Source: an uncultured delta proteobacterium
Lineage (GTDB): Bacteria > Desulfobacterota > Syntrophia > Syntrophales > Smithellaceae
Length of the DNA: 64,000 nt
Reading direction: 5' to 3'
Assembly (NCBI GenBank): GCA_963753975.1
Contig: CAVWEH010000001.1
Coordinates: forward strand, 96,001 to 160,000
In this document: piece by piece, positions 1 through 64,000 of the stretch
Layout: each line of letters begins with the position of its first letter
Position numbering within the stretch: the first letter of the stretch is position 1
Translations under genes and position numbers: made by a program
Notes under the pieces: model-generated
The model's input: the letters and a program-made list of their open reading frames with translations, nothing else
The model's database searches: none
Told to the model about the DNA's origin: nothing

Positions 1-435
1 CTTGTTGGTTTTCTTTATTGGCTCTTGGCGGAAAAAATAAAGGAGTTTTTTGTTGGACGTCGTAAAGACATTAAGGAATCACTGGAAAATGCGGCAAAAC
101 AAAAAGCCGAAGCCGAGAAAAAATATCGGGAATATTCGGAAAAAATCGATAAAGCTTCCCTCGAAATAGACGGCATCTTTGAAATGATCAAAGAACAAGG
201 GTTCGCCGAAAAGCAAAAGATAATCGACGACGCGAAGAAAATCGCCGAGAAAATGAAGCTGGATGCTCAAGCACGTATTGAGCAGGAATTGCAGAAAGCT
301 TCTTCCCAACTGCGCATTGAGGCAGTAGAGCTTTCCGTACAAATGGCGGAACAAATTTTAAAAAGAAACATTACCGAGAAAGATCATGAATCCATGGTCA
401 AGGAATACATGGACAAGGTGGTGAGTAAAAATTGA
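1..435 (+). CDS. atpF: ATP synthase F0 subunit b (5' end lies outside the window)
   Basis: Frame 1 is open from base 1 (LVGFLYWLLAEKIKEFF...), followed by a long coiled-coil; lies directly upstream of delta/alpha. Confidence 0.9.
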   Translation, partial: LVGFLYWLLAEKIKEFFVGRRKDIKESLENAAKQKAEAEKKYREYSEKIDKASLEIDGIFEMIKEQGFAEKQKIIDDAKKIAEKMKLDAQARIEQELQKASSQLRIEAVELSVQMAEQILKRNITEKDHESMVKEYMDKVVSKN

Positions 436-974
436 TCAGCAACATCTCCAAACGTTACGCTCGCGCATTTTTTGAAATCGCGGAAAAAGACAAAAATCTG
501 GAGAAATATTATACCGAACTGAGTAAGTTTTCCTCGATTATTGCTCAAAATAAAGCCCTACGAGATTTTTTATTTAACCCGGTTTTTGAGCAGGAAAACA
601 AGAAAAAAGTTTTGGAAAAGATAATTAACAAGTTGCAATTCTCCGGCATGACGGTCAATTTCTTAAAATTGCTCATAGATAAAAAAAGAATAGATTCCTT
701 AGCGGATATTGAAGCCTGTTACCGGCAATTAATGGATGAAGCATTAAAGAAAGTCCGGATTAATTTAAAAACCGCGTTCCCCCTTTCCCGAAAACTACAA
801 GACTATATCAACTCGAATATGGAGAAAATAACCGGCCGAAAAGTGGAAATAACAACGGAAACAGACCCCGGTCTTTTGGGGGGCATAGTTATTGGCGTCG
901 GCGATACACTTTACGATGGCAGCGTCAAGAACCAGTTGAACAATATGAGAAATCTCTTAGGGGAGGCAAGATAA
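432..974 (+). CDS. atpH: ATP synthase F1 subunit delta
   Basis: KRYARAFF N-terminus, DPGLLGG...DGSV C-terminal motif, position in operon. Confidence 0.95.
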   Translation: MISNISKRYARAFFEIAEKDKNLEKYYTELSKFSSIIAQNKALRDFLFNPVFEQENKKKVLEKIINKLQFSGMTVNFLKLLIDKKRIDSLADIEACYRQLMDEALKKVRINLKTAFPLSRKLQDYINSNMEKITGRKVEITTETDPGLLGGIVIGVGDTLYDGSVKNQLNNMRNLLGEAR

Positions 975-977
975 GGC

Positions 978-2492
978 ATGGATACAATTAGGGCGGAAGA
1001 AATTAGTCAAATTATTTCCGAGCAAATTAAAAGCTATGAAAAAAAGCTGGATATAAGCGAAACCGGAACCGTCTTATCCGTAGGTGACGGTATAGCTAGA
1101 GTTTACGGTGTGCAAAACGCGATGGCGATGGAACTTCTGGAATTTCCGGGCGGTATTTTAGGCATGGTTCTCAATTTGGAAGCGGACAATGTCGGCGTCG
1201 CCGTTTTGGGTGAAGTTACACATATTAAGGAAGGCGATATCGTCAAAAGGACGGGCAAAATTGCCCAAGTGCCGGTAGGCGACGGCTTGCTGGGACGAAT
1301 AATCGACGCGACCGGTAAACCGCTCGATGGCAAAGGCGCGATTGAAACAAACGAATATCGCCGTATCGAAATGATCGCGCCGGGCGTTATTCAACGCCAA
1401 CCGGTTAACGAACCTATGTACACAGGCCTGAAGGCTATCGATGCCATGACCCCCATCGGCCGGGGACAGCGCGAATTGGTAATCGGCGACCGCCAAATCG
1501 GTAAAACGGCAATTTGTGTCGATACAATAATCAGACAAAAAGATACGGGTGTTAAATGCATATATGTCGCCATCGGCCAGAAGAAGTCCACCGTGGCACA
1601 AGTTGTGGAAAAATTGAAGCAGCATGATGCCATGTCTTATACCTGCGTTGTTGCCGGTTGCGCGAGTGACCCGGCAACTCTGCAATACATCGCCGCTTAC
1701 GCCGGCTGCAGCATTGGTGAATATTTCCGTGATCGCAGCCAGGATGCTTTGATTATCTACGATGATTTATCCAAACAAGCTGTGGCTTACCGGCAGATTT
1801 CTTTGTTGCTCAGACGTCCTCCGGGACGTGAAGCTTTTCCGGGGGATATTTTTTATAACCATTCGCGCCTCTTGGAACGCGCGGCTCGAGTGAGTAAAGA
1901 ACTGGGCGGCGGCTCTTTGACTGCCCTGCCCGTTATTGAAACTCAAGCCGGCGACGTTTCTGCATATATTCCGACAAACGTTATTTCGATTACGGACGGC
2001 CAGGTTTATCTGGAACCAAGTTTATTTTTCTCCGGTATTCGTCCCGCAATCAATGTTGGTTTGTCGGTTTCGCGCGTCGGCGGCGCCGCACAGGTCAAGG
2101 CAATGAAACAAGTCGCGGGAACTCTCAAACTTGATCTTGCTCAATACCGTGAATTGGCGGCATTTGCCCAGTTCGGCAGTGATCTGGACAAGGCAACGCA
2201 AGCGCAATTGGATCGTGGCGTGCGTCTGGTGGAATTATTAAAACAACCTCAATTTAAGCCCATGTCTCTGGCACAGGAAGTTGTAGTACTCTTTGCCGGA
2301 ACCAGAGGGTTTATTGATAAATATGAAGTGGAAAAAGTGCGCGTCTATGAACAACAGCTTTTGAGTTTTGTAGAAAGCAAGTATGCGGGGATAATGAAGG
2401 AAATTGAAGAAAAGAAAGTTATTTCTCCGGAATTAGAAAAGAAAATGAAGGAAATTTTGACGGATTTTGATTCCGCCTTTGTTTCCGAATAA
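978..2492 (+). CDS. atpA: ATP synthase F1 subunit alpha
   Basis: GDRQIGKT Walker [26 protein letters not shown]. Confidence 0.99.
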
Positions 2493-2590
2493 ATTTATTC
2501 GATAACCGACGGATTAGTAATAAGTTCTTAATTCGCATAAGCTGAATTTTTTACAATACCGTCCAATAATTATTTGAGGAAAATTCGTCA

Positions 2591-3466
2591 GTGGCTTCAC
2601 TCAAAGATATTAAAAGAAAAGTAGGCGCCGTTCATAAAACGAAGCAAATTACGCGGGCAATGAACATGGTTGCCGCATCGAAGTTTAAGGCGTCGCAATT
2701 GCGGATGGAAAATTTCCGTCCTTACGCCAGTAAATTCATGGATGTGCTCAATTCTCTGGCCCTGCGTGTCGAAAGCATGTCCCATCCGCTTTTGGCTGTG
2801 CGGGATCCTAGAAGGATCAGAGTAATTTGCATGACTTCCGATCGCGGTCTTTGCGGCGGATTTAATACAAACTTAATCAAAGCGACGGAAAGATTTTTAA
2901 GAGATAAAGCCAAAGAAGATAAGGAAATCGGCTTGATCAGTGTTGGGCGCAAAGGACGAGATTTTTTCCGGAAAAAGGCGAACATTATCGGGCAATGGGT
3001 TGATGCCTTAAGCAAGTTCGATATGACCTTGGCAGTTTCCATTTCTAATGATGTAATCGTACCTTTTATTAAAGAAGAGTATGACGAGCTTTATTTAGTT
3101 TACAATCAATTTGTCAATGTTTCCGTGCAGCGGCCGACAGTAATCAGGTTGTTCCCCCTGCCTTCCATTGGACAAGATGTTGACATTGACCCCGAAAAAC
3201 GCCTGGATTATCTCTATGAACCATCGGAAGAAGCCCTATTACAAAAGCTGTTGCCAATGTATGTTCACGTTCTTGTTTATCGTGCTCTTTTGGAAACATC
3301 AGCGGGTGAAAACGGTGCGAGAATGGCGGCAATGGACAATGCCACCAATAATTGCGAAGAGTTAATCAGGTCATTGACTCTAAAGATGAACAAAGCAAGG
3401 CAAGCGGCGATTACTGCGGAATTGATGGATATTGTCGGTGGCACGGAAGCTCTGGCCAAAGGATAA
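2591..3466 (+). CDS. atpG: ATP synthase F1 subunit gamma
   Basis: TSDRGLCGGFN, ARMAAMDNAT, RQAAITAEL. Confidence 0.98.
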   Translation: MASLKDIKRKVGAVHKTKQITRAMNMVAASKFKASQLRMENFRPYASKFMDVLNSLALRVESMSHPLLAVRDPRRIRVICMTSDRGLCGGFNTNLIKATERFLRDKAKEDKEIGLISVGRKGRDFFRKKANIIGQWVDALSKFDMTLAVSISNDVIVPFIKEEYDELYLVYNQFVNVSVQRPTVIRLFPLPSIGQDVDIDPEKRLDYLYEPSEEALLQKLLPMYVHVLVYRALLETSAGENGARMAAMDNATNNCEELIRSLTLKMNKARQAAITAELMDIVGGTEALAKG

Positions 3467-4936
<1,470 letters not shown>

Positions 4937-4956
4937 TTTCAGGTTGGAGGAAGTAA

Positions 4957-5364
4957 ATGGCCGATGAATTAATGCTGGAAATTGTAACGCCCGAAAAGAT
5001 GGCCTTTTCCGGCAATGTGGAAGACGTTACTATTCCGGGTACGGAAGGGGAATTCGGTGTTCTGCGCGGTCATGAAGCTTTTTTGAGTTCCGTCGATATT
5101 GGACAATTAGTTTTTACAAAAAACAACAAAAAAACCCATTATGCTGTTAATACCGGTTATGCCGAAGTCACCGCCAATAAAGTGACCGTTTTAATCGAAA
5201 CAGCCGAAAGATCCGATCATATCGACAAAAATAGAGCCCTAAGAGCAAAGGAAAATGCGGAAGCCCGTTTGGAGAAGATAGCCAAAGATAGTGACGAATT
5301 TGAAAAAGCGCGCGCCGCATTGATGCGGGCAATCGTGCGATTGAACGTTGCTGAAAAACAATAA
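4957..5364 (+). CDS. atpC: ATP synthase F1 subunit epsilon
   Basis: [16 protein letters not shown], last gene of operon. Confidence 0.97.
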
Positions 5365-5475
5365 AATTTTTTTAAAAAATTGATTTCCTGCGGCGCAGAC
5401 GACAGGGTTTTTCTGAGGCAATGTTTCCTCTGGATAAGAAAACCAGGGCCGACAAAATTAAACTAATAATTTATC

Positions 5476-5511
5476 AAGGCAGCGCGCTTACCAATGCGCT
5501 GCCTTTTATTT
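5476..5511. terminator. Intrinsic terminator between convergent atpC and greA (possibly bidirectional)
   Basis: AAGGCAGCGC/GCGCTGCCTT perfect 10-bp stem followed by a T-rich tract. Confidence 0.8.
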
Positions 5512-5533
5512 TCTCCTGAACTTCATTTATTTC

Positions 5534-6013
5534 TTATTTTTCTTTAGTCGAAATGTCGATGATTTCAAAGTTGCGCGTGCCGCCCGGTGTTTTCACGCTG
5601 ATTTCATCGCCGATATTTTTCCCGATGAGGGCTTTGCCGATTGGCGATGTCACAGAAATTTTATTTTGATTGATGTCCGATTCCAGTGGCCCCACCAACT
5701 GATATTTAATTTTTTCTCCACTGTCGATATCCTCTATAGTGACATAACAACCAAAAACAACCTTGTTGGTTTTCAAACCTTTTAACTCAATAATATTGGA
5801 CAGGGCAAGATTATTTTCCAATTCCTGTAATCTTCCATGAAGATAAGATTGCCGCTCCTTGGCGGCGGCATATTCGGCGTTTTCGGAAAGATCGCCGTGC
5901 GCGCGGGCAACTTCAATATCACGAATATTTTCAGGAATGGATTTGCTTTTCAACGTTTCCAAATCCTTTTTTAATTTTGTAAAGCCTGCTTTGGTAATTG
6001 GTATTTTTTGCAT
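5534..6013 (-). CDS. greA: Transcription elongation factor GreA
   Basis: ARAHGDLSENAEY, SPIGKALIG; start reassigned to ATG at 6013 behind a GGAG RBS. Confidence 0.96.
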   Translation of the reverse strand: MQKIPITKAGFTKLKKDLETLKSKSIPENIRDIEVARAHGDLSENAEYAAAKERQSYLHGRLQELENNLALSNIIELKGLKTNKVVFGCYVTIEDIDSGEKIKYQLVGPLESDINQNKISVTSPIGKALIGKNIGDEISVKTPGGTRNFEIIDISTKEK

Positions 6014-6271
6014 AATAACTCCAAAGTGTTTTACCGCATCCTGACTTGATTTTTGTTTAATAGAGAATACGCTCTCTGTCAAGAAACATTTGACTCAACC
6101 CGCAAGCCTTAATTGTCTTCTCCTGTAAGACTTCTCGAGTATCTCTCGCCTGGTATTCTGCCTGTATGGCCTATAACTCCTATAGCATCTCGCGTGGTCA
6201 GGCGGAAGTTGTGTTGTCGGGGTAATTATGTTATTTGTTTAGAAACTAAAAAAAGTTCTGCTATAAAAACC

Positions 6272-7264
6272 ATGCGTGATAAATTTGAACGAGAAATAAA
6301 TTACCTGCGCGTTTCCATTACCGATAGATGCAATTTGCATTGCAGTTATTGTAGGCCCAGGGAAGGAATTTCCCTGCAAGGCCATGATGATATTCTCCGG
6401 TACGAAGAGATAATCCGCATCATTTCCATGGCCGTAAAGATGGGATTAATCAAGGTACGGCTGACAGGTGGCGAGCCGCTCGTCCGCCGCGGTTTTATCG
6501 AATTTATTACTGCGCTGAAAGGAATCAACGGGTTACAGGACATAAGCCTCACCACCAACGGTATTCTTTTGGAAGAATTTGCCCAGGATATTTTCAGCGC
6601 CGGCATCCACCGCATAAACGTCAGCCTCGATTCCCTTCATAAAGATAAGTACTTCCGCATCACTAATGGTGGAAATCTAGAGGCCGTTTTGCGCGGGATT
6701 CACAAAGCCGAAGAAATTGGTTTTGCGCCGATAAAAATTAACACTGTCGCCATCAAAGGATTCAATGATGATGAAGTGCTGGAATTTGCTAAATTGGCGC
6801 TAAATAAGCCTTTTCAGGTACGCTTCATTGAATTGATGCCGGTGGGACAGGCAAGATCTGAACACAACGGCGGTTATCTGCCCGCAACTCAATTAATGCA
6901 GGAAGTCAATAGCCGTTATAAGTTAGAAAAAATAACGGGCAAGAAAGAAAAATCGGATGGTCCCGCAGCAATTTTCAGAATTAAAGGAGGCCGCGGCGAA
7001 ATAGGTTTTATCAATCCGATCAGCAGCCCTTTCTGCGCAACCTGCAACCGTTTGCGTTTGACCGCCGATGGAAGATTGCGTTCTTGCTTACTCAACGAAA
7101 ACGAAATTGACTTAAAAAAGGTTTTGCGGGAGAATTGCACTGATGCAGAACTGGAAGGATATATCCGGGAAGCGGTATTATTAAAGCCCAAGCAACATGC
7201 TTTGGCCTGTACGGGAAAGCATTTGAAAGAATGCCACCGGAATATGTCGGCGATTGGCGGTTGA
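6272..7264 (+). CDS. moaA: GTP 3',8-cyclase MoaA
   Basis: YLRVSITDRCNLHCSYC, FCATCNRLRLTADG, C-terminal MSAIGG; start reassigned to ATG at 6272 (MRDKFER). Confidence 0.96.
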   Translation: MRDKFEREINYLRVSITDRCNLHCSYCRPREGISLQGHDDILRYEEIIRIISMAVKMGLIKVRLTGGEPLVRRGFIEFITALKGINGLQDISLTTNGILLEEFAQDIFSAGIHRINVSLDSLHKDKYFRITNGGNLEAVLRGIHKAEEIGFAPIKINTVAIKGFNDDEVLEFAKLALNKPFQVRFIELMPVGQARSEHNGGYLPATQLMQEVNSRYKLEKITGKKEKSDGPAAIFRIKGGRGEIGFINPISSPFCATCNRLRLTADGRLRSCLLNENEIDLKKVLRENCTDAELEGYIREAVLLKPKQHALACTGKHLKECHRNMSAIGG

Positions 7265-7375
7265 AAAAAGATAATAGAAGTAATACATTTTCTTTAAAAA
7301 AATAGTATAATTTATTATGAATGAAAGCCGCTTTTCGGATTTGCTGTAGAAGCTTAATATCAGGGAGCATATCCA

Positions 7376-8158
7376 ATGTTTTTTCGCCAAAAAAAGGCCC
7401 AATTAACGGAACAACAACTGGAAACATCGTTGGGGCATTATGTTTTTTTACGGCAAAAGGAACTGATCCTGGATTTAGTGGCTCCACGCGCCGGTGAAAG
7501 GGTGCTGGACGTGGGCTGCGGCACGGGTAATCATTTGCAGCTTTTCCGCGAAAAATGGTGTTCCGTAACAGGAATTGATCCCTGCGCGGAAACATTAAAC
7601 ATTGCCCGATCTAAATTAGGAGAAAGCGCTGAATTGCTTGTTGGTCAAGCCGAAGACCTTCCCTTTTCCGACGACGACTTTGATATTGTAATCTTGATAA
7701 ACGTTCTCGAGATTGCCAATAATCCGCAGAAAGTAATCACGGAAGCTATCAGAGTTTGCCGCGACCGTGTTTTTATCGGCTTTTTAAATAACTTTTCCTT
7801 TGCGGGAACAAAACAACGGATAAAAGAGCTATCCGGCTTCCCCCTCACTCAAAAAATACGTTTTTTTAGTTTGAATGAAATTAAAATTATGGTCGGAAGT
7901 TTAATTGGTGACGTGGCAATTAAATGGGGCTCTGTAATTTATTTTCCGGGTATTTTTTACGGCTTTTCCGAGGAGTTGGAAGAGTTATTTCCTTTGGAAA
8001 GAAATCCGCTGGGAGCATTTGCCGGTCTTGCCTTTCCCGTTAAATACACTTACAGAACGGTTCAAAGCCCCGTTATGGAATCGTTCAAACTAAATGCGGA
8101 AGCGCACACCACCGTTCCCGATGCTGTCAGGAATATGTTGCAAGAGACCCATAAATGA
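7376..8158 (+). CDS. Class I SAM-dependent methyltransferase
   Basis: VLDVGCGTG motif I, GIDP, AEDLPF..DDFD. Confidence 0.85.
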   Translation: MFFRQKKAQLTEQQLETSLGHYVFLRQKELILDLVAPRAGERVLDVGCGTGNHLQLFREKWCSVTGIDPCAETLNIARSKLGESAELLVGQAEDLPFSDDDFDIVILINVLEIANNPQKVITEAIRVCRDRVFIGFLNNFSFAGTKQRIKELSGFPLTQKIRFFSLNEIKIMVGSLIGDVAIKWGSVIYFPGIFYGFSEELEELFPLERNPLGAFAGLAFPVKYTYRTVQSPVMESFKLNAEAHTTVPDAVRNMLQETHK

Positions 8159-9165
8159 TTCGAGAAGCTCAACTTTACGAAAAACTTGATAATAAGCGCG
8201 TACATTGTAATTTATGCGCACATGGATGCACAATTAAACCGGATAGAAGGGGCATCTGTGGAGTAAGGGAAAATAAGGATGGCATTCTTTATACACTCGT
8301 TTACGGGACGCTGATCGCCGAAAACATTGACCCTATCGAAAAAAAACCCTTTTTCCACGTTTATCCGGGCTCTCTTTCCTATTCTATTGCCACCGTCGGA
8401 TGTAATTTCAGTTGTGAATTTTGCCAGAACTATGAAATCTCGCAAATGCCGCGGTCCACACTCATGATCACCGGCAACGATGCTACACCGGAAGAAATCG
8501 TCTCCCGGGCGAAAAAAAGCGGCTCGAAAACAATTGCCTATACTTACACCGAACCGACAGTTTACTTTGAATTGGCATATGATACCGCTAAAGTTGCCCA
8601 GGAAAATGGTTTAAAAAATGTGTTTGTCACTAACGGGTTTATGACCGCCGCCGCCATTGATATGATTGCTCCTTTTTTAGCGGCCGCCAATGTGGATTTG
8701 AAATCTTTCCGCGATGATTTTTACAAAAAACAATGCGGGGCTCGCCTGAAGCCCGTTTTAGACAGCCTGGAAAAGATGAAGGAAAAAGGAATCTGGGTGG
8801 AAATAACTACCTTACTGATTCCCGCTCTGAACGATAGTGACGAAGAACTGAGAGATATCGCGCAATTCATTGCCGGATTGGGGAAAGAAACCCCCTGGCA
8901 TATCAGCCGTTTTCATCCGCAGTACAAAATGAACAATGTGCAGGTAACCCCTGTGGCCTCACTGCATCGGGCCGTAGAAATTGGGAAACAGTCCGGATTG
9001 AAATACGTTTACAGCGGCAATGTACCCGGAGATAAAGGAGAAAGCACGTATTGTTTCAATTGTCAGAAACTTTTGATTGAACGTTATGGTTTTAAAATCA
9101 TAAGCGTCGATCTCACCGGAAATAAATGTTCCAACTGCGGAACTGAATTGGAAGGTGTTTTCTAA
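8155..9165 (+). CDS. amrS: AmmeMemoRadiSam system radical SAM enzyme
   Basis: N-terminal CNLCAHGC...GICGVR, IDPIEKKPF, GCNFSCEFCQNYEIS, C-terminal CxxC pairs. Confidence 0.88.
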   Translation: MIREAQLYEKLDNKRVHCNLCAHGCTIKPDRRGICGVRENKDGILYTLVYGTLIAENIDPIEKKPFFHVYPGSLSYSIATVGCNFSCEFCQNYEISQMPRSTLMITGNDATPEEIVSRAKKSGSKTIAYTYTEPTVYFELAYDTAKVAQENGLKNVFVTNGFMTAAAIDMIAPFLAAANVDLKSFRDDFYKKQCGARLKPVLDSLEKMKEKGIWVEITTLLIPALNDSDEELRDIAQFIAGLGKETPWHISRFHPQYKMNNVQVTPVASLHRAVEIGKQSGLKYVYSGNVPGDKGESTYCFNCQKLLIERYGFKIISVDLTGNKCSNCGTELEGVF

Positions 9166-9212
9166 GAACAAATCACCTTATCAAATACTGCCACTGTATC
9201 AGTACGTTCCAT

Positions 9213-9241
9213 TTGACATCTCAATGGGCATGCGGTATTTT
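9213..9241 (+). promoter_or_regulatory. sigma70-type promoter for the hybrid kinase
   Basis: TTGACA-17 nt-TATTTT. Confidence 0.5.
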
Positions 9242-9319
9242 CCCTATGAGCCTTTTCACACAAAAGACAATCATTTTTGTTTTCAACCAGCACTGTTTGT
9301 CGCGACAGAGGAGTATTAG

Positions 9320-12109
9320 GTGAAAGATTCATCCAAAACAAAGCAGAAACTTATTGAAGATATATCCGCCTTAAAACAGAGGATGCAGGAACTGGAATAC
9401 TCAGAGTCAGATCGTAAGCAGGCGGAAAAGGCGCTACGTCAGAGTGAGGAGAAATATCGAAGCATTATTGAGAATATTCAGGAGGGCTATTTTGAACTTG
9501 ACCTCGCCGGTAATTATACATTTGCAAATGATGCGGAATGCAGAAATATGGGATATCCCCGCGAGGAATTGATCGGAATGAACAACCGGCAGTATCAAGA
9601 TGAAAGAACCGTTCAAGAAATGAATCAACGCTTCAGAAGGCTCTATAGAACAGGTGAACCAATTAAGGCATTATATGTTGAAATTATCAGAAAAAACGGG
9701 ACGAAAGGTTTTAATGAAGTTTCAGTATCTCTTATTAGAGATGCAGAAGGTAAACCGGTTGGATTTCGGGGCATTTCTCGAGATATCACCGAGCGCGAGC
9801 AAGCGGAGGAGGCGCTACGGGAGAGCGAGAGTAAATATCGATTTATGACTGATAACGTCGCTGATATCATCTGGACCGTAGATATGAACCTTAACTTTAC
9901 CTATATCAGCCCTTCCGTCCAAAGGTTTCGTGGTCTCACCGTAGAGGAAGCAATGTCACAAAAGATACATGAGGCGTTGACACCAGCGTCTTTGCAATAT
10001 GCTTTCAAAGTTATGGAAGAAGAAAATAAAGCATTAATGGACAACCCTGACCGTATAAGGGACAAGCTGACCATTGAATTGGAAGAATATTGCAAGGACG
10101 GGTCAACTATCTGGACAGAAAATGAATTGAAATATCTCCCCGGAGAAGATGGAAAACCAATCGGTATTATCGGTGTAACCCGCGATATCACCGAGCGCAA
10201 GCGGGCGGAGAGGGCGCTACGGGAGAGTGAAGAAAAGTATCGTCTGGTCATAGAAAATGCAAAGGAAGGTATTGTCATCGCACAAGATATGAAGTTGGTA
10301 TTTGCCAATCGTGCTGCTGTGGACATGATAGAATATTCCGAAGAGATGTCAGAACCCAAACCCTTTACAGATTTTATCCATCCCGATGATCGTAATATGG
10401 TCGTCGATCATCATATAAGAAGGCTGAAAGGTGAGGAAGTTCCCCCTGCTTATTCTTTCAGGATTCTTCGGGAAGATGGAACTGTAAAGTGGGTTGAATT
10501 TAATACGGCTGTTATTCAATGGAAGGAAAGACCCGCTACCCTGAGTTTTCTGAATGACATCACTGCCCGCAAGCAGGCCGAGGAAGCGCTGCGGAAGAGC
10601 GAAGAATTCTTTAAAGAGATTACAGAAAACTCTTCAGACGTCATTATCATTGCGGATAAGAACGGAGACATAAAATATTGCAGTCGTTCTATCGAGCGTT
10701 TTTCCGGATACAAGCCGGAGGAACTAATCGGTAAAAGTGGGTTCACGTTTATTCATCCGGATGACCTTGAACGTGCCGTCGATGATTTCGGCAAGGCTAT
10801 TCTGACAACAGATTCCGCGATCCCCAATGAATTCCGCCTGGTGCGTAAAGATGGTTCGACCCGTTATTTTGATGGAATGGGGAAAAATCTATTAGATAAT
10901 CCAGCTGTTGCAGGTTTTATCATGAATATCCGTGATATCACTGACCGCAGGCGGGCAGAGGAGGAAAAGCGAAGGCTGGAGGAGCGCCTGCAACGTGCTC
11001 ATAAAATGGAAGCCATCGGTACATTGGCTGGCGGCATTGCCCACGACTTCAACAATCTGCTCATGGGGATTCAGGGATATACTTCCCTGACATTATTAAC
11101 TCTTGATCCAGATGATCCGAATCGCGAAAGACTCAAACGAATCCAGGAGCAGGTACAAAGTGGGGCGGAATTAACCAGGCAACTGTTGGGTTTTGCCCGC
11201 GGGGGAAGATATGAGGTCAAGCCCGCCGATATTAACGATGTCATCCAAAAGACCTCCTCCATGTTCGGGAGAACCAAAAAGGAAATCACCATTCATACGA
11301 AATACGAAACGAATCTATGCCCGGTGGAAGTTGACCTGGGGCAAATGGAGCAGGTGTTCATGAATTTGTATGTGAATGCCTGGCAGGCAATGCCTGGAGG
11401 CGGGAATATCTATCTGGAGACGGAGAATGTTTTTTTGAATAATGAAAAAGCGCTTCTTTACTCCGTGAAGCCGGGGAAATATGTAAAAATAACAGTTACT
11501 GATACAGGCACAGGAATGGACGAGAAGACAAGGGAGCGTATTTTCGATCCCTTTTTCACGACGAAAGCAATGGGAAGAGGTACCGGCTTGGGGCTGGCAA
11601 CGGTCTATGGAATCATCAATGGTCATAAGGGGATGATCAATGTATACAGCGAGATAGGCCATGGAACAACATTCACCATCTATTTGCCGGCTTCGGAGAA
11701 GGAAGTGGTAAAGGAAGAGACGACAGCCGGAACAATAGACAGGGGCACGGAGACGATCCTGCTGGTGGATGATGAAGAAATAGTTCTGGAAGTGAGCAGG
11801 GAACTGCTGGAGTCCCTGGGATATCTGGTCTATGCTGTCGGAAGCGGTCAGGAAGCAATAGCCCTCTTCATGGGAAAAAGAAACGAAATTGACTTGGTCA
11901 TTCTGGACATGATCATGCCGGGAATATCGGGCGGAGAGACTTTCGATCGTCTCCGGGAGATCAATCCCGAGATCAAGGTTCTCCTTTCCAGCGGCTACAG
12001 CCTTAACGGAGAAGCGCAAACAATCCTGGATCGCGGCTGCAAAGGATTTATTCAGAAACCATTTCAAATTGAAAAACTCTCCCAGAAGGTCAGAGAGATG
12101 TTAGATTGA
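9320..12109 (+). CDS. Cytoplasmic hybrid sensor histidine kinase (4 PAS, HisKA, HATPase, REC)
   Basis: Four DIT..K/R PAC ends, [30 protein letters not shown]...LDMIMP...KPF. Confidence 0.95.
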
Positions 12110-12422
12110 AACAACGCTTTCCGTTGGTAATCTTCAATCTTGCGGACTCAAACAGGTTGGGGCTTTGCCGGTGTTGTGGACTAATGTTTCTTTTAAAAAT
12201 ACCGGTCTACGTAGGTTTTCCTATAATCTACAAATTACCGGCTATTTGCTTTTTGACTTTTTCTGATATTTATAGTCTAATATCCTATAATTAAAAGGAT
12301 GATTTCATCATTGATTACATTTTATTTTTTAGGATATTAGAAGTCATCTTGCTGAACAGAACTAAAGTACGCTAAATCGGTAAAGAAGCTATAAAAGAGT
12401 TTCGCAGTTTGTTGGTGCATAA

Positions 12423-13886
12423 ATGATAGATATCAAATCGAAATCGTTATTACGTAAATTTTCCATTATATTTGTCGGAGTTGCTTTAATCCCCTTCATT
12501 ATTCTTTTTTTTCTTCATTCACTCTATGATGAAAGTCACAGATTTATTCAAATATTGGATGCTCATTTCAGTTTGATAATAGGTATTATCGGAATAATCT
12601 CCATACTCGGTTTTTTTGGCATGCGCATGATGGTCAAAAAAATTATTTTATTAACAGAGACTGTAAGAGAAGCGGTAATAGATAAAAAAACAATGTTGGA
12701 ATTGGCGGAAGACGAAGGCGAGATAGGCGAATTAGCCAAATCATTTTTTTATGCTTTGAAGAGCGTTGACCAAAGAGAGCAACAACCTAAAGAAACAAAA
12801 AAAATAATATATGATGTTCTGAAGAAGGCGAGTGAGGTTCTTGCCGTAGTAAATAATTATGATAATTTAATTAACCTGGTATTGGAAACAACCACTGTTG
12901 CCTTAGGCGCAAAACAGGGTGCGTTGTTTTCTGCCTTGGAAACAACCGCTGACGCATCAGGTGCACAGCAGGGTGCATTGTTCCCTGCCGAGGACAACCG
13001 CTATACATTAAAAGCATGGGTAGGCAATCATAATGTCACGCCGGAACATGTTATGGAAACTGCACAATCCTATCTTGATCAGGTGGCAAGCCATAAGAGG
13101 CCCTTTTTAATAACTGCAAAAGAAAAAAACAAGCAATCGGATAAATTACTTATCCCGCCTTTAGTGTTTTCACCTTTAATTTATAGTGAAAAATTATTGG
13201 GAGTGCTTTGTTTTTGTGGAAATGGTTATTGGAATAAATTTTCTAATGACCATATGGTCGTTGTGTTGAATTTGAGTCATCAACTTGCTGTTTCTCTGGA
13301 AAATGCAAAAATAAATAAAGATTCAGATCAAACTTACTTCGAAACGCTGGCAGCTCTGGCTCTGGCGACGGAGGCAAGAGATCCTTATTCCCGGGGGCAT
13401 TCCGGTCGTGTCGGCAAGACTGCGCAAAAAATCGGGGAATTAATGGGTTTGCCGGCGGAAGATATTAAAGCTCTGCGGGATGCTTCTATGTTACATGATA
13501 TCGGCAAGATAGCAATTATGCACGATATATTTATCAAGCAAGGTAAGGTCAGTGAAGAAGAGAAATATGTCATGAGAAATCATCCCGTCATTGGCGAGAG
13601 TATTGTATCGCACCTGCAGACATATAAGCATATTTTGGATCCTATCAGGCATCATCATGAACAACTCGACGGAAGTGGATATCCCGACGGCCTTAAAAAC
13701 GGGGAGATATCAACGATCACGAGTATTCTGACCATTGCCGATCTATTCGATATTTTTATGGAGAATCGCTCCTATAGATCAGGAATGAATCTTGAAGATG
13801 CGATGAAAGAACTCGATAATCTCGTTATAGCCGGAAAAATAGATAAAGATGTAGTGGATAGTCTTTATCATATCTATTATTCATAA
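12423..13886 (+). CDS. Membrane-anchored GAF/HD-GYP protein (putative c-di-GMP phosphodiesterase)
   Basis: Two N-terminal TM segments, HAMP-like EIGELA, GHSGRV, HDIGK, HHEQLDGSGYPDGL. Confidence 0.88.
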   Translation: MIDIKSKSLLRKFSIIFVGVALIPFIILFFLHSLYDESHRFIQILDAHFSLIIGIIGIISILGFFGMRMMVKKIILLTETVREAVIDKKTMLELAEDEGEIGELAKSFFYALKSVDQREQQPKETKKIIYDVLKKASEVLAVVNNYDNLINLVLETTTVALGAKQGALFSALETTADASGAQQGALFPAEDNRYTLKAWVGNHNVTPEHVMETAQSYLDQVASHKRPFLITAKEKNKQSDKLLIPPLVFSPLIYSEKLLGVLCFCGNGYWNKFSNDHMVVVLNLSHQLAVSLENAKINKDSDQTYFETLAALALATEARDPYSRGHSGRVGKTAQKIGELMGLPAEDIKALRDASMLHDIGKIAIMHDIFIKQGKVSEEEKYVMRNHPVIGESIVSHLQTYKHILDPIRHHHEQLDGSGYPDGLKNGEISTITSILTIADLFDIFMENRSYRSGMNLEDAMKELDNLVIAGKIDKDVVDSLYHIYYS

Positions 13887-14107
13887 GGAAAGCGGGGAAC
13901 AAATATCGGGGACTTTTCTTAATGCTTACAATCTTCCAACACTTTTAATTATCCTACACCGTTTATTTGCAGGCGATGCAGCAAGCACTTCTTCCTGCAA
14001 TCCATAAATCGTCAACCTCGACGAAAATGCAGGGCTTCAAACGATAATCATTAGTAATTACGGAAAGCAATCACGCGGGAAAAACATCACGGCCTCCTGA
14101 CCTTTCT

Positions 14108-14578
14108 GTGGGTCTGTTATTTTCCGGTGCGATCCTTTTCATCATCTTTCTTGCACTTTTGTCCGACAAACTTCTGAGCTTACACGCCTGGCCGCCAACA
14201 CCTACAAACCTTGTTCTGTCCATACCCCTGCTTGCGGCCGGAATCTGGCTTTGGCTACGGTCTGTATTGACATTTTTCACATCCAGAGGTACACCAGTGC
14301 CCCTGAGCCCGCCCCCAAAGCTTGTCGACACCGGACCTTATGCCTACTCGAGAAACCCCATGCTCTCTGGGCTCTTTCTTATGCTCTTCGGCATCGGCTT
14401 TCTGTCTCAGTCGGTCTCGCTGGTCATCATATATACGCCACTATTTATAATGATTGCCTTTCTTGAATTCAAGATGATCGAAGAGCCGGAACTGGAAAAA
14501 CGTATTGGCGCATCATATGTAGAATACGGGAAAAAGGTCTCCATGTTCTTCCCGTATCCGGGTCACGGCAAACACTGA
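14108..14578 (+). CDS. Isoprenylcysteine carboxyl methyltransferase / PEMT-family membrane protein (start uncertain)
   Basis: GTPVP...LVDTGPYAYSRNPM...EEPEL. Confidence 0.85.
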   Translation: MGLLFSGAILFIIFLALLSDKLLSLHAWPPTPTNLVLSIPLLAAGIWLWLRSVLTFFTSRGTPVPLSPPPKLVDTGPYAYSRNPMLSGLFLMLFGIGFLSQSVSLVIIYTPLFIMIAFLEFKMIEEPELEKRIGASYVEYGKKVSMFFPYPGHGKH

Positions 14579-14674
14579 TTTTCTTTAAAGGACTCTAACT
14601 CCCTTTAAGGAAAGAAAATTTTAACCAAAAAATACTGAAAGAGAATATACTTATTCTAACGGAGGACCAAAACA

Positions 14675-14914
14675 ATGAAAAACAAAAAAGGTATCTCGAA
14701 GTTAGTTTTGTTTGTGATAATCGTAATAATCATAGTTGCTGCGATTTACTGGGCCAAGTATTTTGCCAAACCAATGGCCACAGTTATGATGGGCGGTGCA
14801 GAGCAAGCCCAGCCGGCTATTGAAAAAGCCAAACAGTCCAGGGATGCGATGAACAGAGTCACTCAAGCCACCGAAGAAACGGCGAGAAAAGCAAGCGAAG
14901 ATGCGGAGAAGTAG
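14675..14914 (+). CDS. Small single-TM hypothetical protein
   Basis: GGAGG RBS, basic N-terminus, hydrophobic helix. Confidence 0.7.
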   Translation: MKNKKGISKLVLFVIIVIIIVAAIYWAKYFAKPMATVMMGGAEQAQPAIEKAKQSRDAMNRVTQATEETARKASEDAEK

Positions 14915-15167
14915 CGGGACGGTATTAATTTTTCAAGGTAATGATAAATATGGCCTAGCCTTTTATAGTAAAAATTGTTTCGATATTTTTAAGAAAAAGC
15001 GCATAATCTTAGAAATATTCTTTCTAGCATTTAGAAACTCGGCCATGCTCAAATTTGTTAAGCAGCTGGGCTTTGTAGAAACTAATATCCCTGACGATCC
15101 GTCAATTCTGCTGGTTACAAAAAACATCTGATGGATTAGCAGGATTAACTTTAATCGGAGGAAATGC

Positions 15168-15356
15168 ATGAAAGAGAAATGTATGGGAAATTGGCCGGGA
15201 ATGGGGCTGATCTTGGCGGGTGCGATTGTTTTTTTGGTGGGGGTGACCATCATATTATTTAAAGAGTTTAATATTCCGCGTTACTGGATACCGGCAGTCA
15301 TTGGAGTAGTGCTCATAGTGGCCGGAGTCATTGTATACAGAATAAAGCGCGTGTGA
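15168..15356 (+). CDS. Small two-TM hypothetical protein
   Basis: GGAGG RBS, two hydrophobic helices. Confidence 0.6.
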   Translation: MKEKCMGNWPGMGLILAGAIVFLVGVTIILFKEFNIPRYWIPAVIGVVLIVAGVIVYRIKRV

Positions 15357-15370
15357 TCAGCAGGAATCTT

Positions 15371-15493
15371 GTGGTGCTGATGGGGATGGTTATCATAAAG
15401 GACACGGGGCATGCCCCGATGATGGAGAAGCCTGAAGAAACAGCGAAGGCCTATCTAAGTTTCCTGCAAGAAGAAAAAATGAATATTTTTTAG
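15371..15493 (+). pseudogene. C-terminal remnant of an alpha/beta-hydrolase
   Basis: Translates VIIKDTGHAPMMEKPEETAKAYLSFL, the typical catalytic-His end of the fold; no N-terminal part present. Confidence 0.6.
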
Positions 15494-15570
15494 GTGATTG
15501 CAAATTATGAGACTTGGTTAAAGGCAAGGGCATCTCGTAAATAAATTATTGAAATATAAAGAAATATGCC

Positions 15571-15599
15571 TTGACTTTGCATAAAGAGCAGAGTATGTT
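15571..15599 (+). promoter_or_regulatory. Putative sigma70 promoter of the cold-shock gene
   Basis: TTGACT-17 nt-TATGTT about 180 nt upstream of the ATG. Confidence 0.5.
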
Positions 15600-15778
15600 C
15601 CCTGCATATCTTGTACCTTGCTATGGTCTTAAGTCAGTGCGGTACAGTTAAAGTTGAGTTATGACAATTTGAAGTGCAAAGGCGGCCACCGTGCTCTTTA
15701 GAGTCTCGGTGGCTTTTTTATTTCTGTCATATTGGTAATTCGACTTTTGGTAAATTTTAAGAAAGGAGGATACTAATT

Positions 15779-15979
15779 ATGTCAGAAGGTAAAGTAAAAT
15801 GGTTTAACGAGAGTAAAGGTTTTGGATTTATCGAGAAGAGTGACGGTGGGGACATTTTCGTCCATTTCAGCGCCATTCAAGCCAGTGGATTCAAGACCTT
15901 AACCGAAGGCCAGGCTGTAAGTTTCGATATTGTTCAGGGCAATAAAGGTCCTGCAGCAGAAAACGTGAAACCCTGCTAA
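15779..15979 (+). CDS. Cold-shock protein (CspA family)
   Basis: [32 protein letters not shown]. Confidence 0.97.
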
Positions 15980-15997
15980 TTAAACCTGGGTAAAAGA

Positions 15998-16046
15998 AGA
16001 GGCGCTCCATCAACGATATTGTATTGTGGAGCGCCTCTCCATTTTC
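15998..16046 (+). terminator. Hairpin downstream of the cold-shock gene
   Basis: AGAGGCGCTCCA/TGGAGCGCCTCT 12-bp stem with a short T tract. Confidence 0.55.
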
Positions 16047-16094
16047 AGCATATTCTGTAACGTTTGAAAGAAAGACAAAAAGAGGAGTTTAAAA

Positions 16095-16274
16095 ATGGCA
16101 AAGTCCATGTACAACTTTGGCAAACAGGCCAAAGAAAAAGCAAGGCAGCAGAAACAAATGGATAAGACTGCAAAGCGCATGCTGGCGAAACAGCGGAAAG
16201 CTGATATAAAAACGCACACTCCGAACGCAGGCTCAGATATAGCTGAACCGCGAACCAGTGGAGGAGATCGTTAA
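16095..16274 (+). CDS. Small basic hypothetical protein (59 aa, absent from the ORF track)
   Basis: GAGGAG RBS; MAKSMYNFGKQAKEKARQQKQMDK... Confidence 0.7.
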   Translation: MAKSMYNFGKQAKEKARQQKQMDKTAKRMLAKQRKADIKTHTPNAGSDIAEPRTSGGDR

Positions 16275-16330
16275 AGACACAGCATAACTTTTGTTTGTTT
16301 TCAGGATTGTAAACCTGAAGGTGAGTAGAA

Positions 16331-16738
16331 ATGACTGAAGATATTTTAGACTACTGGACCAGACTTATAAAGACAATTTTCCCGGAGAACGCCTGGATAA
16401 CTTCTCGTTTTTTCAAAAATGATTGTTTAATAAATATCGATTGGAATGTAAAAAATGATCCGAAGAACCCAAACAAGCGTTCCAAAAGGATTGAGATAAT
16501 AATAAAAAGCGATGCACTGGAAAATTATCTCGACAAGAACAAGAAAGATCGCGAATTATCCGACATCGTGCTGAAAGAATTTATTCACGAACAGTATAAC
16601 CATTTTAGTTCCAATTATGATATTAGCACCAGCCAATATGTTCCGAAGGAAAAGTGGTTAATCTCCCGGGATGTACTTAATTGCAAGCCTTCATTTGACA
16701 CACCCCCTATAGATCAAGTCAAATCAATTTATCAATAA
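16331..16738 (+). CDS. Hypothetical protein
   Basis: 135-aa ORF, AAGGTGAG upstream, no recognised motif. Confidence 0.65.
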   Translation: MTEDILDYWTRLIKTIFPENAWITSRFFKNDCLINIDWNVKNDPKNPNKRSKRIEIIIKSDALENYLDKNKKDRELSDIVLKEFIHEQYNHFSSNYDISTSQYVPKEKWLISRDVLNCKPSFDTPPIDQVKSIYQ

Positions 16739-16814
16739 CAATGGTGATGATGAAGAGCGCGGACTTCTGCTCGAATTCATTGAAATCTGCCCTTAATAAA
16801 TTCATCCGATGTCG

Positions 16815-16843
16815 TTGACATCTCCCCAATTCAGGCATATATA
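16815..16843 (+). promoter_or_regulatory. Putative sigma70 promoter
   Basis: TTGACA-17 nt-TATATA upstream of the 16955 ORF. Confidence 0.45.
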
Positions 16844-16954
16844 AACATGAAAAGTATCAAATTCATTGTTTCGGGCTTGGATAATGTTTAGGCGGAGTGT
16901 TATCAAAGCTTTCCGACAAATACTCTTAACTCGTTCGCAGAAAGGAGTCTTACA

Positions 16955-17110
16955 ATGAACCTACCTAAGAATCTCGGCATACTCTTGTTGGGTATCTGGC
17001 TTATCATCTATGGGCTGATGCAACTGCTGAGTCTCAGTTTTTACGGACTCGGTGTACTCATGGCCATCTTCGCAATCGTTATAGGTATTTTGCTCATAAT
17101 GAAGCGATAG
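16955..17110 (+). CDS. Small two-TM membrane protein (51 aa, absent from the ORF track)
   Basis: AAGGAG RBS; MNLPKNLGILLLGIWLIIYGLMQLLSLSFYGLGVLMAIFAIVIGILLIMKR. Confidence 0.75.
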   Translation: MNLPKNLGILLLGIWLIIYGLMQLLSLSFYGLGVLMAIFAIVIGILLIMKR

Positions 17111-17286
17111 GCCGGAAGGATATCGGCGTCCTTTGAAATATAGGGGAATAGGACGGTCGTCCCGTTTATTTCTTCTGTGCAGAAGCTTAAAAACCACACG
17201 TTGCATGTTGCAACGGCAAAAGCCCAGTCCCAAGAAAAAGACAAAAAAGGTGAATTAAGTGTTATGTCCCCCGAATTCACGTTGAC

Positions 17287-18099
17287 CTAATAATTAGTAA
17301 TAACTAATTCATTTACTTTATGCCTGAAAGACTTACATGTGATCCATCTAGTTACCGGCAATATCGATATGTTCCAACCTTTATACAGATTATGTATTAG
17401 AGGGATATCCGCATTAGAAATCATAACTCGACAACCCAGTCGGCTCATTTGATTAGCTATTGCAGATACATTTATTTGATCTTCTTTGCCAAATCTTTCT
17501 TTAGTATAATGAGTAAAAAAGGAAGTTCCATTAAGGGGAGGGTATGGGGGGTCTAGATATACAAAATCTCCTTTCTTCACCTTTATTAATATCTTTTCAT
17601 AAGAGCATGCATTGAGCTTTGCCCTTTTAAGCAATGCGCTGACTGATCTCAGTGTTTCAAGAGATGGGAAAGTTGGTTTTTCTTTCTTCCCGAAAGGAAC
17701 ATTATAGAAGCCACTGCTATTTACACGGAATATGCCATTATACGATGTCTTATTGAGATATATAAAACGAGCTGCTTGTTTAATTGATTTCTGTGATTTA
17801 TTGTAATCTTCTCTGACTTTATAATACTCTACTGAATTAGTGTGCTCGATCAATCTTTTGAGGTAGAATGCCACTTTATCTGGATAGTCGCGTACCATTT
17901 GATAGCACTCTACAAGGTGACTATTGGAATCAGACAAAATAGCTTTACTTGGTGATAGAGCAAAAAAAATGGATCCCCCACCTAAAAACGGTTCCCAATA
18001 AGTATATTCCTTCAAGTCTTTGGGTAGATATGTAATAAGACGTTTGGCATGATGGACTTTTCCTCCAGCCCAGCTCAGAAAAGCTTGCAATTCTGTCAC
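17287..18099 (-). CDS. Dam-family (D12 class) N6-adenine DNA methyltransferase
   Basis: FLSWAGGK, YWEPFLGGGS, YLNKTSYNGIFRVN, FVYLDPPY. Confidence 0.95.
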   Translation of the reverse strand: MTELQAFLSWAGGKVHHAKRLITYLPKDLKEYTYWEPFLGGGSIFFALSPSKAILSDSNSHLVECYQMVRDYPDKVAFYLKRLIEHTNSVEYYKVREDYNKSQKSIKQAARFIYLNKTSYNGIFRVNSSGFYNVPFGKKEKPTFPSLETLRSVSALLKRAKLNACSYEKILIKVKKGDFVYLDPPYPPLNGTSFFTHYTKERFGKEDQINVSAIANQMSRLGCRVMISNADIPLIHNLYKGWNISILPVTRWITCKSFRHKVNELVITNY

Positions 18100-18140
18100 C
18101 TTAATAATTTAACATTTAATATTTTTTATATATTTTACGA

Positions 18141-20553
18141 TCATTCTTCATCCTGAATTCCAAGAGCTTTATTTCTCCTTTGGTAAAATTCGTATTTGAT
18201 GAACTTCATAAACTCATAATCCTGTTCATCGTATGCACGAGTAGGACTTGGATGAGCAGGTATTTTCCTTATTTCATTAAACGTCTTCATCCAATCCAGA
18301 TAGTATGTTTTACCCTTTTCACCAGATAACGGTATGTTAAATACATTTTCAAAGAGGGGCCAATTATTCTTTTGTCTGATAATGTGCATTAAATCTAATA
18401 TGTCAAGATAAGCCTCTTTGGGGAGTTTTTTGTCTGCAGTAGCAGCGAGTTGTCGTTTGTATGCTTCTTCCTTTGTTGGCACACTTTCAATCCCTTTTTC
18501 CCAATAAGCTTTTTCTCCAGACTTCTCTTCCGTAATTCCATAATGTTTTTTTAAGACATCAATCACATATACCAATATATCTTGAGATAACTTGATAACA
18601 TCTTTATGAGTTTGGCTGATGCGTTCATCAGATCTCTGTACAAGTCTCTGCTTAAATTCCTCCGATCCAAAATCATTGAAGTCTTTATTAATTATCTCGC
18701 ATAGGTTGTCGGTATATTCTTTGACACCACCTTCTCCAAATTTTCGTCCAAATTTTTCATAAATATCTGCATCTGATGCAGTCTTTATAAAACTCAATAC
18801 TGATTTAGCAATTTTCTCTATATGGTTAATCAATATTTCTTCGTTAGTTGTAGGGGGATCGATGACTTGTTTAAGCTCCAAGTATCTAATAATTTCTGTG
18901 AGCAACATAAGGTGGGCTCTGATTCCAGGATTTGTAGATATATAGCCACTTCGAGCTGCTTCCCAACGATTTGGATTCGAATCTCTAATTTTTAGGAAGT
19001 ACGAATTTAAAACGCTACGGGCGCGCATAATTGTTTTTTCATCTGTTTCAGCGCTTAAAGCGCCCGTTGCGAAATTTTTATGGATTCTGACGCCCTAAAA
19101 GACCAGATCTTGTTAATCCATTTACTATTTCAGGAATAGTCAAACTCTGGTTCTCCTTAGCAACAACACCCTGAATGGCAAAACGTTGGAAGAGTGGACT
19201 TGTGGGGTCACTGTTCAGAGATTTTACTAAGCGAGATGATAATGCCGCTAATCGTTCTTTTGGATCGGCTGAACCCCATTTGAGGTCAGATTGTAATGAT
19301 ACTATAACGCTTCTCTGTACCGTTTTTTGCTTCTGATTAATTGTAATAAACAAATCTGCTTCTGTTTTTATGCCCATCTCTTCAAATGCTATTATAGCTA
19401 TACTCTGGTTCCAGAATTTATCTTCCTCAAGGTGAGAATAACCATAAAGCCTATGCTGACCATCTATAATCCATGCTGACTTATATTTGTTTGGGAGATA
19501 AAGCCAACCAAACTTTATTTTAGGGTCAGTGTTCTCTTTATTTGGTAGTAAATCAAATCGACATTTTTCTGTAAAATTGAGGAGCAAGTTTGTTGGAAAA
19601 TAACCACCTTTTTCAATAAATTTACCAATATCCTTTATTCGATTTGGTGATATCATTCTTTGGTATGCTGGCCGGCCATCGGGGTGATTTAATGCTTGAT
19701 GGTTAATGAATGCTATTTTTAGTAGAACTCGGGGTGTAGTAATAAAGCTATAAAATTTATGCCCTCCCAAACTACCTCGTTTTGCCGCCACTTTTTCATT
19801 TGAGAGACCCGGAATTACTTGACCTTGAAGAAATTCTGAAAGGAATTGGAAACGTCCAGCGGGTCCCATATGTCGAATAAACGAATCAAAGTATTGGAAC
19901 TCATTTTCAGTCACGATCCTGACATTTATTGCAGAAGCCCTTTCAATATCGGGATCAGACCAGATAATATTATTTGTAACATAGAGCCATATAATTTTAG
20001 GCTTGAAATCATGTCCATAATGTTTACAAATTGAATCAGCCAAGTATTTTTGAAGTGATTCAGTTTCGTGCAAATCTTTTTGTAAAGATCTCCTGCCTCG
20101 CACCTCCTTTGATTTGCATTCGGCTACAATAACTGTTTCATCATCCTTTGCAAATACGTCTATTTTTTTTTCACCAAGAGTCCCATCACGTCTTTTAAAA
20201 CGTATTGTAAAGTTATTTCCACCAAGATGGGGATATCCCATTCTATAAAATAAACACCATACTTGATCTTCAAGAAGAGTATTATGTAATTTTAATCGTT
20301 TAAGACGAACTTTTTTGTTACCGCCTTTATGTACTTCCCACCCATCATCTTCGTATTGTTGTTGATCTGCAGGATGAATGATTTTATATACATAACTATC
20401 ACGGCGCTTGGTATAAGCTGACTTTAACTGAGCTTTATCTTTGATTAAAGGACATAAATTATCTTGAATAGGTCTTCTATCTGGATAATTTGAGAATGAT
20501 TGCGCAGCGAGAACCTTGGCTTTGTCCTTTGGTTTGCTACTTGCTGATGACAT
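18141..20553 (-). CDS. DGQHR (DndB-like) domain protein with N-terminal PD-(D/E)XK-like and C-terminal HEPN-like regions; about 803 aa after correcting one +1 frameshift near 19089
   Basis: IDVFAKD...AECKS; YQRM...FPTN...IIDGQHRLYG; FNEIRKIPAHP; removing one base joins ...GLLGR to RIHKNFATGALSAETDEKTIMRAR. Confidence 0.85.
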
Positions 20554-21024
20554 AAGAACCTCCTTTTCTCAAATATCTTAGGATTAGGAAGGAGCATTTA
20601 AAAAAATTTTTTATATTGTCATCTTCATATACGCTTAGTCTACTGACTTTCTTGAATATGGTTTCTTTTGCGCCATCATTTATGTTCTTCATTGTAGGTA
20701 AATCCAACGTTCGGGATATATCAAACGCGTGCTTTTGCCAGATTATCAAAGAACGTGTTCCAGATCAGGTCTTGAAATAGAAGCTTTCCTGCTTGCAGTA
20801 GGCATTAAACTATCCAATTAATTGCGGATAATATTACAACTTCCAAAGAACAATGCAACTGTTATTAACAGTATCGTCACAGATGAAGGTGGCGCGTGGC
20901 AAAACGCTGGGCAGTGCCAGTTATTTCTTATTGCCCATTCATTTTAGTGATTTCCGTTTTTGTCTCCTCATTCAGAAATTTACATAATTGGTGTCTAGCG
21001 ATGTTCGGTGGCATTAATTTCCGG

Positions 21025-21372
21025 TTATTCGACAATTTTGAGTTTCAGAGTCTTCGCGGCATCTTCCAATGATCCAAGATTGACGACATCTTTGTATCCC
21101 AGTTTCTCCAGGGCTTCTTTGGCAATTTGCGCTCGATGTCCGGTTCTACAGTATACATAGATCCTCTGCGACTTATCTTGGACAACGTCGCCAATTTTTT
21201 CACCGATCTCTTTGTAGGGGATCCGGATGGCGCCATCAAGATGACCGAAATTCCACTCCCAGGCAGTTCTGACGTCAATAATGACAGGCTTGGCCGCGTC
21301 ACCGCCAAACGTAGTCGTTGCAAAACTGGCAATCATTATGATTATCAATGCCAGGCAAAGTATTTTTTTCAT
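21025..21372 (-). CDS. Exported rhodanese-like domain protein
   Basis: Signal peptide, IIDVRT..E...GHLDGA, VYCRTGHRA. Confidence 0.9.
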   Translation of the reverse strand: MKKILCLALIIIMIASFATTTFGGDAAKPVIIDVRTAWEWNFGHLDGAIRIPYKEIGEKIGDVVQDKSQRIYVYCRTGHRAQIAKEALEKLGYKDVVNLGSLEDAAKTLKLKIVE

Positions 21373-21431
21373 GTCTCCCCCTTTTTTATGGCCGATAATT
21401 TTCTATTTAAAATATTGGATGAGTCAAACGG

Positions 21432-21475
21432 TATCTCTCTGACCCTCCCCCGGAAGGAGAAGAGTCAGAGAGATA
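21432..21475. other. Intergenic hairpin between the AsmA and rhodanese genes
   Basis: TATCTCTCTGAC/GTCAGAGAGATA 12-bp stem. Confidence 0.55.
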
Positions 21476-21481
21476 ATGAGT

Positions 21482-22867
21482 TTATTTCTTTTTGAATAAC
21501 ATATCCTGGAGGAGTTGTTTCCCCGCTTGTGTCGCGATACTGCCGGCGGCTTTTGTGACTACAGTGCTCAAGGACGCTAGCTGGGGTTGCACCAGCTTGG
21601 TATTGGTCTTTTTAGTGGTGCCGCCAACCTTTAGTTTCAGGTCGATCACGCCGTCTTTATTGAGCAGGGGCTCCATCGCCGCCTCAGCCAGTTTATTCGA
21701 ATCGGCGTATTTCTTTGCCTGCGGGCTCTTAATGGCCGCTTCTATTTTTTGGGCCAGCGATGCTTTGACGGCATCATTTATTTCCTTTTTCATCACCATA
21801 TCCATGTTCATGTCGAGCGCCTTCGAATCCGTATTGACCGCGCCGTCGAAGAGAAGCTTCGCCTCTTTGAGGTCGAGTCTGCCGTTCGTAAGCTCGGTCT
21901 TATTGTCTTTGTAGTGCACGTCGACACCGGTTTCTTTGGAGTCTTTCCACTGCTGTTTATCCTTCAAAAAGGAGATATATTGCCCCAGATAATCGCCCAG
22001 GAGAGGAATGGACGCCACGGAATTAAAAATCTGCAATCCGGTGATCTCGCCGTCGGGGACAGCTACATGTAAAATTACCTCGGGATCCAAATACCGTGTT
22101 TTCACATCAAAAGGAATTACCTTTCCCGTTGCATCCAATGTCAGGTCGAAATTCTGGACACTCCCTGTTTTCATGGGGCCGACAGTTTTCAAACCGAGGC
22201 CTATTTTTAATTTTACCTCGTCTTTCTTTTCCAAGTCTTTCGGGTCTATGTTGATATCGTAGGCCAGAGTGGTCAGCTTATAAACCTGAAATTTTTGATC
22301 GTACTCGCCGTCGTAGTAGTTGATGGTGCCGTTCTTGATGCCGATTTCTCCCACGGTAATGGCGATAGGTATATCATCGGCCGTAATGGGTTTTGCCGGT
22401 TCCTTGACTTCCGCTTTATCGACCGGCTGTTTCTTGGGCTTGATCAAATCGTCGCAGTTCAAAACGCCCTGCTTGCTTTTGGTCAGGTTGATGATGGGGC
22501 TGTACAAAACAAGTTCCTTAAGATCGAATTGTTTTCTTAGCAGGGGCAAAAGCCTGATTTTGAAGCGCAAAGATTCCATTCCGGTAAAGAGATCGCCTGC
22601 CGGAACGGGTTTGCCCTGAAGAGTTGCGAGTTCCTGAGGAGTCTTAAAATTGGAAATGGCGACTTTCTTTATCTCAATTCCCGAAACGATGGAGAAAATG
22701 CTGACATCGATTTTTTCGATATAGACCTGCCGGTGCAGTGCCTGGGAAATCTGTAACGCGATAAATTCCTTGTTCACTTTGATCATGATGATAATGCCGG
22801 CAATAACGACAAGAATTAAAATGGCCGCAACCAAAGAACCGATAGTGATAAGTATTTTTTTAAACAT
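21482..22867 (-). CDS. AsmA-family protein
   Basis: N-terminal TM anchor, I...ISQALHRQV, LLPLLRKQ..LKELVLYSPIINL. Confidence 0.75.
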   Translation of the reverse strand: MFKKILITIGSLVAAILILVVIAGIIIMIKVNKEFIALQISQALHRQVYIEKIDVSIFSIVSGIEIKKVAISNFKTPQELATLQGKPVPAGDLFTGMESLRFKIRLLPLLRKQFDLKELVLYSPIINLTKSKQGVLNCDDLIKPKKQPVDKAEVKEPAKPITADDIPIAITVGEIGIKNGTINYYDGEYDQKFQVYKLTTLAYDINIDPKDLEKKDEVKLKIGLGLKTVGPMKTGSVQNFDLTLDATGKVIPFDVKTRYLDPEVILHVAVPDGEITGLQIFNSVASIPLLGDYLGQYISFLKDKQQWKDSKETGVDVHYKDNKTELTNGRLDLKEAKLLFDGAVNTDSKALDMNMDMVMKKEINDAVKASLAQKIEAAIKSPQAKKYADSNKLAEAAMEPLLNKDGVIDLKLKVGGTTKKTNTKLVQPQLASLSTVVTKAAGSIATQAGKQLLQDMLFKKK

Positions 22868-23119
22868 AACTCTTACCGCCTTTCCTTAAAGTTCGAATAA
22901 ATACCAATTAAAAATTAAAATTTAATAAACGGCAGGTCATTTCCATCGCCTGCTATGCATATAGGGGAAAAAATACCGGATGTCAATCCCGCGACTTGGA
23001 ATTTCCCGGCTCCTGTAACCTAAAGGTCATCTGCGACCGGAGGTGTCTCCCTTGGTATGCGCAAATTTTGAAGAGCAAACTTTCAGCGGATAAGCATCAT
23101 ATTTGACTGACAATTTTTC

Positions 23120-23148
23120 TTGACACGCAATCGCACTTCTCCTATGCT
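23120..23148 (+). promoter_or_regulatory. Putative sigma70 promoter of the HEAT-repeat pair
   Basis: TTGACA-17 nt-TATGCT. Confidence 0.55.
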
Positions 23149-23248
23149 TTATTAAAATAAAGCACAGCCGTATTTAATAAAATATTTGAAATTAAGATAA
23201 TATTGGTTGAAATTAATACAATTTTCATCGGCAGAGGTAAAGGCAGAG

Positions 23249-25480
23249 ATGGATATAAGGCAAAAATCTTTAGATGCACTTATCCTTATGAACTCAGCCA
23301 TAAAGAATGTGCGCCTCTATCCCCCTACCAGTGCTGCAATTATTAATACTATCGAAAAGCTTCATCTGGCTTTTTTGAACATGTTTGCCCTGGAAGCTCC
23401 GATAATCTTTGCGGAATCAGAGAAAAATCTTTTGATCTGTGGAAAACCATTAGACCAGAAAGACTTGGAAAAGCCACAGGTTACTACATTGCTGAACATC
23501 CTTCTCAATCTCGGTATTGAAAGCATCACTTTCGATATAGGGTTGGAAAAAGCGGAACTTGGTGTTTTTTTGGAGCTACTTTCAAAAAGGCCGGAGAGTG
23601 TAAAAAGCGAAGGCGATTTGCTCAAAATCATGGACGAAAATAATGTGCAGCATATTTACCTGAATCAAAAGGTTTATGTAGCCATGGACAAGAAACAGAA
23701 GATATTGTCCAGCCTTGATATTACCGATGATCAAATCACCCAGTTTTTTATGCAGATTCATCCGGAATTGGCAGGCGATGCTGACAAACTTCAAGAAATG
23801 ATGAGGGATCCGGAATGGTTATCGCAAACTTTCCAGACAGAGTTATCTCAGATGATGAGGCAAAAAGGAGCTTTATCCGCTGTTGTGCTTTCCGAAAATC
23901 TGGAGAAGATGATAGCTTTAATGGATAAAGTTGCCGGTTCGCTTGATGAGCAAGATCGCGACAAGGTATCCCGGCGCATCGGGAAGTTGATTACTTTCTT
24001 GGATTCCGACATAGTACAACAGCTAAATGTTCAGAATATTGAGCACCTTTTCGGCGGTATGCTGCTGCAATATCTTGCCGGTAAAATTACCGGGGATAAA
24101 CCTGTTAAAGCGCATATATCCAATGAAGGGGTATCCGTTAAAACTCAAATCCCGGAGAGTGGCGCCGCTCTGGAGACGACTTCCTTGCAAAATCAAATCC
24201 TTAATCTTAAAGAAAAACTTCGTTCTTCTCCGCAGGATGATCAGAAAGCCTTTTTGGATGCACCTTTAATGTTGGATTTACCCAATCTTTTCGAACAACT
24301 CGATGCTCAAAAAGAACACGAGACCATGGCGATAATTATCAACCGCCTGGTGGGCAATCTGTTCAGCAAAAATGCCGATGTGCGCGCTCAGGCGTCTACG
24401 GCGCTTGCCGATATATTTGCCGGCCTTTCTCACGAGCGGAAGAACAAACTGATCGAAAGCCTATCAACTCAATTGATTAACTGGATCAAAATAGAACCTT
24501 TGGCAACACGAGCCTACACGAAAATATGTAATAATTTGAAAGACCTTGTCCATGATTTTATTCGTGAAGGGCGTTTTGCCGAAGCAATCCCGATTTTGGA
24601 TGTTTTTAGTAATATTAGCGCCGGAATTTTGGAAAAGAATGATGAGGCGCAAGAAATATCTTCGGATATTATTCGGGCTCTGGCATCAGAAGAGCACCTT
24701 GCCATTCTTTTAAAAGCATTTAACGCCAAGAATTCAAGCAAACAGGTTGAATCAGGCAGGGTATTGGTTAGGCTTGACGACGATGCAATGAACCGTTTGC
24801 TGGATATTCTCCGGAACAAGGCCGATAGCGATGACCGCGTGCGCATTATGAAACTATTTATCGGAATTGGAAAGAGGGCTGTGCCGGTCATCAGGGATAG
24901 GATCAGTAAAACAGCACCCTGGTATTATTTGCGTAATCTTGCGTACATACTCGGCCATATCGGTGACGAATCGAGCGCCGGCGCGCTTCAGCCCCTTCTG
25001 CTGCATGAAAATAAACGGCTGCGGATGGAAGCCTTAAAAGGTATTTATCGGACAGGCGGGAAAGAAAGAGGGGCAATCCTGTTATCTGTTTTACCCCTTG
25101 CGGATGATCAATTCAAACTTAGCATTATTGAAACCCTGGGTAACGCGAAATGTGTTGACGCAGTACCCGAACTTCTATCTCTGCTAAAAAAACGGCGATT
25201 AGTAACCCCATCGTTGCGTGCTGATCAGGAAGAGAGAATCTGTGCCGCCCTTGGCTCCATTGGATCTCCAGAGGCATTGCCCGCTCTTTCCCAAATAGCT
25301 AAAGCGGTATCTTTCTTCCACATCCGCTCTTATGCCGCAAAGGTTAAAATTGCGGCCGGTATAGCTGTGGCATCCATTAGAAAAAAGCAGGAAGAAACGG
25401 TGCAAGCAATGAAAGCTGCAGAAACAGTACAGGAAGCGAAAGCGGCAGAAGTAGTAGCTGAGGTCGGAGTCTCCAATTGA
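23249..25480 (+). CDS. HEAT-repeat protein, paralogue 1
   Basis: KNVRLYPP N-terminus, WYYLRNLAYILG and further HEAT-like repeats; start set to match paralogue 2 (MDI). Confidence 0.85.
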   Translation: MDIRQKSLDALILMNSAIKNVRLYPPTSAAIINTIEKLHLAFLNMFALEAPIIFAESEKNLLICGKPLDQKDLEKPQVTTLLNILLNLGIESITFDIGLEKAELGVFLELLSKRPESVKSEGDLLKIMDENNVQHIYLNQKVYVAMDKKQKILSSLDITDDQITQFFMQIHPELAGDADKLQEMMRDPEWLSQTFQTELSQMMRQKGALSAVVLSENLEKMIALMDKVAGSLDEQDRDKVSRRIGKLITFLDSDIVQQLNVQNIEHLFGGMLLQYLAGKITGDKPVKAHISNEGVSVKTQIPESGAALETTSLQNQILNLKEKLRSSPQDDQKAFLDAPLMLDLPNLFEQLDAQKEHETMAIIINRLVGNLFSKNADVRAQASTALADIFAGLSHERKNKLIESLSTQLINWIKIEPLATRAYTKICNNLKDLVHDFIREGRFAEAIPILDVFSNISAGILEKNDEAQEISSDIIRALASEEHLAILLKAFNAKNSSKQVESGRVLVRLDDDAMNRLLDILRNKADSDDRVRIMKLFIGIGKRAVPVIRDRISKTAPWYYLRNLAYILGHIGDESSAGALQPLLLHENKRLRMEALKGIYRTGGKERGAILLSVLPLADDQFKLSIIETLGNAKCVDAVPELLSLLKKRRLVTPSLRADQEERICAALGSIGSPEALPALSQIAKAVSFFHIRSYAAKVKIAAGIAVASIRKKQEETVQAMKAAETVQEAKAAEVVAEVGVSN

Positions 25481-25520
25481 CACAAAATAGAATTTAGCGG
25501 AGGAAAAGGTAAAGGCAGAG

Positions 25521-27722
25521 ATGGATATAAATCAAAAATCTTTAGATGCACTTATCATTTTGAACACAGCCATAAAGAATGTGCGCCTCTATCCCCCTAC
25601 CAGTGCTGCAATTATTAATACTATCGAAAGGCTTCATCTGGCTTTTCTGGACATGTTTGCCCTGGAAGCTCCGATAATCTTCGCGGAATCAGAGAAAAAT
25701 CTTTTGATCTGTGGAAAACCATTAGACCAGAAAGACCAGGAAAGATTCCAGGTCACGGCATTACTGAACATCCTTCTCAGTTTTGGTATGAAGAGCATCA
25801 CTTTCGATATAGGGCTGGAAAAAGCGGAACTTAGTGCTTTTTTGGAGCTACTTTCAAGAAAGCCGGAAAGTGTAAAAAGCGAAGGCGGTTTGCTCAAAAT
25901 CATGGACGAAAATAATGTGCGGCATATTTACCTGGATCAAAAGGTTTATGTAACCATAGATAAAGATCAAAAAATCATTTCCAGCCTTGATATTACCGAT
26001 GATCAAATCACCCAGTTTTTTATGCAGACTCATCCGGAATTGGCAGGCGATGCTAAAAAACTTCAAGAAATGATGAAGGATCCGGAATGGTTATCGCAAA
26101 CTTTCCAAGCAGGGTTATCTCAGATGATGAGGCAAAAGGAAGCTTTATCCAATGTTGAGCTTTCCGAAAATCTGGAGAAGATGATAGCTTTAATGGATAA
26201 AGTTGCCGGTTCGCTTGACGAGAAAGATCGCGACAAGGTATCCCAGCACATCGGGGAGTCCATTGTTAGCGCAGACCATGATATGACTAAGCAGCTGACA
26301 ACTCAGAATATTGAGCACCTTTTCGGCGGCATGCTGCTGCAATATCTTGTCAGTGAACTCGGTGAGGTTAAATCTGTTGCGGCGCGTACATCAAACGCGG
26401 GTGTATCAGATGGTAAGCAAGGTGATGGTAGTGGAAGTGGAAGTGGCTTCACCGGAGGTGAGGGCTCTGCTGGTGCAGTTCGTCCGGGGAAAGATGATTA
26501 TCAAAGCCAGATGAATGCTCTTAAACAAATGCTCAAAGCGCAACTGAAAAGTGATGAAAAAGGTCTTTTGAATACATCTCTGATGTCAGTCCTGCCCAAA
26601 ATTATCGAACAGCTCATTGTTCAAAAAGAAGATGAGACTATGGAAACGATCACCAGCCGCCTGCTCAAAAATCTGTTGAGTGAAGACGTCGAAGTGCGCA
26701 ATCAGGCATCTAAAGGCCTGGCCGATATCTTTGAAACACTTCCTCTGCAGCGGAAAAACGAACTGATCGAAAGAATATCAGCAGCATTAATGAATTGGAT
26801 CAAATTGGAAACATTGACATCACCTGCCTATGTGAAAATCTGCAACAGCCTGCAGCAATTCGTGCAGGATCTTATCCGCAAGGGACGTTTTGGTGAAACA
26901 ATCCCGATTCTGGATGTTTTCAGCGATATTCATGCCGGTGTTTTGGAAAAGAATGTTACGATACGGGAAATATCTTCAGAGGTTATTAGAAATCTGGCAA
27001 CAGAAGAACATCAAGCTCTACTCTTTAAAGAATATCATAGCAATAAGCAAAACAAACAGGCCGAGGCGGGTAAGATATTGGTTAGATTTGGGGATTTTAT
27101 ATTGGAGCGCTTGCTCGATAATGTTCAAAAAGTTGCCGACAGTGACGAGCGTGTACGTATTATGCGTCTGATAATCGAAATGGGACAGAAAGCCGTACCA
27201 TTTGTCCGGAAACAGATCAGTAAAGATGCATCATGGTATTATTTACGCAATCTTGCGTATATACTCGGCCATATCGGTAATGAAGAGAGTGCCAATGCGC
27301 TGAAACCACTGCTGCTCCATGAAAACGAACGGTTGCGTATGGAAGCCTTGAAAAGTGTTTACCGGACAGGAGGAAAAGATAGAGGACAACTGCTATTGTC
27401 CGTTTTGCCCCAGGTAGATGATCAATTCAAGCGTAACATAATTGAAACGCTTGGTAACGCGAAATGTGTCGATGCTGTACCCGATCTTCTGAAGATGCTC
27501 AAAACCAGGTCAGCAATAGCCCCATCATTCCGGGCTGATCTGGAAGAGAAAATCTGTATTGCCCTTGGCGCCATCGGATCCCCTGAAGCGATACCGGCAC
27601 TTTCGGAAATCGCTGAATCAAAGTCTTTTTTACGAATCGGTAATTATCCCCAAAAAGTCAAAATTGCCGCCGGCATGGCGTTAATATCTATTAGAAAAAA
27701 ACAGCCGGAAATAGCAGAGTAG
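25521..27722 (+). CDS. HEAT-repeat protein, paralogue 2
   Basis: Same architecture as paralogue 1, with a Gly/Ser-rich linker. Confidence 0.85.
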   Translation: MDINQKSLDALIILNTAIKNVRLYPPTSAAIINTIERLHLAFLDMFALEAPIIFAESEKNLLICGKPLDQKDQERFQVTALLNILLSFGMKSITFDIGLEKAELSAFLELLSRKPESVKSEGGLLKIMDENNVRHIYLDQKVYVTIDKDQKIISSLDITDDQITQFFMQTHPELAGDAKKLQEMMKDPEWLSQTFQAGLSQMMRQKEALSNVELSENLEKMIALMDKVAGSLDEKDRDKVSQHIGESIVSADHDMTKQLTTQNIEHLFGGMLLQYLVSELGEVKSVAARTSNAGVSDGKQGDGSGSGSGFTGGEGSAGAVRPGKDDYQSQMNALKQMLKAQLKSDEKGLLNTSLMSVLPKIIEQLIVQKEDETMETITSRLLKNLLSEDVEVRNQASKGLADIFETLPLQRKNELIERISAALMNWIKLETLTSPAYVKICNSLQQFVQDLIRKGRFGETIPILDVFSDIHAGVLEKNVTIREISSEVIRNLATEEHQALLFKEYHSNKQNKQAEAGKILVRFGDFILERLLDNVQKVADSDERVRIMRLIIEMGQKAVPFVRKQISKDASWYYLRNLAYILGHIGNEESANALKPLLLHENERLRMEALKSVYRTGGKDRGQLLLSVLPQVDDQFKRNIIETLGNAKCVDAVPDLLKMLKTRSAIAPSFRADLEEKICIALGAIGSPEAIPALSEIAESKSFLRIGNYPQKVKIAAGMALISIRKKQPEIAE

Positions 27723-27769
27723 TACTAACGTTGATTTAAGTTTATAGATAAAAAATATTGTTTGTTCCT

Positions 27770-28393
27770 TTATACTCTAGTTGTCTTCATTAAATTATTA
27801 ATATTTCGCGTCGCCATTTCCGGGTCGGGTGATGCGCAAATTGCCGAGACAACGGCAACACAATCGGCACCGGCCTTGATAACGTCTCTGACGTTGAACT
27901 CATTGATCCCTCCGATGGCCACTACGGGATGACGGCTGTAAGCTTTGACTTTGGCCAGGCCTTCCAGACCCCAGGCGCCTTTTGTATCCCTTTTGGTCGG
28001 AGTCGAAAAAACCGGACTGACGCCGATATAACTTACATCGAGCTTTTGACTTAGTTCGACATCTTCCCATGTTGCCACGGATAAGCCGATTATTGCTTTT
28101 TGCCCCATAAGTTGGCGCACAATTTCGTAGGGCATATCTTCCTGGCCGATATGAACGCCTTCGGCCCTGCAGGCGAGAGCCACATCAATGCGGTCATTTA
28201 TTATCAGCGGAACTTTATACGGCTCTAAAAGCTTTTTAATTCGTTTGGCTTCTTCCACAAAAAAACTGGTGGAAACATCTTTTTCACGCAGTTGCACATA
28301 AGCGACACCGCCTTTTACCGCCTTCATAATGACTTCTTCCAAAGGCTTTCCTCCGCATAAACGGCGGTCAGTTACCAGATACAATCCGCGCAT
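27770..28393 (-). CDS. thiE: Thiamine-phosphate synthase
   Basis: LYLVTD, VQLREK, LIINDRID, GVHIGQED, AIGGI; start reassigned to ATG at 28393. Confidence 0.96.
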   Translation of the reverse strand: MRGLYLVTDRRLCGGKPLEEVIMKAVKGGVAYVQLREKDVSTSFFVEEAKRIKKLLEPYKVPLIINDRIDVALACRAEGVHIGQEDMPYEIVRQLMGQKAIIGLSVATWEDVELSQKLDVSYIGVSPVFSTPTKRDTKGAWGLEGLAKVKAYSRHPVVAIGGINEFNVRDVIKAGADCVAVVSAICASPDPEMATRNINNLMKTTRV

Positions 28394-28395
28394 AG

Positions 28396-29199
28396 CTAAT
28401 CCTCGACTCTTAAACGTTGACTGATGTCCTTTTCCGACAGGTGGTAGAGGCAATCCAGAAAATGAGTTTGGAGGCTGCCGGGTCCGAGGGCATGTGCTGC
28501 CGCCATTTCTCCGGCAATTCCCATTACCGCCATGGCTTTCGCTGCAGCGGCAAAGGCTGATTTTTCTACAGCGGCAAATGCGCCGCACAAGGCCGATGCG
28601 GTACAGCCTAACCCTGTAACTTTGGTCATCAGCGGATGACCATTTTTAACTTTCATAATTTTTTCTTTATCAATAATATAATCAATTGCTCCGCTGATAC
28701 AAATGACACATTTGTGAGTTTCGCATAATTTTTGCGCTATATCAATTGCTGCATCTGAAGATGCAGCGCTATCCACGCCCTTTGTTTTGGATTTATCGTC
28801 ATAGAGCGCCATAATTTCGGAGGCATTACCGCGGATGATAGCCGGCGGTTCGCTATTAATCAAATCTCTGGCTGTTTGTGTCCGGTAACTGGTTGCTCCC
28901 GCCCCAACGGGATCAAGTATAATGGGAATCCCTCTCTTTCTGGCCTGAGTGAGCGCTTTAAACATTGAGTAAATCCATGGTTTGCTCAATGTGCCGATGT
29001 TAATTACCAGGGCCGAAGATATGGTGACCATTTCTTCCACTTCTTCTTGGGCATGCGCCATGACCGGAGATGCTCCCAGTGCCAGTAAGGCGTTGGCTGT
29101 ATTATTCATTGCCACGTAATTGGTAATATTATGGACGACCGGTGATTTCTGACGGATCATTTCAACGGATTTGAAAATATCTATCGCTGTTATCTTCAT
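28396..29199 (-). CDS. thiM: Hydroxyethylthiazole kinase
   Basis: HNITNYV, GASPVMA, LDPVGAGAT, VTGLGC. Confidence 0.96.
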   Translation of the reverse strand: MKITAIDIFKSVEMIRQKSPVVHNITNYVAMNNTANALLALGASPVMAHAQEEVEEMVTISSALVINIGTLSKPWIYSMFKALTQARKRGIPIILDPVGAGATSYRTQTARDLINSEPPAIIRGNASEIMALYDDKSKTKGVDSAASSDAAIDIAQKLCETHKCVICISGAIDYIIDKEKIMKVKNGHPLMTKVTGLGCTASALCGAFAAVEKSAFAAAAKAMAVMGIAGEMAAAHALGPGSLQTHFLDCLYHLSEKDISQRLRVED

Positions 29200-29306
29200 G
29201 ATTTTTCACTCCTGCATTATTATTTTATTATTCCTTATCCCGCTATTGCGGGATTGTTCAACTAACCAATTCCAATGCACTTCGTTTTTGGAATTGGAGT
29301 TTCACA

Positions 29307-29347
29307 ATAAAAAATCCCTTTTTGCCATAACAGAGCAGAAAGGGATT
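29307..29347 (-). terminator. Expression-platform terminator of the TPP riboswitch
   Basis: Minus strand AATCCCTTTCTGC...GCAAAAAGGGATT followed by a U tract. Confidence 0.75.
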
Positions 29348-29361
29348 ATGAATTATTTGCC

Positions 29362-29447
29362 GTCCTCTCCCTTCGCTGGCATTATCCAGATCAGGTTCAA
29401 TGGGTATAATCTCAGATCCGGCGTGCACCGGGCCACCCCTGGTTACT
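29362..29447 (-). ncRNA. TPP riboswitch aptamer
   Basis: Minus strand AGGGGTG...CTGAGA..ATACCC..GAACCTGATCTGGATAATGCCAGCGAAGGGA upstream of thiM. Confidence 0.95.
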
Positions 29448-29509
29448 ATTGTTTACCAACATAATTAAAATTCGTCAACTTACTTTAATGAGCTGTTAGC
29501 GAATCATAA

Positions 29510-30469
29510 TTAAGTGCCTATTCCCTCGAATAAAACGGTGGAGAGGTATCGCTCACCGGCATCGGGAAAAATGACGACAATATTTTTTCCGGCAAATTCA
29601 TCCAGCTTGGCGAGCCTCACCGCTGCTGCTCCCGCCGCGCCGCTGGAAATGCCGACTAAAATTCCTTCTTCCCGTGCCAGTCTGCGGGCAAATTCCACAG
29701 CTTCCATACTTTCTATCTGTTCCGTGCGATCGACGAGGGATAAATCAAGCGTGTCCGGAATAAATCCGGCGCCGATTCCTTGGATTTTATGCGGCCCCGG
29801 TTTCAACTCTCGACCCGCAAGTTTTTGGCTGATGACCGGGCTTTCTTTTGGTTCCACTGCCACCGAAATAATTTTTTTCTTCATTTTATTTTTAATGCAG
29901 CGGGATATTCCGGTAATTGTTCCACCGGTTCCGACTCCTGACACAAGAATATCAACCGCTCCCTCCGTATCGTTCCAGATTTCCGGTCCGGTCGTCCTTT
30001 CGTGAATAGCGGGGTTGGCCGGATTCTTGAACTGCTGCGGTAAAAAATACTTCTTGGGGTCGGAAGCGACGATGGCTTCTGCTTTGGCAATTGCACCCTT
30101 CATGCCTTCTACCCCGGGAGTAAGAATAAGATTAGCTCCGAACGCAGCTAATACTTTCCGGCGTTCGATGCTCATGGTCTCCGGCATGGTCAGCGTTAAT
30201 TTGTATCCGTGCGCCGCCGCCACATAAGCCAGGGCAATACCGGTATTACCACTGGTCGGTTCAATAATTTCCACGCCGGGTTTCATGAGCCCTTTTTTCT
30301 CCGCATCCCAGATCATGGCGGCGCCGATGCGGCACTTGACGGAATACGCGGGGTTTCGCCCCTCAATCTTAGCCAGAACAATGGCCTTCGCACCTTTGGT
30401 TACATGATTTAGTTTTATCAGCGGCGTATTGCCGATTGATTGTGAATTATCCGAATATATTTTTTTCAT
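29510..30469 (-). CDS. cysK: Cysteine synthase A
   Basis: [15 protein letters not shown] (PLP Lys), [22 protein letters not shown]. Confidence 0.97.
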
Positions 30470-30528
30470 AAGGGGTCCTCCAAAATTGCAATTTAATATT
30501 CACCTTCTCTGCGGAGAAATAAAAGGAA

Positions 30529-31831
<1,303 letters not shown>

Positions 31832-31851
31832 TTATTAAAAGTATTATAATA

Positions 31852-32937
31852 TCAATTAATTTCACGAATAACTTTCTCAATTACGCCGCCGCCCAGGACG
31901 CAGTCGCCCGCATAGAGAACAACAGCCTGTCCCGGCGTAATGGATTCCTGAGTTTCTTTAAAAATGACTTTTAAATTTTTACCTTCCGGTGAAATTTTAC
32001 AATGCGCCGGTTTTTTCCGGTAGCGAATCTTAGCTTCAACCTCACCGGGCAATTCGTCGGTCAGGAGATTAATATCGCCGGCAATCAGTCCGTTTGCCTG
32101 CAGGGCTTTTTTTTCGCCCACAATAACCTGATTTTTTCGCGCATCGATGTCCACCACGTAAAGCGGCGTCTTTGCACTGATCCCTAATCCGCTGCGCTGG
32201 CCGATGGTGTAAAAGATAATGCCGCGATGCCTACCTAAAATATTTCCCGCAGCATCAACAATATCGCCTGCGACTGAAGATAAATTCTTCTCCAGAAAAA
32301 ACTGCCTGTAGTTGCCCTGAGTTACAAAACAAATATCCTGGCTCTCGGTTTTGTGCGCGACGTGCAGTCCCGCTTTTTTAGCCAGAGTGCGGACTTCCTC
32401 TTTGTTCCAAGAGCCCAAGGGAAAAAGAATAGAAGACAAATCACCTGTTTTAATCGGATAAAGAAAATAAGTCTGATCTTTAATCCTGTCTTTCGGGCGC
32501 ATTAAATGCCAAGCGTCTTCCCGCTTTTCAATGCGAGCGTAATGGCCTGTGGCTAAATAATCAAAACCGATGCCGCGGGCTTTATCTAGAAGGATGCCGA
32601 ATTTAAGGTAACGGTTGCAATCTATGCAAGGGTTCGGTGTTTTTCCTCTTTGATACTCCGCAGTAAATTTATTTATAACATATTCTTTCATCTCCCGGGC
32701 AAAGTCGAAAACAATATGCGGAATTTGTAGTTGATTGCAGACATGCTGCGCATCGCCTATGGCATCAGGTCCGCAGCAGCGAGCATGTTCACCGTTCTCG
32801 CGGAAGTTGAGACACATCGTCGCACCGGTCACCGCATAACCATTTTCTTTGAGGAGCAGGGCGGCGACAGAAGAATCCACACCGCCGCTCATAGCTACAA
32901 GAACTTTTTTCCCCGTAAAATTATCAGAATAATCCAT
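31852..32937 (-). CDS. mnmA: tRNA 2-thiouridine(34) synthase MnmA
   Basis: AMSGGVDSS, TPNPCIDCN, ATGHYAR, KDQTYFL, ESQDICF, TIGQR. Confidence 0.95.
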   Translation of the reverse strand: MDYSDNFTGKKVLVAMSGGVDSSVAALLLKENGYAVTGATMCLNFRENGEHARCCGPDAIGDAQHVCNQLQIPHIVFDFAREMKEYVINKFTAEYQRGKTPNPCIDCNRYLKFGILLDKARGIGFDYLATGHYARIEKREDAWHLMRPKDRIKDQTYFLYPIKTGDLSSILFPLGSWNKEEVRTLAKKAGLHVAHKTESQDICFVTQGNYRQFFLEKNLSSVAGDIVDAAGNILGRHRGIIFYTIGQRSGLGISAKTPLYVVDIDARKNQVIVGEKKALQANGLIAGDINLLTDELPGEVEAKIRYRKKPAHCKISPEGKNLKVIFKETQESITPGQAVVLYAGDCVLGGGVIEKVIREIN

Positions 32938-32954
32938 ATTAATATATTTTTCGT

Positions 32955-33395
32955 TTAAATATAACTCATAATATTGTTTCCCGCCTTTTCGCGGCGCGTC
33001 TGGACAAGGTCAGCCAGGGTAACGGAGTTTAGTGTTTCCCGGATCTTTTCGCCTAAAACAAACCAGATATCTCTTGTCGGGCAAATTCCCACCCGTGGGC
33101 ACTTTTGAGGATTCTCTACACAGTCCACTAAACAAATTTTTCCTTCCAGGGCAGCGAAAATATCTTGAACCGAAATTTCCTCCGGACGCTTGGCCAAGCT
33201 ATAGCCGCCACGTGCTCCCCGTGTTGATTGAATTAAGCCGGCGCCCCGTAACGAAATTACAATTATACTTAAATACTTTTCCGAAATCTCTTCTCTTTTG
33301 GCTATATCTTTCAAAAATACGGGTTTTTTGCCAAAATTTTCCGCCAAGTCGGCCATCATCCGTACCCCATACCTTGATCTTGTTGACAGTTTCAT
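32955..33395 (-). CDS. Rrf2-family (IscR/CymR-like) transcriptional regulator
   Basis: MKLSTRSRYG, S.RGARGGY.LA, Cys cluster CLVDC...C.....C. Confidence 0.93.
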   Translation of the reverse strand: MKLSTRSRYGVRMMADLAENFGKKPVFLKDIAKREEISEKYLSIIVISLRGAGLIQSTRGARGGYSLAKRPEEISVQDIFAALEGKICLVDCVENPQKCPRVGICPTRDIWFVLGEKIRETLNSVTLADLVQTRREKAGNNIMSYI

Positions 33396-33409
33396 TGCAA
33401 CACCCAATT

Positions 33410-33466
33410 AATACTACATAGACTATCTATTTAGTAGTATTTAAAATAATGAATGCTTTTTGTCAA
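33410..33466 (-). promoter_or_regulatory. rrf2 operon promoter with an overlapping inverted repeat (putative operator)
   Basis: Minus strand TTGACA-17 nt-TAAATA; AATACTAC-N16-GTAGTATT at 33410-33441. Confidence 0.6.
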
Positions 33467-33492
33467 GGATTTTTTTGGGGAACCGTTTTCTC

Positions 33493-33521
33493 TTGACACC
33501 CGCAGGTGTCCTTTTTATAAT
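33493..33521 (+). promoter_or_regulatory. Consensus sigma70 promoter of the enoyl-CoA hydratase gene
   Basis: Exact TTGACA-17 nt-TATAAT. Confidence 0.8.
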
Positions 33522-33556
33522 CACTCACCAAAAATAAATCCGGAAGGAAAAAGAAA

Positions 33557-34339
33557 ATGGCTTTTAAATACGAGAAATTAAATGTGGAACAGGACGGCAT
33601 GGTAGTAGTCGCGGCAATTAATCATCCGCCGGCAAACGCAATGGGACAGGGTGTGTTGAGAGATTTGAATGACCTGCTTGATAAATGTGAAAAGGACGAT
33701 AATGTGCGGGTCATCGTTATCACCGGAAGCGGAGAAAAACTCTTTTCAGCTGGAGCGGATATTACTGAATTTGCGGATCTACAGAAAGGAAATGTACCCA
33801 AATACAACGGCAACGAAATCTATTTCAAGATCGAAAATTATCCGAAGGTCATTATTGCCGCAATACAGGGTGGTGCGTATGGCGGTGGTCTGGAACTGGC
33901 ATGCTGCTGCCATCTTCGAATCATGTCGGATGCCGCGACTTTGGGACTTCCCGAAGTGAAGCTCGGGCTAAATCCGGGATGGGGCGGAACACAGCGCCTG
34001 CCCAGATTTATCGGTAAAACAAAAGCCCTTGAGCTTATGCTGACTGGAGATTTTATACCGGCAGAAGATGCCTTGGCGCTGGGTCTTCTGAACAAGATTG
34101 TGCCGAAAGAAAAAGTTCTGGAAGAAGCCAAAGCTCTGGCCAAGAGACTCGCCGCGGGCGCTCCTATAGCGCAGAGAGAAATAATGAAAGCGGTCAGACT
34201 GGGATTAGAATCGAATATTCGTGACGGTGTCATGAAAATAGAAAGCGCGGCCAGTAAAGCACTTGTCTTTACGGAAGATTTTAAGGAAGGTTCCAGGGCA
34301 TTTTTGGAAAAGAGAGCGCCCAACTTCAAAGGCAGGTAA
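33557..34339 (+). CDS. Enoyl-CoA hydratase/isomerase family protein
   Basis: FSAGADI, GGGLELA, LPEVKLG..PGWGGTQRL. Confidence 0.95.
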   Translation: MAFKYEKLNVEQDGMVVVAAINHPPANAMGQGVLRDLNDLLDKCEKDDNVRVIVITGSGEKLFSAGADITEFADLQKGNVPKYNGNEIYFKIENYPKVIIAAIQGGAYGGGLELACCCHLRIMSDAATLGLPEVKLGLNPGWGGTQRLPRFIGKTKALELMLTGDFIPAEDALALGLLNKIVPKEKVLEEAKALAKRLAAGAPIAQREIMKAVRLGLESNIRDGVMKIESAASKALVFTEDFKEGSRAFLEKRAPNFKGR

Positions 34340-34374
34340 GCTGGTGCGGTATTTTTAAAATCGCGAGAAACTTT

Positions 34375-34407
34375 ATGTCCCCCCTTGGTAATGGGGGGAC
34401 ATTTTTT
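34375..34407 (+). terminator. Intrinsic terminator
   Basis: ATGTCCCCCC/GGGGGGACAT 10-bp stem followed by a T tract. Confidence 0.8.
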
Positions 34408-34456
34408 GATAATCAATGCATCACGCGGTGTTGATGTGTAAAAGGAGTAGTCTGCC

Positions 34457-36544
34457 ATGGACAAATTCTTTTATCCCCGGAGTATGGTCGTATTTGGAGT
34501 ATCGACTACGAAGATGAATTTAGGGCAGATCGTTCTCATAAATAACCGCCAGAATGGGTATGCAGGAAAGCTCTACGGTGTGGGGAGTGAAGAAGGAGAA
34601 ATTAGTGGTGTCCACGTTTATAAGAATATTGAAAGCCTACCGGAAACGCCCGATGTAGCCATTTTTCTGACACCCGCAAAAACTATACCGTCCCTTATGG
34701 ATGCCTGCGGCAGGAAAGGCATTCGCCGTATCGTTATCGAATCGGGCGGTTTCAGCGAATTTTCTTCCGGCGATCATTCTCTGGAAGAGGAAGTCCTGAA
34801 GATTGCCGAAAAATACGGCATGAAAGTCATTGGTCCGAATTGCATTGGAACCATCAACTTTGATATTAAGATGATGATGCCCTTCGGTTTTTTTAAGAAA
34901 ATACCTCCTCCCGGAGGTAAGGTGGCTCTTATGGTTCAGAGCGGCGGTGTCGGAGGGACCTTTTTGCGCTCTTTTGCAGGATACGGTGTGACTCCGGGTA
35001 AATTTGTCGCCATTGGCAACAAGCTGCAGCTCGACGAAGCGGATTTTTTGGATTATTTTTTAAAGGATGATAAAACGGAAATAATCACGGCTTATCTGGA
35101 AGGCTTCAAAAGAGGCCGGAAATTCCATAATCTGGCACGAAAATCCGCAAAGCCTATAATTATTCAGAAAGCGAACCGCAGTGAGGTGAGCGAAAAAATT
35201 GCCCAGTCCCATACGACGGCGCTATCCGGCAGTGATGAAGTGGTTGACGCTTCTTTTCAACAGGCCGCTATAATTCGCGTTGAAGATGAAATCGATTTAA
35301 TCAATGCCGTAAAAATTATCCGTCTTCCTTTGATGAAAGGCAGGCGCGTCGCCGTCCTTTCCCGTTCCGGGGGGCACGCGGTTCTCTCTGCCGATGCCTG
35401 TGCAAAATATGGTTTTGAGATGATTTCCTTTCCGCCTTCATTTATTAAAAAGCTCAAAACCATTTACCATACACGGGTCATTGCCCATCAAAATCCTCTG
35501 GATCTGGGAGAAGTTTTTGATTATACAATATTCACGAACATCCTGGAGGAAGTTCTGAAACTGGAAACGTTCGATGGCGTTCTCTTTAATCATCTTTATA
35601 TTGCCGAATATGAAGCGGAAATGTCACGGACATTCCTCATGGGCGTCGAAAAACTGGTGGCGAAATACCAGAAACCGGTTGCACTGGCCATGATCTCCGA
35701 GCGGGAGGAAATTCTCGATGTTTCGAAGAATTATGCCTTCCCTGTTTTTACATCGCCTCTGGAAGCAGCCGCAACTCTTCATGTTTCCCTAAATTATTAC
35801 GAACGTAAAGAAGCGCGAAACAATCGGGGTGCCGAACCCGTTTACTCTGTTGATCGAAACGCGATCAATGCTATCCGGGAGCGCTGCCGCGCAGAAGGAC
35901 GCATTCCCCTGACGGATGAGGCACTGGTTATTTGCTCGGCCATTGGATTGCCAATGGTCACGGGGAAAGTTATCCGTGATGAAGAATCGGTTGACGGATT
36001 TGATTGCCGCTATCCCGTTGTTTTGAAACTATTGTCCAGGGATGTCTCCCACAAATCCGATATAGGCGGCGTGAGAATAAATATTCCCACAAAAAAAGAA
36101 TTACGTGCGGCCATAGCGGAGATGAAAAAGACTACGGAAAAACTGGATCCGGCGCCCGCCTTTGACGGCTTCCTGGTGCAGGAAATGGCACCGGACGGCA
36201 TCGAATGTATTGTCGGTGGACGCAGAGACCCCGTTTTCGGTCCCATTGTTATGGTCGGACTGGGTGGTATCTACGTCGAAATATTTAAGGATAGGGCTAT
36301 TCGCTTAGCGCCGGTGACAAAGCTGGAAGCTGCGGATATGCTGAGAGAACTTAAAATTTATTCTCTCCTTCAAAGAGCCAGAGGTAAAGGACGTCTGGAC
36401 ATGGATGCTCTTATCGATGTTATTTGCCGAGCGTCATTTTTGATGGCTACTGAGCCTGATATCAGTGAAATGGATCTAAACCCCGTGATCGTCCATTCCG
36501 AAGGGCAGGGCGTTTCGATGGTAGATGCCCGGGTCTTTTTTTAA
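34457..36544 (+). CDS. ADP-forming acetate/acyl-CoA ligase family protein (fused alpha-beta)
   Basis: GPNCIG, QSGG, SHTTAL (phospho-His), SHKSDIGGV, DPVFGP, EMDLNPV. Confidence 0.9.
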   Translation: MDKFFYPRSMVVFGVSTTKMNLGQIVLINNRQNGYAGKLYGVGSEEGEISGVHVYKNIESLPETPDVAIFLTPAKTIPSLMDACGRKGIRRIVIESGGFSEFSSGDHSLEEEVLKIAEKYGMKVIGPNCIGTINFDIKMMMPFGFFKKIPPPGGKVALMVQSGGVGGTFLRSFAGYGVTPGKFVAIGNKLQLDEADFLDYFLKDDKTEIITAYLEGFKRGRKFHNLARKSAKPIIIQKANRSEVSEKIAQSHTTALSGSDEVVDASFQQAAIIRVEDEIDLINAVKIIRLPLMKGRRVAVLSRSGGHAVLSADACAKYGFEMISFPPSFIKKLKTIYHTRVIAHQNPLDLGEVFDYTIFTNILEEVLKLETFDGVLFNHLYIAEYEAEMSRTFLMGVEKLVAKYQKPVALAMISEREEILDVSKNYAFPVFTSPLEAAATLHVSLNYYERKEARNNRGAEPVYSVDRNAINAIRERCRAEGRIPLTDEALVICSAIGLPMVTGKVIRDEESVDGFDCRYPVVLKLLSRDVSHKSDIGGVRINIPTKKELRAAIAEMKKTTEKLDPAPAFDGFLVQEMAPDGIECIVGGRRDPVFGPIVMVGLGGIYVEIFKDRAIRLAPVTKLEAADMLRELKIYSLLQRARGKGRLDMDALIDVICRASFLMATEPDISEMDLNPVIVHSEGQGVSMVDARVFF

Positions 36545-36674
36545 AAAGGTTTATCCGGTAAAAACAACCACAATTACAAAATAAAAAAACTATACTGTTC
36601 AAAAGTTATGTAGTAATAGGCTGAAAAACTGCTCACTGGATACTCACGAGAAGGAATGAGTCCTCATCAGAATT

Positions 36675-37856
36675 ATGAAAGAAGTCGGTTGTAAAATAAC
36701 TATTTTTGCCCTTTGTTCATTTTTTTTGTTCTCCGTAGTTGTGATTGAGACAGAAGCCGCTCAGGTACAAGAAAATCAAATTCGTCTCTATATCAAACAG
36801 GGAATTGAAAAAGCCTTTAATCTGGATAACGCAACCGCCAGCATTTATATGCAAAAAGCTTTAGAATTGGATCCGGAAAACCCAACCGGATACGCCTACC
36901 TGGCGATAATTCACTTATTTTTCTACGATATGAGCTTTGAACCGAAAGATCGGGATAGAAATCAAAAATTAATGCTGCATTACATTGATGAAACCATTGC
37001 CGCCGGTGAAAAAAGGATTGAGAATAATTCTAAAGATGGCGAGGCATACTTCGCTATGGCGCTGGCGAAAGTTGTCAAAGTTCACTGGGCTATTCATCAA
37101 AAGAGCTATTTCCTTCTAGCTCAGGAAACATCCGATGTCTGGGAATATTTGGAAAGAGCTAAGGAGGGAGATCCGCAAAATTATGACATCTATTTCCTCA
37201 TGGGTTTTCTTCATTATCATATCGATTATCTTTCCGGGTTGACCCGCTTTATTTCCTCGCTCTTGATTACCACGGGAAACCGTCAAAAAGGCATTCAAGA
37301 GCTGGAATTGGCGGCACAAAAAGGATACTTGCTCAAAGAACTTGCGCAAACCGAACTTTCCTCTGATTATTTGAATTTTGAAAACAACCCGGCAAAAGCG
37401 TTGCCCTATGCCCGGGAATTAAAGGGAAAATTTCCAAACAATTATAATTTTTTGTTCGCACTAGGCAACATCCTTTCCGGCCTGCATCGATTCGAAGAAT
37501 CCTTGGACATAGCGCGGCAGATTGAAGGAGGCATTCAGGCAGGTATTCCACCATTTGTTCCCCAACTCCAGCCCCGTTACAATCAATTAATGGGAAGAAT
37601 ACTTTTCCTGCAGGGAGAGTATGAAAAAGCGGCGGAATATTTTCAAAAAGCTCTAAACGATACATCTCCTTATAATGCCCGGGTTCGAGCTTTGGCTTTT
37701 TTGCGCATGGGGATGATTCACGATGCCCGTAAAGAAAGGAAGCAAGCGGAAGAGTATTATTCCAGAGCGCTGGAAGTGGAAGGCGGAGAAGGTGCTGCTC
37801 AGATAGAAGCCGGGAAATATCTGAACACTCCCTATGTACCGCCGCCTAAACCTTGA
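36675..37856 (+). CDS. Exported TPR-repeat protein
   Basis: Signal peptide, KALELDPENP, AAEYFQKAL, AEEYYSRAL. Confidence 0.8.
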   Translation: MKEVGCKITIFALCSFFLFSVVVIETEAAQVQENQIRLYIKQGIEKAFNLDNATASIYMQKALELDPENPTGYAYLAIIHLFFYDMSFEPKDRDRNQKLMLHYIDETIAAGEKRIENNSKDGEAYFAMALAKVVKVHWAIHQKSYFLLAQETSDVWEYLERAKEGDPQNYDIYFLMGFLHYHIDYLSGLTRFISSLLITTGNRQKGIQELELAAQKGYLLKELAQTELSSDYLNFENNPAKALPYARELKGKFPNNYNFLFALGNILSGLHRFEESLDIARQIEGGIQAGIPPFVPQLQPRYNQLMGRILFLQGEYEKAAEYFQKALNDTSPYNARVRALAFLRMGMIHDARKERKQAEEYYSRALEVEGGEGAAQIEAGKYLNTPYVPPPKP

Positions 37857-37997
37857 ATTCGCAGCGAGCATCCCCCGTGGCTTACTGCGGATAGCTCCTC
37901 AATTTTGTAATTGATTTTTAAGGTGTAGTTTACACAGCATTGGTCATCTCCAGAGCCTGAAATTCCTAGCTTATAAAACAATTATAATTATTTTTAT

Positions 37998-39005
37998 TCA
38001 ATAGTGATCTGCTGCGGTTTTACCCTTAAAGACCCTGTAAACAAACACCGTATATCCGACAACTATCGGCATTCCGATAAGCGCGATGACGCTCATTATC
38101 TTCAGAGTATACAAGCCGGTGGAGCCGTTAAAAATTGTTATGCTTAAATCAGGATCGTTGATTGCTTTGATCAGGTTGGGAAAGTGAGCCGCTCCTGCCG
38201 CCAGCCACAATCCAACAAAAGATAAAGACGATTTCCAAAAAATAGCGTTATCGTTTTTAGTCCTCACGGAAAAGAATGTTTCGGCGAGTCCCAGTAACGT
38301 AACAAGTATCGCCGCATAGAATAAAGGATTTTCCAGAAGAGCTTGGAAATTAAAAACCATTACAATAAAATAAATGCTGCCGGTCACCGCATTGACCCAC
38401 AGCAAAATGTTCAATACTCGAAAAGACCTCAGCTGCAGTTCGCCCTCGGTTTTCAGTACAGCGTACGAAGCCCCCTGCAGCAGGATGGCGGCAAATCCGG
38501 TGATGCCGAATAAAAGCGGCACGGGACGCAGCAATGTAAAAAAGTTTCCGGTAAACTCCATTTTATTGTCCAGGGGCACTCCATAGATAACATTACCTAA
38601 AGCGACGCCGAAGAGGAGCGCGGCAAGGCAACTGCCGGCAATAAAAAATATTTCCCATAGTCCGGTTCTGGCTTCGTCATTAGCGCGGAATTCCAACGAC
38701 ACTGCTCTAAATATCAGCGCCAGCAAAACAAGCAGTATCGCCGGATAAAAACCGGAGAAAGCGGTGGCATAAGCCTGCGGGAACGCGGCGAAAAGAGCTC
38801 CGCCGCCGGTAATCAGCCATACTTCATTGCCATCCCAGAAAGGCCCTATGGAATTTATCAGAATGTCCTTTTCCTCTTTTTTCTTGCCGAGAAACCGCAG
38901 GAGCGTTCCGATTCCCAGGTCAAACCCATCCAGAAGTGAATAGCCCAGAAAAAGTATAACTATAAGAATGAACCATAATATTTGAAAGTTTTGGACATTT
39001 TCCAT
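37998..39005 (-). CDS. cydB: Cytochrome bd ubiquinol oxidase subunit II
   Basis: LDGFDLGIG, PFWDGNEVWLI. Confidence 0.97.
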   Translation of the reverse strand: MENVQNFQILWFILIVILFLGYSLLDGFDLGIGTLLRFLGKKKEEKDILINSIGPFWDGNEVWLITGGGALFAAFPQAYATAFSGFYPAILLVLLALIFRAVSLEFRANDEARTGLWEIFFIAGSCLAALLFGVALGNVIYGVPLDNKMEFTGNFFTLLRPVPLLFGITGFAAILLQGASYAVLKTEGELQLRSFRVLNILLWVNAVTGSIYFIVMVFNFQALLENPLFYAAILVTLLGLAETFFSVRTKNDNAIFWKSSLSFVGLWLAAGAAHFPNLIKAINDPDLSITIFNGSTGLYTLKIMSVIALIGMPIVVGYTVFVYRVFKGKTAADHY

Positions 39006-39047
39006 CGTATTGCTCCTTCCTTATTCTTAACCGGTCATTTACATCAA

Positions 39048-40355
39048 TTATGGCTGTGGTCCATTTTTTACAAATTTTATAAACAGTATTATAAACATTA
39101 TAAACAACAGCGAATAAACCAATGAAAACATTATCAGGCTCCCCAGAATGTCGCTTGCGGATACGACCACGGAAGCGCCGTCAGCGGTTTTCATCAGTCC
39201 GTAAATTATCCATGGCTGCCGGCCGACTTCCGCCGATATCCAGCCCGTTTCATGGGCGATGTGGGGCAGTGGTATGAGGAAAGGAAGGGAATACAGATAC
39301 GTTTTTGCCTCATAGATTTTTTTTGTTAGCAAAAGAAAAGCACCCAGCAGCCCCATGGCAATAGAGAAAATTCCTATTCCCACCATTATATGATAAGTCT
39401 GAAAGATAAAATTGACGGGCGGCCAGTTTTCTTTAGGGAATTCTTTCAATCCTTTTATTTCCGAGTTCCAATCAAAGTTGTAAAGAAAACTCAAAGCATT
39501 GGTCACGTAAATTCCGTAGGTTCTTTCGTTTTGTTCATCGACAAATCCCGCGATATAAAGAGGCACGCCTTTTTGAGTCACAAAGTGTCCTTCGAGCGCG
39601 GCCGCCTTTTCCGGCTGCATATTGATTACTTCTATCGCATGTATATGGCCTGTGGCCAGCTGTAAAAGCGGAGTAATGGCGAAGAGTATTATGCCGATTT
39701 TCAGCATCGTCCTTGCTGTTTGGCCGTGCAGGCCTTTTCTTACATAGTACCCGGCAATGCCCGAGATCATTATTGCGCAGGTCATCCACGAAGCCATTAC
39801 CGTGTGACAAAAACGGATGATTGTTGACGGATTAATAACTGCTTGTGTAAAATTGGACAAAATAATTCTTCCAACTTCATTTATCTGATAGCCGGCGGGA
39901 GTTTGCATCCAGGAATTGGCGGCCACTATCCAGAAAGCGGAAAGATGTCCGCCTATAAACACCAAGAGTGCGGAAAGCCAATAAACCGTCCGGGAAACTT
40001 TGTTTCTGGCAAAAATTAAAATTCCAATGAATACCGACTCCAGAAAAAAGGCGATAACGCCTTCCGCGGCCAGAATTGGTCCGAAAATATCCCCTACGGT
40101 TCTGGAATATTCCGACCAGTTCATGCCGAAGGAAAATTCCAGAGTAACGCCGGTTGCCGCACCGATTACAAATATCAATCCGAGCAATTTAGCCAGGAAA
40201 TCGGTAATCTTCCTATAAATTTCATCTTTCTTGATCAAATATAGTGTTTCCGAAATTAGTATGACCAGGGAAGTTCCCAATGTCATAGCCGGGAAGAGAA
40301 AATGGAAGCCTACGGTAAAGGCGAATTGAATCCGGGCAAGGAGTAATGCACTCAT
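39048..40355 (-). CDS. cydA: Cytochrome bd ubiquinol oxidase subunit I
   Basis: ARIQFAFT..FHFLF, ANSWMQTP, AEVGRQPW. Confidence 0.97.
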   Translation of the reverse strand: MSALLLARIQFAFTVGFHFLFPAMTLGTSLVILISETLYLIKKDEIYRKITDFLAKLLGLIFVIGAATGVTLEFSFGMNWSEYSRTVGDIFGPILAAEGVIAFFLESVFIGILIFARNKVSRTVYWLSALLVFIGGHLSAFWIVAANSWMQTPAGYQINEVGRIILSNFTQAVINPSTIIRFCHTVMASWMTCAIMISGIAGYYVRKGLHGQTARTMLKIGIILFAITPLLQLATGHIHAIEVINMQPEKAAALEGHFVTQKGVPLYIAGFVDEQNERTYGIYVTNALSFLYNFDWNSEIKGLKEFPKENWPPVNFIFQTYHIMVGIGIFSIAMGLLGAFLLLTKKIYEAKTYLYSLPFLIPLPHIAHETGWISAEVGRQPWIIYGLMKTADGASVVVSASDILGSLIMFSLVYSLLFIMFIILFIKFVKNGPQP

Positions 40356-40491
40356 AGATACCTCCAGCTTTTAATTAAGTGACATTACCGGATAAATTTC
40401 TACTTTTCAATAGTATAATTTTCTGGTTGTTATTTGATAATGAAATATATTATTGTATAACCTAATAAAAAATTAAATTTCAGGAGATATT

Positions 40492-41052
40492 ATGGCAAAT
40501 TTGATCAGATGCAAAGCGTGTGGCTATGTAACCGTAAAAGGTAAGATAAAGGACGTATGCCCGGCATGTGGAGTGCCCGCAAAGATGTTTGAACCTTATC
40601 AAGACCCCGTAGCGGAAAAAAGACGCAAAATCCTGGGGCTGCATATTCATCCCATTATTGTGCATTTTCCGCAATCTTTCGCTTTTACTCTCTTGGTCCT
40701 GGCTGTTTTATCTTTTGTCGCACCACCTCAAATTAATGGAGTTTTGAATTGCACAACACAGCTGATTTCAGCTGCTCTTCCATTTTTTCTTATTCTGGCC
40801 TTGCTCACCGGACTTCTTGACGGCAAAACCAGATTCCGGAAAGTGACAACGCCTTTTTTGAAAAAGAAAATTATATTCGGGTTGAGCTTTCTAATTACAT
40901 CTATTGTTATTGCCGTTGTTGCTCTTGCACTGCCGCTATCGGCGATACCCGTGATGGCATTATTCGCCCTGCTGACAATAATAGCTGTGGGCTTTAGTAT
41001 TGCGCTGGGCTTGATCGGCGACGAATTAATGGAAGCGAAATTACCCGGCTGA
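40492..41052 (+). CDS. Rubredoxin-like domain fused to a DUF2231-like membrane domain
   Basis: CKACGY...CPACG, then HPIIVHFP and four TM helices. Confidence 0.8.
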   Translation: MANLIRCKACGYVTVKGKIKDVCPACGVPAKMFEPYQDPVAEKRRKILGLHIHPIIVHFPQSFAFTLLVLAVLSFVAPPQINGVLNCTTQLISAALPFFLILALLTGLLDGKTRFRKVTTPFLKKKIIFGLSFLITSIVIAVVALALPLSAIPVMALFALLTIIAVGFSIALGLIGDELMEAKLPG

Positions 41053-41153
41053 ACTCTAAGCTATTTTCACATTTTCATTTTTACGCTACACCATGTTTGC
41101 CGCATCGATAGCAGTTTACTTAAAATTTGCCTAAGATGAAAGAAAGTAAGCAT

Positions 41154-42497
41154 ATGCAGGGTAATGAGCCAGATATATTGATTGCCGGCGGGATGCTTCT
41201 GACTATGTCGGCCAGACCGGATATTATAGAAGATTCGCTCATTGTTATTAAGGACGGAATCATTACCGCGGTGGAGAAAAGAAGTGATAAGAAAAAAATC
41301 GGTTACTCGGCGCGAGAGATGATCGACGCCTCCGGCTGTATCGTTATGCCCGGGTTGGTCAACACGCATACCCATCTGCCGATGGTTTGTTTCCGGGGCA
41401 TGGCTGACGATCTTCCCCTGATGGAATGGCTCACCAAATATATATTTCCGGCGGAAGGCCGCTTCGTCAATAAAAAAATGGTTTACGACGGCGCTATGCT
41501 GGCCATGGCCGAAATGATCCTTACCGGCACGACAACTTTTTGCGATGGGTATTTCTTTGAGGATACCATTGCCGAAGCAGTGTTGGCCACGGGAATGCGC
41601 GCTGTTGTGGCTCAGGGATTCGCCGATTTTGCGACACCGGATAATCCCAAGTACGAAAGAATGATGGGAGCGGCCGAGCGCTTTGTTCAGCGCTGGAAAC
41701 CTCATGCGCCGATGATTATCCCTGCTTTTTTCTGTCATTCACCTTATACCTGCTCTCCGGCAACTCTCGTTAATGTTAAAAAAGCGGCTGGTGAAGCGGA
41801 TGTCCTTTTCCTGACACATTTGCTCGAAAATAAAGACGAGATAGATACCATTATCAACCGTTACGGCAAAAAGCCGGTTCGGCACCTTTATGATCTGGGT
41901 ATTCTGGATGAGAAAACCGTCGCTGTTCATTGCAATTGGATTACCGAAGAAGAAATGAAAATATTCGCCGATTTGGGCGTTCGCGTTTCGCACAATCCCG
42001 AAAGCTCCATGAAATTGGCGGCCGGTGTTGCGCCTATCCCCGCGATGCTTAAATTAGGCATAATCGTGGGGCTGGGAACGGACGGCTCAGCCAGCAACAA
42101 TGATATGGACATGTTCCGGGAGATGGATACGGCGGCAAAGATTCATAAAGTTACATCTTTGAACCCTACAGTAATGAATGCCCGGGAAGTTTTGGAAATG
42201 GCTACAATCGGCGGGGCAAAATTACTCGGGCTTGACGACCGGATCGGTTCGGTTGAAGTAGGTAAAAAAGCCGACATTATTTTAGTAGATATGAATCAAC
42301 CTCATCTTACCCCTCTTTATAATTGCTACTCACAGCTGGTGTACGCTGCCCGCGGCGCAGATACGAAAACCAGCATTATCAACGGCAAGATTGTTATGAA
42401 AGACCGTCAACTGCGCACAATGGATTTGAATGCGGTCATGGAAAATGTTCGTAATATTGGTGCCGATATCATTGCTAAGAGAAAGGCTGAAATTTAA
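41154..42497 (+). CDS. mtaD: Amidohydrolase, 5-methylthioadenosine/S-adenosylhomocysteine deaminase type
   Basis: PGLVNTHTH, RGMADDLPLMEWL, HSPYTC, LGTDGSASNN; start uncertain. Confidence 0.8.
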   Translation: MQGNEPDILIAGGMLLTMSARPDIIEDSLIVIKDGIITAVEKRSDKKKIGYSAREMIDASGCIVMPGLVNTHTHLPMVCFRGMADDLPLMEWLTKYIFPAEGRFVNKKMVYDGAMLAMAEMILTGTTTFCDGYFFEDTIAEAVLATGMRAVVAQGFADFATPDNPKYERMMGAAERFVQRWKPHAPMIIPAFFCHSPYTCSPATLVNVKKAAGEADVLFLTHLLENKDEIDTIINRYGKKPVRHLYDLGILDEKTVAVHCNWITEEEMKIFADLGVRVSHNPESSMKLAAGVAPIPAMLKLGIIVGLGTDGSASNNDMDMFREMDTAAKIHKVTSLNPTVMNAREVLEMATIGGAKLLGLDDRIGSVEVGKKADIILVDMNQPHLTPLYNCYSQLVYAARGADTKTSIINGKIVMKDRQLRTMDLNAVMENVRNIGADIIAKRKAEI

Positions 42498-42558
42498 GAA
42501 AGCTCAATAGAAGACAACTGCTGGTTAAATAATAGGGAAATAACCACTGGAGGATAAC

Positions 42559-44019
42559 ATGGCAAAATATGACTATGATCTGGGAATAATCGGCGGCGGA
42601 GCGGCAGGACTCACCGCGGCGGCAGGCGCAGCGCAATTCGGCGCTAAAACCATTCTAATTGAAAAGTCCGCAATGCTGGGCGGTGATTGTTTGCACTACG
42701 GCTGTGTGCCGTCGAAAACGTTGATCCGCACAGCAGGTGTTTGCTCGCTTCTGAAAAGATCAAAGGAATTTGGTTTGCCCGGAGTCCAATTACCACCTGT
42801 TGATTTAGGCGCGGTGATGGATCGCGTGAAAAGCGTGATCGAAAATATTCAACAACATGATTCCGTCGAACGATTCTGCGGCTTGGGTGCAAAAGTTGTT
42901 TTCGGCAACCCTTACTTTCTTGATGATCACACTATTATTCTCGATGGAAAAAACATAACGGCAAAAAGCTGGATTATCGCCACTGGTTCCAGCCCGGCTC
43001 TGCCGCCGGTGGAAGGTCTTGCCACGGTACCTTACTGGACAAACGAAACTATTCTTAATCAAAGGAAACTGCCGGCTCGTTTGATTGTCTTAGGCGGCGG
43101 ACCAATTGGGCTCGAACTGTCGCAGACTTTTGCGCGTCTGGGTTCTCGGGTGACTATCGTTGAATTTATGGATCAGATCCTCGGCCCCGAAGATGCAGAT
43201 CTGGCTGCTATTCTGGAGACACGTCTGCAGGACGAAGGAATTAAAATTTACAAATCAACCAAAGCCTTAAGAGTTCAGTATATTGATTCCACAATCCAGC
43301 TGACTGCGGCAGCGGACTCAGGTAAAGGACCAACAAGTGTTGTCGAAGCAGACGCCCTGCTTGTTGCCGCCGGGCGCAAACCGAATATTGACGGCTTAGG
43401 GCTGGAAGCGGCCGGTGTTAAATATACAGCGCGCGGTATTCCGACAAATGCCCGAATGAAAACAAATATCAGCCACATCTACGCCGCAGGCGACGTCAAT
43501 GGCCAACTTCCCTTCACGCATGTAGCCGGTTATGAAGGAGGTATTGCTCTCACCAACGCTGTCTTACGATTGCCTAAGAGGGCCGATTACAATAAAATCG
43601 GCTGGTGCACTTATACCGATCCGGAAGTAGCCAGTATTGGCCTGAATGAAAAGCGGGCAAAAAAAGACGGCATTAAGTACCGTCTTTGGGAGGAGAGCTT
43701 TGCCGACAATGATAGGGCTGAGGCCGAAGGGGAAACAAAAGGGAAAATTAAATTGCTGGTAAGCCCGGGAGGCAAATTACTTGGCTGCCAGATTATCGGC
43801 GCTCATGCGGGCGAGCTTATCCATGAGTGGGTCATTGCCCTGGAAGGCGGTGTTCGGCTTTCCACAATTGCCGCTGCTGTTCACATCTATCCGACTATTT
43901 CTGAAATATCCAAACGCGTAGCGGGGAAAATATTTGCCGAAAAGATTTTTAGCGACCACAGCAAAAACATTCTGAAGTTCATCTTCAGCCTCAAAGGCCG
44001 GGCCTGTTCGCCTTCTTAA
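42559..44019 (+). CDS. Mercuric-reductase/dihydrolipoamide-dehydrogenase-like FAD disulfide oxidoreductase
   Basis: GGGAAG, GGDCLHYGCVPSK, GGGPIG, HIYPT; no C-terminal Cys-Cys pair. Confidence 0.9.
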   Translation: MAKYDYDLGIIGGGAAGLTAAAGAAQFGAKTILIEKSAMLGGDCLHYGCVPSKTLIRTAGVCSLLKRSKEFGLPGVQLPPVDLGAVMDRVKSVIENIQQHDSVERFCGLGAKVVFGNPYFLDDHTIILDGKNITAKSWIIATGSSPALPPVEGLATVPYWTNETILNQRKLPARLIVLGGGPIGLELSQTFARLGSRVTIVEFMDQILGPEDADLAAILETRLQDEGIKIYKSTKALRVQYIDSTIQLTAAADSGKGPTSVVEADALLVAAGRKPNIDGLGLEAAGVKYTARGIPTNARMKTNISHIYAAGDVNGQLPFTHVAGYEGGIALTNAVLRLPKRADYNKIGWCTYTDPEVASIGLNEKRAKKDGIKYRLWEESFADNDRAEAEGETKGKIKLLVSPGGKLLGCQIIGAHAGELIHEWVIALEGGVRLSTIAAAVHIYPTISEISKRVAGKIFAEKIFSDHSKNILKFIFSLKGRACSPS

Positions 44020-44022
44020 TGA

Positions 44023-44703
44023 TTACCGGGTAATGAATTTTCCACTGGCCGCCAGATACTTCATGGTTCTGGAAGCGGCAAATGCCGTGGACTTATTTCT
44101 TTCCATGAGATTAATCAAATCATCGCGGGCATCGACATCATGCCATTCCGGGAGAATTTCAGTCCGCTGCCCGCAGGCCTGTAAAATTTTCAACGTTTCC
44201 GAAAAAACGGCAGTTGTGCTCCACGGCAGATTGGAAAAAATATCCGGCAGAAACGTTTCGGTTTTCAGCCCGATCAGATAATAACCGCCGTCGGCCGCGG
44301 GGCCGATCACTGCATCGCCGGGACTATCTAATAGGGCAAAGGCATCTTCGATTATTTTCAGAGGCAGGTCCGGGAAGTCACTACCGATCAGTACTGCGGA
44401 CTTAAAGCCAACGGAGAAACAATCAACAAAAGCGTTTTTCATCCTTTCACCAAGATCAGCACCGCGCTGCGGCCGGTATTTACGCTCTTTGCCGAACAAC
44501 TTTTTTATTTCATTTTCTCTTTCGGGGGGATCAAAATATATCCGTAACTGCCAGTCGCCTTTCATCGCGCATTCTAAAATATCAAGGGCAAAAGCTTTAT
44601 ACAAACCGGCGGCAAAATCACTATCAAAATCTTTGGCCAGCCGTGATTTCACCTGTCCCGGCTGCGGATATTTGACAAAGATTATCAGGCATCTACTCTG
44701 CAT
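44023..44703 (-). CDS. TIGR04282-family glycosyltransferase-like protein (DUF2064)
   Basis: FVKYPQPGQVKSRL, QRGADLGERM, IGSDFP, GPAADGGYYLIG, DVD...DL. Confidence 0.9.
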   Translation of the reverse strand: MQSRCLIIFVKYPQPGQVKSRLAKDFDSDFAAGLYKAFALDILECAMKGDWQLRIYFDPPERENEIKKLFGKERKYRPQRGADLGERMKNAFVDCFSVGFKSAVLIGSDFPDLPLKIIEDAFALLDSPGDAVIGPAADGGYYLIGLKTETFLPDIFSNLPWSTTAVFSETLKILQACGQRTEILPEWHDVDARDDLINLMERNKSTAFAASRTMKYLAASGKFITR

Positions 44704-45527
44704 CACTGACTCTTTTTGGATAAGAAAAAGGCATCGACAACATAGAAGACAATTTTAGGGAACGATCGTCATGATAGCCGTTCAGGCCTATTCTCATTTT
44801 GTCATGACCTTCTTGAGGTTGCGCTTTGTAAGTTCCCAGAATTCTGTCCCACCACGGAAAACTAAAACCATAGTTGCTGTTTGTCTCCCGCGCAATCACG
44901 GAATGATGCACCCGGTGCATATCCGGTGTCACCAAAACCATCCTGATAATGCGGTCAACGGATAGAGGGATTCTGACATTACCGTGATTGAACATCGCTG
45001 CGCCGTTCAGCATAATTTCGAAGATCAGGACGGATAGAGGCGGAGCGCCGATTACCGCCACAGCGGCAAACTTAATCAGCAGCGATAATATTATTTCCAG
45101 AGGATGGAAACGCACTGCCGTGGTCACGTCAATATCCTGGTCTGTGTGGTGCACCATATGGACACGCCAGAATAAAGGTACAACGTGGAACATCCTGTGC
45201 TGAAGGTAAATGACAAAATCAAGCACCAATACACCGGTGATCAGCGCCGGCAACGGCGCTATCTGATAGTAATTTAGTAATCCCCAGCCTCTTTGTGCGC
45301 AGATAAAAGCGATTCCAACAGGAAATAGCGGAAAAATTAAACGCAATAGAACGACATCGATTATCTGCATTCCCAGATTGCTGATCCAGCGCTTCGTCTT
45401 GGATTTTAAGCAGCATTCGCCGCGGCGCAATTTTCTCGCTAAGCGCCACAGCAGAAAATATTGCGGCAAAAAACCCCAGGCGCACTAATGTTTCAGGCGA
45501 AATAAAATTCGAAGCTGCATCTATCAT
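44693..45527 (-). CDS. Sterol desaturase / fatty-acid hydroxylase family protein (one +1 frameshift at about 45404-45410)
   Basis: HRMFH, HMVHH, RFHPLE, HRVHH, NYG His boxes; the N-terminal SEKIAPRR lies in the adjacent frame. Confidence 0.88.
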
Positions 45528-45546
45528 GGGGAGGCATTTTCCGCCA

Positions 45547-46652
45547 TCATTTTTTAGGAGAGAATAATTTCAAATATTTTCCGTAGCCTTCTTTTTCCAG
45601 ATCCTCTTTGGGAACAAAACGCAGAGCCGCGGAATTCATGCAATAGCGTAAACCTGTCGGAGGCGGGCCATCCGGAAAAACATGACCTAAATGATAATCG
45701 GCTTCTTTGCTTCTCACTTCGGTGCGCGTGGTAAAAAAGCCCCGATCTTCTTTCTCGACAATATTTCCGGGCTCCAGCGGTTTGGTAAAACTGGGCCAGC
45801 CGGTGCCGGAATCAAATTTATCCAAGGAACTGAATAAGCGGTTCACCGGACACAATATCCACATATATGCCTTCTCTTTTGTTATCGTCATATTCATTTT
45901 TAAAAGGCGGTTCGGTGCCGTTTTTCTGCGTAACTTCATATTGTATTTTGGTGAGTTTTTTCCTCAGGGTCGCATCATCCGGTTTAATGAATTTTCCCTG
46001 GCCGGGAAGCTCGAGGCCTGTCTCATTTCCCCATAATTTTTTTACGGTTTGATCACGGCCGGAACCGATAACGGTAGTAATTATAACGCACGGGATTTTT
46101 GGTATGATAATTCTGATGATATTCTTCTGCCGGATAAAATTTAGTCAATTTAATTAAATCCGTGACGACCGGTTTCCCGAGTTTGCCTGATTTTTCCAGA
46201 GCCTGTTTTGATTTTTCGGCAATCTGCTTTTGCTCATCGTCCTGATAAAATATGGCGCTGCGGTATTGAGGACCTCGGTCGACAAATTGTCCGCCTCCGT
46301 CCGTTGGATCAATATGGTGCCAGAAGTAATTTAAAAGTTGTTCATAGGTGATTACCTGGGGATCATAATAAACCTGCACGGCTTCAATGTAACCCATCTC
46401 CGCATACGTTTCATAGGTCGGATTTTCCCCTTTCCCTCCGGCATAACCGGATACTACTTTTATTACACCGGGAACCTTTTCAAAATCAGACTCCACGCAC
46501 CAAAAACAACCCCCGGCCAGCGTGGCAATATTTTCAGATGTTATTTCATTTTTTTTTGTCATTTTTGATTTTCCCTCCGTTTGCTCGGTATTACCGCTTT
46601 GACAACCTAATATAAAACTGAACATTATTATATACATAAGTAACTTTTTCAT
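45547..46652 (-). CDS. msrAB: Bifunctional methionine sulfoxide reductase MsrA/MsrB lipoprotein (two +1 frameshifts near 46067 and 45838)
   Basis: Lipobox [18 protein letters not shown]; intermediate frame reads GSGRDQ...[14 protein letters not shown]...VDIVSGEP; then [23 protein letters not shown]. Confidence 0.92.
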
Positions 46653-46834
46653 TTTTGCCTCTCCTTTTAAGGAAATTAAATGCCAATATTAAAATTGTAA
46701 CGATGATCCGGCGATTGTCAAACACGCTTATACAATAATTAAATTAAGTACACAGGGAGTAGATAATTTGATTGAATAATGAAGCGGGAAAATAGTATAA
46801 AACTTGACACTGCCGGTACTACCAAGGAGCTTAT

Positions 46835-47557
46835 ATGGCTTCGGAAGCTTTCGCTGGGAAAAAGAAAAATAATTTGTGGCGGCCGATTATATTCATCGTC
46901 TTGCTTATGGCAGCAATTATCCTGCTTAGGCTTTGGGGAGTGGGAGAAAAGCTTACCGATCTTCGTGCCTGGATTTCCAGCCTTGGCTCCTGGGGGCCGT
47001 TAGTTTTCGTATTGATTTATATCATTGCTGTTGTCCTGGCTCTACCCGGTTCCGCCATAACCATTGCCGGAGGAGCGCTTTTCGGATCAGTTTGGGGTGT
47101 CGTACTGGTCAGCATCGCCTCGACAATAGGAGCAAGCATCGCCTTTTTAATTTCCCGTTATCTGGCGAGAGACTTTATTGTGCGTAAATTTTCGCAAAAT
47201 GAAAAATTCAACAAGTTGGATCATCTGACGAAGGAACATGGCGCAATAATTGTAGCAATAACGCGCCTGGTGCCTCTTTTTCCTTTTAATTTTCTTAATT
47301 ACGGTTTTGGCCTTACCGGTGTGCGTTTCTGGACATACGTTTTTTGGTCGTGGCTGTGCATGCTGCCCGGCACTGTTTTGTACGTAGTCGGCACGGATGC
47401 AATCATTAGTGGTTTGGCAGAGGGGAAGATTCCCTGGCTCTTGGTTTTAGTGCTTTTGCTTGCCGCAATTATCCTGGCTTTTCTTGTCTATTTGGCCAGA
47501 AGGAAGCTGTCTGCTGGAAAAGAAAAATATTCCGGCAATAATGATAAAAGTAAATAA
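46835..47557 (+). CDS. TVP38/TMEM64 (DedA-like) membrane protein
   Basis: LPGS..T..GG.LFG, AFLISRYL, TRLVPLFPFNFLNY.FGLT. Confidence 0.92.
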   Translation: MASEAFAGKKKNNLWRPIIFIVLLMAAIILLRLWGVGEKLTDLRAWISSLGSWGPLVFVLIYIIAVVLALPGSAITIAGGALFGSVWGVVLVSIASTIGASIAFLISRYLARDFIVRKFSQNEKFNKLDHLTKEHGAIIVAITRLVPLFPFNFLNYGFGLTGVRFWTYVFWSWLCMLPGTVLYVVGTDAIISGLAEGKIPWLLVLVLLLAAIILAFLVYLARRKLSAGKEKYSGNNDKSK

Positions 47558-47572
47558 TTATTGGGCAGAAGA

Positions 47573-48259
47573 TTACCTATAAAACTTTGCCAGGGTTTCC
47601 GGCTTTGCTCCCAGCAAATAAAGCGTTAGCAAAAACCAGTTTCTGAGAGTACAAAAAACAATACCTTCGGTTTCCCAACGCCGGGGTGATGTCTTAATTT
47701 TATCTTTTAGAATATTTATTTTTCCCCGCCTCCGCTTGATTCTCCGCATTAGTTCGACATCTTCCATGATCGGAATATCCTTAAATCCACCCAATCCTTG
47801 AAAATAATCCCGCCGGATAAAGATAGCCTGATCGCCATAGGGAATGCGCGTTAGACGGGAGCGCCAGGAAGCCATTTTTTCAATGACACGGAAAGAAAAT
47901 CGTTCTGAATCAATACCCAGATTAAAGGCACCGCCGATAAAGGTTTTATCTTCCATGGCTGTGGCAATAAGGTGCAGGGAATTCATAGGCAGGCGGGTAT
48001 CGGCATGCAGAAATATCAATATATCGCCGGAAGCTTCAGCGGCTCCGGAATTTAGCTGATTTCCCCGTCCTTTTGTCGAGACGATTTTTTTTACATCAGT
48101 GTTTTTGATTTCTTTTAATGTACTTGCTGCGGGCTCACCATCCACAACAATAATTTCCGTGTCCGCCGAATCTTGCAGGCTTTTAATATGATCAATAGCG
48201 AGTTTGATCATCGGATTTTCCCGATAAACCGGAATAATGAATGAGAATTTATCACTCAC
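47573..48259 (-). CDS. TIGR04283-family GT2 glycosyltransferase
   Basis: FSFIIPV, GRGNQLNSGA, FLHADTRL, PYGDQ, IMED, TSPRRW; GTG start at 48259 behind AAAGGA. Confidence 0.9.
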   Translation of the reverse strand: MSDKFSFIIPVYRENPMIKLAIDHIKSLQDSADTEIIVVDGEPAASTLKEIKNTDVKKIVSTKGRGNQLNSGAAEASGDILIFLHADTRLPMNSLHLIATAMEDKTFIGGAFNLGIDSERFSFRVIEKMASWRSRLTRIPYGDQAIFIRRDYFQGLGGFKDIPIMEDVELMRRIKRRRGKINILKDKIKTSPRRWETEGIVFCTLRNWFLLTLYLLGAKPETLAKFYR

Positions 48260-48480
48260 TAATTTCAATCGTCCTTTTTGCGCAGGCACTCGGCAACGTT
48301 AAATGTAACTACAAACGAATGTGCGAAGCCTGAAGATGGTCACCCAACCTCAATATTGATATAATGCGAAGGCGATGGTTAGTCAAGTCACAATGGGTCA
48401 CGGTGCAAGGTTTGAAGAGCGGGGCGCAAGCCTGGCAGGCTACCCCGTCGTATGCAGGGAAGGCTGGAGGCAAGATATCA

Positions 48481-48509
48481 TTGACACCCAACCCGATATT
48501 GCCTATACT
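48481..48509 (+). promoter_or_regulatory. Putative sigma70 promoter of the kinase gene
   Basis: TTGACA-17 nt-TATACT. Confidence 0.65.
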
Positions 48510-48590
48510 TTCGTGCGTCCGAACCCGAATCATTTAGTAAATTTCTTCCGGAGTTCTGATAATTTCGAGACAATTGGAAAGGCCTTATGT

Positions 48591-49508
48591 ATGAACATTA
48601 TTGTTTCGGGATCAATGGCCTATGACCGGATTATGGATTTCCCCGGATATTTCGCTGATCACATCCTGCCCGATAAGATCCATGTTTTAAACGTCTGTTT
48701 CCAGGTGAATAGTATGAGGGAAGAATACGGCGGCACAGCGGGTAATATTGCCTATTCGCTGACGCTCATGGGGGAGAAGCCCCTCATCTGCGCCACAATC
48801 GGCCATGACTATCAAAAGTATTACGAACGGCTGGCAAAAAACTCCATATCTACTAAATACATCAAAATCATTCCCGAAGAATTTACGGCCGGCGCCTATA
48901 TTACGACCGACCGCGCCGACAACCAAATCACCGGATTTAATCCCGGAGCCATGAAATATCGCACGGAATTGGACTTGCACAAATTCCGTCCCGAAGAAAC
49001 CATTGTGATCGTCTCACCGGGCAATTTTGAGGACATGGTTAACTATCCGCGCGCCTGCAAAGAAAGAAGTATCGATTATATACTTGACCCCGGGCAGTCT
49101 CTGCCCATGTGGAATACAAAGAACCTGATCGAGGCAATCGAAGGATGCCGGATTTTGATCGTCAATGACTATGAACTGGAACTGATCATAAACAAAACCG
49201 GGTTGAAGAAGAATGCTCTACGTGATCTGGCCGGGACGATCATCACCACGCTGGGTGAGTTGGGTTCGCAGGTCTCCACGCGAGATCGTGAAATTAGTAT
49301 TCCCGCCTTCAAGGTAAAGAAGGTGGTGGACCCGACAGGCGCCGGAGATGCTTACCGGGGCGGGCTCGTCAGCGGTCTGGTTTGCGGCAAAGATATTGAA
49401 CAATGCGCACGGATGGGAAGCGTCTGCGCTTCCTTTGCCATAGAATCCTACGGCACTCAGGAATATAACTTTACCATGGAAGAATTCAACAAGAGAATCA
49501 ACGGCTGA
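48591..49508 (+). CDS. PfkB-family carbohydrate/nucleoside (adenosine-kinase-like) kinase
   Basis: GSMAYDRIM, GGTAGNIAY, DPTGAGDAYRGG; start reassigned to ATG at 48591. Confidence 0.92.
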   Translation: MNIIVSGSMAYDRIMDFPGYFADHILPDKIHVLNVCFQVNSMREEYGGTAGNIAYSLTLMGEKPLICATIGHDYQKYYERLAKNSISTKYIKIIPEEFTAGAYITTDRADNQITGFNPGAMKYRTELDLHKFRPEETIVIVSPGNFEDMVNYPRACKERSIDYILDPGQSLPMWNTKNLIEAIEGCRILIVNDYELELIINKTGLKKNALRDLAGTIITTLGELGSQVSTRDREISIPAFKVKKVVDPTGAGDAYRGGLVSGLVCGKDIEQCARMGSVCASFAIESYGTQEYNFTMEEFNKRING

Positions 49509-49577
49509 TTGAAATTACTGCGGGCAGTTTCCTCAATCTGAAACTAACTATTATACTGTTGCCAGTGGGACAAAAAA

Positions 49578-50899
49578 ATGAAAACATCCCCTAACTTTTC
49601 CATTAACTATAATATCCTCTCGGAAAGAGCACTGCAGAACGCCCTGCAAAACGTGCCGGCCTATAAGAGTTGGCGGGCATTTGATCCCGGCGCATCGGCT
49701 TCTATTGACAGGCGTTTTCGTGCGCTGCCGACAATTTCCAAAAAAGACTTAAGAGAACGTACCTGGCGCAATTTTATTCCCGCAGGCATGGATGTAGATA
49801 GCGCACTGAAGACGGGCATAATAGAAATCGTCCAAACGAGCGGCACAACTGCCGAGCAGGTTTTAAATGTTTGGTATCAGTCCTGGTGGGATGCGGCCGA
49901 GGCGGCGTCCTGGCAATACAACATCCATACGGCGGCATTAAAATCTGGGTAAACACCGGGAAGCAATTCTTACCAGTCCCATGAATACCGGCATTTTGGC
50001 TAAAAATGGTTTGCTGACAATGGAGGAACGCTCTTGCGGCCGTTTTCTCTATCTTAATGAAAAAATCAATCCGTCATTATGGGACGATCAACTGTTCGAG
50101 CGCATCATTAGGGAGCTGGAAATCTTTCAACCGGTTGTGTTGGAAGCAAACCCCTCCTATCTGGCCAAAGTCGCCCGCTTCGCTTACAAACATAACCTCA
50201 GTGTCTTTCAGCCGCCGGTGATTATTTTTAGTTATGAAAATCCGGGCATTTTAGCCAGAAAACATATCCGCCAAAGTTTTTCATTCTCCTTTAGTCAGTT
50301 CCTACGGCTCGACCGAAGCGGGATATGTATTAATGGAATGTGAACAGGGGAAGCTCCATCAGGTTTCCGATTCGTGCCGGATCGATATAGAATTCATGCG
50401 TCCGGAATACGGATATCCTCATGTCGGAAGATTGCTGCTGACCACACTGACCAATCCCTGGCGATCATTAGTCAGATTTGATGTGGGCGATCTGGTGCAG
50501 ATCGATCCCACAGGCATTTGTGAATGCGGCCGCAATGACGGATATATCTGTAAGGAAATTGTCGGGCGAACGGCTGATCTCACCTATACAACAGATAATT
50601 ATCCTGTAACCACGGCGATGGTCGAATCCATCATCAGTAAAGTGGAATCTGTTGCCGAATATCAAGTATTGCAAAGTGAAGGTATTTACAATGTCCATAT
50701 AGTTCTGGAGGAAGCTGACGCTGCTTCTCACATGCTTAAAGAGGAAATAATTGAAGGATTATTGCCATTGTATGGACGGGATGCTGTTATCAACGTGCAT
50801 TTTGTAAAGGAGATTGAAACCGAACCATCCGGTAAATATAGATTAACGCGTTCGGACGTGCCGGTGAATATGGAAGAGCTCTTTGGGAAAGGAAACTGA
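49578..50899 (+). CDS. Phenylacetate-CoA ligase / coenzyme F390 synthetase-like adenylating enzyme (two +1 frameshifts near 49942 and 50274)
   Basis: LPTISKKDLR, QTSGTT, SSYGSTEAG (in the shifted frame), TTLTN...VRFDVGD, GRTAD, SGKYR. Confidence 0.8.
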
Positions 50900-51570
50900 T
50901 GATGGGGCCAGCCCCTATAATCCTTATCAGTGGTGGACCAAACTCTAACAGCACTACTCTTATTGCCGAAGCACTGGCGCTCAGCAAAATAGAAAAACCT
51001 GTCATTGCCTATATCGGCGCGGCAAGCTCCGACAATAAAGAGTTTTTCTCTATGTTGAGGCGAATGCTTATATCTGCAGGGGCGGATAAAGTCACTCTAG
51101 TTCCCATTGTTAAGGGCTTTGACCGGAAAAAGGCAGAAAGCATTTTATCGTCCGGCGATTTGGTTTTTATCAGTGGTGGTGATGTAAAAGCCGGAATGGA
51201 ATATTTGGAGAAGCGAAATCTGGTGCCATTTCTGAGGAAGCTCTACGAAGCAGGGAAACCTTTTTTCGGTATTTCTGCCGGAGCCATAATGCTGTGCCGC
51301 AACTGGATATACTGGCGCAATCCGGCTGATGATTCATCGGCAAAATCTTTCCCCTGTCTCGGCTTGGCGCCGGTTTTGTGCGATACACATGCGGAAGATG
51401 AAGGCTGGAATGAACTCCGGACATTGCTTGGCCTTTGCCCGGAGGGAACAATTGGATACGGCATTCCTGCGGGCGGCGCGCTGCGGGTTGCCCCAGACGG
51501 TAAAATCACATCCATCGGTTCTGCCCCGGCACGATTTATCAAAAAAGGTGCGGACATAATAATTGTTTGA
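50899..51570 (+). CDS. Peptidase S51 / class I glutamine-amidotransferase-like protein
   Basis: YIGAAS, FISGGD, GISAGA nucleophile elbow, DTH. Confidence 0.85.
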   Translation: MMGPAPIILISGGPNSNSTTLIAEALALSKIEKPVIAYIGAASSDNKEFFSMLRRMLISAGADKVTLVPIVKGFDRKKAESILSSGDLVFISGGDVKAGMEYLEKRNLVPFLRKLYEAGKPFFGISAGAIMLCRNWIYWRNPADDSSAKSFPCLGLAPVLCDTHAEDEGWNELRTLLGLCPEGTIGYGIPAGGALRVAPDGKITSIGSAPARFIKKGADIIIV

Positions 51571-51633
51571 TTTTTATAAAAAACGGGCTTAAATCAATGA
51601 CACTCGCTGACTATAGGAAGCGTTAGTGGAATC

Positions 51634-51781
51634 AATGAAACTCAGATATTTCAAGCGCAGTACAGAAATATCTGTTAGCTGAATTGATCTTACTAAAGGT
51701 GGGGTTGATCCCGAAAGCGAAGCTATTCGGGATCTCTCCGGGATATATTCTCCAAAGCTTGCTTTGGGGTTCATACCCGTG
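51634..51781 (+). repeat. Modular palindromic intergenic repeat, short copy
   Basis: Shares three collinear blocks with 56319-56616; contains hairpins at 51643-51674, 51707-51734 and a terminal one. Confidence 0.75.
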
Positions 51782-51811
51782 GTTACGTATATTAATTTGT
51801 TAGGTGAGAAT

Positions 51812-52303
51812 ATGGATAAAGTAGAAATTAAGCTTTCAGCAGAACAATACAAAATATTGATCAAATTACTATATTTTGCTGATTATTGGGCTAATAGTGG
51901 TTTTATGTCTGAATTTAAAAACACTAATGATAGGAATAAAATTTTTAATCTTTTAACTAAAATATACGGATGTGGCGATAAAATAAATCTGCCTAAATCT
52001 ATTACGTCAATCATGACTCGAGAATTACCTTTCTCTAATAAAGAGTCTACTCGCTTTATGAGGCAGGTAGAGTCTGATCTTGAAGATATTGCTCGAAATA
52101 TTTTTGCACGTGCTTTTGCTGAACAAGATTTAAAAAAGCTGCTTGCTGCATTTGGTAATGATGACATAGAATTTGACATATTAAAACGTGAATTAATTCA
52201 GAAAAAAGCACAAATTTATATAAAGGAATTTGAAAATAACGGAATAAAAAATTTAAGATTTAAAATGTTTTACAAATTAAAAAATAATGAAAGCAATACT
52301 TAA
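51812..52303 (+). CDS. AT-rich hypothetical protein, gene-cassette-like
   Basis: ATG at 51812 just after GTTAGGT; stop codon lies inside ACTTAAC. Confidence 0.7.
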   Translation: MDKVEIKLSAEQYKILIKLLYFADYWANSGFMSEFKNTNDRNKIFNLLTKIYGCGDKINLPKSITSIMTRELPFSNKESTRFMRQVESDLEDIARNIFARAFAEQDLKKLLAAFGNDDIEFDILKRELIQKKAQIYIKEFENNGIKNLRFKMFYKLKNNESNT

Positions 52304-52356
52304 CCACGGCTCGCAACGGATCGCTGGAGACGCCCACTGAAGCCATATAATATAAG
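52298..52356 (+). mobile_element. Degenerate attC-like site
   Basis: RYYYAAC (ACTTAAC) overlaps the stop codon; GGCTCGCA...TGAAGCC imperfect arms; no intact 3' GTTRRRY. Confidence 0.45.
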
Positions 52357-52367
52357 GGGAAATAAAA

Positions 52368-52625
52368 ATGATAAAACTAAAAAAGCGTTTACTCCAGGGC
52401 GAGGCTCTTCTTAAAAGGGCAGATGAGCTTGGAGTCTCACAACATGGCCTGTGTACAGAAAAACTCGGCAATATTAATGAAGCAATTCTCCAGCAACGAG
52501 TAATTGAAGCAGAACGACAACAAAGAGAACATAGATTATGGCTAATTGCTGTTATTTCAGCGATTGCTTCTGCCTTTAGCGCTCTTGCTGCTTGGTTTGC
52601 CGTTTTTTCTAAATGCGGTTCTTGA
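52368..52625 (+). CDS. Hypothetical protein with C-terminal TM helix
   Basis: 85-aa ORF, AAGGGGA upstream. Confidence 0.65.
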   Translation: MIKLKKRLLQGEALLKRADELGVSQHGLCTEKLGNINEAILQQRVIEAERQQREHRLWLIAVISAIASAFSALAAWFAVFSKCGS

Positions 52626-52637
52626 GAGGTGAGCCCA

Positions 52638-52958
52638 ATGAACTATCTGTATTTATTTTTATCAGTTGCTTTTAACGTGGCATCTTATCTGGTTTATAAA
52701 AGCATTGCTCAAAAACAACATGATTTTAGCTGGCAGGTCTTTTTTATCTTTGGCTTGATCCTCGGTGCCATCAATGTTTATTTGTTCATCAAAGCGCTCC
52801 AGAGTATAAATTTAAGCATTGCCTATCCAATATTTTCCGGCGCTTGTCTGGCTTTAATGATGATTTTGTCTCACTTTATTTTTGGAGAAAAGATAAGCGG
52901 CCTTAATATTCTCGGCACGGTTGTTATTTTTGTGGGGATTGTTTTGTTGTCTTACTAA
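52638..52958 (+). CDS. SMR/DMT-family small transporter
   Basis: Four TM helices, LSIAYP, FGEKIS...G. Confidence 0.85.
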   Translation: MNYLYLFLSVAFNVASYLVYKSIAQKQHDFSWQVFFIFGLILGAINVYLFIKALQSINLSIAYPIFSGACLALMMILSHFIFGEKISGLNILGTVVIFVGIVLLSY

Positions 52959-53090
52959 TTCTCATACCAATTCGCTTTCTTTGGCTAACTTTGTTGGCAT
53001 CGTCGTCGGCTTCCTCAACGTATGTACAATACGTCTCCGGCGCCTCCTCCTTGCCGCCTCGTTATCCTTTGAAATCGAAATGGTATTGCA

Positions 53091-53684
53091 TCAATCTCCA
53101 CTAGACGTAGTCGGATTACTGCCGCTCCAGTATTTGATAATATTTTTTCTGTGATTGAATAAAATAAGTAGAAATGTTGCGAGAGCGCCGGATATTGCAA
53201 TTAATCTCCAATGCGCGGAATGGGCCTCTCCTAAGGCCAAAACAAAAACCATGAAAAATGAAGCAATAAAAGTAATCCGGCCGATCCCGTAGAGAACGAC
53301 CCAGATTGCCGCGGCAAGGAGAGCCGCCCACGGCGCGATAAGGGCTGTAAAACCTAAATAGTTAGCTACACCTTTACCGCCGCGAAAACCATGAAAGCAA
53401 GGGAAGCTATTTCCCAAAACAAGAAAAAAGCCAGCCCAGGGGAGCAAATGCGTTTTTAAAAAATAGCTCGCTATAACCGCGACCGCCAGAGCCCGGCCGA
53501 TATCCAATAAAAAAACAACCATCGCCCAGATAAATCCTGCCTGGCGGTAAACGTTTGTGGTTCCCGCGTTGCCGCTGAAGCTCAGGCGAGGGTCTTCTTT
53601 ACCGGTTAGTTTAAAAAAAATAATAGCGAAATTTATAGAACCGGCAAGATAAGCAAAAAGATAAATTAAAAATGTTTTTCCCAT
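53091..53684 (-). CDS. plsY: PlsY-family glycerol-3-phosphate acyltransferase
   Basis: AYLAGSI, SGNAGTTNV.R, F.GGKGVA, HRKNI. Confidence 0.85.
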   Translation of the reverse strand: MGKTFLIYLFAYLAGSINFAIIFFKLTGKEDPRLSFSGNAGTTNVYRQAGFIWAMVVFLLDIGRALAVAVIASYFLKTHLLPWAGFFLVLGNSFPCFHGFRGGKGVANYLGFTALIAPWAALLAAAIWVVLYGIGRITFIASFFMVFVLALGEAHSAHWRLIAISGALATFLLILFNHRKNIIKYWSGSNPTTSSGD

Positions 53685-53687
53685 TGG

Positions 53688-54554
53688 TTAAATTTCTGCC
53701 TTAATCCAATCCGGCGGATGCAGGCGGCCCTGAGTTACGTCCCTCATTTTAATGCCGCTAATGATTTCATAAATAACACCATTTAAATCATAAATCCAGG
53801 CATCAAATATTAGCGGCTCGTGATTAATATCCACCGGCACAATCCGGCCAAGATAACTGCCTTTCTTTTTTGTCTTTTGATAAATAACTCTTCTTTCAAA
53901 ACCTGTGGGAAAGGGGACAATGCCGTTGAAGCGTTGTCCCCAAACACAAGCCGCATGCATTGCCGCATCCAGTGGAAACGGCGAACCAAGCAAATTTTCA
54001 TCGGCCTCGTAATTCCCGCCGGAAAGATAAGCCAAAGCGCCCTCCGGTGAAACTGCTAAATCACCGGTGATGTTTTGATAAGCCGTTCCGAAAGGCACTA
54101 GTTCACGGTAAATCGTGGCCGCAGGTACGCTGATGCATTTTCCATTGAGCTTTTCCACAATCCGAAAAGGAGATGCAGGGCAGGGGGAGGTATCGGCAGT
54201 GGCAAATTCCACACGGGCATGTTCGAGGGCGCGGCTGATTGCGCTTTTTTTTGATTTTATCGAAGTTAAAAGCACGGCGGTAATATTACCATCACCGGCA
54301 TCTTCTATATCGACAAATATCTCTAAGCGCTTTGTCTCCGGGGGAATGATTAAAAAGCGGGGAAAGCGCGCCTTGAACAACCAGTTGATACTCATCTGCG
54401 GGAAATTAAGCTGAACAACATTAGCCAAAGCGATTAATGTTTCCACCGCGGGCAGAATCACCTTTCCTTCGAAATAGTGATCGCGCAAATATGGAGATAT
54501 CTCAATTGCCGAAGTATAGCGGGTTTTTTTATTTATTTGGGGAACGATGTCCAT
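53688..54554 (-). CDS. Stand-alone polyketide-synthase-type (double hot-dog) dehydratase
   Basis: PYLRDHYFEGKVILPAV (HxxxGxxxxP), FGTAYQ, PLDAAMH. Confidence 0.82.
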   Translation of the reverse strand: MDIVPQINKKTRYTSAIEISPYLRDHYFEGKVILPAVETLIALANVVQLNFPQMSINWLFKARFPRFLIIPPETKRLEIFVDIEDAGDGNITAVLLTSIKSKKSAISRALEHARVEFATADTSPCPASPFRIVEKLNGKCISVPAATIYRELVPFGTAYQNITGDLAVSPEGALAYLSGGNYEADENLLGSPFPLDAAMHAACVWGQRFNGIVPFPTGFERRVIYQKTKKKGSYLGRIVPVDINHEPLIFDAWIYDLNGVIYEIISGIKMRDVTQGRLHPPDWIKAEI

Positions 54555-55012
54555 AGCTGAACCGTTTTAGGATCAACGGCCACGGGTGTGCCCGTCAAAT
54601 TTAAGGCGCAGTGTTTGGTAAAGCCGATACAGATCAGATGTCCCTTTTCCGCGTGGGTGATTACGTAATCGAACTGCAAACGTACCCGCTCCAAATTTAC
54701 CGGCCGTGTGTGAATATACATCAAATCATCATAATACAAAGGCTGATAAAAACTGATGCCCAAATCGAAAATCGGATAAACAAAGCCGCTGGCCTCAATT
54801 TCTTTGTAAGGGTAGGCAAGATCGCGCATCAACGAGGTCCGGCCGAATTCAAAATAACGCAGGTAATTGGAATGATAAACCACTTCCGAGCGATCGGTAT
54901 CAGCGTATAAAGTCCGGTTTTGGGAACGGTGCCAGACAAAGCCGGACGTCCGATCACGCACATACTTTTCATCGTTATTATGAATTTCCGGTTTAAATGG
55001 TTTGGGCCTCAT
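54533..55012 (-). CDS. 4HBT-family acyl-CoA/ACP thioesterase
   Basis: YADTD...VVYHSNYLRYFEFGR. Confidence 0.9.
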   Translation of the reverse strand: MRPKPFKPEIHNNDEKYVRDRTSGFVWHRSQNRTLYADTDRSEVVYHSNYLRYFEFGRTSLMRDLAYPYKEIEASGFVYPIFDLGISFYQPLYYDDLMYIHTRPVNLERVRLQFDYVITHAEKGHLICIGFTKHCALNLTGTPVAVDPKTVQLWTSFPK

Positions 55013-55013
55013 T

Positions 55014-56279
55014 TTATACTCCCCTGAAAATTACACAGCAATTTGTTCCGCCAAATCCGAAGGCGTTGGAAAGAGCAATTTCGTATTTTTGTTTGCGCGC
55101 GGCATTCGGCACAACATCAATATCGGCAAGCTCCGGATCGGGAAGATGATTAATCGTGGGCAGGATGATGCCCTTTCTCATTCCTTCAATGGTCAACGCG
55201 GCCTCAATAGCAGCCGTTGCTCCCAGAGTATGTCCTAATTGAGATTTATTCGAAGACACGGGAATTTTTTCTATTTTTTTGCCGAAAACATCCCGCAGGC
55301 ATTTTATTTCCGTTTGATCTCCTTTGGGGGTGGAAGTGCCGTGGGCGTTGATATATTGAATATCTTGCGGCTTTAAACCCGCATCTTCAATTGTTTCCCT
55401 CAGCGCTCGTATAATTGTCACAGCGTTAGGGCTGGTGTAATGATGCGCATCCGATGTCCACCCGATACCCAAAACTTCCGCTTTGGGTGTGAGTCCGTAA
55501 ACTTTAATTAATTCTTCCGCTGCGAGAACTATAACGCCTGCGCCTTCAGAAAGAACAAAGCCTTTGCGGTCGATACTAAAAGGACGGGATGCCTGGGCAT
55601 GATCAGCATAGGCGCGATCGTCAGGATGAACTTTGATCGTGGCGTTCATATTGGCAAAGCCGTGAATCAGTTCCGGTAAAATCGGCGCATCAGCGCCGCC
55701 CGCCAGAACAAAATCGCAATCACCGTCCCGAATCATTCTTGCGCCGATGCCGATGGCGTGGTTACCGGAAGCGCAGGCGCCCTGCGGTGAAAAAATAGGG
55801 CCGGTAAATTTTAACAGCATTCCGGCTTTGCCCGAAGGCAGATTCGCGCATAAATTAGGCAGCAAATAGGGACTGACCCGGAGCGGTCCCCGATGTTCCA
55901 AATCGTGCATGGCAACACGAAAGGCGTCCGATCCGTTCAGGGCTGAACCGATAAGGCAAGCCATCCGGGGGGCAATCCGCTCATCAATGGTAATCCCTGA
56001 GTTTTCGAGCGCCTCCTTACAAACAGCCATGGTTAGAATTACAAAAGCGGCATTCCAGTTATAAACTTCTTTAGCATCGGTAAAATCAAGTTCCAGCGGA
56101 TACCAATCTGGAATTTCTCCGACTATGTCGCAAGCCGATTCTACTTTACAGCGCGTCACCTTCCGAAAACCGGCTTCACCCTTGATAGCCCTTTTCCATG
56201 TTTTCTCAAAAGTGGCCCCCAGCGGGGTAGCGGCGCCGTAACCGACAACAAAAACTTTTCTATTCTTAGGGGCTTTCAT
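55014..56279 (-). CDS. FabF-type beta-ketoacyl-ACP synthase
   Basis: GACASG, INAHGTST, LGHTLG, NAFGFGG; start reassigned to ATG at 56279. Confidence 0.95.
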   Translation of the reverse strand: MKAPKNRKVFVVGYGAATPLGATFEKTWKRAIKGEAGFRKVTRCKVESACDIVGEIPDWYPLELDFTDAKEVYNWNAAFVILTMAVCKEALENSGITIDERIAPRMACLIGSALNGSDAFRVAMHDLEHRGPLRVSPYLLPNLCANLPSGKAGMLLKFTGPIFSPQGACASGNHAIGIGARMIRDGDCDFVLAGGADAPILPELIHGFANMNATIKVHPDDRAYADHAQASRPFSIDRKGFVLSEGAGVIVLAAEELIKVYGLTPKAEVLGIGWTSDAHHYTSPNAVTIIRALRETIEDAGLKPQDIQYINAHGTSTPKGDQTEIKCLRDVFGKKIEKIPVSSNKSQLGHTLGATAAIEAALTIEGMRKGIILPTINHLPDPELADIDVVPNAARKQKYEIALSNAFGFGGTNCCVIFRGV

Positions 56280-56318
56280 ATTACGATAATTATCCTTTAT
56301 TTGTGAAACTCCAATTCT

Positions 56319-56616
56319 AATGAAACTCAAATATTATCCCGTTACGGGATGTCGCGTCTTTGAAAATAGCCTTCGGCTCCTTACAGAGGTGCTCCACAAA
56401 CGCAGTGAAGTAATATCTGTAAGTTGTAATGAGACTAAAACTTCAAAAGCAAATAACCTAAAGGTCACTATAGGCGCATTGAAGTTTTTTAGCCGAATTA
56501 TCCAATAGCCGGTGGCTATTGGAAATTATCCCGCGCGCGCAGCTTAGCGGGCGACAACAACCCCGCTAAGCGGAGGGTATAATACCCAAAAGCTTGATTT
56601 GGGTTTTATACCCGTG
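56319..56616 (+). repeat. Modular palindromic intergenic repeat, long copy with five hairpins
   Basis: Stems at 56336-56350, 56437-56488, 56501-56523, 56542-56571, 56575-56613; homologous blocks to 51634-51781. Confidence 0.75.
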
Positions 56617-56617
56617 A

Positions 56618-57865
56618 TCATAGCCTGCGCAAAACCAGACAGGAATTGCATCCGCCGAAACCAAACGCGTTTTTCAATACAAATTCCTGACTCAACTTTC
56701 TCGCGCCTTCGGCGACACAGTCAAGAACAATTCCCGGATCGGGAACATAGTTTATCGTGGGAAGCAAAGTTTCTTTGATCATTCCTTCCATCGCCAGAAT
56801 CGCTTCAACGGCGGAAGATGCGCCCATGGCGTGTCCCATCTGCGATTTATTTGCCGATACCGGAGGAACATTTTTTCCGAAAATGTTGGAGAGGGCATCA
56901 GCTTCCACTTTATCGCCCACTTTTGTCGAAGTGGCATGTGCATTAATGGCGTCTATGTCAGCGGGCCGTAATCCGGCATTGGCAATCGACTCTTTGATGC
57001 ATCTTTGCACTGTTTCCAGTTTGGGCGAAACAAAATGGCTCGCATCGGAAGTCATTGACCAGCCGGCCAATTCTATTTTCGGTTTTAACCCATGCGCTTT
57101 CGCAAATTCTTCAGTTGCCAGAATAATGCAGCCGGCGCCTTCGGAGACGACAAACCCTCTTCTATTCACGGAAAAAGGGCGGCTGGTTTTTTCCGGTGGC
57201 TCTTCCGGCTGTCCCTCTTTCGGGCGGTAAGCGCCGTTCATCGTGGCAAATCCCGCGACAATCGGTTCCACCAAAGGAAAGTCAACGGCGCCGCCGATAA
57301 CCACATCAGCCATACCCCGTTGCAAGAGCATCTCGCCCACGATAAGCGAGGTGATTCCGGTGGCGCACGCCGTTATAGTCGAACAGATTGGGCCTGTTGC
57401 TCCCGTCAGGATAGAAACCTTGCCTCCGACCATATTAATGCACGAATTGGGATTGGTAAAGGGGTGAGGCATCTTGCCTTCTTGAACCATCAGGCGATCA
57501 GCCTGGAGCACAGCGTCCAGGCCACCGACTGCCGTGCTGAAAGTAACCGCCACCCGTGGCGCGATATCCGCGGAAATTACAATTCCGCTTTTTTCCAGAG
57601 CGCGATGCACAACAAGAAGAGCGTATTTAAAGATCGGTGATGTCCAGTGCGCCATTTCCCGCGGCTGTAAAAAAGGATACGGCCGTAAGCCCACCTCCGC
57701 TACTTCACCGGCAACACGCACAGGAAAATCGGCGGTAAGCGGAAATCTGGTCAACTTTCCTATTCCGCAATCTCCTGCGGCCGCGCGCTGCCACTCCGTA
57801 TCCAAATCCGTTCCTAAGGGAGAAACGGCATCATAACCCAATATTAGAGCTTTCTTTGAACTCAT
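56618..57865 (-). CDS. FabF-type beta-ketoacyl-ACP synthase
   Basis: TACATG, INAHATST, MGHAMG, NAFGFGG. Confidence 0.95.
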   Translation of the reverse strand: MSSKKALILGYDAVSPLGTDLDTEWQRAAAGDCGIGKLTRFPLTADFPVRVAGEVAEVGLRPYPFLQPREMAHWTSPIFKYALLVVHRALEKSGIVISADIAPRVAVTFSTAVGGLDAVLQADRLMVQEGKMPHPFTNPNSCINMVGGKVSILTGATGPICSTITACATGITSLIVGEMLLQRGMADVVIGGAVDFPLVEPIVAGFATMNGAYRPKEGQPEEPPEKTSRPFSVNRRGFVVSEGAGCIILATEEFAKAHGLKPKIELAGWSMTSDASHFVSPKLETVQRCIKESIANAGLRPADIDAINAHATSTKVGDKVEADALSNIFGKNVPPVSANKSQMGHAMGASSAVEAILAMEGMIKETLLPTINYVPDPGIVLDCVAEGARKLSQEFVLKNAFGFGGCNSCLVLRRL

Positions 57866-57961
57866 AACTTATTTCCTAATAAATATAAAAAAATCCTCTC
57901 CTTAAAGAAGGGGGGAATGATTGTTGATCACAGACGTGTCTATATCAAAGATTATTGGGTA

Positions 57962-58957
57962 TTACCACGGAATAAAACGATACAGCTTGGCGAACATTTC
58001 ATAAACTTCGATCCAGTTTTGTAAATCTTTAGTCGATCGCAAGTGTTCCCGCTTATTGACCATTATCCAGCTCATGTGTGCCGCACCGTCTTTGCAGGTC
58101 GAGCAATCGCGCGTTGCCGATGTGCAGCAGCGGTGAACTGTTTGTAAATCGGAAGCCCAGCGGAAAAAATGAATCAGACGACGGGTTGGCGGCTGTCTGT
58201 GATCCAGAGATTCGGTAACAGACGGGCATTCTTTCCAGCCAAAACGACGTCCCATCATTTTTCCGGTGGTAATAACTTCATGATAGTATTTGCTGGAAAT
58301 TACACTTTGCGGGTATTTATCCAGCATTTCATCCATTTCGGAGCATAAATCTTTGAGTTCGCCTTCGCGCCAGGAAAATCCGTCAACACCTTCATCATTC
58401 GAGAGAAGCTGGAGATGTACTTTTAAGCCGACATCCGCAATTCGTTTGATCACCGGTTCGATTTTTCCTAACTGCTTTGGTGTTATTGTGTAAAGATAGT
58501 ACGTGTAGGGGTCTCCGGCATAATTTTTACTGGAGAGAGCAAAAGTATCGCGTCCGCGCAGAACCTTTTCATCGGCACTTCCGCCCCACAGGGAAATCCC
58601 CACCATCAGGTCGGGAAACCTTTCCCGGGGAACTTTAATCAGGCCGTTGGTGGCGCAATAGGTAGGCAGACGCTTGTAAAAAGCTTCAACGCGATCCATG
58701 CAGAGAGTCGGCTCACCCCCGATCAGAATCGCCAGATTAACGCCGCGCTCTTTTTCTTTATCAATAAAATTTTCCCATTTCCATATGTCCATTTCCTCCG
58801 TCACTTGATGCTCGCCGGAAGAAAAGAAAAAACACCCCTTGCAGCGCAAATTGCAGCGGTTGGTTACATCATATATGGAACTGCGGATGTTAAGATTGGC
58901 AATCCGTTTGTAACGGGCTTGCCAATTCTTATCCAGTAGGGAACTAACAGTTTTCAT
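57962..58957 (-). CDS. Radical SAM protein
   Basis: CNLRCKGC, GGEPTL, C-terminal CCTSATRDCSTC. Confidence 0.9.
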   Translation of the reverse strand: MKTVSSLLDKNWQARYKRIANLNIRSSIYDVTNRCNLRCKGCFFFSSGEHQVTEEMDIWKWENFIDKEKERGVNLAILIGGEPTLCMDRVEAFYKRLPTYCATNGLIKVPRERFPDLMVGISLWGGSADEKVLRGRDTFALSSKNYAGDPYTYYLYTITPKQLGKIEPVIKRIADVGLKVHLQLLSNDEGVDGFSWREGELKDLCSEMDEMLDKYPQSVISSKYYHEVITTGKMMGRRFGWKECPSVTESLDHRQPPTRRLIHFFRWASDLQTVHRCCTSATRDCSTCKDGAAHMSWIMVNKREHLRSTKDLQNWIEVYEMFAKLYRFIPW

Positions 58958-59005
58958 TAACTTTTGTCCTTCTTCAGAAAAATAATATAATGCCCGGCCT
59001 CTTTC

Positions 59006-60094
59006 TTAATTTACAGTTACCTGTGGCGGCGCTACCTGTTCGGTGCAAAGATTTTCCCCCTTTTCATAGTTCATAACCCAGACCGCCAAATAGGTGTCGA
59101 CATAATCAAGCCAGGACTTAAACGAAGCCAGGCTATTGACGTGGCGGTATAGGCGCGCTGTTACGACCGCGGAACCGGCGGCGTAATGACGGCAATCGGC
59201 GCAATCTGTATCCGGCACACAACAGGCAACCGACCTGTCCCAATTAAGGTCGGTCCTGTATTGCCGGAAAGATCTGCCCAGGCCGATATCCTGGGAAGGA
59301 TTCTGGCGGGGATATGAGCAGCCGTAAAGACCGTGCAGACCCTTTTTATGAGTGTGCGCCACGGCATTGTAGACTGAAAAAAGGATATTCTGCGGATATT
59401 CATTCAATAGCGCTAGCATCATTTGCTTTGTTCGTTCGAGAGATTCATCATCATGCCGCAGAGGACCTGCATAACCGACCGGAGAAGAAAAAACATTAAA
59501 AGTTAGTTTACAACCGTGGGCAACAAGATCTTTGGCGACATCATTTACTTCATCGATATTTTCCCGCGTAAAGGTGTAGACAAATACTGCGCGCGGATCA
59601 TTTTTATAATTTTCAATCTGTTTTTTTAAAAGATTTTTCGCTTTTCTGATGCGCAGGCTGGTTTCGTCATTACCCCAGACGGAAATATGTATTTTGTACC
59701 CTACCGATTCCGGGATTTTTTTAAAACCATTGGTAGCAATACTGCCTAGCGGCATTTCCTGATAGCACACATCCAGCAGTTCCGGCACTAAAGACGGCTC
59801 GGCTCCCGCCAAAACTACATAGGTAATACCGCGAGTTTTTTCAGTCTGCATTAGTTTACGCCATGCTTTGGCGTCGCCAATTTCCCGGGCAAACTGCTTA
59901 TCCCCTTCAAAATAATAACAGCCGTCACAACGGATATTACAGCGGTTAGACATGTCATAGGTTGATTCCCGCAGAAAAAAATATTTCCGGACTTTTTCCC
60001 AACGCGCCTTTATCTCCGGCTGGGCTAAAAGTTCAGAAAATTTCGGTTTGGCAGATTCCAGAGAATCTTTATTGTTGAAAGTAGTCATAGACAA
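59006..60094 (-). CDS. Radical SAM protein, paralogue of 57962-58957
   Basis: CNIRCDGC, GAEPSL, C-terminal CCVPDTDCADC. Confidence 0.9.
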   Translation of the reverse strand: MSMTTFNNKDSLESAKPKFSELLAQPEIKARWEKVRKYFFLRESTYDMSNRCNIRCDGCYYFEGDKQFAREIGDAKAWRKLMQTEKTRGITYVVLAGAEPSLVPELLDVCYQEMPLGSIATNGFKKIPESVGYKIHISVWGNDETSLRIRKAKNLLKKQIENYKNDPRAVFVYTFTRENIDEVNDVAKDLVAHGCKLTFNVFSSPVGYAGPLRHDDESLERTKQMMLALLNEYPQNILFSVYNAVAHTHKKGLHGLYGCSYPRQNPSQDIGLGRSFRQYRTDLNWDRSVACCVPDTDCADCRHYAAGSAVVTARLYRHVNSLASFKSWLDYVDTYLAVWVMNYEKGENLCTEQVAPPQVTVN

Positions 60095-60104
60095 TTTCTA
60101 TCGA

Positions 60105-60377
60105 TTAACTTTTCGCGGTAAGTTTTTCTTTGATATAATCGGCTATCAGGCGAATAGTTTTCAATTTTGGATAATCGTCTTCATCAATCACAATTTTGTA
60201 TTCATCCTGCAGTACTAAGGCAATGGTGGCTAAATCCATACTATCAATGCCCAGTTCATCCACCAGGTCCATATCAGCGTTGAATGTTTCTGCCGTAACA
60301 TCTTCCAGCTTAAGTTCTCCAATAATGACTTCGGCTACATGACGTATAATGCCTTTTATATCGAGATTTTCAGGCAT
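60105..60377 (-). CDS. Acyl carrier protein
   Basis: ELGIDSMD phosphopantetheine site; acidic 90 aa. Confidence 0.93.
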   Translation of the reverse strand: MPENLDIKGIIRHVAEVIIGELKLEDVTAETFNADMDLVDELGIDSMDLATIALVLQDEYKIVIDEDDYPKLKTIRLIADYIKEKLTAKS

Positions 60378-60379
60378 TC

Positions 60380-60778
60380 TTATCCTCCTTCTGCACTTTT
60401 TTTATCTTCTTTTATTTTCTGCGCAATTATTAAACCGCTGCATACGATATTTTCTTTGTTTGCCACTTTAAAAGAAAACAATGTTTCCTCGCCCAATTCT
60501 TCACCGGAGATCGTCAGCGACAAATTTTCTCCTGGTTTTACCGGCTGAGTAAATCTCACTCTTCTCAGCGTGGAAAGTCTAACTTGCTCGTTTCTTTTTT
60601 CGGTATGGCGGATAATTGCCTGTTCGGTCATATGAACCAGAGCTATTCCCGGAAGAATCGGCTCATTGGGAAAATGTCCCACAAACCAAGGCGAATCAGC
60701 CGGCACATATGCTAACGCTTCGATCTCATTTGGTTTATTGGATTTAACCTCTCCCAGCAAATTCCATCGACCTTTCAA
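60380..60778 (-). CDS. FabA/FabZ-like hot-dog dehydratase
   Basis: WFVGHFPNEPILPGI, VRFTQPVKPG. Confidence 0.88.
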   Translation of the reverse strand: MKGRWNLLGEVKSNKPNEIEALAYVPADSPWFVGHFPNEPILPGIALVHMTEQAIIRHTEKRNEQVRLSTLRRVRFTQPVKPGENLSLTISGEELGEETLFSFKVANKENIVCSGLIIAQKIKEDKKSAEGG

Positions 60779-60890
60779 GAGAATAGACCTCGTTTAGCGC
60801 CGTGCAAAATTTAATTTATTTTGAGAAATATTTCTTTATATCACTAATTATTTTTTAATCAAAATTTTTTATAAAATCAATGATTAATTT

Positions 60891-60925
60891 ACCCCGTTAG
60901 AAAGTAGAAGACTTTCTAACGGGGT
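60891..60925. repeat. Perfect 15-bp inverted repeat (REP-like)
   Basis: ACCCCGTTAGAAAGT-AGAAG-ACTTTCTAACGGGGT. Confidence 0.7.
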
Positions 60926-60945
60926 TTGCTTTCGGAAAAATATTT

Positions 60946-61758
60946 TTATAAATTATTATTTTCTATGATCATCACTTCTTTGTTTATTAAAACGGAAAGC
61001 GGCACAACTCTAAAACCTCGGGAAATAATTCCGGCCAGAAGAATTTCTATCTCCGCTAAAAAAACGGCATTATCTTCCTTGCTTCGCGCCGGCACGTCGT
61101 GGAGCAGTATAATATCACCGGCTTTTACTTTTTTCAGTATTTTTTGGCCGATGTTTTTTATAAAAAAATTGCCGGCATCAAAGGCGCGGCAACCGAACGT
61201 CACACAATACATTTCCAGTTTGTCAAGAATCGACGAGAGTTTGGGATTGACGATGCCCACCGGCGGCCGGAAAGCCCGCATTTTTATCCCCATTTTTCGC
61301 AAAGCTTCTTGAGTCGCGAAGATTTCCTGGTAAAGAGTATCAAAAGATCTAAGCATCAAAAAGGGATAATGGTGATATGAATGGTTGCCGACAGAATGAC
61401 CGCGGGAAATTATGTCCTTAATGATATCAGGATGGAGAACGGCATTGACACCGGAGATAAAAAAAGTCGCCTGTATTGAATATCTATCAAGCAGATTGAG
61501 AATCTGTATCGTCATCGGTTTTGTAGGGCCATCATCAAAAGTAAGCGCAACCATATTTTCCCGCATGTTGCCGCGGCTGATCACGGGCAGGAAAAAGTTG
61601 GTTTGTGGGAAAAAAGAAGCAAAAAAACACAGAAGAATATAAAAAAAAGCGACGGCCGCCGCCATCAAGGGGTTGACAAAATAAACTAACACGGCGACAG
61701 CCAAAAGAATTATTCCTGTAGCTTCGGCCGGATTCAAGAATGGCAATCTCTTTTTCAT
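60946..61758 (-). CDS. Membrane-anchored polysaccharide deacetylase (NodB/CE4)
   Basis: Two TM helices, ALTFDDGP, GNHSYHH, FRPPVG, ILLHD. Confidence 0.92.
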   Translation of the reverse strand: MKKRLPFLNPAEATGIILLAVAVLVYFVNPLMAAAVAFFYILLCFFASFFPQTNFFLPVISRGNMRENMVALTFDDGPTKPMTIQILNLLDRYSIQATFFISGVNAVLHPDIIKDIISRGHSVGNHSYHHYPFLMLRSFDTLYQEIFATQEALRKMGIKMRAFRPPVGIVNPKLSSILDKLEMYCVTFGCRAFDAGNFFIKNIGQKILKKVKAGDIILLHDVPARSKEDNAVFLAEIEILLAGIISRGFRVVPLSVLINKEVMIIENNNL

Positions 61759-61782
61759 TGATAAACCTTTAAGCAGTTGTCT

Positions 61783-63132
61783 TCATTGAATCAGGTGCTC
61801 CCACAAAGGTCCTGTTAATCCCCGTTCATAGAGTTTGGGTAAAACATGGGTCGCCTTGGCTTCACCGGCGTCGACAAGCCAATTCAAACGACCGTCGGCA
61901 TAAGTTTTCACCGTTTGCATAATTTCCCGGCCGGATATGTGTGGTGATCTATAAAATACGGGTTGCAGGAGACTTTGAGAGGCGGTGATTTGACCTTCCT
62001 TCAGGGCGATATCATACAACGCGGTATGAGGATAGATACGGATGCCGCAAAAAAAGAAAAAGACCGATTTCCCCAGTTCATTCAATCCATTTAATGTTTT
62101 TTGCAGGGTCTGATAGGTTTCACCCGGACCGCCCAGAAGGAAATAATGGGCGATGTGCAGGTCAGCCGAGAGTGCCTGACTATGAGCTCTAAATACATCG
62201 GCGGCGGCAAATGGTTTGCTCAAATTGATGAGCATTAAATCGGACAAAGATTCTGTCCCAAATTCCACATGGGTCAACCCGGCATCCGCCAAACGCTTAT
62301 AATAATCGGCCGGAGGAACGGTGGGTGCAAAAAACCCCCCCCAGGGAATGGATACGCGGGCATCAATAAAGGCCTGAGCAATTTGTCTGCTGTGATCGTG
62401 GCTCGCATTAAAAGCCGAATCAGTAATAAAAATGTATTTGGCGCCGGCATCCTGCAATTTGCGTGCTCTCTGGGCTATTTCCTGCGGCGGGAAAAATCGC
62501 ATCCGGCTGCCTTCGATGTGAGGATAAATGCAGTAGCTGCAGCGAAAAGGGCACCCTCTTTTTGTTTGCAGGTTGAGCATTCCACCGCAGGATAAATAAA
62601 ATTTTGTATGCGAACTTACCGGATTAAAACTTCTATTGATTGGACCATCCCACGGCTCGTAAGTACTGATGGAGGTTTTTTTAGTCACAATGCCGGGAAT
62701 TGATTTTACGTCAGCATTTTTTTGCAGTGCTTCCAAAAGCAGGGGCAATCTTTCGCCCTCGCCGACAATGCCGTAATCTGCATCCAGTGCGTGGATAAAT
62801 TCAACCGGAAAAACGGTGAAACCACTGCCTCCTAAAATCAACTTGGCCTTAGAATTTTTTCTGATTTGACGCACCAAATTCTGATATTCTGCAAGAAAGC
62901 CGCGGCTGTTTATTATATCCAGGTTATCTATATTTCTGATTGATACTCCGACAAAATCGGGTGAAAACTTTCGAATTATCACCCCCAATTCTTCCAGATC
63001 GTTAAATTCATTCAAATCAACAATTTTGGTTTGATAACGTGAATCCAATGAACCGGCGACGTAATCGAGCCCCAGCGGATAAACAGGATACGGAACTCTC
63101 AGAGTGTTTGCCGAGATTAGCAATACTTTCAT
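61783..63132 (-). CDS. Cobalamin-binding radical SAM protein, lipid-biosynthesis (TIGR04072-like) type
   Basis: PYPVYPLGLDYV, SIRNIDN, LGGSGF, QTKRGCPFRCSYC; start reassigned to ATG at 63132. Confidence 0.88.
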   Translation of the reverse strand: MKVLLISANTLRVPYPVYPLGLDYVAGSLDSRYQTKIVDLNEFNDLEELGVIIRKFSPDFVGVSIRNIDNLDIINSRGFLAEYQNLVRQIRKNSKAKLILGGSGFTVFPVEFIHALDADYGIVGEGERLPLLLEALQKNADVKSIPGIVTKKTSISTYEPWDGPINRSFNPVSSHTKFYLSCGGMLNLQTKRGCPFRCSYCIYPHIEGSRMRFFPPQEIAQRARKLQDAGAKYIFITDSAFNASHDHSRQIAQAFIDARVSIPWGGFFAPTVPPADYYKRLADAGLTHVEFGTESLSDLMLINLSKPFAAADVFRAHSQALSADLHIAHYFLLGGPGETYQTLQKTLNGLNELGKSVFFFFCGIRIYPHTALYDIALKEGQITASQSLLQPVFYRSPHISGREIMQTVKTYADGRLNWLVDAGEAKATHVLPKLYERGLTGPLWEHLIQ

Positions 63133-63189
63133 AATAGAGGCAAAATGCAAAAAGCGCTATAAGGTTATTATCTTTGCGTAAGCGAAAGC

Positions 63190-63462
63190 TTAAGCCTTTG
63201 GACGCTGATTCGCTAAAATGTGCGTGGCCAATGCACGCACCGATGCAAAAACCTTGGCGCCCAGTTCTTTGCTCTGGATTTTAACGCCATAGTTTTTTTC
63301 AATCATCATTACTAACTCCAGCACATCAATGGAATCAATTCCCGTATCGCCGCCCACAAGCGGAGCATCGTCCTTGATATCCTCCGGTTTAACATCCATC
63401 AATCCCAGTGTTTGAATAATTTTGACTTTAAGTTCAGTGACTAATTTTTCAATTTGGTTCAT
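63190..63462 (-). CDS. Acyl carrier protein
   Basis: GIDSIDVLEL; GAGGTG RBS. Confidence 0.93.
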   Translation of the reverse strand: MNQIEKLVTELKVKIIQTLGLMDVKPEDIKDDAPLVGGDTGIDSIDVLELVMMIEKNYGVKIQSKELGAKVFASVRALATHILANQRPKA

Positions 63463-63505
63463 TTAACACCTCAATGTTATTTGATTTAGCGCCGGTGAGA
63501 GCGCT

Positions 63506-63925
63506 TTAGTTTTTTATTGGGCCGGCTTCTGTTTTTTCCCGCGGCGAAGGTTTAATGATTTTAGCATCATCACCAAGTATTCTTTCTAAAATGATTCGTG
63601 CCGTCCAGCTCGAAAGAGCCTTCATGTATTTAGGGCCGGCAAGATACATACCGTACATAAAAGTAAGCCACGAAATGCCGTAAGTCACCGGTATGCCGAT
63701 AAAACCAATTAAAGGTTCGTTGAGCCTTGCGGCAATCACGCCAAGCACGGGAACTGCCGGTAAACCTATAATATAACTAAAAGCAATCAATAAAATACCG
63801 ATGTATATACGAGTCGATAGTTTTTCTTTAAAAACCCTCAGGTCGGCGTGTTCAGCGATGGCTTTGCGGCAATATTCTTTTTGGGCAAAATACAAGGCTG
63901 TTTTTTTTATTATGTTCACAATCAT
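63506..63925 (-). CDS. Hypothetical membrane protein
   Basis: 139-aa ORF with two or three hydrophobic helices, co-oriented with the cluster. Confidence 0.65.
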   Translation of the reverse strand: MIVNIIKKTALYFAQKEYCRKAIAEHADLRVFKEKLSTRIYIGILLIAFSYIIGLPAVPVLGVIAARLNEPLIGFIGIPVTYGISWLTFMYGMYLAGPKYMKALSSWTARIILERILGDDAKIIKPSPREKTEAGPIKN

Positions 63926-64000
63926 TCCTGAAAAATAGGCGTATTTTTTTAAAAGTTTGTGATAATAGCTTTAAGTATAGAATAATTTCAAGGAAAATTT

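Follow-up and report, generated by a model that had tools for sequence, protein, structure and literature searches.

A putative restriction-modification-like cassette pairing a PD-(D/E)XK, DGQHR, and HEPN-like protein with a Dam-family methylase

Results

A low-GC island carries an interrupted restriction-like gene and a Dam-family methylase gene. In the 64,000-nt window analyzed here, from an uncultured Smithellaceae genome (GCA_963753975.1, contig CAVWEH010000001.1, positions 96,001 to 160,000), three minus-strand ORFs encode products of 491 aa, 295 aa, and 270 aa, the last a Dam-family methylase (Table 1). The original prediction, made from the sequence alone, described two co-oriented genes 41 bp apart in an AT-richer segment; the shared strand and the 41-bp gap between the 295-aa ORF and the methylase are as described, the cassette has a GC content of 0.359 against 0.44 for the window, and all the motifs quoted were located in minus-strand translations. 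The island is 3.8 kb long and is surrounded by housekeeping genes, outside any defence island across the flanking genes scanned. Its flanks (13000–14029, 15540–17126, and 21000–24000) align with same-genus genomes, while inside the island no same-genus match exceeds 96 nt among the matches listed. The big protein, encoded jointly by ORF1 and ORF2, occurs in 0/14 same-genus genomes and 1/24 same-family genomes. The cassette was acquired horizontally and its distribution is patchy.

Table 1. Features of the cassette and its surroundings (positions in the window).
Feature	Position	Strand	Description
Low-GC island	17127-20917	.	Cargo is the two-gene cassette alone; GC 0.364 vs 0.44 for the window
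Terminator-like hairpin	17199-17215	-	~70 nt past methylase stop; consensus scan only
Dam-family (D12 class) N6-adenine DNA methyltransferase	17287-18099	-	270 aa
DPPY motif	17542-17553	-	Methylase
ORF2	18141-19028	-	295 aa, counted from ATG at 19028
C-terminal third, shifted frame (open from 19094)	18141-19094	-	Helical DpdB-like continuation and HEPN-like domain
HEPN-like four-helix domain, ORF2 residues ~133-292	18153-18632	-	C-terminal model pLDDT 90.7; N251, R254, H259 (Rx4H)
NEIRKIPAH	18252-18278	-	ORF2; Rx4H (N251, R254, H259 of ORF2)
WPLFENVF motif	18339-18362	-	ORF2
ORF1	19078-20553	-	491 aa; covers the first two thirds of the restriction-like protein, with a small domain at the N-terminus and the PD-(D/E)XK nuclease and DGQHR/ParB-like domains
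Single extra base, frame shifted	19085-19085	-	Coding strand GATC read as GAATC
DGQHR (DndB/DpdB-type ParB/Srx) domain, residues ~255-465	19159-19791	-	TIGR03187, PF14072, PADLOC DpdB
DGQHR pentapeptide	19450-19464	-	ORF1
YQRM motif	19654-19665	-	ORF1
PD-(D/E)XK nuclease domain, residues ~90-240	19834-20286	-	E95 plus D132...D137...E145-C-K147; fold and conservation
IDVFAKDDETVIVAECK	20113-20163	-	ORF1; D132...D137...E145-C-K147 nuclease motif
LEDQVW motif	20257-20274	-	ORF1

A single extra base splits the big gene. It had been proposed that one base near 19089 divides a protein of about 803 aa; the split and the length agree with the nearest homologue (P0002, 803 aa, 93% identical), and the position is corrected to 19085. 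ORF1 is 93% identical to P0002 residues 1–489 and ends in GRQNP and a stop codon where P0002 continues GRQIHKNFATG, and the shifted-frame C-terminal part is 90% identical to P0002 residues 486–803. Two sediment metagenome runs, from two studies, each contain a contig with a relative ~90–93% identical, and both contigs lack the extra base. Frames that are interrupted in this genome but open in a congener (G013) occur at 12 sites over 208 kb aligned, or ~1 frame-breaking indel per 17 kb, and 9/12 are single-base insertions. In a second gene of the window, which encodes a Cys/Met PLP enzyme, a single additional base likewise splits the frame, and 5/5 aligned congeners lack it. Given this indel rate, the break may be an assembly error, which crude rates make about twice as likely as a real mutation (2.4 kb × 1/17 kb = 0.13 for an error vs 4/72 = 0.056 for a gene that is truly broken, see below). 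An apparent frameshift alone, without reads, is no ground for calling a pseudogene.

The big protein combines a nuclease domain, a DGQHR domain, and a HEPN-like domain. The assignment of its D...ExK motif to the PD-(D/E)XK nucleases is borne out by both fold and conservation. With VIA-align, the nuclease part of the full model matches AF1548 (Z 11.3, rmsd 2.3, 117 aligned), VC1899 (10.3), Card1 (9.9), and Can2 (9.8), followed by NucS (8.1), BstEII (7.7), and FokI (7.1), and Foldseek matches the same region to Cdn1, VC1899, Can2, and Card1 at E values of 5e-4 to 2e-2. E95, D132, D137, E145, and K147 are each invariant or ≥90% conserved among 59 aligned homologues and all are kept in the window. 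The PADLOC CARF_PDDEXK profile matches 20/59 members by way of its nuclease part.

The central DGQHR domain, likewise anticipated, scores above the TIGR03187 cut-off (2.3e-39, 135.8 bits vs 58.85) and matches Pfam DndB (PF14072, 3.3e-15, 56.4 vs cut-off 29.1) and PADLOC DpdB (2.1e-16), the last profile extending to about residue 581 of P0002. The motifs listed for DGQHR domains, namely a QR pair, DGQHR itself, and FxxxN (described in PMC4619093), correspond here to Q298-R299, D364-R368, and F402...N406, which are invariant in 59 aligned homologues. Fold matches of this domain on the full model include PadC (Z 7.7), KorB (6.5), and sulfiredoxin (5.9; all VIA-align). A DndB-like ParB fold is described as binding both ATP and GTP (bioRxiv 10.1101/2025.10.10.680097).

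Sequence and model together lend moderate support to a HEPN-like C-terminal domain. The Rx4H motif is invariant or nearly so: in full-length numbering N759 and R762 are invariant and H767 is ≥90% conserved (59 sequences), and in the C-terminal alignment the same holds for R254 and H259, respectively (54 sequences). The top VIA-align rows for the C-terminal model are mostly HEPN proteins (1wwp Z 7.2, PbAbiF 7.0, AF_0298 6.5, Csm6 6.5, Swt1 6.5), and PbAbiF reaches Z 8.2 on the full model, although the HEPN matches as a group, at Z 5–8.2, lie below the line under which VIA-align advises caution for helical bundles. Foldseek returned no match to the C-terminal model at E ≤ 0.001 (best Csm6, E 0.96). 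Pfam matches are weak, with HEPN_Swt1 in 8/54 members (best E 5.6e-4) and Abi_2 in 6/54 (best 0.013), and ORF2 of the window has no Pfam family match; PADLOC reports AbiD in 6/59 members and PDC-M34B in 9/59. The predicted HEPN identity thus stands on its motif and on HEPN-dominated fold matches, but it lacks a significant Foldseek match and its Pfam matches are weak.

The methylase is clearly of the Dam class. As foreseen from its DPPY motif, it matches PF02086 (5.5e-56), TIGR00571 (2e-76, 257.2 bits vs cut-off 114.85), and PADLOC MTase_II (5.8e-86, 286 bits), it is closest among solved chains to DpnM (1.9e-56) and E. coli Dam (2.4e-43), and it carries, besides DPPY as catalytic motif, FLGGGS as the FxGxG SAM motif. 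It is the sole D12 methylase in the genome. GATC is its likely site; however, the protein does not reach the equivalog cut-off for E. coli Dam (183 vs 441), and GATC is therefore not assured. Among positions that we take to be DNA contacts of Dam, K9 is changed to S and Y138 to K, and Y119, N120, R124, and P134 are kept.

Homologues of the big protein are widespread and tightly paired with adenine methylases. Among 7991 candidates scored, 2452 clusters match at E ≤ 1e-3, a search with the C-terminal profile gives 142 representative clusters (E ≤ 1e-30), and at least 531 places of the big gene were confirmed in one-genome-per-species contigs. The family extends over many phyla. Public records name the protein "DGQHR domain-containing protein" or, misleadingly, "DndB." We studied linkage in the best 80 of these at least 531 loci, of which 72 have ≥900 bp of flank past the gene. 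An adjacent N6-adenine methylase frame is present in 72/72 (two loci, L038 and L057, by manual inspection): 62 have a short Dam-like gene downstream, 4 a long D12 and 4 an MT-A70 gene downstream, and 2 a D12 gene upstream. This recurrence, which the original prediction had proposed to count, speaks strongly in its favor. By a first-start rule, the methylase ORF starts 4 bases ahead of the big-gene stop in 22/67 cases. Methylase type also switches between close relatives in a FastTree tree of 68 sequences, in which sisters L044 (MT-A70) and L046 (Dam-like) join with support 100 and L002 and L003 (long D12) cluster with L004 (Dam-like), also with support 100. The big gene is broken in 4/72 loci (L024, L026, L051, and L052), and the methylase frame is open in 72/72. 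Constant methylase linkage, swaps of methylase family, and decay confined to the big gene are together the signature of a restriction-modification pair. Methylase pairing is not universal in the wider family, since distant plasmid relatives (~29–31% identity) have as neighbors a small DGQHR protein, a radical SAM protein, and a GHKL-type ATPase, and no methylase. No full-length relative of the big protein was found in the phage collection.

Discussion

Together, these results suggest that the locus arrived by horizontal transfer as a two-gene cassette resembling a restriction-modification system, with the big protein as its restriction subunit, a reading to which we assign a probability of roughly 0.7. 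The predicted domains and the modeled folds support the original restriction-modification-like reading of a nuclease-DGQHR-HEPN protein with a methylase. The Dam-family methylase would mark host DNA at adenines, and the N-terminal PD-(D/E)XK domain would cut incoming unmethylated DNA. The DGQHR domain may act as an NTP-binding switch that links the sensing of DNA or its modification to the nuclease, an arrangement also seen in GmrSD and SspE, which fuse a ParB-like NTPase to a nuclease, and the C-terminal HEPN-like Rx4H domain could provide an RNase arm, a second prong of abortive-infection type. More tentatively, and with considerable doubt, one polypeptide might merge restriction and abortive infection: an NTP switch on DNA would read adenine marks, license the PD-(D/E)XK DNase against unmarked DNA, and fire the HEPN RNase if restriction were overwhelmed or blocked, with a generic reader serving three unrelated methylase families as well as the distant radical-SAM modules. 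If that merged reading is true, the protein would represent a so far uncharacterized class of portable "modification reader-effector." If it is a restriction enzyme, it is unusually built, a nuclease under a ParB-type nucleotide switch with an RNase-type domain, and work on it would bear on how ParB-fold NTPases work outside chromosome segregation, on how restriction-modification and abortive-infection functions combine, and on how a single effector copes with methylases that are interchangeable. A nuclease that is methylation-sensitive and nucleotide-gated might, in addition, find use as a reagent.

Two alternatives turn on the break at 19085. The system may be as described and the frameshift real, in which case the locus holds a dead restriction gene and an orphan Dam-type methylase with a possible epigenetic or anti-restriction role. 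We consider this a substantial possibility though not the probable one. The assembly does contain the extra base, close relatives in both metagenome runs lack it, and the site is not a long homopolymer; moreover, restriction-modification pairs usually end by losing their toxic partner, and big genes are broken beside open methylase frames in 4/72 of the loci taken from the best 80 of at least 531. Against it, both halves still share ~90–91% identity with P0002 and retain every catalytic motif, so a real frameshift would have to be very recent, and the genome's frequent frame-breaking indels, mostly single-base insertions, and the similarly split PLP enzyme gene of the same window point to error. 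The break could instead mark a natural two-subunit form, active despite the split, in which a nuclease-DGQHR protein works with a separate helical/HEPN protein. Stand-alone C-terminal proteins of 276–300 aa do exist, several of which (e.g., P0178 and P0214) start at a "GPL" linker close (a few residues) to where the window's gene breaks, and a valine position of P0002 is occupied by an ATG in ORF2. But the nearest relatives (P0002 and the contigs of both runs) are all fused, ORF2 is short by 19 residues, which include the start of a helix modeled with confidence, and by eye no Shine-Dalgarno-like sequence precedes its ATG. We regard a two-subunit form as very improbable.

Other alternatives concern what the big protein does. 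The cassette might be mainly an abortive-infection or addiction module whose main effector is the HEPN RNase, with the methylase-nuclease part sensing loss of methylation or foreign DNA. This accords with the conservation of Rx4H (R762 invariant, H767 ≥90%), with a proposal that HEPN domains tied to restriction-modification systems are back-up suicide RNases (PMC3710099), and with the description of PD-lambda-5 as combining restriction-modification and abortive infection (PMC9519451). However, catalytic residues are conserved to an equal degree in the PD-(D/E)XK and HEPN parts, and the N-terminal nuclease part is the more conserved of the two (median pairwise identity 44.7% vs 36.2% over 57 loci). 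We regard a mainly abortive module as unlikely, while noting that it and the restriction reading are not mutually exclusive. Alternatively, the big protein could be a DndB-like regulator or accessory NTPase for the methylase, with no effector role, and the pair an epigenetic module. DndB reportedly represses the dnd operon in an ATP-modulated manner, and DpdB is described as an ATPase aiding a DNA-modifying enzyme (PMC4507180, PMC10853773, PMC12839542), and the central part of the big protein matches the DpdB profile in every member. Yet two conserved active sites of nuclease type would be superfluous in a regulator, the protein scores far under the DndB and DpdB equivalog cut-offs (below), three unrelated methylase families are interchangeable beside it, and the big gene decays where the methylase stays, as expected for a toxic partner. 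We give this last alternative very little credence.

Turning to known systems, a literature search found no experimental study describing the big-protein family. The closest validated system is PD-lambda-5, a two-gene system that protects E. coli against phages and is listed as "ParB/HEPN, methyltransferase" (Vassallo 2022, PMC9519451, Table S1), spanning 2461 bp over both genes (Table S2), and read by its authors as a compacted restriction-modification and abortive-infection system. Like the cassette, it pairs a ParB-superfamily and HEPN protein with a DNA methyltransferase. PD-lambda-5A has an N-terminal canonical ParBc domain (HHsearch, residues 6–89) and a faint HEPN match (probability 8; supplementary tables, PMC9519451), whereas here the ParB domain is of DGQHR/DndB type, lies mid-protein, and is preceded by a PD-(D/E)XK nuclease. 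As judged by PADLOC profiles, the big protein has no detectable sequence relation to it: PD-Lambda-5_A matches 0/59 members at E ≤ 1 and neither ORF1 nor ORF2 of the window at E ≤ 0.1. PD-Lambda-5_B does match the window methylase, at 6.9e-12 (43 bits), though far more weakly than MTase_II does. The pairing had not been recognized as a named system, which holds insofar as PADLOC gives only domain-level DpdB and DndB matches, but its theme has a precedent in PD-lambda-5. Because that system is validated and ParB-HEPN fusions were listed computationally in 2013, we view the pairing as a variation on an established theme and not as entirely novel.

The cassette also resembles Type II restriction-modification systems with a Dam/DpnM-class methylase (such as DpnII, with M.DpnIIA/DpnM) in being a two-gene operon with a D12 methylase and a PD-(D/E)XK partner, whose fold matches BstEII, FokI, SdaI, and PfoI at Z 6.8–7.7. 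At ~785–803 aa, however, the big protein far exceeds a classical Type IIP enzyme in size, with predicted ParB-type NTP-binding and HEPN-like domains that classical systems do not have, and the PADLOC REase_II profile touches 1/59 members (E 0.024).

The central domain is homologous to that of DndB and DpdB, with PADLOC matches to DpdB in 59/59 members and to DndB in 31/59, and DndB itself is described as ParB-like plus HEPN (PMC3632139). We rejected both as identities, since the protein scores 21.1 bits against an equivalog cut-off of 328 for DndB proper (TIGR03233) and 56.8 against 300 for DpdB proper (NF041060); unlike either, it has an extra N-terminal nuclease and a methylase as partner. 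The reported absence of dnd genes extends from the window to the 95%-complete genome, where DndC has no match and DndD only a sub-cut-off P-loop match. The locus is not a phosphorothioation gene.

GmrSD, SspE, and BrxU (DUF262 plus DUF1524) likewise fuse a ParB/Srx-type NTPase to a DNA nuclease, theirs reading DNA modification, and the DGQQR and DGQHR motifs are described as related (PMC4619093). Those systems, in contrast, are modification-dependent or phosphorothioate-sensing, have no cognate methylase in the operon, and use an HNH nuclease where the cassette has PD-(D/E)XK. Membership was rejected on the presence of DGQHR rather than DGQQR and on finding no DUF262 or HNH match in five full-length members (Pfam, E ≤ 1) or in the window ORFs (E ≤ 0.1). 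The best structural matches to residues ~30–240 are to Card1, Can2, Cdn1, VC1899, and AF1548 (Z 8.6–11.3), and Pfam Card1_endonuc weakly matches one member (P0107, 8e-5). A CARF nuclease of the Card1/Can2 kind was rejected, as CARF_PDDEXK aligns at positions 273–358 of 364 only and no CARF sensor domain is present; the structural alignments to such chains begin at about chain residue 150.

Finally, a 2013 HEPN census reports a Swt1-like HEPN domain, "mostly active," fused to ParB in Saro_3948 of Novosphingobium aromaticivorans, an entry for which its table gives neither an N-terminal nuclease nor a Dam methylase partner (PMC3710099). On pNL1 of the same species we matched 769-aa DGQHR proteins that align to 88% of P0002 with 31% identity and may include Saro_3948; unlike the cassette, the pNL1 gene has no methylase and lies beside radical SAM and ATPase genes.

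A Restriction-Like Protein Paired with an Adenine Methylase

The cassette at 17287–20553 represents a widespread putative restriction-modification-like system, in which the restriction subunit is built from three domains (PD-(D/E)XK nuclease, DndB/ParB-type nucleotide-binding, and HEPN-like) and is encoded beside a methylase. The observation behind the original prediction is confirmed and its interpretation is supported: the motifs it quoted all occur in the window, and the segment that it described as AT-richer has a GC content of 0.359 (cassette) vs. 0.44 (window). Three co-oriented frames make up the cassette, since the gene for the restriction-like protein is split into ORF1 and ORF2.

Frames, split genes, and repeats discussed in the text (window coordinates)
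Feature	Position	Strand	Description
ORF1	19078–20553	minus	491 aa; end ...GLLGRQNP-stop
ORF2	18141–19028	minus	295 aa; frame open from 19094
Methylase gene	17287–18099	minus	270 aa, 41 bp past ORF2
PLP-dependent enzyme gene, whole	30532–31813	minus	split into two overlapping frames
PLP gene, first part	31283–31813	minus	Pfam profile positions 1–131
PLP gene, second part	30532–31386	minus	Pfam profile positions 131–381
HEAT-repeat gene A	23207–25477
HEAT-repeat gene B	25521–27719
Short repeat copy	23006–23050
Short repeat copy	20917–20987
Short repeat copy	13979–14052

The pair sits alone on a 3.8-kb island (17127–20917) that was acquired horizontally: both flanks align with DNA from 14 same-genus genomes, but among the matches listed none inside the island exceeds 96 nt. 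Of the genomes searched, 0/14 from the genus and 1/24 from the family have the restriction-like protein. In this 95%-complete genome, the window's DGQHR gene is the sole one, as is its D12 methylase; DndC has no match there and DndD a sub-cut-off match only. Neighbors of the cassette are housekeeping genes (ATP synthase, GreA, MoaA-like, PAS kinase, HD protein, rhodanese, AsmA-like protein, HEAT-repeat proteins, and thiamine genes), and a cold-shock-like ORF, judged by eye, is also nearby. The window contains no tRNA genes and the island borders no convincing flanking direct repeats; a terminator-like hairpin lies 3′ of the methylase. The adjoining HEAT-repeat proteins (733–757 aa) look like tandem paralogues, with part of gene A 92% identical in DNA to gene B. 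Three stretches of 45–75 nt have 81–100% identical copies at many places in this and same-genus genomes; the window copies are unlike each other and therefore represent several small repeat families.

Domain Composition

The smaller protein is a D12-class, Dam-family methylase, as originally claimed (PF02086, 5.5e-56; TIGR00571, 2e-76, above cut-off; PADLOC MTase_II, 5.8e-86), and among solved chains it comes closest to DpnM (1.9e-56), followed by E. coli Dam (2.4e-43). In ORF1, a DGQHR domain is recognized by TIGR03187 (2.3e-39, 135.8 bits vs. a cut-off of 58.85) and also matched by Pfam DndB (3.3e-15) and PADLOC DpdB (2.1e-16); its scores lie far under what the DndB and DpdB equivalog models require (21.1 vs. 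328 and 56.8 vs. 300, respectively). ORF2 alone has no match in the same profile scans.

We aligned 59 full-length homologues, which share 39–74% identity with P0002, the nearest homologue, whose residue numbers are used here. Invariant or at least 90% conserved residues include E95, D132, D137, E145, C146, and K147, which form the D...ExK nuclease signature; Q298-R299, D364-G-Q-H-R368, and F402...N406, corresponding to the three DGQHR-domain motifs (QR, DGQHR, and the FxxxN region) as named in PMC4619093; and N759, R762, A766, and H767, which form an Rx4H motif. Among 54 C-terminal sequences, a Pfam scan was led by HEPN_Swt1 (8/54, best 5.6e-4) and Abi_2 (6/54, best 0.013). PADLOC profiles matched the 59 full-length members as DpdB (59/59), DndB (31/59), CARF_PDDEXK (20/59, best 2.8e-7), PDC-M34B (9/59), and AbiD (6/59). 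A PDB sequence search with the 59-member profile returned nothing under E 0.7, and matches in the phage collection were DGQHR-domain fragments only, with no full-length relative.

An AlphaFold2 model of P0002 was built from the same alignment (mean pLDDT 86.5, pTM 0.73) and compared by Foldseek with the PDB and by VIA-align with 48,161 representatives. For residues ~30–240, Foldseek found Cdn1, VC1899, Can2, and Card1 (E 5e-4 to 2e-2). VIA-align matched residues 90–225 to AF1548 (Z 11.3, rmsd 2.3, 117 aligned), VC1899 (10.3), Card1 (9.9), and Can2 (9.8), and further to NucS (8.1), BstEII (7.7), and FokI (7.1); residues ~260–410 to ParB-like PadC (Z 7.7), KorB (6.5), and sulfiredoxin (5.9); and residues 639–801 to the HEPN protein PbAbiF (Z 8.2), the Swt1 HEPN domain (6.9), and a HEPN toxin (6.0). 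For a separate model of ORF2 (pLDDT 90.7), Foldseek gave nothing at E ≤ 0.001 (best Csm6, E 0.96), and the top VIA-align rows, at Z 5–7.2, a range that by the program's own warning is not decisive for helical bundles, were mostly HEPN (1wwp, PbAbiF, AF_0298, Csm6, Swt1, SO_3166, YutE, HI0074, sacsin, and AbiA). The predicted PD-(D/E)XK nuclease is thus firmly assigned by fold and by its conserved D...ExK, and the DGQHR domain equally so by TIGR03187 and its three conserved motifs. The HEPN call is moderately supported: Rx4H is conserved and HEPN proteins lead the fold lists, with the Foldseek search of ORF2 empty at that threshold.

Linkage to Exchangeable Methylases

A one-genome-per-species scan identified at least 531 confirmed places, of which the best 80 were kept. 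Eight of these 80 loci end <900 bp past the restriction-like gene, leaving 72 for the linkage count. An N6-adenine methyltransferase frame adjoins the restriction-like gene in 72/72 of these loci from the best 80 of at least 531 (in two that were absent from the ORF filter output, the methylase was established by hand inspection), so that the recurrent methylase linkage, whose absence would have counted against the original prediction, is found throughout these loci. Most loci (62/72) have a short Dam-like gene directly downstream, as detected by tblastn with the window methylase; in the remainder a long D12 (n = 4) or MT-A70 (n = 4) gene lies downstream, or a D12 gene directly upstream (n = 2, loci L013 and L034). 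Under a first-start rule, 22/67 methylase ORFs among the best 80 start 4 bases ahead of the restriction-like gene's stop, which suggests translational coupling.

Phyla are scrambled in a FastTree phylogeny of 68 restriction-like proteins from loci among the best 80 of at least 531, and the methylase family switches between sister proteins. For example, L044 (MT-A70) is sister to L046 (Dam-like), and L002 and L003 (long D12) cluster with L004 (Dam-like), each with support 100. The restriction-like gene is broken in 4/72 loci from the best 80 (L024, L026, L051, and L052) and the methylase frame is open in 72/72. A restriction gene with a protecting methylase would be expected to show just this combination: the two always paired, the methylase exchangeable, and decay confined to one side. 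Intact pairs occur in cultured bacteria such as Polaromonas sp. A23 (L007), Devosia sp. Root635 (L014), and Microvirga terricola (L045). The idea that the restriction-like protein is far better conserved than the methylase was rejected, as the former has a median pairwise identity of 42.7% and the latter one of 49.2% (57 loci, from the best 80). The window methylase belongs to an outlying DpnM-like lineage, with 66% identity to that of L066, 54% to that of L059, and 31–41% to the rest among the best 80. In L003 (4150–4977, minus) and L059 (9880–10731), a second, shorter DGQHR-type match lies only a few kb away from the cassette.

Origin of the Frame Interruption

The single-base interruption of the restriction-like gene may be an artefact of the assembly. 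P0002, the closest entry in the protein collection, is a single protein of 803 aa with 93% identity to ORF1, and across the break position it reads ...GLLGRQIHKNFATG...; comparison of ORF1 and ORF2 with P0002 therefore places one surplus base in the window, turning GATC into GAATC. In addition, the base at 19085 is left out in the break-covering contig of each of two sediment metagenome runs, which come from different studies, have small shares (0.09 and 0.05), and contain relatives at ~90–93% DNA identity, not this genome itself. The split of the upstream gene by one extra base in the assembly, as first proposed, is borne out.

Interruptions of this kind are common in the assembly. We aligned the genome with a congener (G013; 208 kb aligned, 86% identity) and recorded sites at which the frame is broken in one genome and, in the other, runs uninterrupted through ≥200 nt to either side. 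Twelve sites are broken here and open in the congener, 9/12 of them single-base insertions, and 63 show the converse; frame-breaking indels like the one at 19085 thus occur here at ~1 per 17 kb. For a 2.4-kb gene, the chance of such a hit is ~0.13, vs. 4/72 = 0.056 broken copies elsewhere (from the best 80 of at least 531), so the break may well be an assembly error, at crude odds of ~2:1. Both gene halves retain ~90% identity to P0002 and keep every motif, which is compatible with an error and with a very recent event alike. It is unlikely that ORF1 and ORF2 instead constitute a working two-subunit form: stand-alone C-terminal relatives of 276–300 aa do exist, some beginning a few residues from the window break, but the nearest relatives are fused without exception. 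The window's other split gene encodes a Cys/Met-metabolism PLP-dependent enzyme (PF01053), and its surplus base, near 31380, is missing from 5/5 same-genus genomes aligned there. Apparent pseudogenes in both assemblies call for caution, given the many frame-breaking single-base insertions in each.

In each of the two split genes, the break lies within or adjacent to a GATC. The surplus base at 19085 sits within a would-be GATC (19082–19087), the likely site of the adjoining methylase, and a random position in the 3267-bp cassette would fall in one of its 16 GATC with a probability of ~1.5%. Methylation-linked basecalling error at GATC was considered and rejected, as none of three genome-wide tests showed a clear excess. 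Single-base deletions that both generate a GATC and fuse long frames number 15/8473 (1.77 per 1000) vs. 966/514397 (1.88 per 1000); 259 frame-junction regions contain 45 GATC vs. 36.1 expected, a weak excess that ranks first of 16 palindromes; and the 12 interrupted sites lie 5–309 nt from a GATC. Across the genome, GATC has an observed/expected ratio of 0.79 and does not stand out from other palindromes. No genome-wide pattern stands behind a causal link from GATC to frameshift.

Relation to Known Systems and Proposed Mechanism

The closest validated system is PD-lambda-5, which carries the label "ParB/HEPN, methyltransferase", gives protection from nearly all tested phages, and has been termed a compacted RM+Abi system (PMC9519451); its assay in E. 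coli called for a host lacking mrr. The pair is related to PD-lambda-5 in theme and not detectably in sequence: 0/59 members of the restriction-like family match the PADLOC profile of the PD-lambda-5 A protein at E ≤ 1. Unlike the restriction-like protein, the A protein has a canonical ParBc at its N-terminus, besides which its sole ParB- or HEPN-family match among the entries considered from Table S3 of PMC9519451 is a faint HEPN one; the whole system spans 2461 bp. Fusions of DGQHR/COG1479 to PD-(D/E)xK and HEPN domains were recorded by Makarova et al. 2013. Within the literature searched (DGQHR, DndB/HEPN/ParB, and PD-lambda-5 topics), we found no experimental study of the nuclease-DGQHR-HEPN architecture.

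We propose that the methylase would mark host adenines and that the PD-(D/E)XK domain would restrict unmarked DNA. The methylated site is probably GATC, judging from the nearest relatives; however, two positions that are DNA contacts in Dam are changed in the window methylase (K9 to S, Y138 to K), with four others kept. The DGQHR domain has the ParB/Srx fold, an NTP-binding fold, and could act as a nucleotide-dependent switch. Such a role would also be in keeping with the binding of ATP and GTP by a DndB-like protein (bioRxiv 10.1101/2025.10.10.680097), the description of DpdB as an ATPase (PMC12839542), and the design of GmrSD-type enzymes, described as a ParB domain plus an HNH nuclease (PMC12839542; PMC4619093). 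The HEPN-like end may contribute an RNase arm, a role that has been suggested for HEPN domains in fusions with restriction components (PMC3710099).

Distant and Stand-Alone Relatives

Distant full-length relatives of the restriction-like protein, with ~29–31% identity over 88% of P0002, occur on plasmid pNL1 and an Agrobacterium plasmid (loci L081, 4863–11361; L082, 4884–11588; and L093, 4363–10861). No methylase adjoins them; beside these genes lie a small DGQHR protein of 335–342 aa, a radical SAM protein, and a GHKL/HSP90-like ATPase. In the plasmid loci, an effector of this kind may thus be joined to another DNA-modification module that is as yet undescribed. The C-terminal helical/HEPN module also has stand-alone homologues (P0126, P0129, P0138, P0178, P0214, and P0257; 276–300 aa). 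PDC-M34B, a PADLOC candidate, matches the HEPN-like part in 3/4 of those scanned (P0178, P0214, and P0257; not P0129). The system may therefore also come in split versions, where the DGQHR protein works with a HEPN-like partner encoded separately.

Follow-up and report, generated by a model that had tools for sequence, protein, structure and literature searches.

From our analysis of a window of 64,000 nucleotides from an uncultured Smithellaceae-type bacterium, we consider the operon of 13 minus-strand genes extending from position 63925 to 53091 to be, with modest confidence, the Smithellaceae version of the "ladderane-type" FAS-II/radical-SAM lipid system, consisting of two modules and dedicated acyl loading by PlsY. 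This cluster family was described in 2009 without a product, according to the accessible sections of PMC2649909. As the earlier note had stated for the deltaproteobacteria, the available portions of PMC2649909, PMC9902471 and PMC13459092 report no established product for non-anammox clusters. Gene identities, conservation of catalytic residues, synteny, modularity, a multi-locus layout and gene co-occurrence were observed directly.

Gene content and modular organization of the operon

All the open reading frames are present at the coordinates given below, and their identities match the Pfam and NCBIfam results, as the earlier note had claimed for 13 co-oriented genes:

63506..63925, minus strand: g01, membrane protein of 139 aa, first gene of the operon; no Pfam family
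63190..63462, minus strand: g02, ACP1, carrier protein of module 1; PF00550 at 1.3e-9, NF006617 at 72.3 bits (cut-off 70)
61783..63150, minus strand: g03, cobalamin-binding (B12) radical SAM enzyme; PF02310 and PF04055, TIGR04072 at 389.6 bits (cut-off 360)
60946..61758, minus strand: g04, membrane-anchored CE4 (NodB-type) deacetylase; PF01522 at 96.7 bits
60380..60778, minus strand: g05, FabZ/ApeI-like single-hotdog dehydratase; PF07977 at 37.6 bits, PF22818 at 31.5 bits (cut-off 28.5)
60105..60377, minus strand: g06, ACP2, carrier protein of module 2; PF00550 at 4e-9
59006..60094, minus strand: g07, radical SAM A (rSAM_A), twitch/SPASM-class, unnamed family; invariant C52, C56 and C59
57962..58957, minus strand: g08, radical SAM B (rSAM_B), paralogue of g07; 27.7% identity over 321 residues
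56618..57865, minus strand: g09, FabF-like ketosynthase KS_A; PF00109 and PF02801, TIGR03150 at 325 bits (below the cut-off of 493.75)
55014..56330, minus strand: g10, FabF-like ketosynthase KS_B; TIGR03150 at 381 bits (below the cut-off)
54533..55012, minus strand: g11, YbgC/FadM-type hotdog thioesterase; PF13279, PF03061, TIGR00051 at 79.3 bits (cut-off 68.7)
53688..54554, minus strand: g12, free-standing PKS-type double-hotdog dehydratase (PS-DH); PF14765 at 26.1 bits (cut-off 23.7)
53091..53684, minus strand: g13, divergent PlsY-family acyltransferase; PF02660 at 124.8 bits, TIGR00023 at 101.8 bits (below the cut-off of 137.2)

The operon is made up of two modules. Module 1, which corresponds to the anammox "Cluster I", comprises ACP1, the TIGR04072 B12-radical SAM, the CE4 deacetylase and the FabZ-like protein; module 2 comprises ACP2, the twin radical SAMs, two intact FabF-like ketosynthases, the thioesterase, the PKS-type dehydratase and PlsY. 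In relatives, a KS plus CLF-like fusion and a phytoene-dehydrogenase-like gene are inserted between ACP1 and the B12-radical SAM, and in genome G286 the twin-radical-SAM module adjoins a different TIGR04072 subclass. Translational coupling links the thioesterase, dehydratase and PlsY genes: 1 nt separates g11 from g10, g11 and g12 overlap by 22 nt, and the gap before g13 is 3 nt. The cluster had been suspected to continue past the window; instead, it terminates within it, and the following gene is a divergent flavin-reductase/rubredoxin gene. Homologues of all 13 genes occur in identical order in 30 of 80 related loci, and the core genes (g03 and g05-g12) in 46/46 loci that reach the dehydratase gene g12, so the arrangement is not due to chance. 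The twin radical SAMs, both ketosynthases and ACP2 share 60-80% identity among Syntrophales, Desulfobulbales, Desulfobacteraceae and Spirochaetota. Of the 401 genomes sampled from the phylum, 31 carry the twin radical SAMs, as do 22 of the 61 sampled from the order.

At the head of the operon, g01 carries a hydrophobic stretch (residues 36-68) and is poorly conserved (4% invariant columns); its homologues (36-78% identity, 62 ORFs of related loci) lie either at the cluster head or on the opposite strand behind the cluster. Within module 1, the serine motif DS(I/L)D of ACP1 and the HFP..P.LPG motif of g05 are conserved, as are the TFDDG, H..H, RPPxG and LxH motifs of g04 across 68 aligned rows. 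The deacetylase has an N-terminal hydrophobic stretch (residues 5-53); in Spirochaetota and in part of the Syntrophales relatives it forms a fusion protein with a SAM methyltransferase. For g03, the true start is probably M7 (63132), as in an identical database protein of 449 aa, and the runner-up families are B12-dependent methyltransferases (BzaD at 152 bits, tryptophan 2-C-methyltransferase at 127 bits), all far under their cut-offs. The enzyme passes TIGR04072, which bears out the earlier link to a family defined from ladderane-candidate clusters, and the closest solved structures to g05 are those of anammox amxFabZ (7qv0, 8ayb, 8ayi, 8ayd and 8ayc; E 1e-9 to 1e-8). Both observations favor a cluster making true, fused-cyclobutane ladderane lipids as in anammox bacteria; nevertheless, g03 is just 33-37% identical to the high-scoring TIGR04072 class, and ladderanes are reported from anammox bacteria only and as absent in D. 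psychrophila in the accessible parts of PMC2649909 and PMC9902471. Moreover, both operon ketosynthases appear active, whereas the available text of bioRxiv 10.64898/2026.05.19.726425 describes a mutated CLF-like partner in anammox bacteria, of a type missing from the operon. We therefore regard a true ladderane product as hardly credible.

In module 2, ACP2 is 65-98% identical across phyla in related loci. The twin radical SAMs have invariant cysteines (C52, C56 and C59 in g07, where C291, C298 and C301 are nearly invariant; C35, C39, C42, C278, C285 and C288 in g08). The g07 family is small, with 494 of 1.84 billion representatives at E<=1e-3, and the AF2 model (pLDDT 91.2) finds its best folds in SuiB, SkfB, anSME, BlsE and viperin at TM of only 0.40-0.55. 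The two genes are adjacent in 59 of the 62 loci holding g07, the remaining three stopping at a contig end, and likewise in 30 of the 31 genomes that are positive in the phylum sample. Two FabF-like proteins with intact Cys-His-His triads, as previously read from the translations, were confirmed: in KS_A the Cys, both His and a Lys are conserved in 53 aligned rows, and in KS_B the triad in 50, both including the window protein. KS_A shares 41% identity with KS_B and 34% with the housekeeping FabF, and the closest solved structures to KS_B are canonical FabFs (2gqd, 1.9e-83); the true start of g10 is probably M18 (56279), its orthologues being 421 aa long. The thioesterase retains its N-terminal Asp motif. 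In g12, H26, P35 and D196 are invariant and G30 and H200 nearly so, and its AF2 model (pLDDT 91.0) best matches the DH domains of MlnB, a MAS-like PKS and CurJ (TM 0.65-0.74). The gene is fused to a phosphopantetheinyl transferase in a Spirochaetes relative (L089), and the Leptospirales copy (L087) is equal in length.

Distribution of the system over other loci

No ketoreductase was found among the window ORFs scanned, in keeping with what had been noted before, and an SDR ketoreductase lies on contig C5 at 441.6-442.3 kb beside a phytoene-dehydrogenase-like gene. The system is spread over at least three loci in this genome. Contig C5 holds the ketoreductase, the phytoene-dehydrogenase-like enzyme and a KS/CLF-like pair, which relatives keep in or directly beside the cluster, and the two other loci also hold a fatty-acid kinase, a PlsC-like acyltransferase and export genes; the operon alone is thus an incomplete system. 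The locus at C5:441-448 kb encodes the ketoreductase, a LolA-like protein, the phytoene-dehydrogenase-like enzyme, an ACP, a KS and the PlsC-like acyltransferase, and that at C5:1-25 kb a TAL/HAL-type lyase, an AMP ligase, two KS, a thioesterase, GT2, an MMPL-methyltransferase, an LpxL-like protein and an ABC transporter.

The phytoene-dehydrogenase-like enzyme is tied to the cluster (homologues in 17/22 cluster-positive vs 0/39 cluster-negative order genomes). Together with the two dehydratases and the dehydrogenases among the fold matches of the twitch-class radical SAMs (e.g., anSME), it would suit a route that needs no oxygen and leads to polyunsaturated fatty acids or hydrocarbons, with this enzyme and the radical SAMs as desaturases. 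Such a route was proposed by Rattray et al. for the loci common to Kuenenia and Desulfotalea, and D. psychrophila, which carries a syntenic locus, has polyunsaturated hydrocarbons and no ladderanes (Rattray 2009; available sections of PMC2649909). This explanation, however, leaves the B12-radical SAM, the CE4 deacetylase, the thioesterase and PlsY without a role. The hydrocarbons could also stem from another pathway, for example Ole-type head-to-head condensation, for which our literature search gave no match. In the accessible part of PMC4790861, heterologous expression of Kuenenia candidate genes in E. coli gave no new fatty acids (kuste3342/3343 were undetected), and kuste3336 and kuste3607 had no CrtI-like activity. 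We judge a desaturase route quite improbable.

Conceivably, the operon could instead be one arm of an aryl-polyene-like pathway shared with the C5 loci (ammonia-lyase, acyl-AMP ligase, KS pairs, KR, LolA-like, MMPL-methyltransferase, GT2 and LpxL-like acyltransferase), making a pigment-like or protective lipid of the envelope, destined for export to the outer membrane, and not a bulk membrane phospholipid; PlsY and the PlsC-like enzyme would build its glycerol anchor. The gene content of both C5 loci points this way, as do ACP1 passing NF006617 and the small dehydratase passing PF22818 (ApeI-like). C5-type genes directly adjoin the operon in six loci (L050, L079, L089, L099, L111 and L113), and a GT25-like gene lies behind the cluster in Desulfurivibrionaceae L099 (with MMPL), Desulfocapsa L102 and Desulfobacteraceae L112. 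The Kuenenia locus kuste3335-3352 likewise includes a glycosyltransferase and a phenylacetyl-CoA ligase (PMC4790861, accessible part). On the other hand, the operon itself lacks an aryl-activating enzyme, and its KS pair resembles elongating FabFs and not KS/CLF. We know of no described aryl-polyene cluster with B12 or twin radical SAM enzymes, and our search for literature joining these returned genome-mining surveys only. An aryl-polyene-like product overlaps with the reading that we favor, since the loading route would be the same, and as a separate explanation it is tentative and rather unlikely.

PlsY and the proposed loading of the acyl chain

The claim that the cluster has its own PlsY is well borne out. 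From a genome-wide tblastn and Pfam search, g13 is the sole PlsY of the genome, and 37 cluster PlsY rows are split from 20 canonical rows by a single branch (support 95/79, 98% of bootstrap trees), forming a clade on a long branch, to which the Spirochaetota and Desulfobacteraceae copies also belong. PlsY is present in 22 of the 61 order genomes, 21 of which also hold rSAM_B (rSAM_B only, 1; PlsY only, 1; neither, 38), and in 15 of these 21 the two genes lie 4-18 kb apart on a shared contig. The PlsY-only genome (G445), with a completeness of 89%, has a sister genome that is cluster-positive. Bit scores of PlsY are 105-132 across the order, vs 182-199 for the best 150 listed places of the phylum sample. 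PlsY was not seen behind g12 in 10 of 46 loci reaching g12; five of these (L040, L066, L067, L097 and L108) were taken as edge-cut from their lengths, and in the Desulfocapsa-type loci and L100 it is truly absent. Genomes of family f22 combine the twin radical SAMs with a canonical-class PlsY only, and in those of family f37 a canonical PlsY is accompanied by a second PlsY match.

A PlsB-like gene occurs in 53/61 order genomes, including this one, whether the cluster is present or absent, and PlsX in 0/61 and nowhere in this genome (a control search for PlsX gave matches in 8/14 named genomes). PlsY enzymes use acyl-phosphate, and since no PlsX was found, direct loading of an ACP-bound chain onto glycerol-3-phosphate, as the earlier note had proposed, is unlikely. 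Five cluster-positive order genomes have no detected PlsB-like gene, so that PlsY could be the main route there. This, and g13 being the sole PlsY, would fit if PlsY were a housekeeping glycerol-3-phosphate acyltransferase placed by chance at the end of the operon, with a cluster product that is not a glycerolipid. We consider this very unlikely, given the separate clade, the PlsX and PlsB-like counts, the two PlsY matches of family f37 and the presence of PlsY in just 1/39 order genomes lacking rSAM_B.

A FakA-DegV fatty-acid-kinase fusion is encoded once in the genome and occurs in 20/22 rSAM_B-positive vs 1/39 negative order genomes; the co-occurrences of PlsY, kinase and twin radical SAMs are raw counts, with shared ancestry uncorrected. 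The fusion directly adjoins the cluster in L050, L079 and the Spirochaete L089, and is absent from two cluster-positive genomes (G452, 100% complete, and G454). In this genome, the gene forms part of the aryl-polyene-like C5 locus, flanked by a GT2 gene and a second thioesterase, so the partner of the kinase could be that pathway and not the operon. Nevertheless, the PlsY/PlsX/PlsB pattern and the co-occurrence of FakA-DegV suggest loading by way of the thioesterase, kinase, acyl-phosphate and PlsY, which is likelier than direct transfer from ACP.

Proposed pathway and its implications

In the ladderane-type system that we favor, module 1 would probably make and radically modify a short ACP1-bound intermediate. 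By analogy to the nearest characterised relatives, the B12-radical SAM would most likely catalyze C-methylation, the matches to characterised methylases being far under cut-offs. Module 2 would probably elongate the chain on ACP2, with the ketoreductase supplied by C5:441-448 kb and other reductive enzymes presumably by housekeeping FAS II. Next, the twin radical SAMs would probably modify the chain oxygen-independently, forming C-C or C=C bonds after C-H abstraction. As gene content and co-occurrence suggest, the thioesterase may then release the finished acyl chain from ACP, the single FakA-DegV fusion may phosphorylate it, and the divergent PlsY may place it on glycerol-3-phosphate, in parallel to the PlsB-like housekeeping route. 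In essence, the modularity of the cluster, its split over at least three loci, the cluster-private PlsY, the co-occurrence of FakA-DegV and the suggested loading route are new here, and by a PlsY route running beside the PlsB-like one the special chain would enter a dedicated (lyso)phosphatidic acid pool.

Layout of the operon and its active sites

All 13 open reading frames that the earlier note had placed at 63925-53091 on the minus strand are present, and their labels were upheld by Pfam and NCBIfam. From upstream to downstream, the operon reads as follows:

63925-53091 (-), 13-gene operon
g01, 139-aa membrane protein with no family match
g02 to g05, module 1: ACP1, B12 radical SAM protein (B12-rSAM), CE4 deacetylase, FabZ/ApeI-like hotdog protein
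g06 to g13, module 2: ACP2, twin radical SAM proteins rSAM_A and rSAM_B, the ketosynthases KS_A and KS_B, thioesterase (TE), PKS-type dehydratase (DH), PlsY

The suggestion that the cluster might run past the end of the window was rejected, as g01 is immediately preceded upstream by a flavin-reductase/rubredoxin gene of divergent orientation, beyond which cytochrome c and P-type ATPase genes lie, and a convergent SMR/EamA gene lies downstream of PlsY; the start and the end of the operon therefore both fall within the window. Gaps between the genes are short except for 287 bp between the two KS genes, and TE, DH, and PlsY are coupled (gaps of 1, -22, and 3 nt). The earlier note had seen no ketoreductase (KR) in the window, and neither a KR nor a short-chain dehydrogenase was found among the 73 ORFs scanned in the window and its right flank. 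The genome comprises 2.43 Mb in 6 contigs, is 95% complete, and is related to MAGs named Smithellaceae or Smithella.

In module 1, ACP1 passes NF006617 (72.3 bits, cut-off 70), and sequence searches of ACP1 and ACP2 against solved structures returned generic ACPs only, with 9ls6 as the top match of ACP1. The assignment of g03 to the B12-rSAM type defined from ladderane-candidate clusters stands: it matches TIGR04072 (rSAM_ladder_B12) over its full length (389.6 bits, cut-off 360, model positions 1-443), carries PF02310 at the N-terminus (48.5 bits), PF04055 (69.4 bits), and a conserved radical SAM motif, CPFRCSYC (CxxxCxxC), in its translation, and lies among ACP, FabZ-like, and FabF-like genes, as membership of TIGR04072 expects. 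TIGR04072 is found above cut-off in 79 of the 401 genomes of our phylum sample, in two score classes (540-670 and 360-435 bits), of which g03 belongs to the lower, with 33-37% identity to the upper class. Its nearest characterised families in NCBIfam, namely BzaD, tryptophan 2-C-methyltransferase, and PhpK, all score far under their cut-offs, and methylation by g03 can at most be offered as a default guess by analogy. A further B12 radical SAM gene resembling TIGR04072, with 31% identity to g03, was noticed on contig C5 of the same genome (C5:272515-273753; L004:8483-9757); it scores 297 bits, under the TIGR04072 cut-off, lies apart from FAS-like genes, and adjoins two proteins with no NCBIfam match. 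The CE4 protein g04 has a hydrophobic N-terminus and keeps all NodB motifs, and g05 passes PF22818 (ApeI-like; 31.5 vs 28.5 bits) and has amxFabZ entries as its top solved relatives, which are weak matches (E about 1e-9).

The two KS of module 2 share 41% identity with each other and 34-37% with the housekeeping FabF (C1:47928-49172). Against TIGR03150 (cut-off 493.75), the housekeeping enzyme scores 632.7 bits, and KS_A (325.2) and KS_B (381.4) both remain under the cut-off. The Cys-His-His triad read as intact in both proteins from the window alone is kept across the aligned orthologues together with the active-site Lys (53 KS_A and 50 KS_B rows, counting the window proteins), and the top solved relatives of KS_B are canonical FabFs. 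The TE encoded by g11 is of the YbgC/FadM type (TIGR00051, 79.3 bits, cut-off 68.7). The free-standing DH g12 has both motifs tested, the HxxxGxxxxP histidine and the DxxxH/Q aspartate of PF14765-type DHs, with H26, P35, and D196 invariant and G30 and H200 nearly so; its sequence found nothing meaningful among solved structures, and its double-hotdog model resembles MlnB, CurJ, and MAS-like DH domains (Foldseek TM 0.65-0.74). The identities of these genes and the integrity of their active sites are established.

The twin radical SAM proteins g07 and g08 are paralogues (27.7% identity). In both, CxxxCxxC is invariant and a CC-x5/6-C-xx-C group, of a kind that would suit an auxiliary Fe-S cluster, is conserved towards the C-terminus; 43% of the columns in their alignments across phyla are invariant. 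Their family is small (494 representatives at E<=1e-3, 241 at 1e-10, and 90 at 1e-30, of 1.84 billion), and no NCBIfam family model comes near its cut-off. The idea of HpnH-like or Tes-like enzymes was dropped, with NCBIfam scores of 20-30 bits against cut-offs of 300-650. Relatives of rSAM_A in the ESM Atlas fall into unnamed radical SAM clusters only, and among 10 distant relatives a single one is annotated, as a hypothetical protein of an Alphaproteobacteria MAG. The AF2 model of g07 (pLDDT 91.2) has the SPASM/twitch enzymes SuiB, SkfB, anSME, BlsE, viperin, MoaA, and GDGT-MAS as its nearest folds, all of them weak matches (TM 0.40-0.55, identity 13-21%). The twins share the CxxxCxxC core and the C-terminal Cys cluster with lipid-modifying radical SAM enzymes of solved or assigned function (GDGT-MAS/Tes, anSME, BlsE, SkfB, SuiB); unlike in those enzymes, members A and B of the g07/g08 family are always found next to each other and following an ACP gene.

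In metatranscriptomes, the coding cover is limited to short contigs from relatives, with 90-96% likeness, on portions of g03 and g06-g11; this is too weak to claim that the operon is expressed, and no meaning attaches to uncovered parts. The deepest cover, up to 594, falls on two intergenic stretches, 52959-53090 (behind PlsY) and 56331-56617 (the KS_A/KS_B gap). The first is a dispersed repeat with 26 further blastn matches in the genome (75-100% identity, with 80-141 nt for the longer ones) and the second (287 bp) is a modular dispersed repeat with more than 90 genome matches; they have no repeat in common and represent two different dispersed families, copies of which also occupy intergenic gaps in the clusters of relatives. 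A permissive Rfam search of window 52500-64000 gave no match, and a regulatory RNA in the KS_A/KS_B gap was dropped from consideration because the gap consists of dispersed repeat modules.

Several other features of the window were recorded. Many oxygen-defence genes lie on both sides of the operon (window 37998-47557 and L001:1365-7113) in a host presumed to be a strict anaerobe, with cytochrome bd oxidase, a rubrerythrin-like protein, MsrA, and MsrB on one side, and a flavin-reductase-rubredoxin fusion, cytochrome c, cytochrome b561, and a second MsrA on the other; a di-iron fatty-acid-hydroxylase-family gene is located at window 44693-45469. A PF01053 Cys/Met-metabolism PLP enzyme at window 30529-31813 (-) is split into two overlapping ORFs (177 and 285 aa) spanning profile positions 1-131 and 131-381, possibly by a frameshift or an assembly error. 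The low-GC stretch at window 16000-20600 (36-39% vs about 44%), which encodes a Dam-type N6-adenine methyltransferase, a DndB-like protein, and several ORFs without a family, has the look of an acquired islet for DNA modification or defence. Two adjacent paralogues of 757 and 733 aa at window 23207-27722 have HEAT/PBS-lyase repeats at matching positions.

Modularity of the operon and its linked loci

Using the B12-rSAM as a query, with one genome per species, we obtained 80 loci. All 13 homologues occur in the order of the window in 30 of the 80, and the core consisting of g03 and g05-g12 is complete in every one of the 46 loci that reach g12, with PlsY directly behind g12 in 36 of them. Of the 62 loci with g07, 59 have g08 next to it, and the remaining three stop at a contig end. 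The carrier loci include MAGs of Spirochaetota/Leptospirales, Desulfocapsa, Desulfurivibrionaceae, and Desulfobacteraceae; in those MAGs and in L135, a locus of family f22, the twin rSAMs, both KS, and ACP2 are 60-78% identical to those of the window. Within the phylum sample, rSAM_A was detected in 31 of 401 genomes, with its paralogue beside it in 30 of these, and rSAM_B in 22 of the 61 genomes sampled from the order.

Neither rSAM_A nor rSAM_B was found in the regions of 11.7-16.4 kb around the 13 upper-class TIGR04072 genes examined, and in genome G286 a block of ACP2 and the twin rSAMs lies just beyond an upper-class TIGR04072 gene. From these arrangements it follows that the two halves of the window operon are separable modules, and this modular synteny is established. 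In Spirochaetota, Desulfobulbales, and other Syntrophales, module 1 contains two extra genes between ACP1 and the B12-rSAM, namely a 711-752-aa KS fused to a PF13723 chain-length-factor-like (CLF-like) domain, and a 487-488-aa FAD amine-oxidase/phytoene-dehydrogenase-like (PDH-like) protein. Fusions of CE4 to a SAM methyltransferase were seen in some relatives, and a fusion of DH to a phosphopantetheinyl transferase in the Spirochaetes locus L089.

By tblastn with the operon proteins, contigs C5 and C4 were seen to encode more KS, ACP, and B12-rSAM paralogues. In this genome the system occupies three loci or more, and the Smithellaceae version is fragmented; this multi-locus layout, too, is established. 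Beside the operon, the two linked loci are:

C5:1-25 kb (L002, L003, L136), aryl-polyene-like locus: B12-rSAM and a 409-aa B12-binding protein (both radical SAM-type), ABC transporter, three KS, TAL/HAL-type ammonia-lyase, acyl-AMP ligase, second TE, FakA-DegV fusion, BtrH-like protein, LpxL-like acyltransferase, MMPL-methyltransferase fusion, GT2
C5:441100-447700 (L158:7127-13681), third linked locus: SDR ketoreductase, LolA-like protein, PDH-like flavoprotein, ACP, KS, PlsC-like acyltransferase

The aryl-polyene-like locus probably belongs to the system of the window operon. Its ACP is 35-40% identical to the ACP1 homologues of related loci, and it contains a KS and CLF-like pair at C5:4383-6559, in which the neighbour of 345 aa can be aligned to the CLF-like half of the fusion seen in relatives. 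In the third locus, the KR lies at C5:441.6-442.3 kb and the PDH-like gene (C5:443640-445103) is 43% identical to the in-cluster copy of L089. A homologue of this PDH-like protein is present in 17 of the 22 cluster-positive and in none of the 39 cluster-negative genomes of the order, at 3-6 kb from rSAM_B in most families, and genes of the C5 loci adjoin the operon in L050, L079, L089, L096, L099, L111, L113, and L115. A FAS-like locus was also observed at C4:227700-239000 (L159:3736-15024), with a malonyl-transferase-like AT, a carboxylase subunit, acyl-CoA dehydrogenase, KAS III, two SDRs, a FabA-like dehydratase, KS, a PlsC-like acyltransferase, phosphopantetheinyl transferase, and FMN reductase.

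A PlsY clade and a fatty-acid kinase that accompany the cluster

The earlier note had described the cluster as having its own PlsY, and g13 is indeed the sole PlsY of the genome. It matches PF02660 with 124.8 bits (cut-off 24.1) and TIGR00023 with 101.8 bits, under the cut-off of 137.2. The motifs SGNxGxxN, GGKGVA, and NHxxN, which we take to be the functional motifs of PlsY, are kept in the 37 aligned rows of g13, window protein included. PlsX (PF02504) was not found in this 95% complete genome or in any of the 61 order genomes, and a control search gave PlsX matches in 8 or 9 of 14 named genomes; the MAG samples are draws, in which the absence of a gene from a MAG does not prove its real absence. 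PlsY is present in 22 of the 61 order genomes, 21 of which have rSAM_B, and in 15 of the 21 with both, the two genes lie 4-18 kb apart on the same contig. One genome has rSAM_B without PlsY (G432), one has PlsY without rSAM_B (G445, 89% complete), and 38 have neither. All 22 PlsY matches of the order score 105-132 bits, compared with 182-199 for the best 150 places listed in the phylum sample. A maximum-likelihood tree has one long branch (support 95/79) between 37 PlsY rows linked to the cluster, from Syntrophales, Desulfobacteraceae, and one Spirochaete, and 20 canonical rows, and the split recurs in 98% of 200 bootstrap trees; the canonical row L138 included in this tree is a very-long-branch outlier and probably a wrong ORF. 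A PlsB-like protein of 876 aa is also encoded in this genome (NF003441, 494.9 bits, under the cut-off of 610), and PlsB-like proteins occur in 53 of the 61 order genomes whether or not the cluster is present, with none seen in eight, five of them cluster-positive. From the distribution of PlsX, PlsY, and PlsB, we therefore conclude that PlsY comes with the cluster and is not the housekeeping enzyme of the order.

The acyl-phosphate used by PlsY is made by PlsX or by a fatty-acid kinase, and in Firmicutes the FakA/FakB kinase and PlsY put free fatty acids into phospholipid. A FakA-DegV fusion of 574 aa is encoded in a single copy at C5:15702-17426; it matches TIGR00762 (DegV) with 146.6 bits (cut-off 99.7) and the FakA and FakB models under their cut-offs. 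Since PlsX was not found, this fusion is the only candidate for the source of acyl-phosphate. It is present in 21 of the 61 order genomes, comprising 20 of the 22 rSAM_B-positive and one of the 39 negative genomes (counts that ignore shared ancestry), and in the mixed families f1, f123, f126, and f129 the kinase and rSAM_B are present or absent together. The kinase gene lies 12-20 kb from rSAM_B in genomes G429, G440, and G439, and immediately upstream of the cluster in loci L089, L050, and L079. These co-occurrences are established. Because the kinase co-occurs with the cluster and the TE gene lies two genes upstream of PlsY, the gene content suggests a route from acyl-ACP through free acid and acyl-phosphate to 1-acyl-glycerol-3-phosphate. 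As the kinase gene of this genome sits among aryl-polyene-like genes, its substrate could instead be the product of that locus.

The suggested loading route would share with the FakA/FakB-PlsY system of Firmicutes a FakA-like domain, a DegV/FakB domain, a PlsY-family acyltransferase, and the lack of PlsX, owing to which the acyl-phosphate must arise from a kinase acting on free acid. Unlike in Firmicutes, the parts of the kinase are fused, the free acid would come from the operon's own TE inside the cell, and a PlsB-like housekeeping enzyme would operate in parallel.

Relation to ladderane-type and aryl-polyene clusters and the candidate lipid

Clusters of this type have been in print since 2009 (PMC2649909). 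According to PMC9902471, the function of antiSMASH "ladderane" calls in Desulfobacterota and other non-anammox phyla is reported as unknown and ladderanes are reported from anammox bacteria only, and the ring-installing enzymes are described as still unknown in a 2026 review (PMC13459092). In the literature searched, we found no product for the non-anammox carriers and no link of PlsY or a fatty-acid kinase to such clusters. Cluster I of anammox bacteria (KustE3603-3608) is described as amxACP, amxFabZ, amxFabF2, amxFabFmut, PDH, and a B12 radical SAM (Rattray 2009, Dietl 2023, Granatino 2026 preprint). Module 1 of the window shares with it a dedicated ACP, an amxFabZ-related dehydratase, and a TIGR04072 B12-rSAM, the Kuenenia/anammox proteins compared by sequence being those with solved structures, and the Spirochaetota and other Syntrophales with KS, CLF-like, and PDH inserts have the gene set of Cluster I. 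By comparison with Cluster I, the KS/CLF pair and PDH are missing from the window operon, with no PDH gene elsewhere in the window either, and have homologues on C5, the B12-rSAM belongs to the lower-scoring subclass (389 vs 540-670 bits), a membrane CE4 protein is added, and the host is not an anammox bacterium. KS_A and KS_B are both intact, unlike the anammox FabF2/FabFmut pair.

The locus kuste3335-3352 of Kuenenia stuttgartiensis resembles module 2 and CE4 in its published gene lists, with an adjacent pair of non-B12 radical SAM genes, FabFs, extra ACPs, and FabZ. It is listed with kuste3342/3343 (SAM-radical), three FabF paralogues, two ACPs, FabZ, and FabG, along with SAM methylases, phytoene desaturase, glycosyltransferase, and phenylacetyl-CoA ligase (Rattray 2009; Javidpour 2016, PMC4790861), and its Kuste3351 is given as a CE4-like protein (PMC2649909; PMC4790861). 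All these gene kinds are present in the window genome, over three loci. TE, PKS-type DH, and PlsY are not among the entries of the kuste3335-3352 gene table, and the term "acyltransferase" is absent from the text of that paper (PMC4790861). The Kuenenia locus is described as syntenic with the DP1853/DP1855 region of Desulfotalea psychrophila (PMC2649909); the core operon occurs in MAGs of Desulfobulbales (Desulfocapsa, Desulfurivibrionaceae).

Aryl-polyene (APE) and flexirubin clusters share with the operon an NF006617-type ACP, an ApeI-like dehydratase, and a hotdog (4HBT) thioesterase. Genes for aryl starter activation, KS/CLF, KR, and LolA/MMPL export are all absent from the window and present in the C5 loci, in which the aryl-polyene genes comprise KS with PF13723 CLF-like, KR, LolA-like, MMPL exporter, and glycosyltransferase genes, as well as an LPLAT/LpxL-type acyltransferase, an aromatic ammonia-lyase, and an AMP ligase. 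Unlike in APE clusters, the two KS of the operon are both intact and FabF-like. To our knowledge, the described APE clusters are without the three to five radical SAMs, CE4, PlsY, and fatty-acid kinase. As far as we have found, the order-wide pattern of PlsX, PlsY, PlsB, and the kinase, the separate PlsY clade, and the three-locus layout are new.

As inferred from sequence, module 1 would make and modify a short ACP1-bound unit, and module 2 would elongate a chain on ACP2 with a borrowed KR and enoylreductase (ER), which the twin rSAMs would alter. The TE would then free the chain for the kinase fusion to phosphorylate and PlsY to load, and the products of the PlsC-like, GT, CE4, LolA-like, and MMPL genes would finish and move the lipid. 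It has also been considered that the twin rSAMs might join or cyclise carrier-bound chains by oxygen-free C-C bond formation, e.g., the short ACP1 product modified by the B12-rSAM to the growing ACP2 chain by the "type b" ladderane ligation logic, so that a ring-bearing or cross-linked acid of a class not seen so far would enter its own glycerophospholipid pool via the bypass of TE, kinase, and PlsY; we rate this specific reading as improbable.

The product of the non-anammox "ladderane-type" clusters has been in question since 2009, and the pathway enzymes characterised are the ACP, FabZ, and FabF pair only. The PlsY clade, the fused kinase, and the TE should together bind or turn over the finished acid and thus offer handles that avoid the radical enzymes, with the DegV domain as a possible bait for the product; heterologous expression of the Smithellaceae system needs the KR, the PDH-like enzyme, and the KS/CLF pair from outside the operon. 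Methanogenic and sulfidic habitats commonly have carriers (31 of 401 phylum genomes and about one third of the sampled Syntrophales), and a new lipid from these organisms could have a bearing on biomarker geochemistry and on how membranes serve bioenergetics at the thermodynamic limit. If chain joining by the twin rSAMs were true, an undescribed membrane lipid would be common to syntrophs, sulfate reducers, and anaerobic spirochaetes, made by a lipid chemistry otherwise known for archaeal isoprenoid lipids only.
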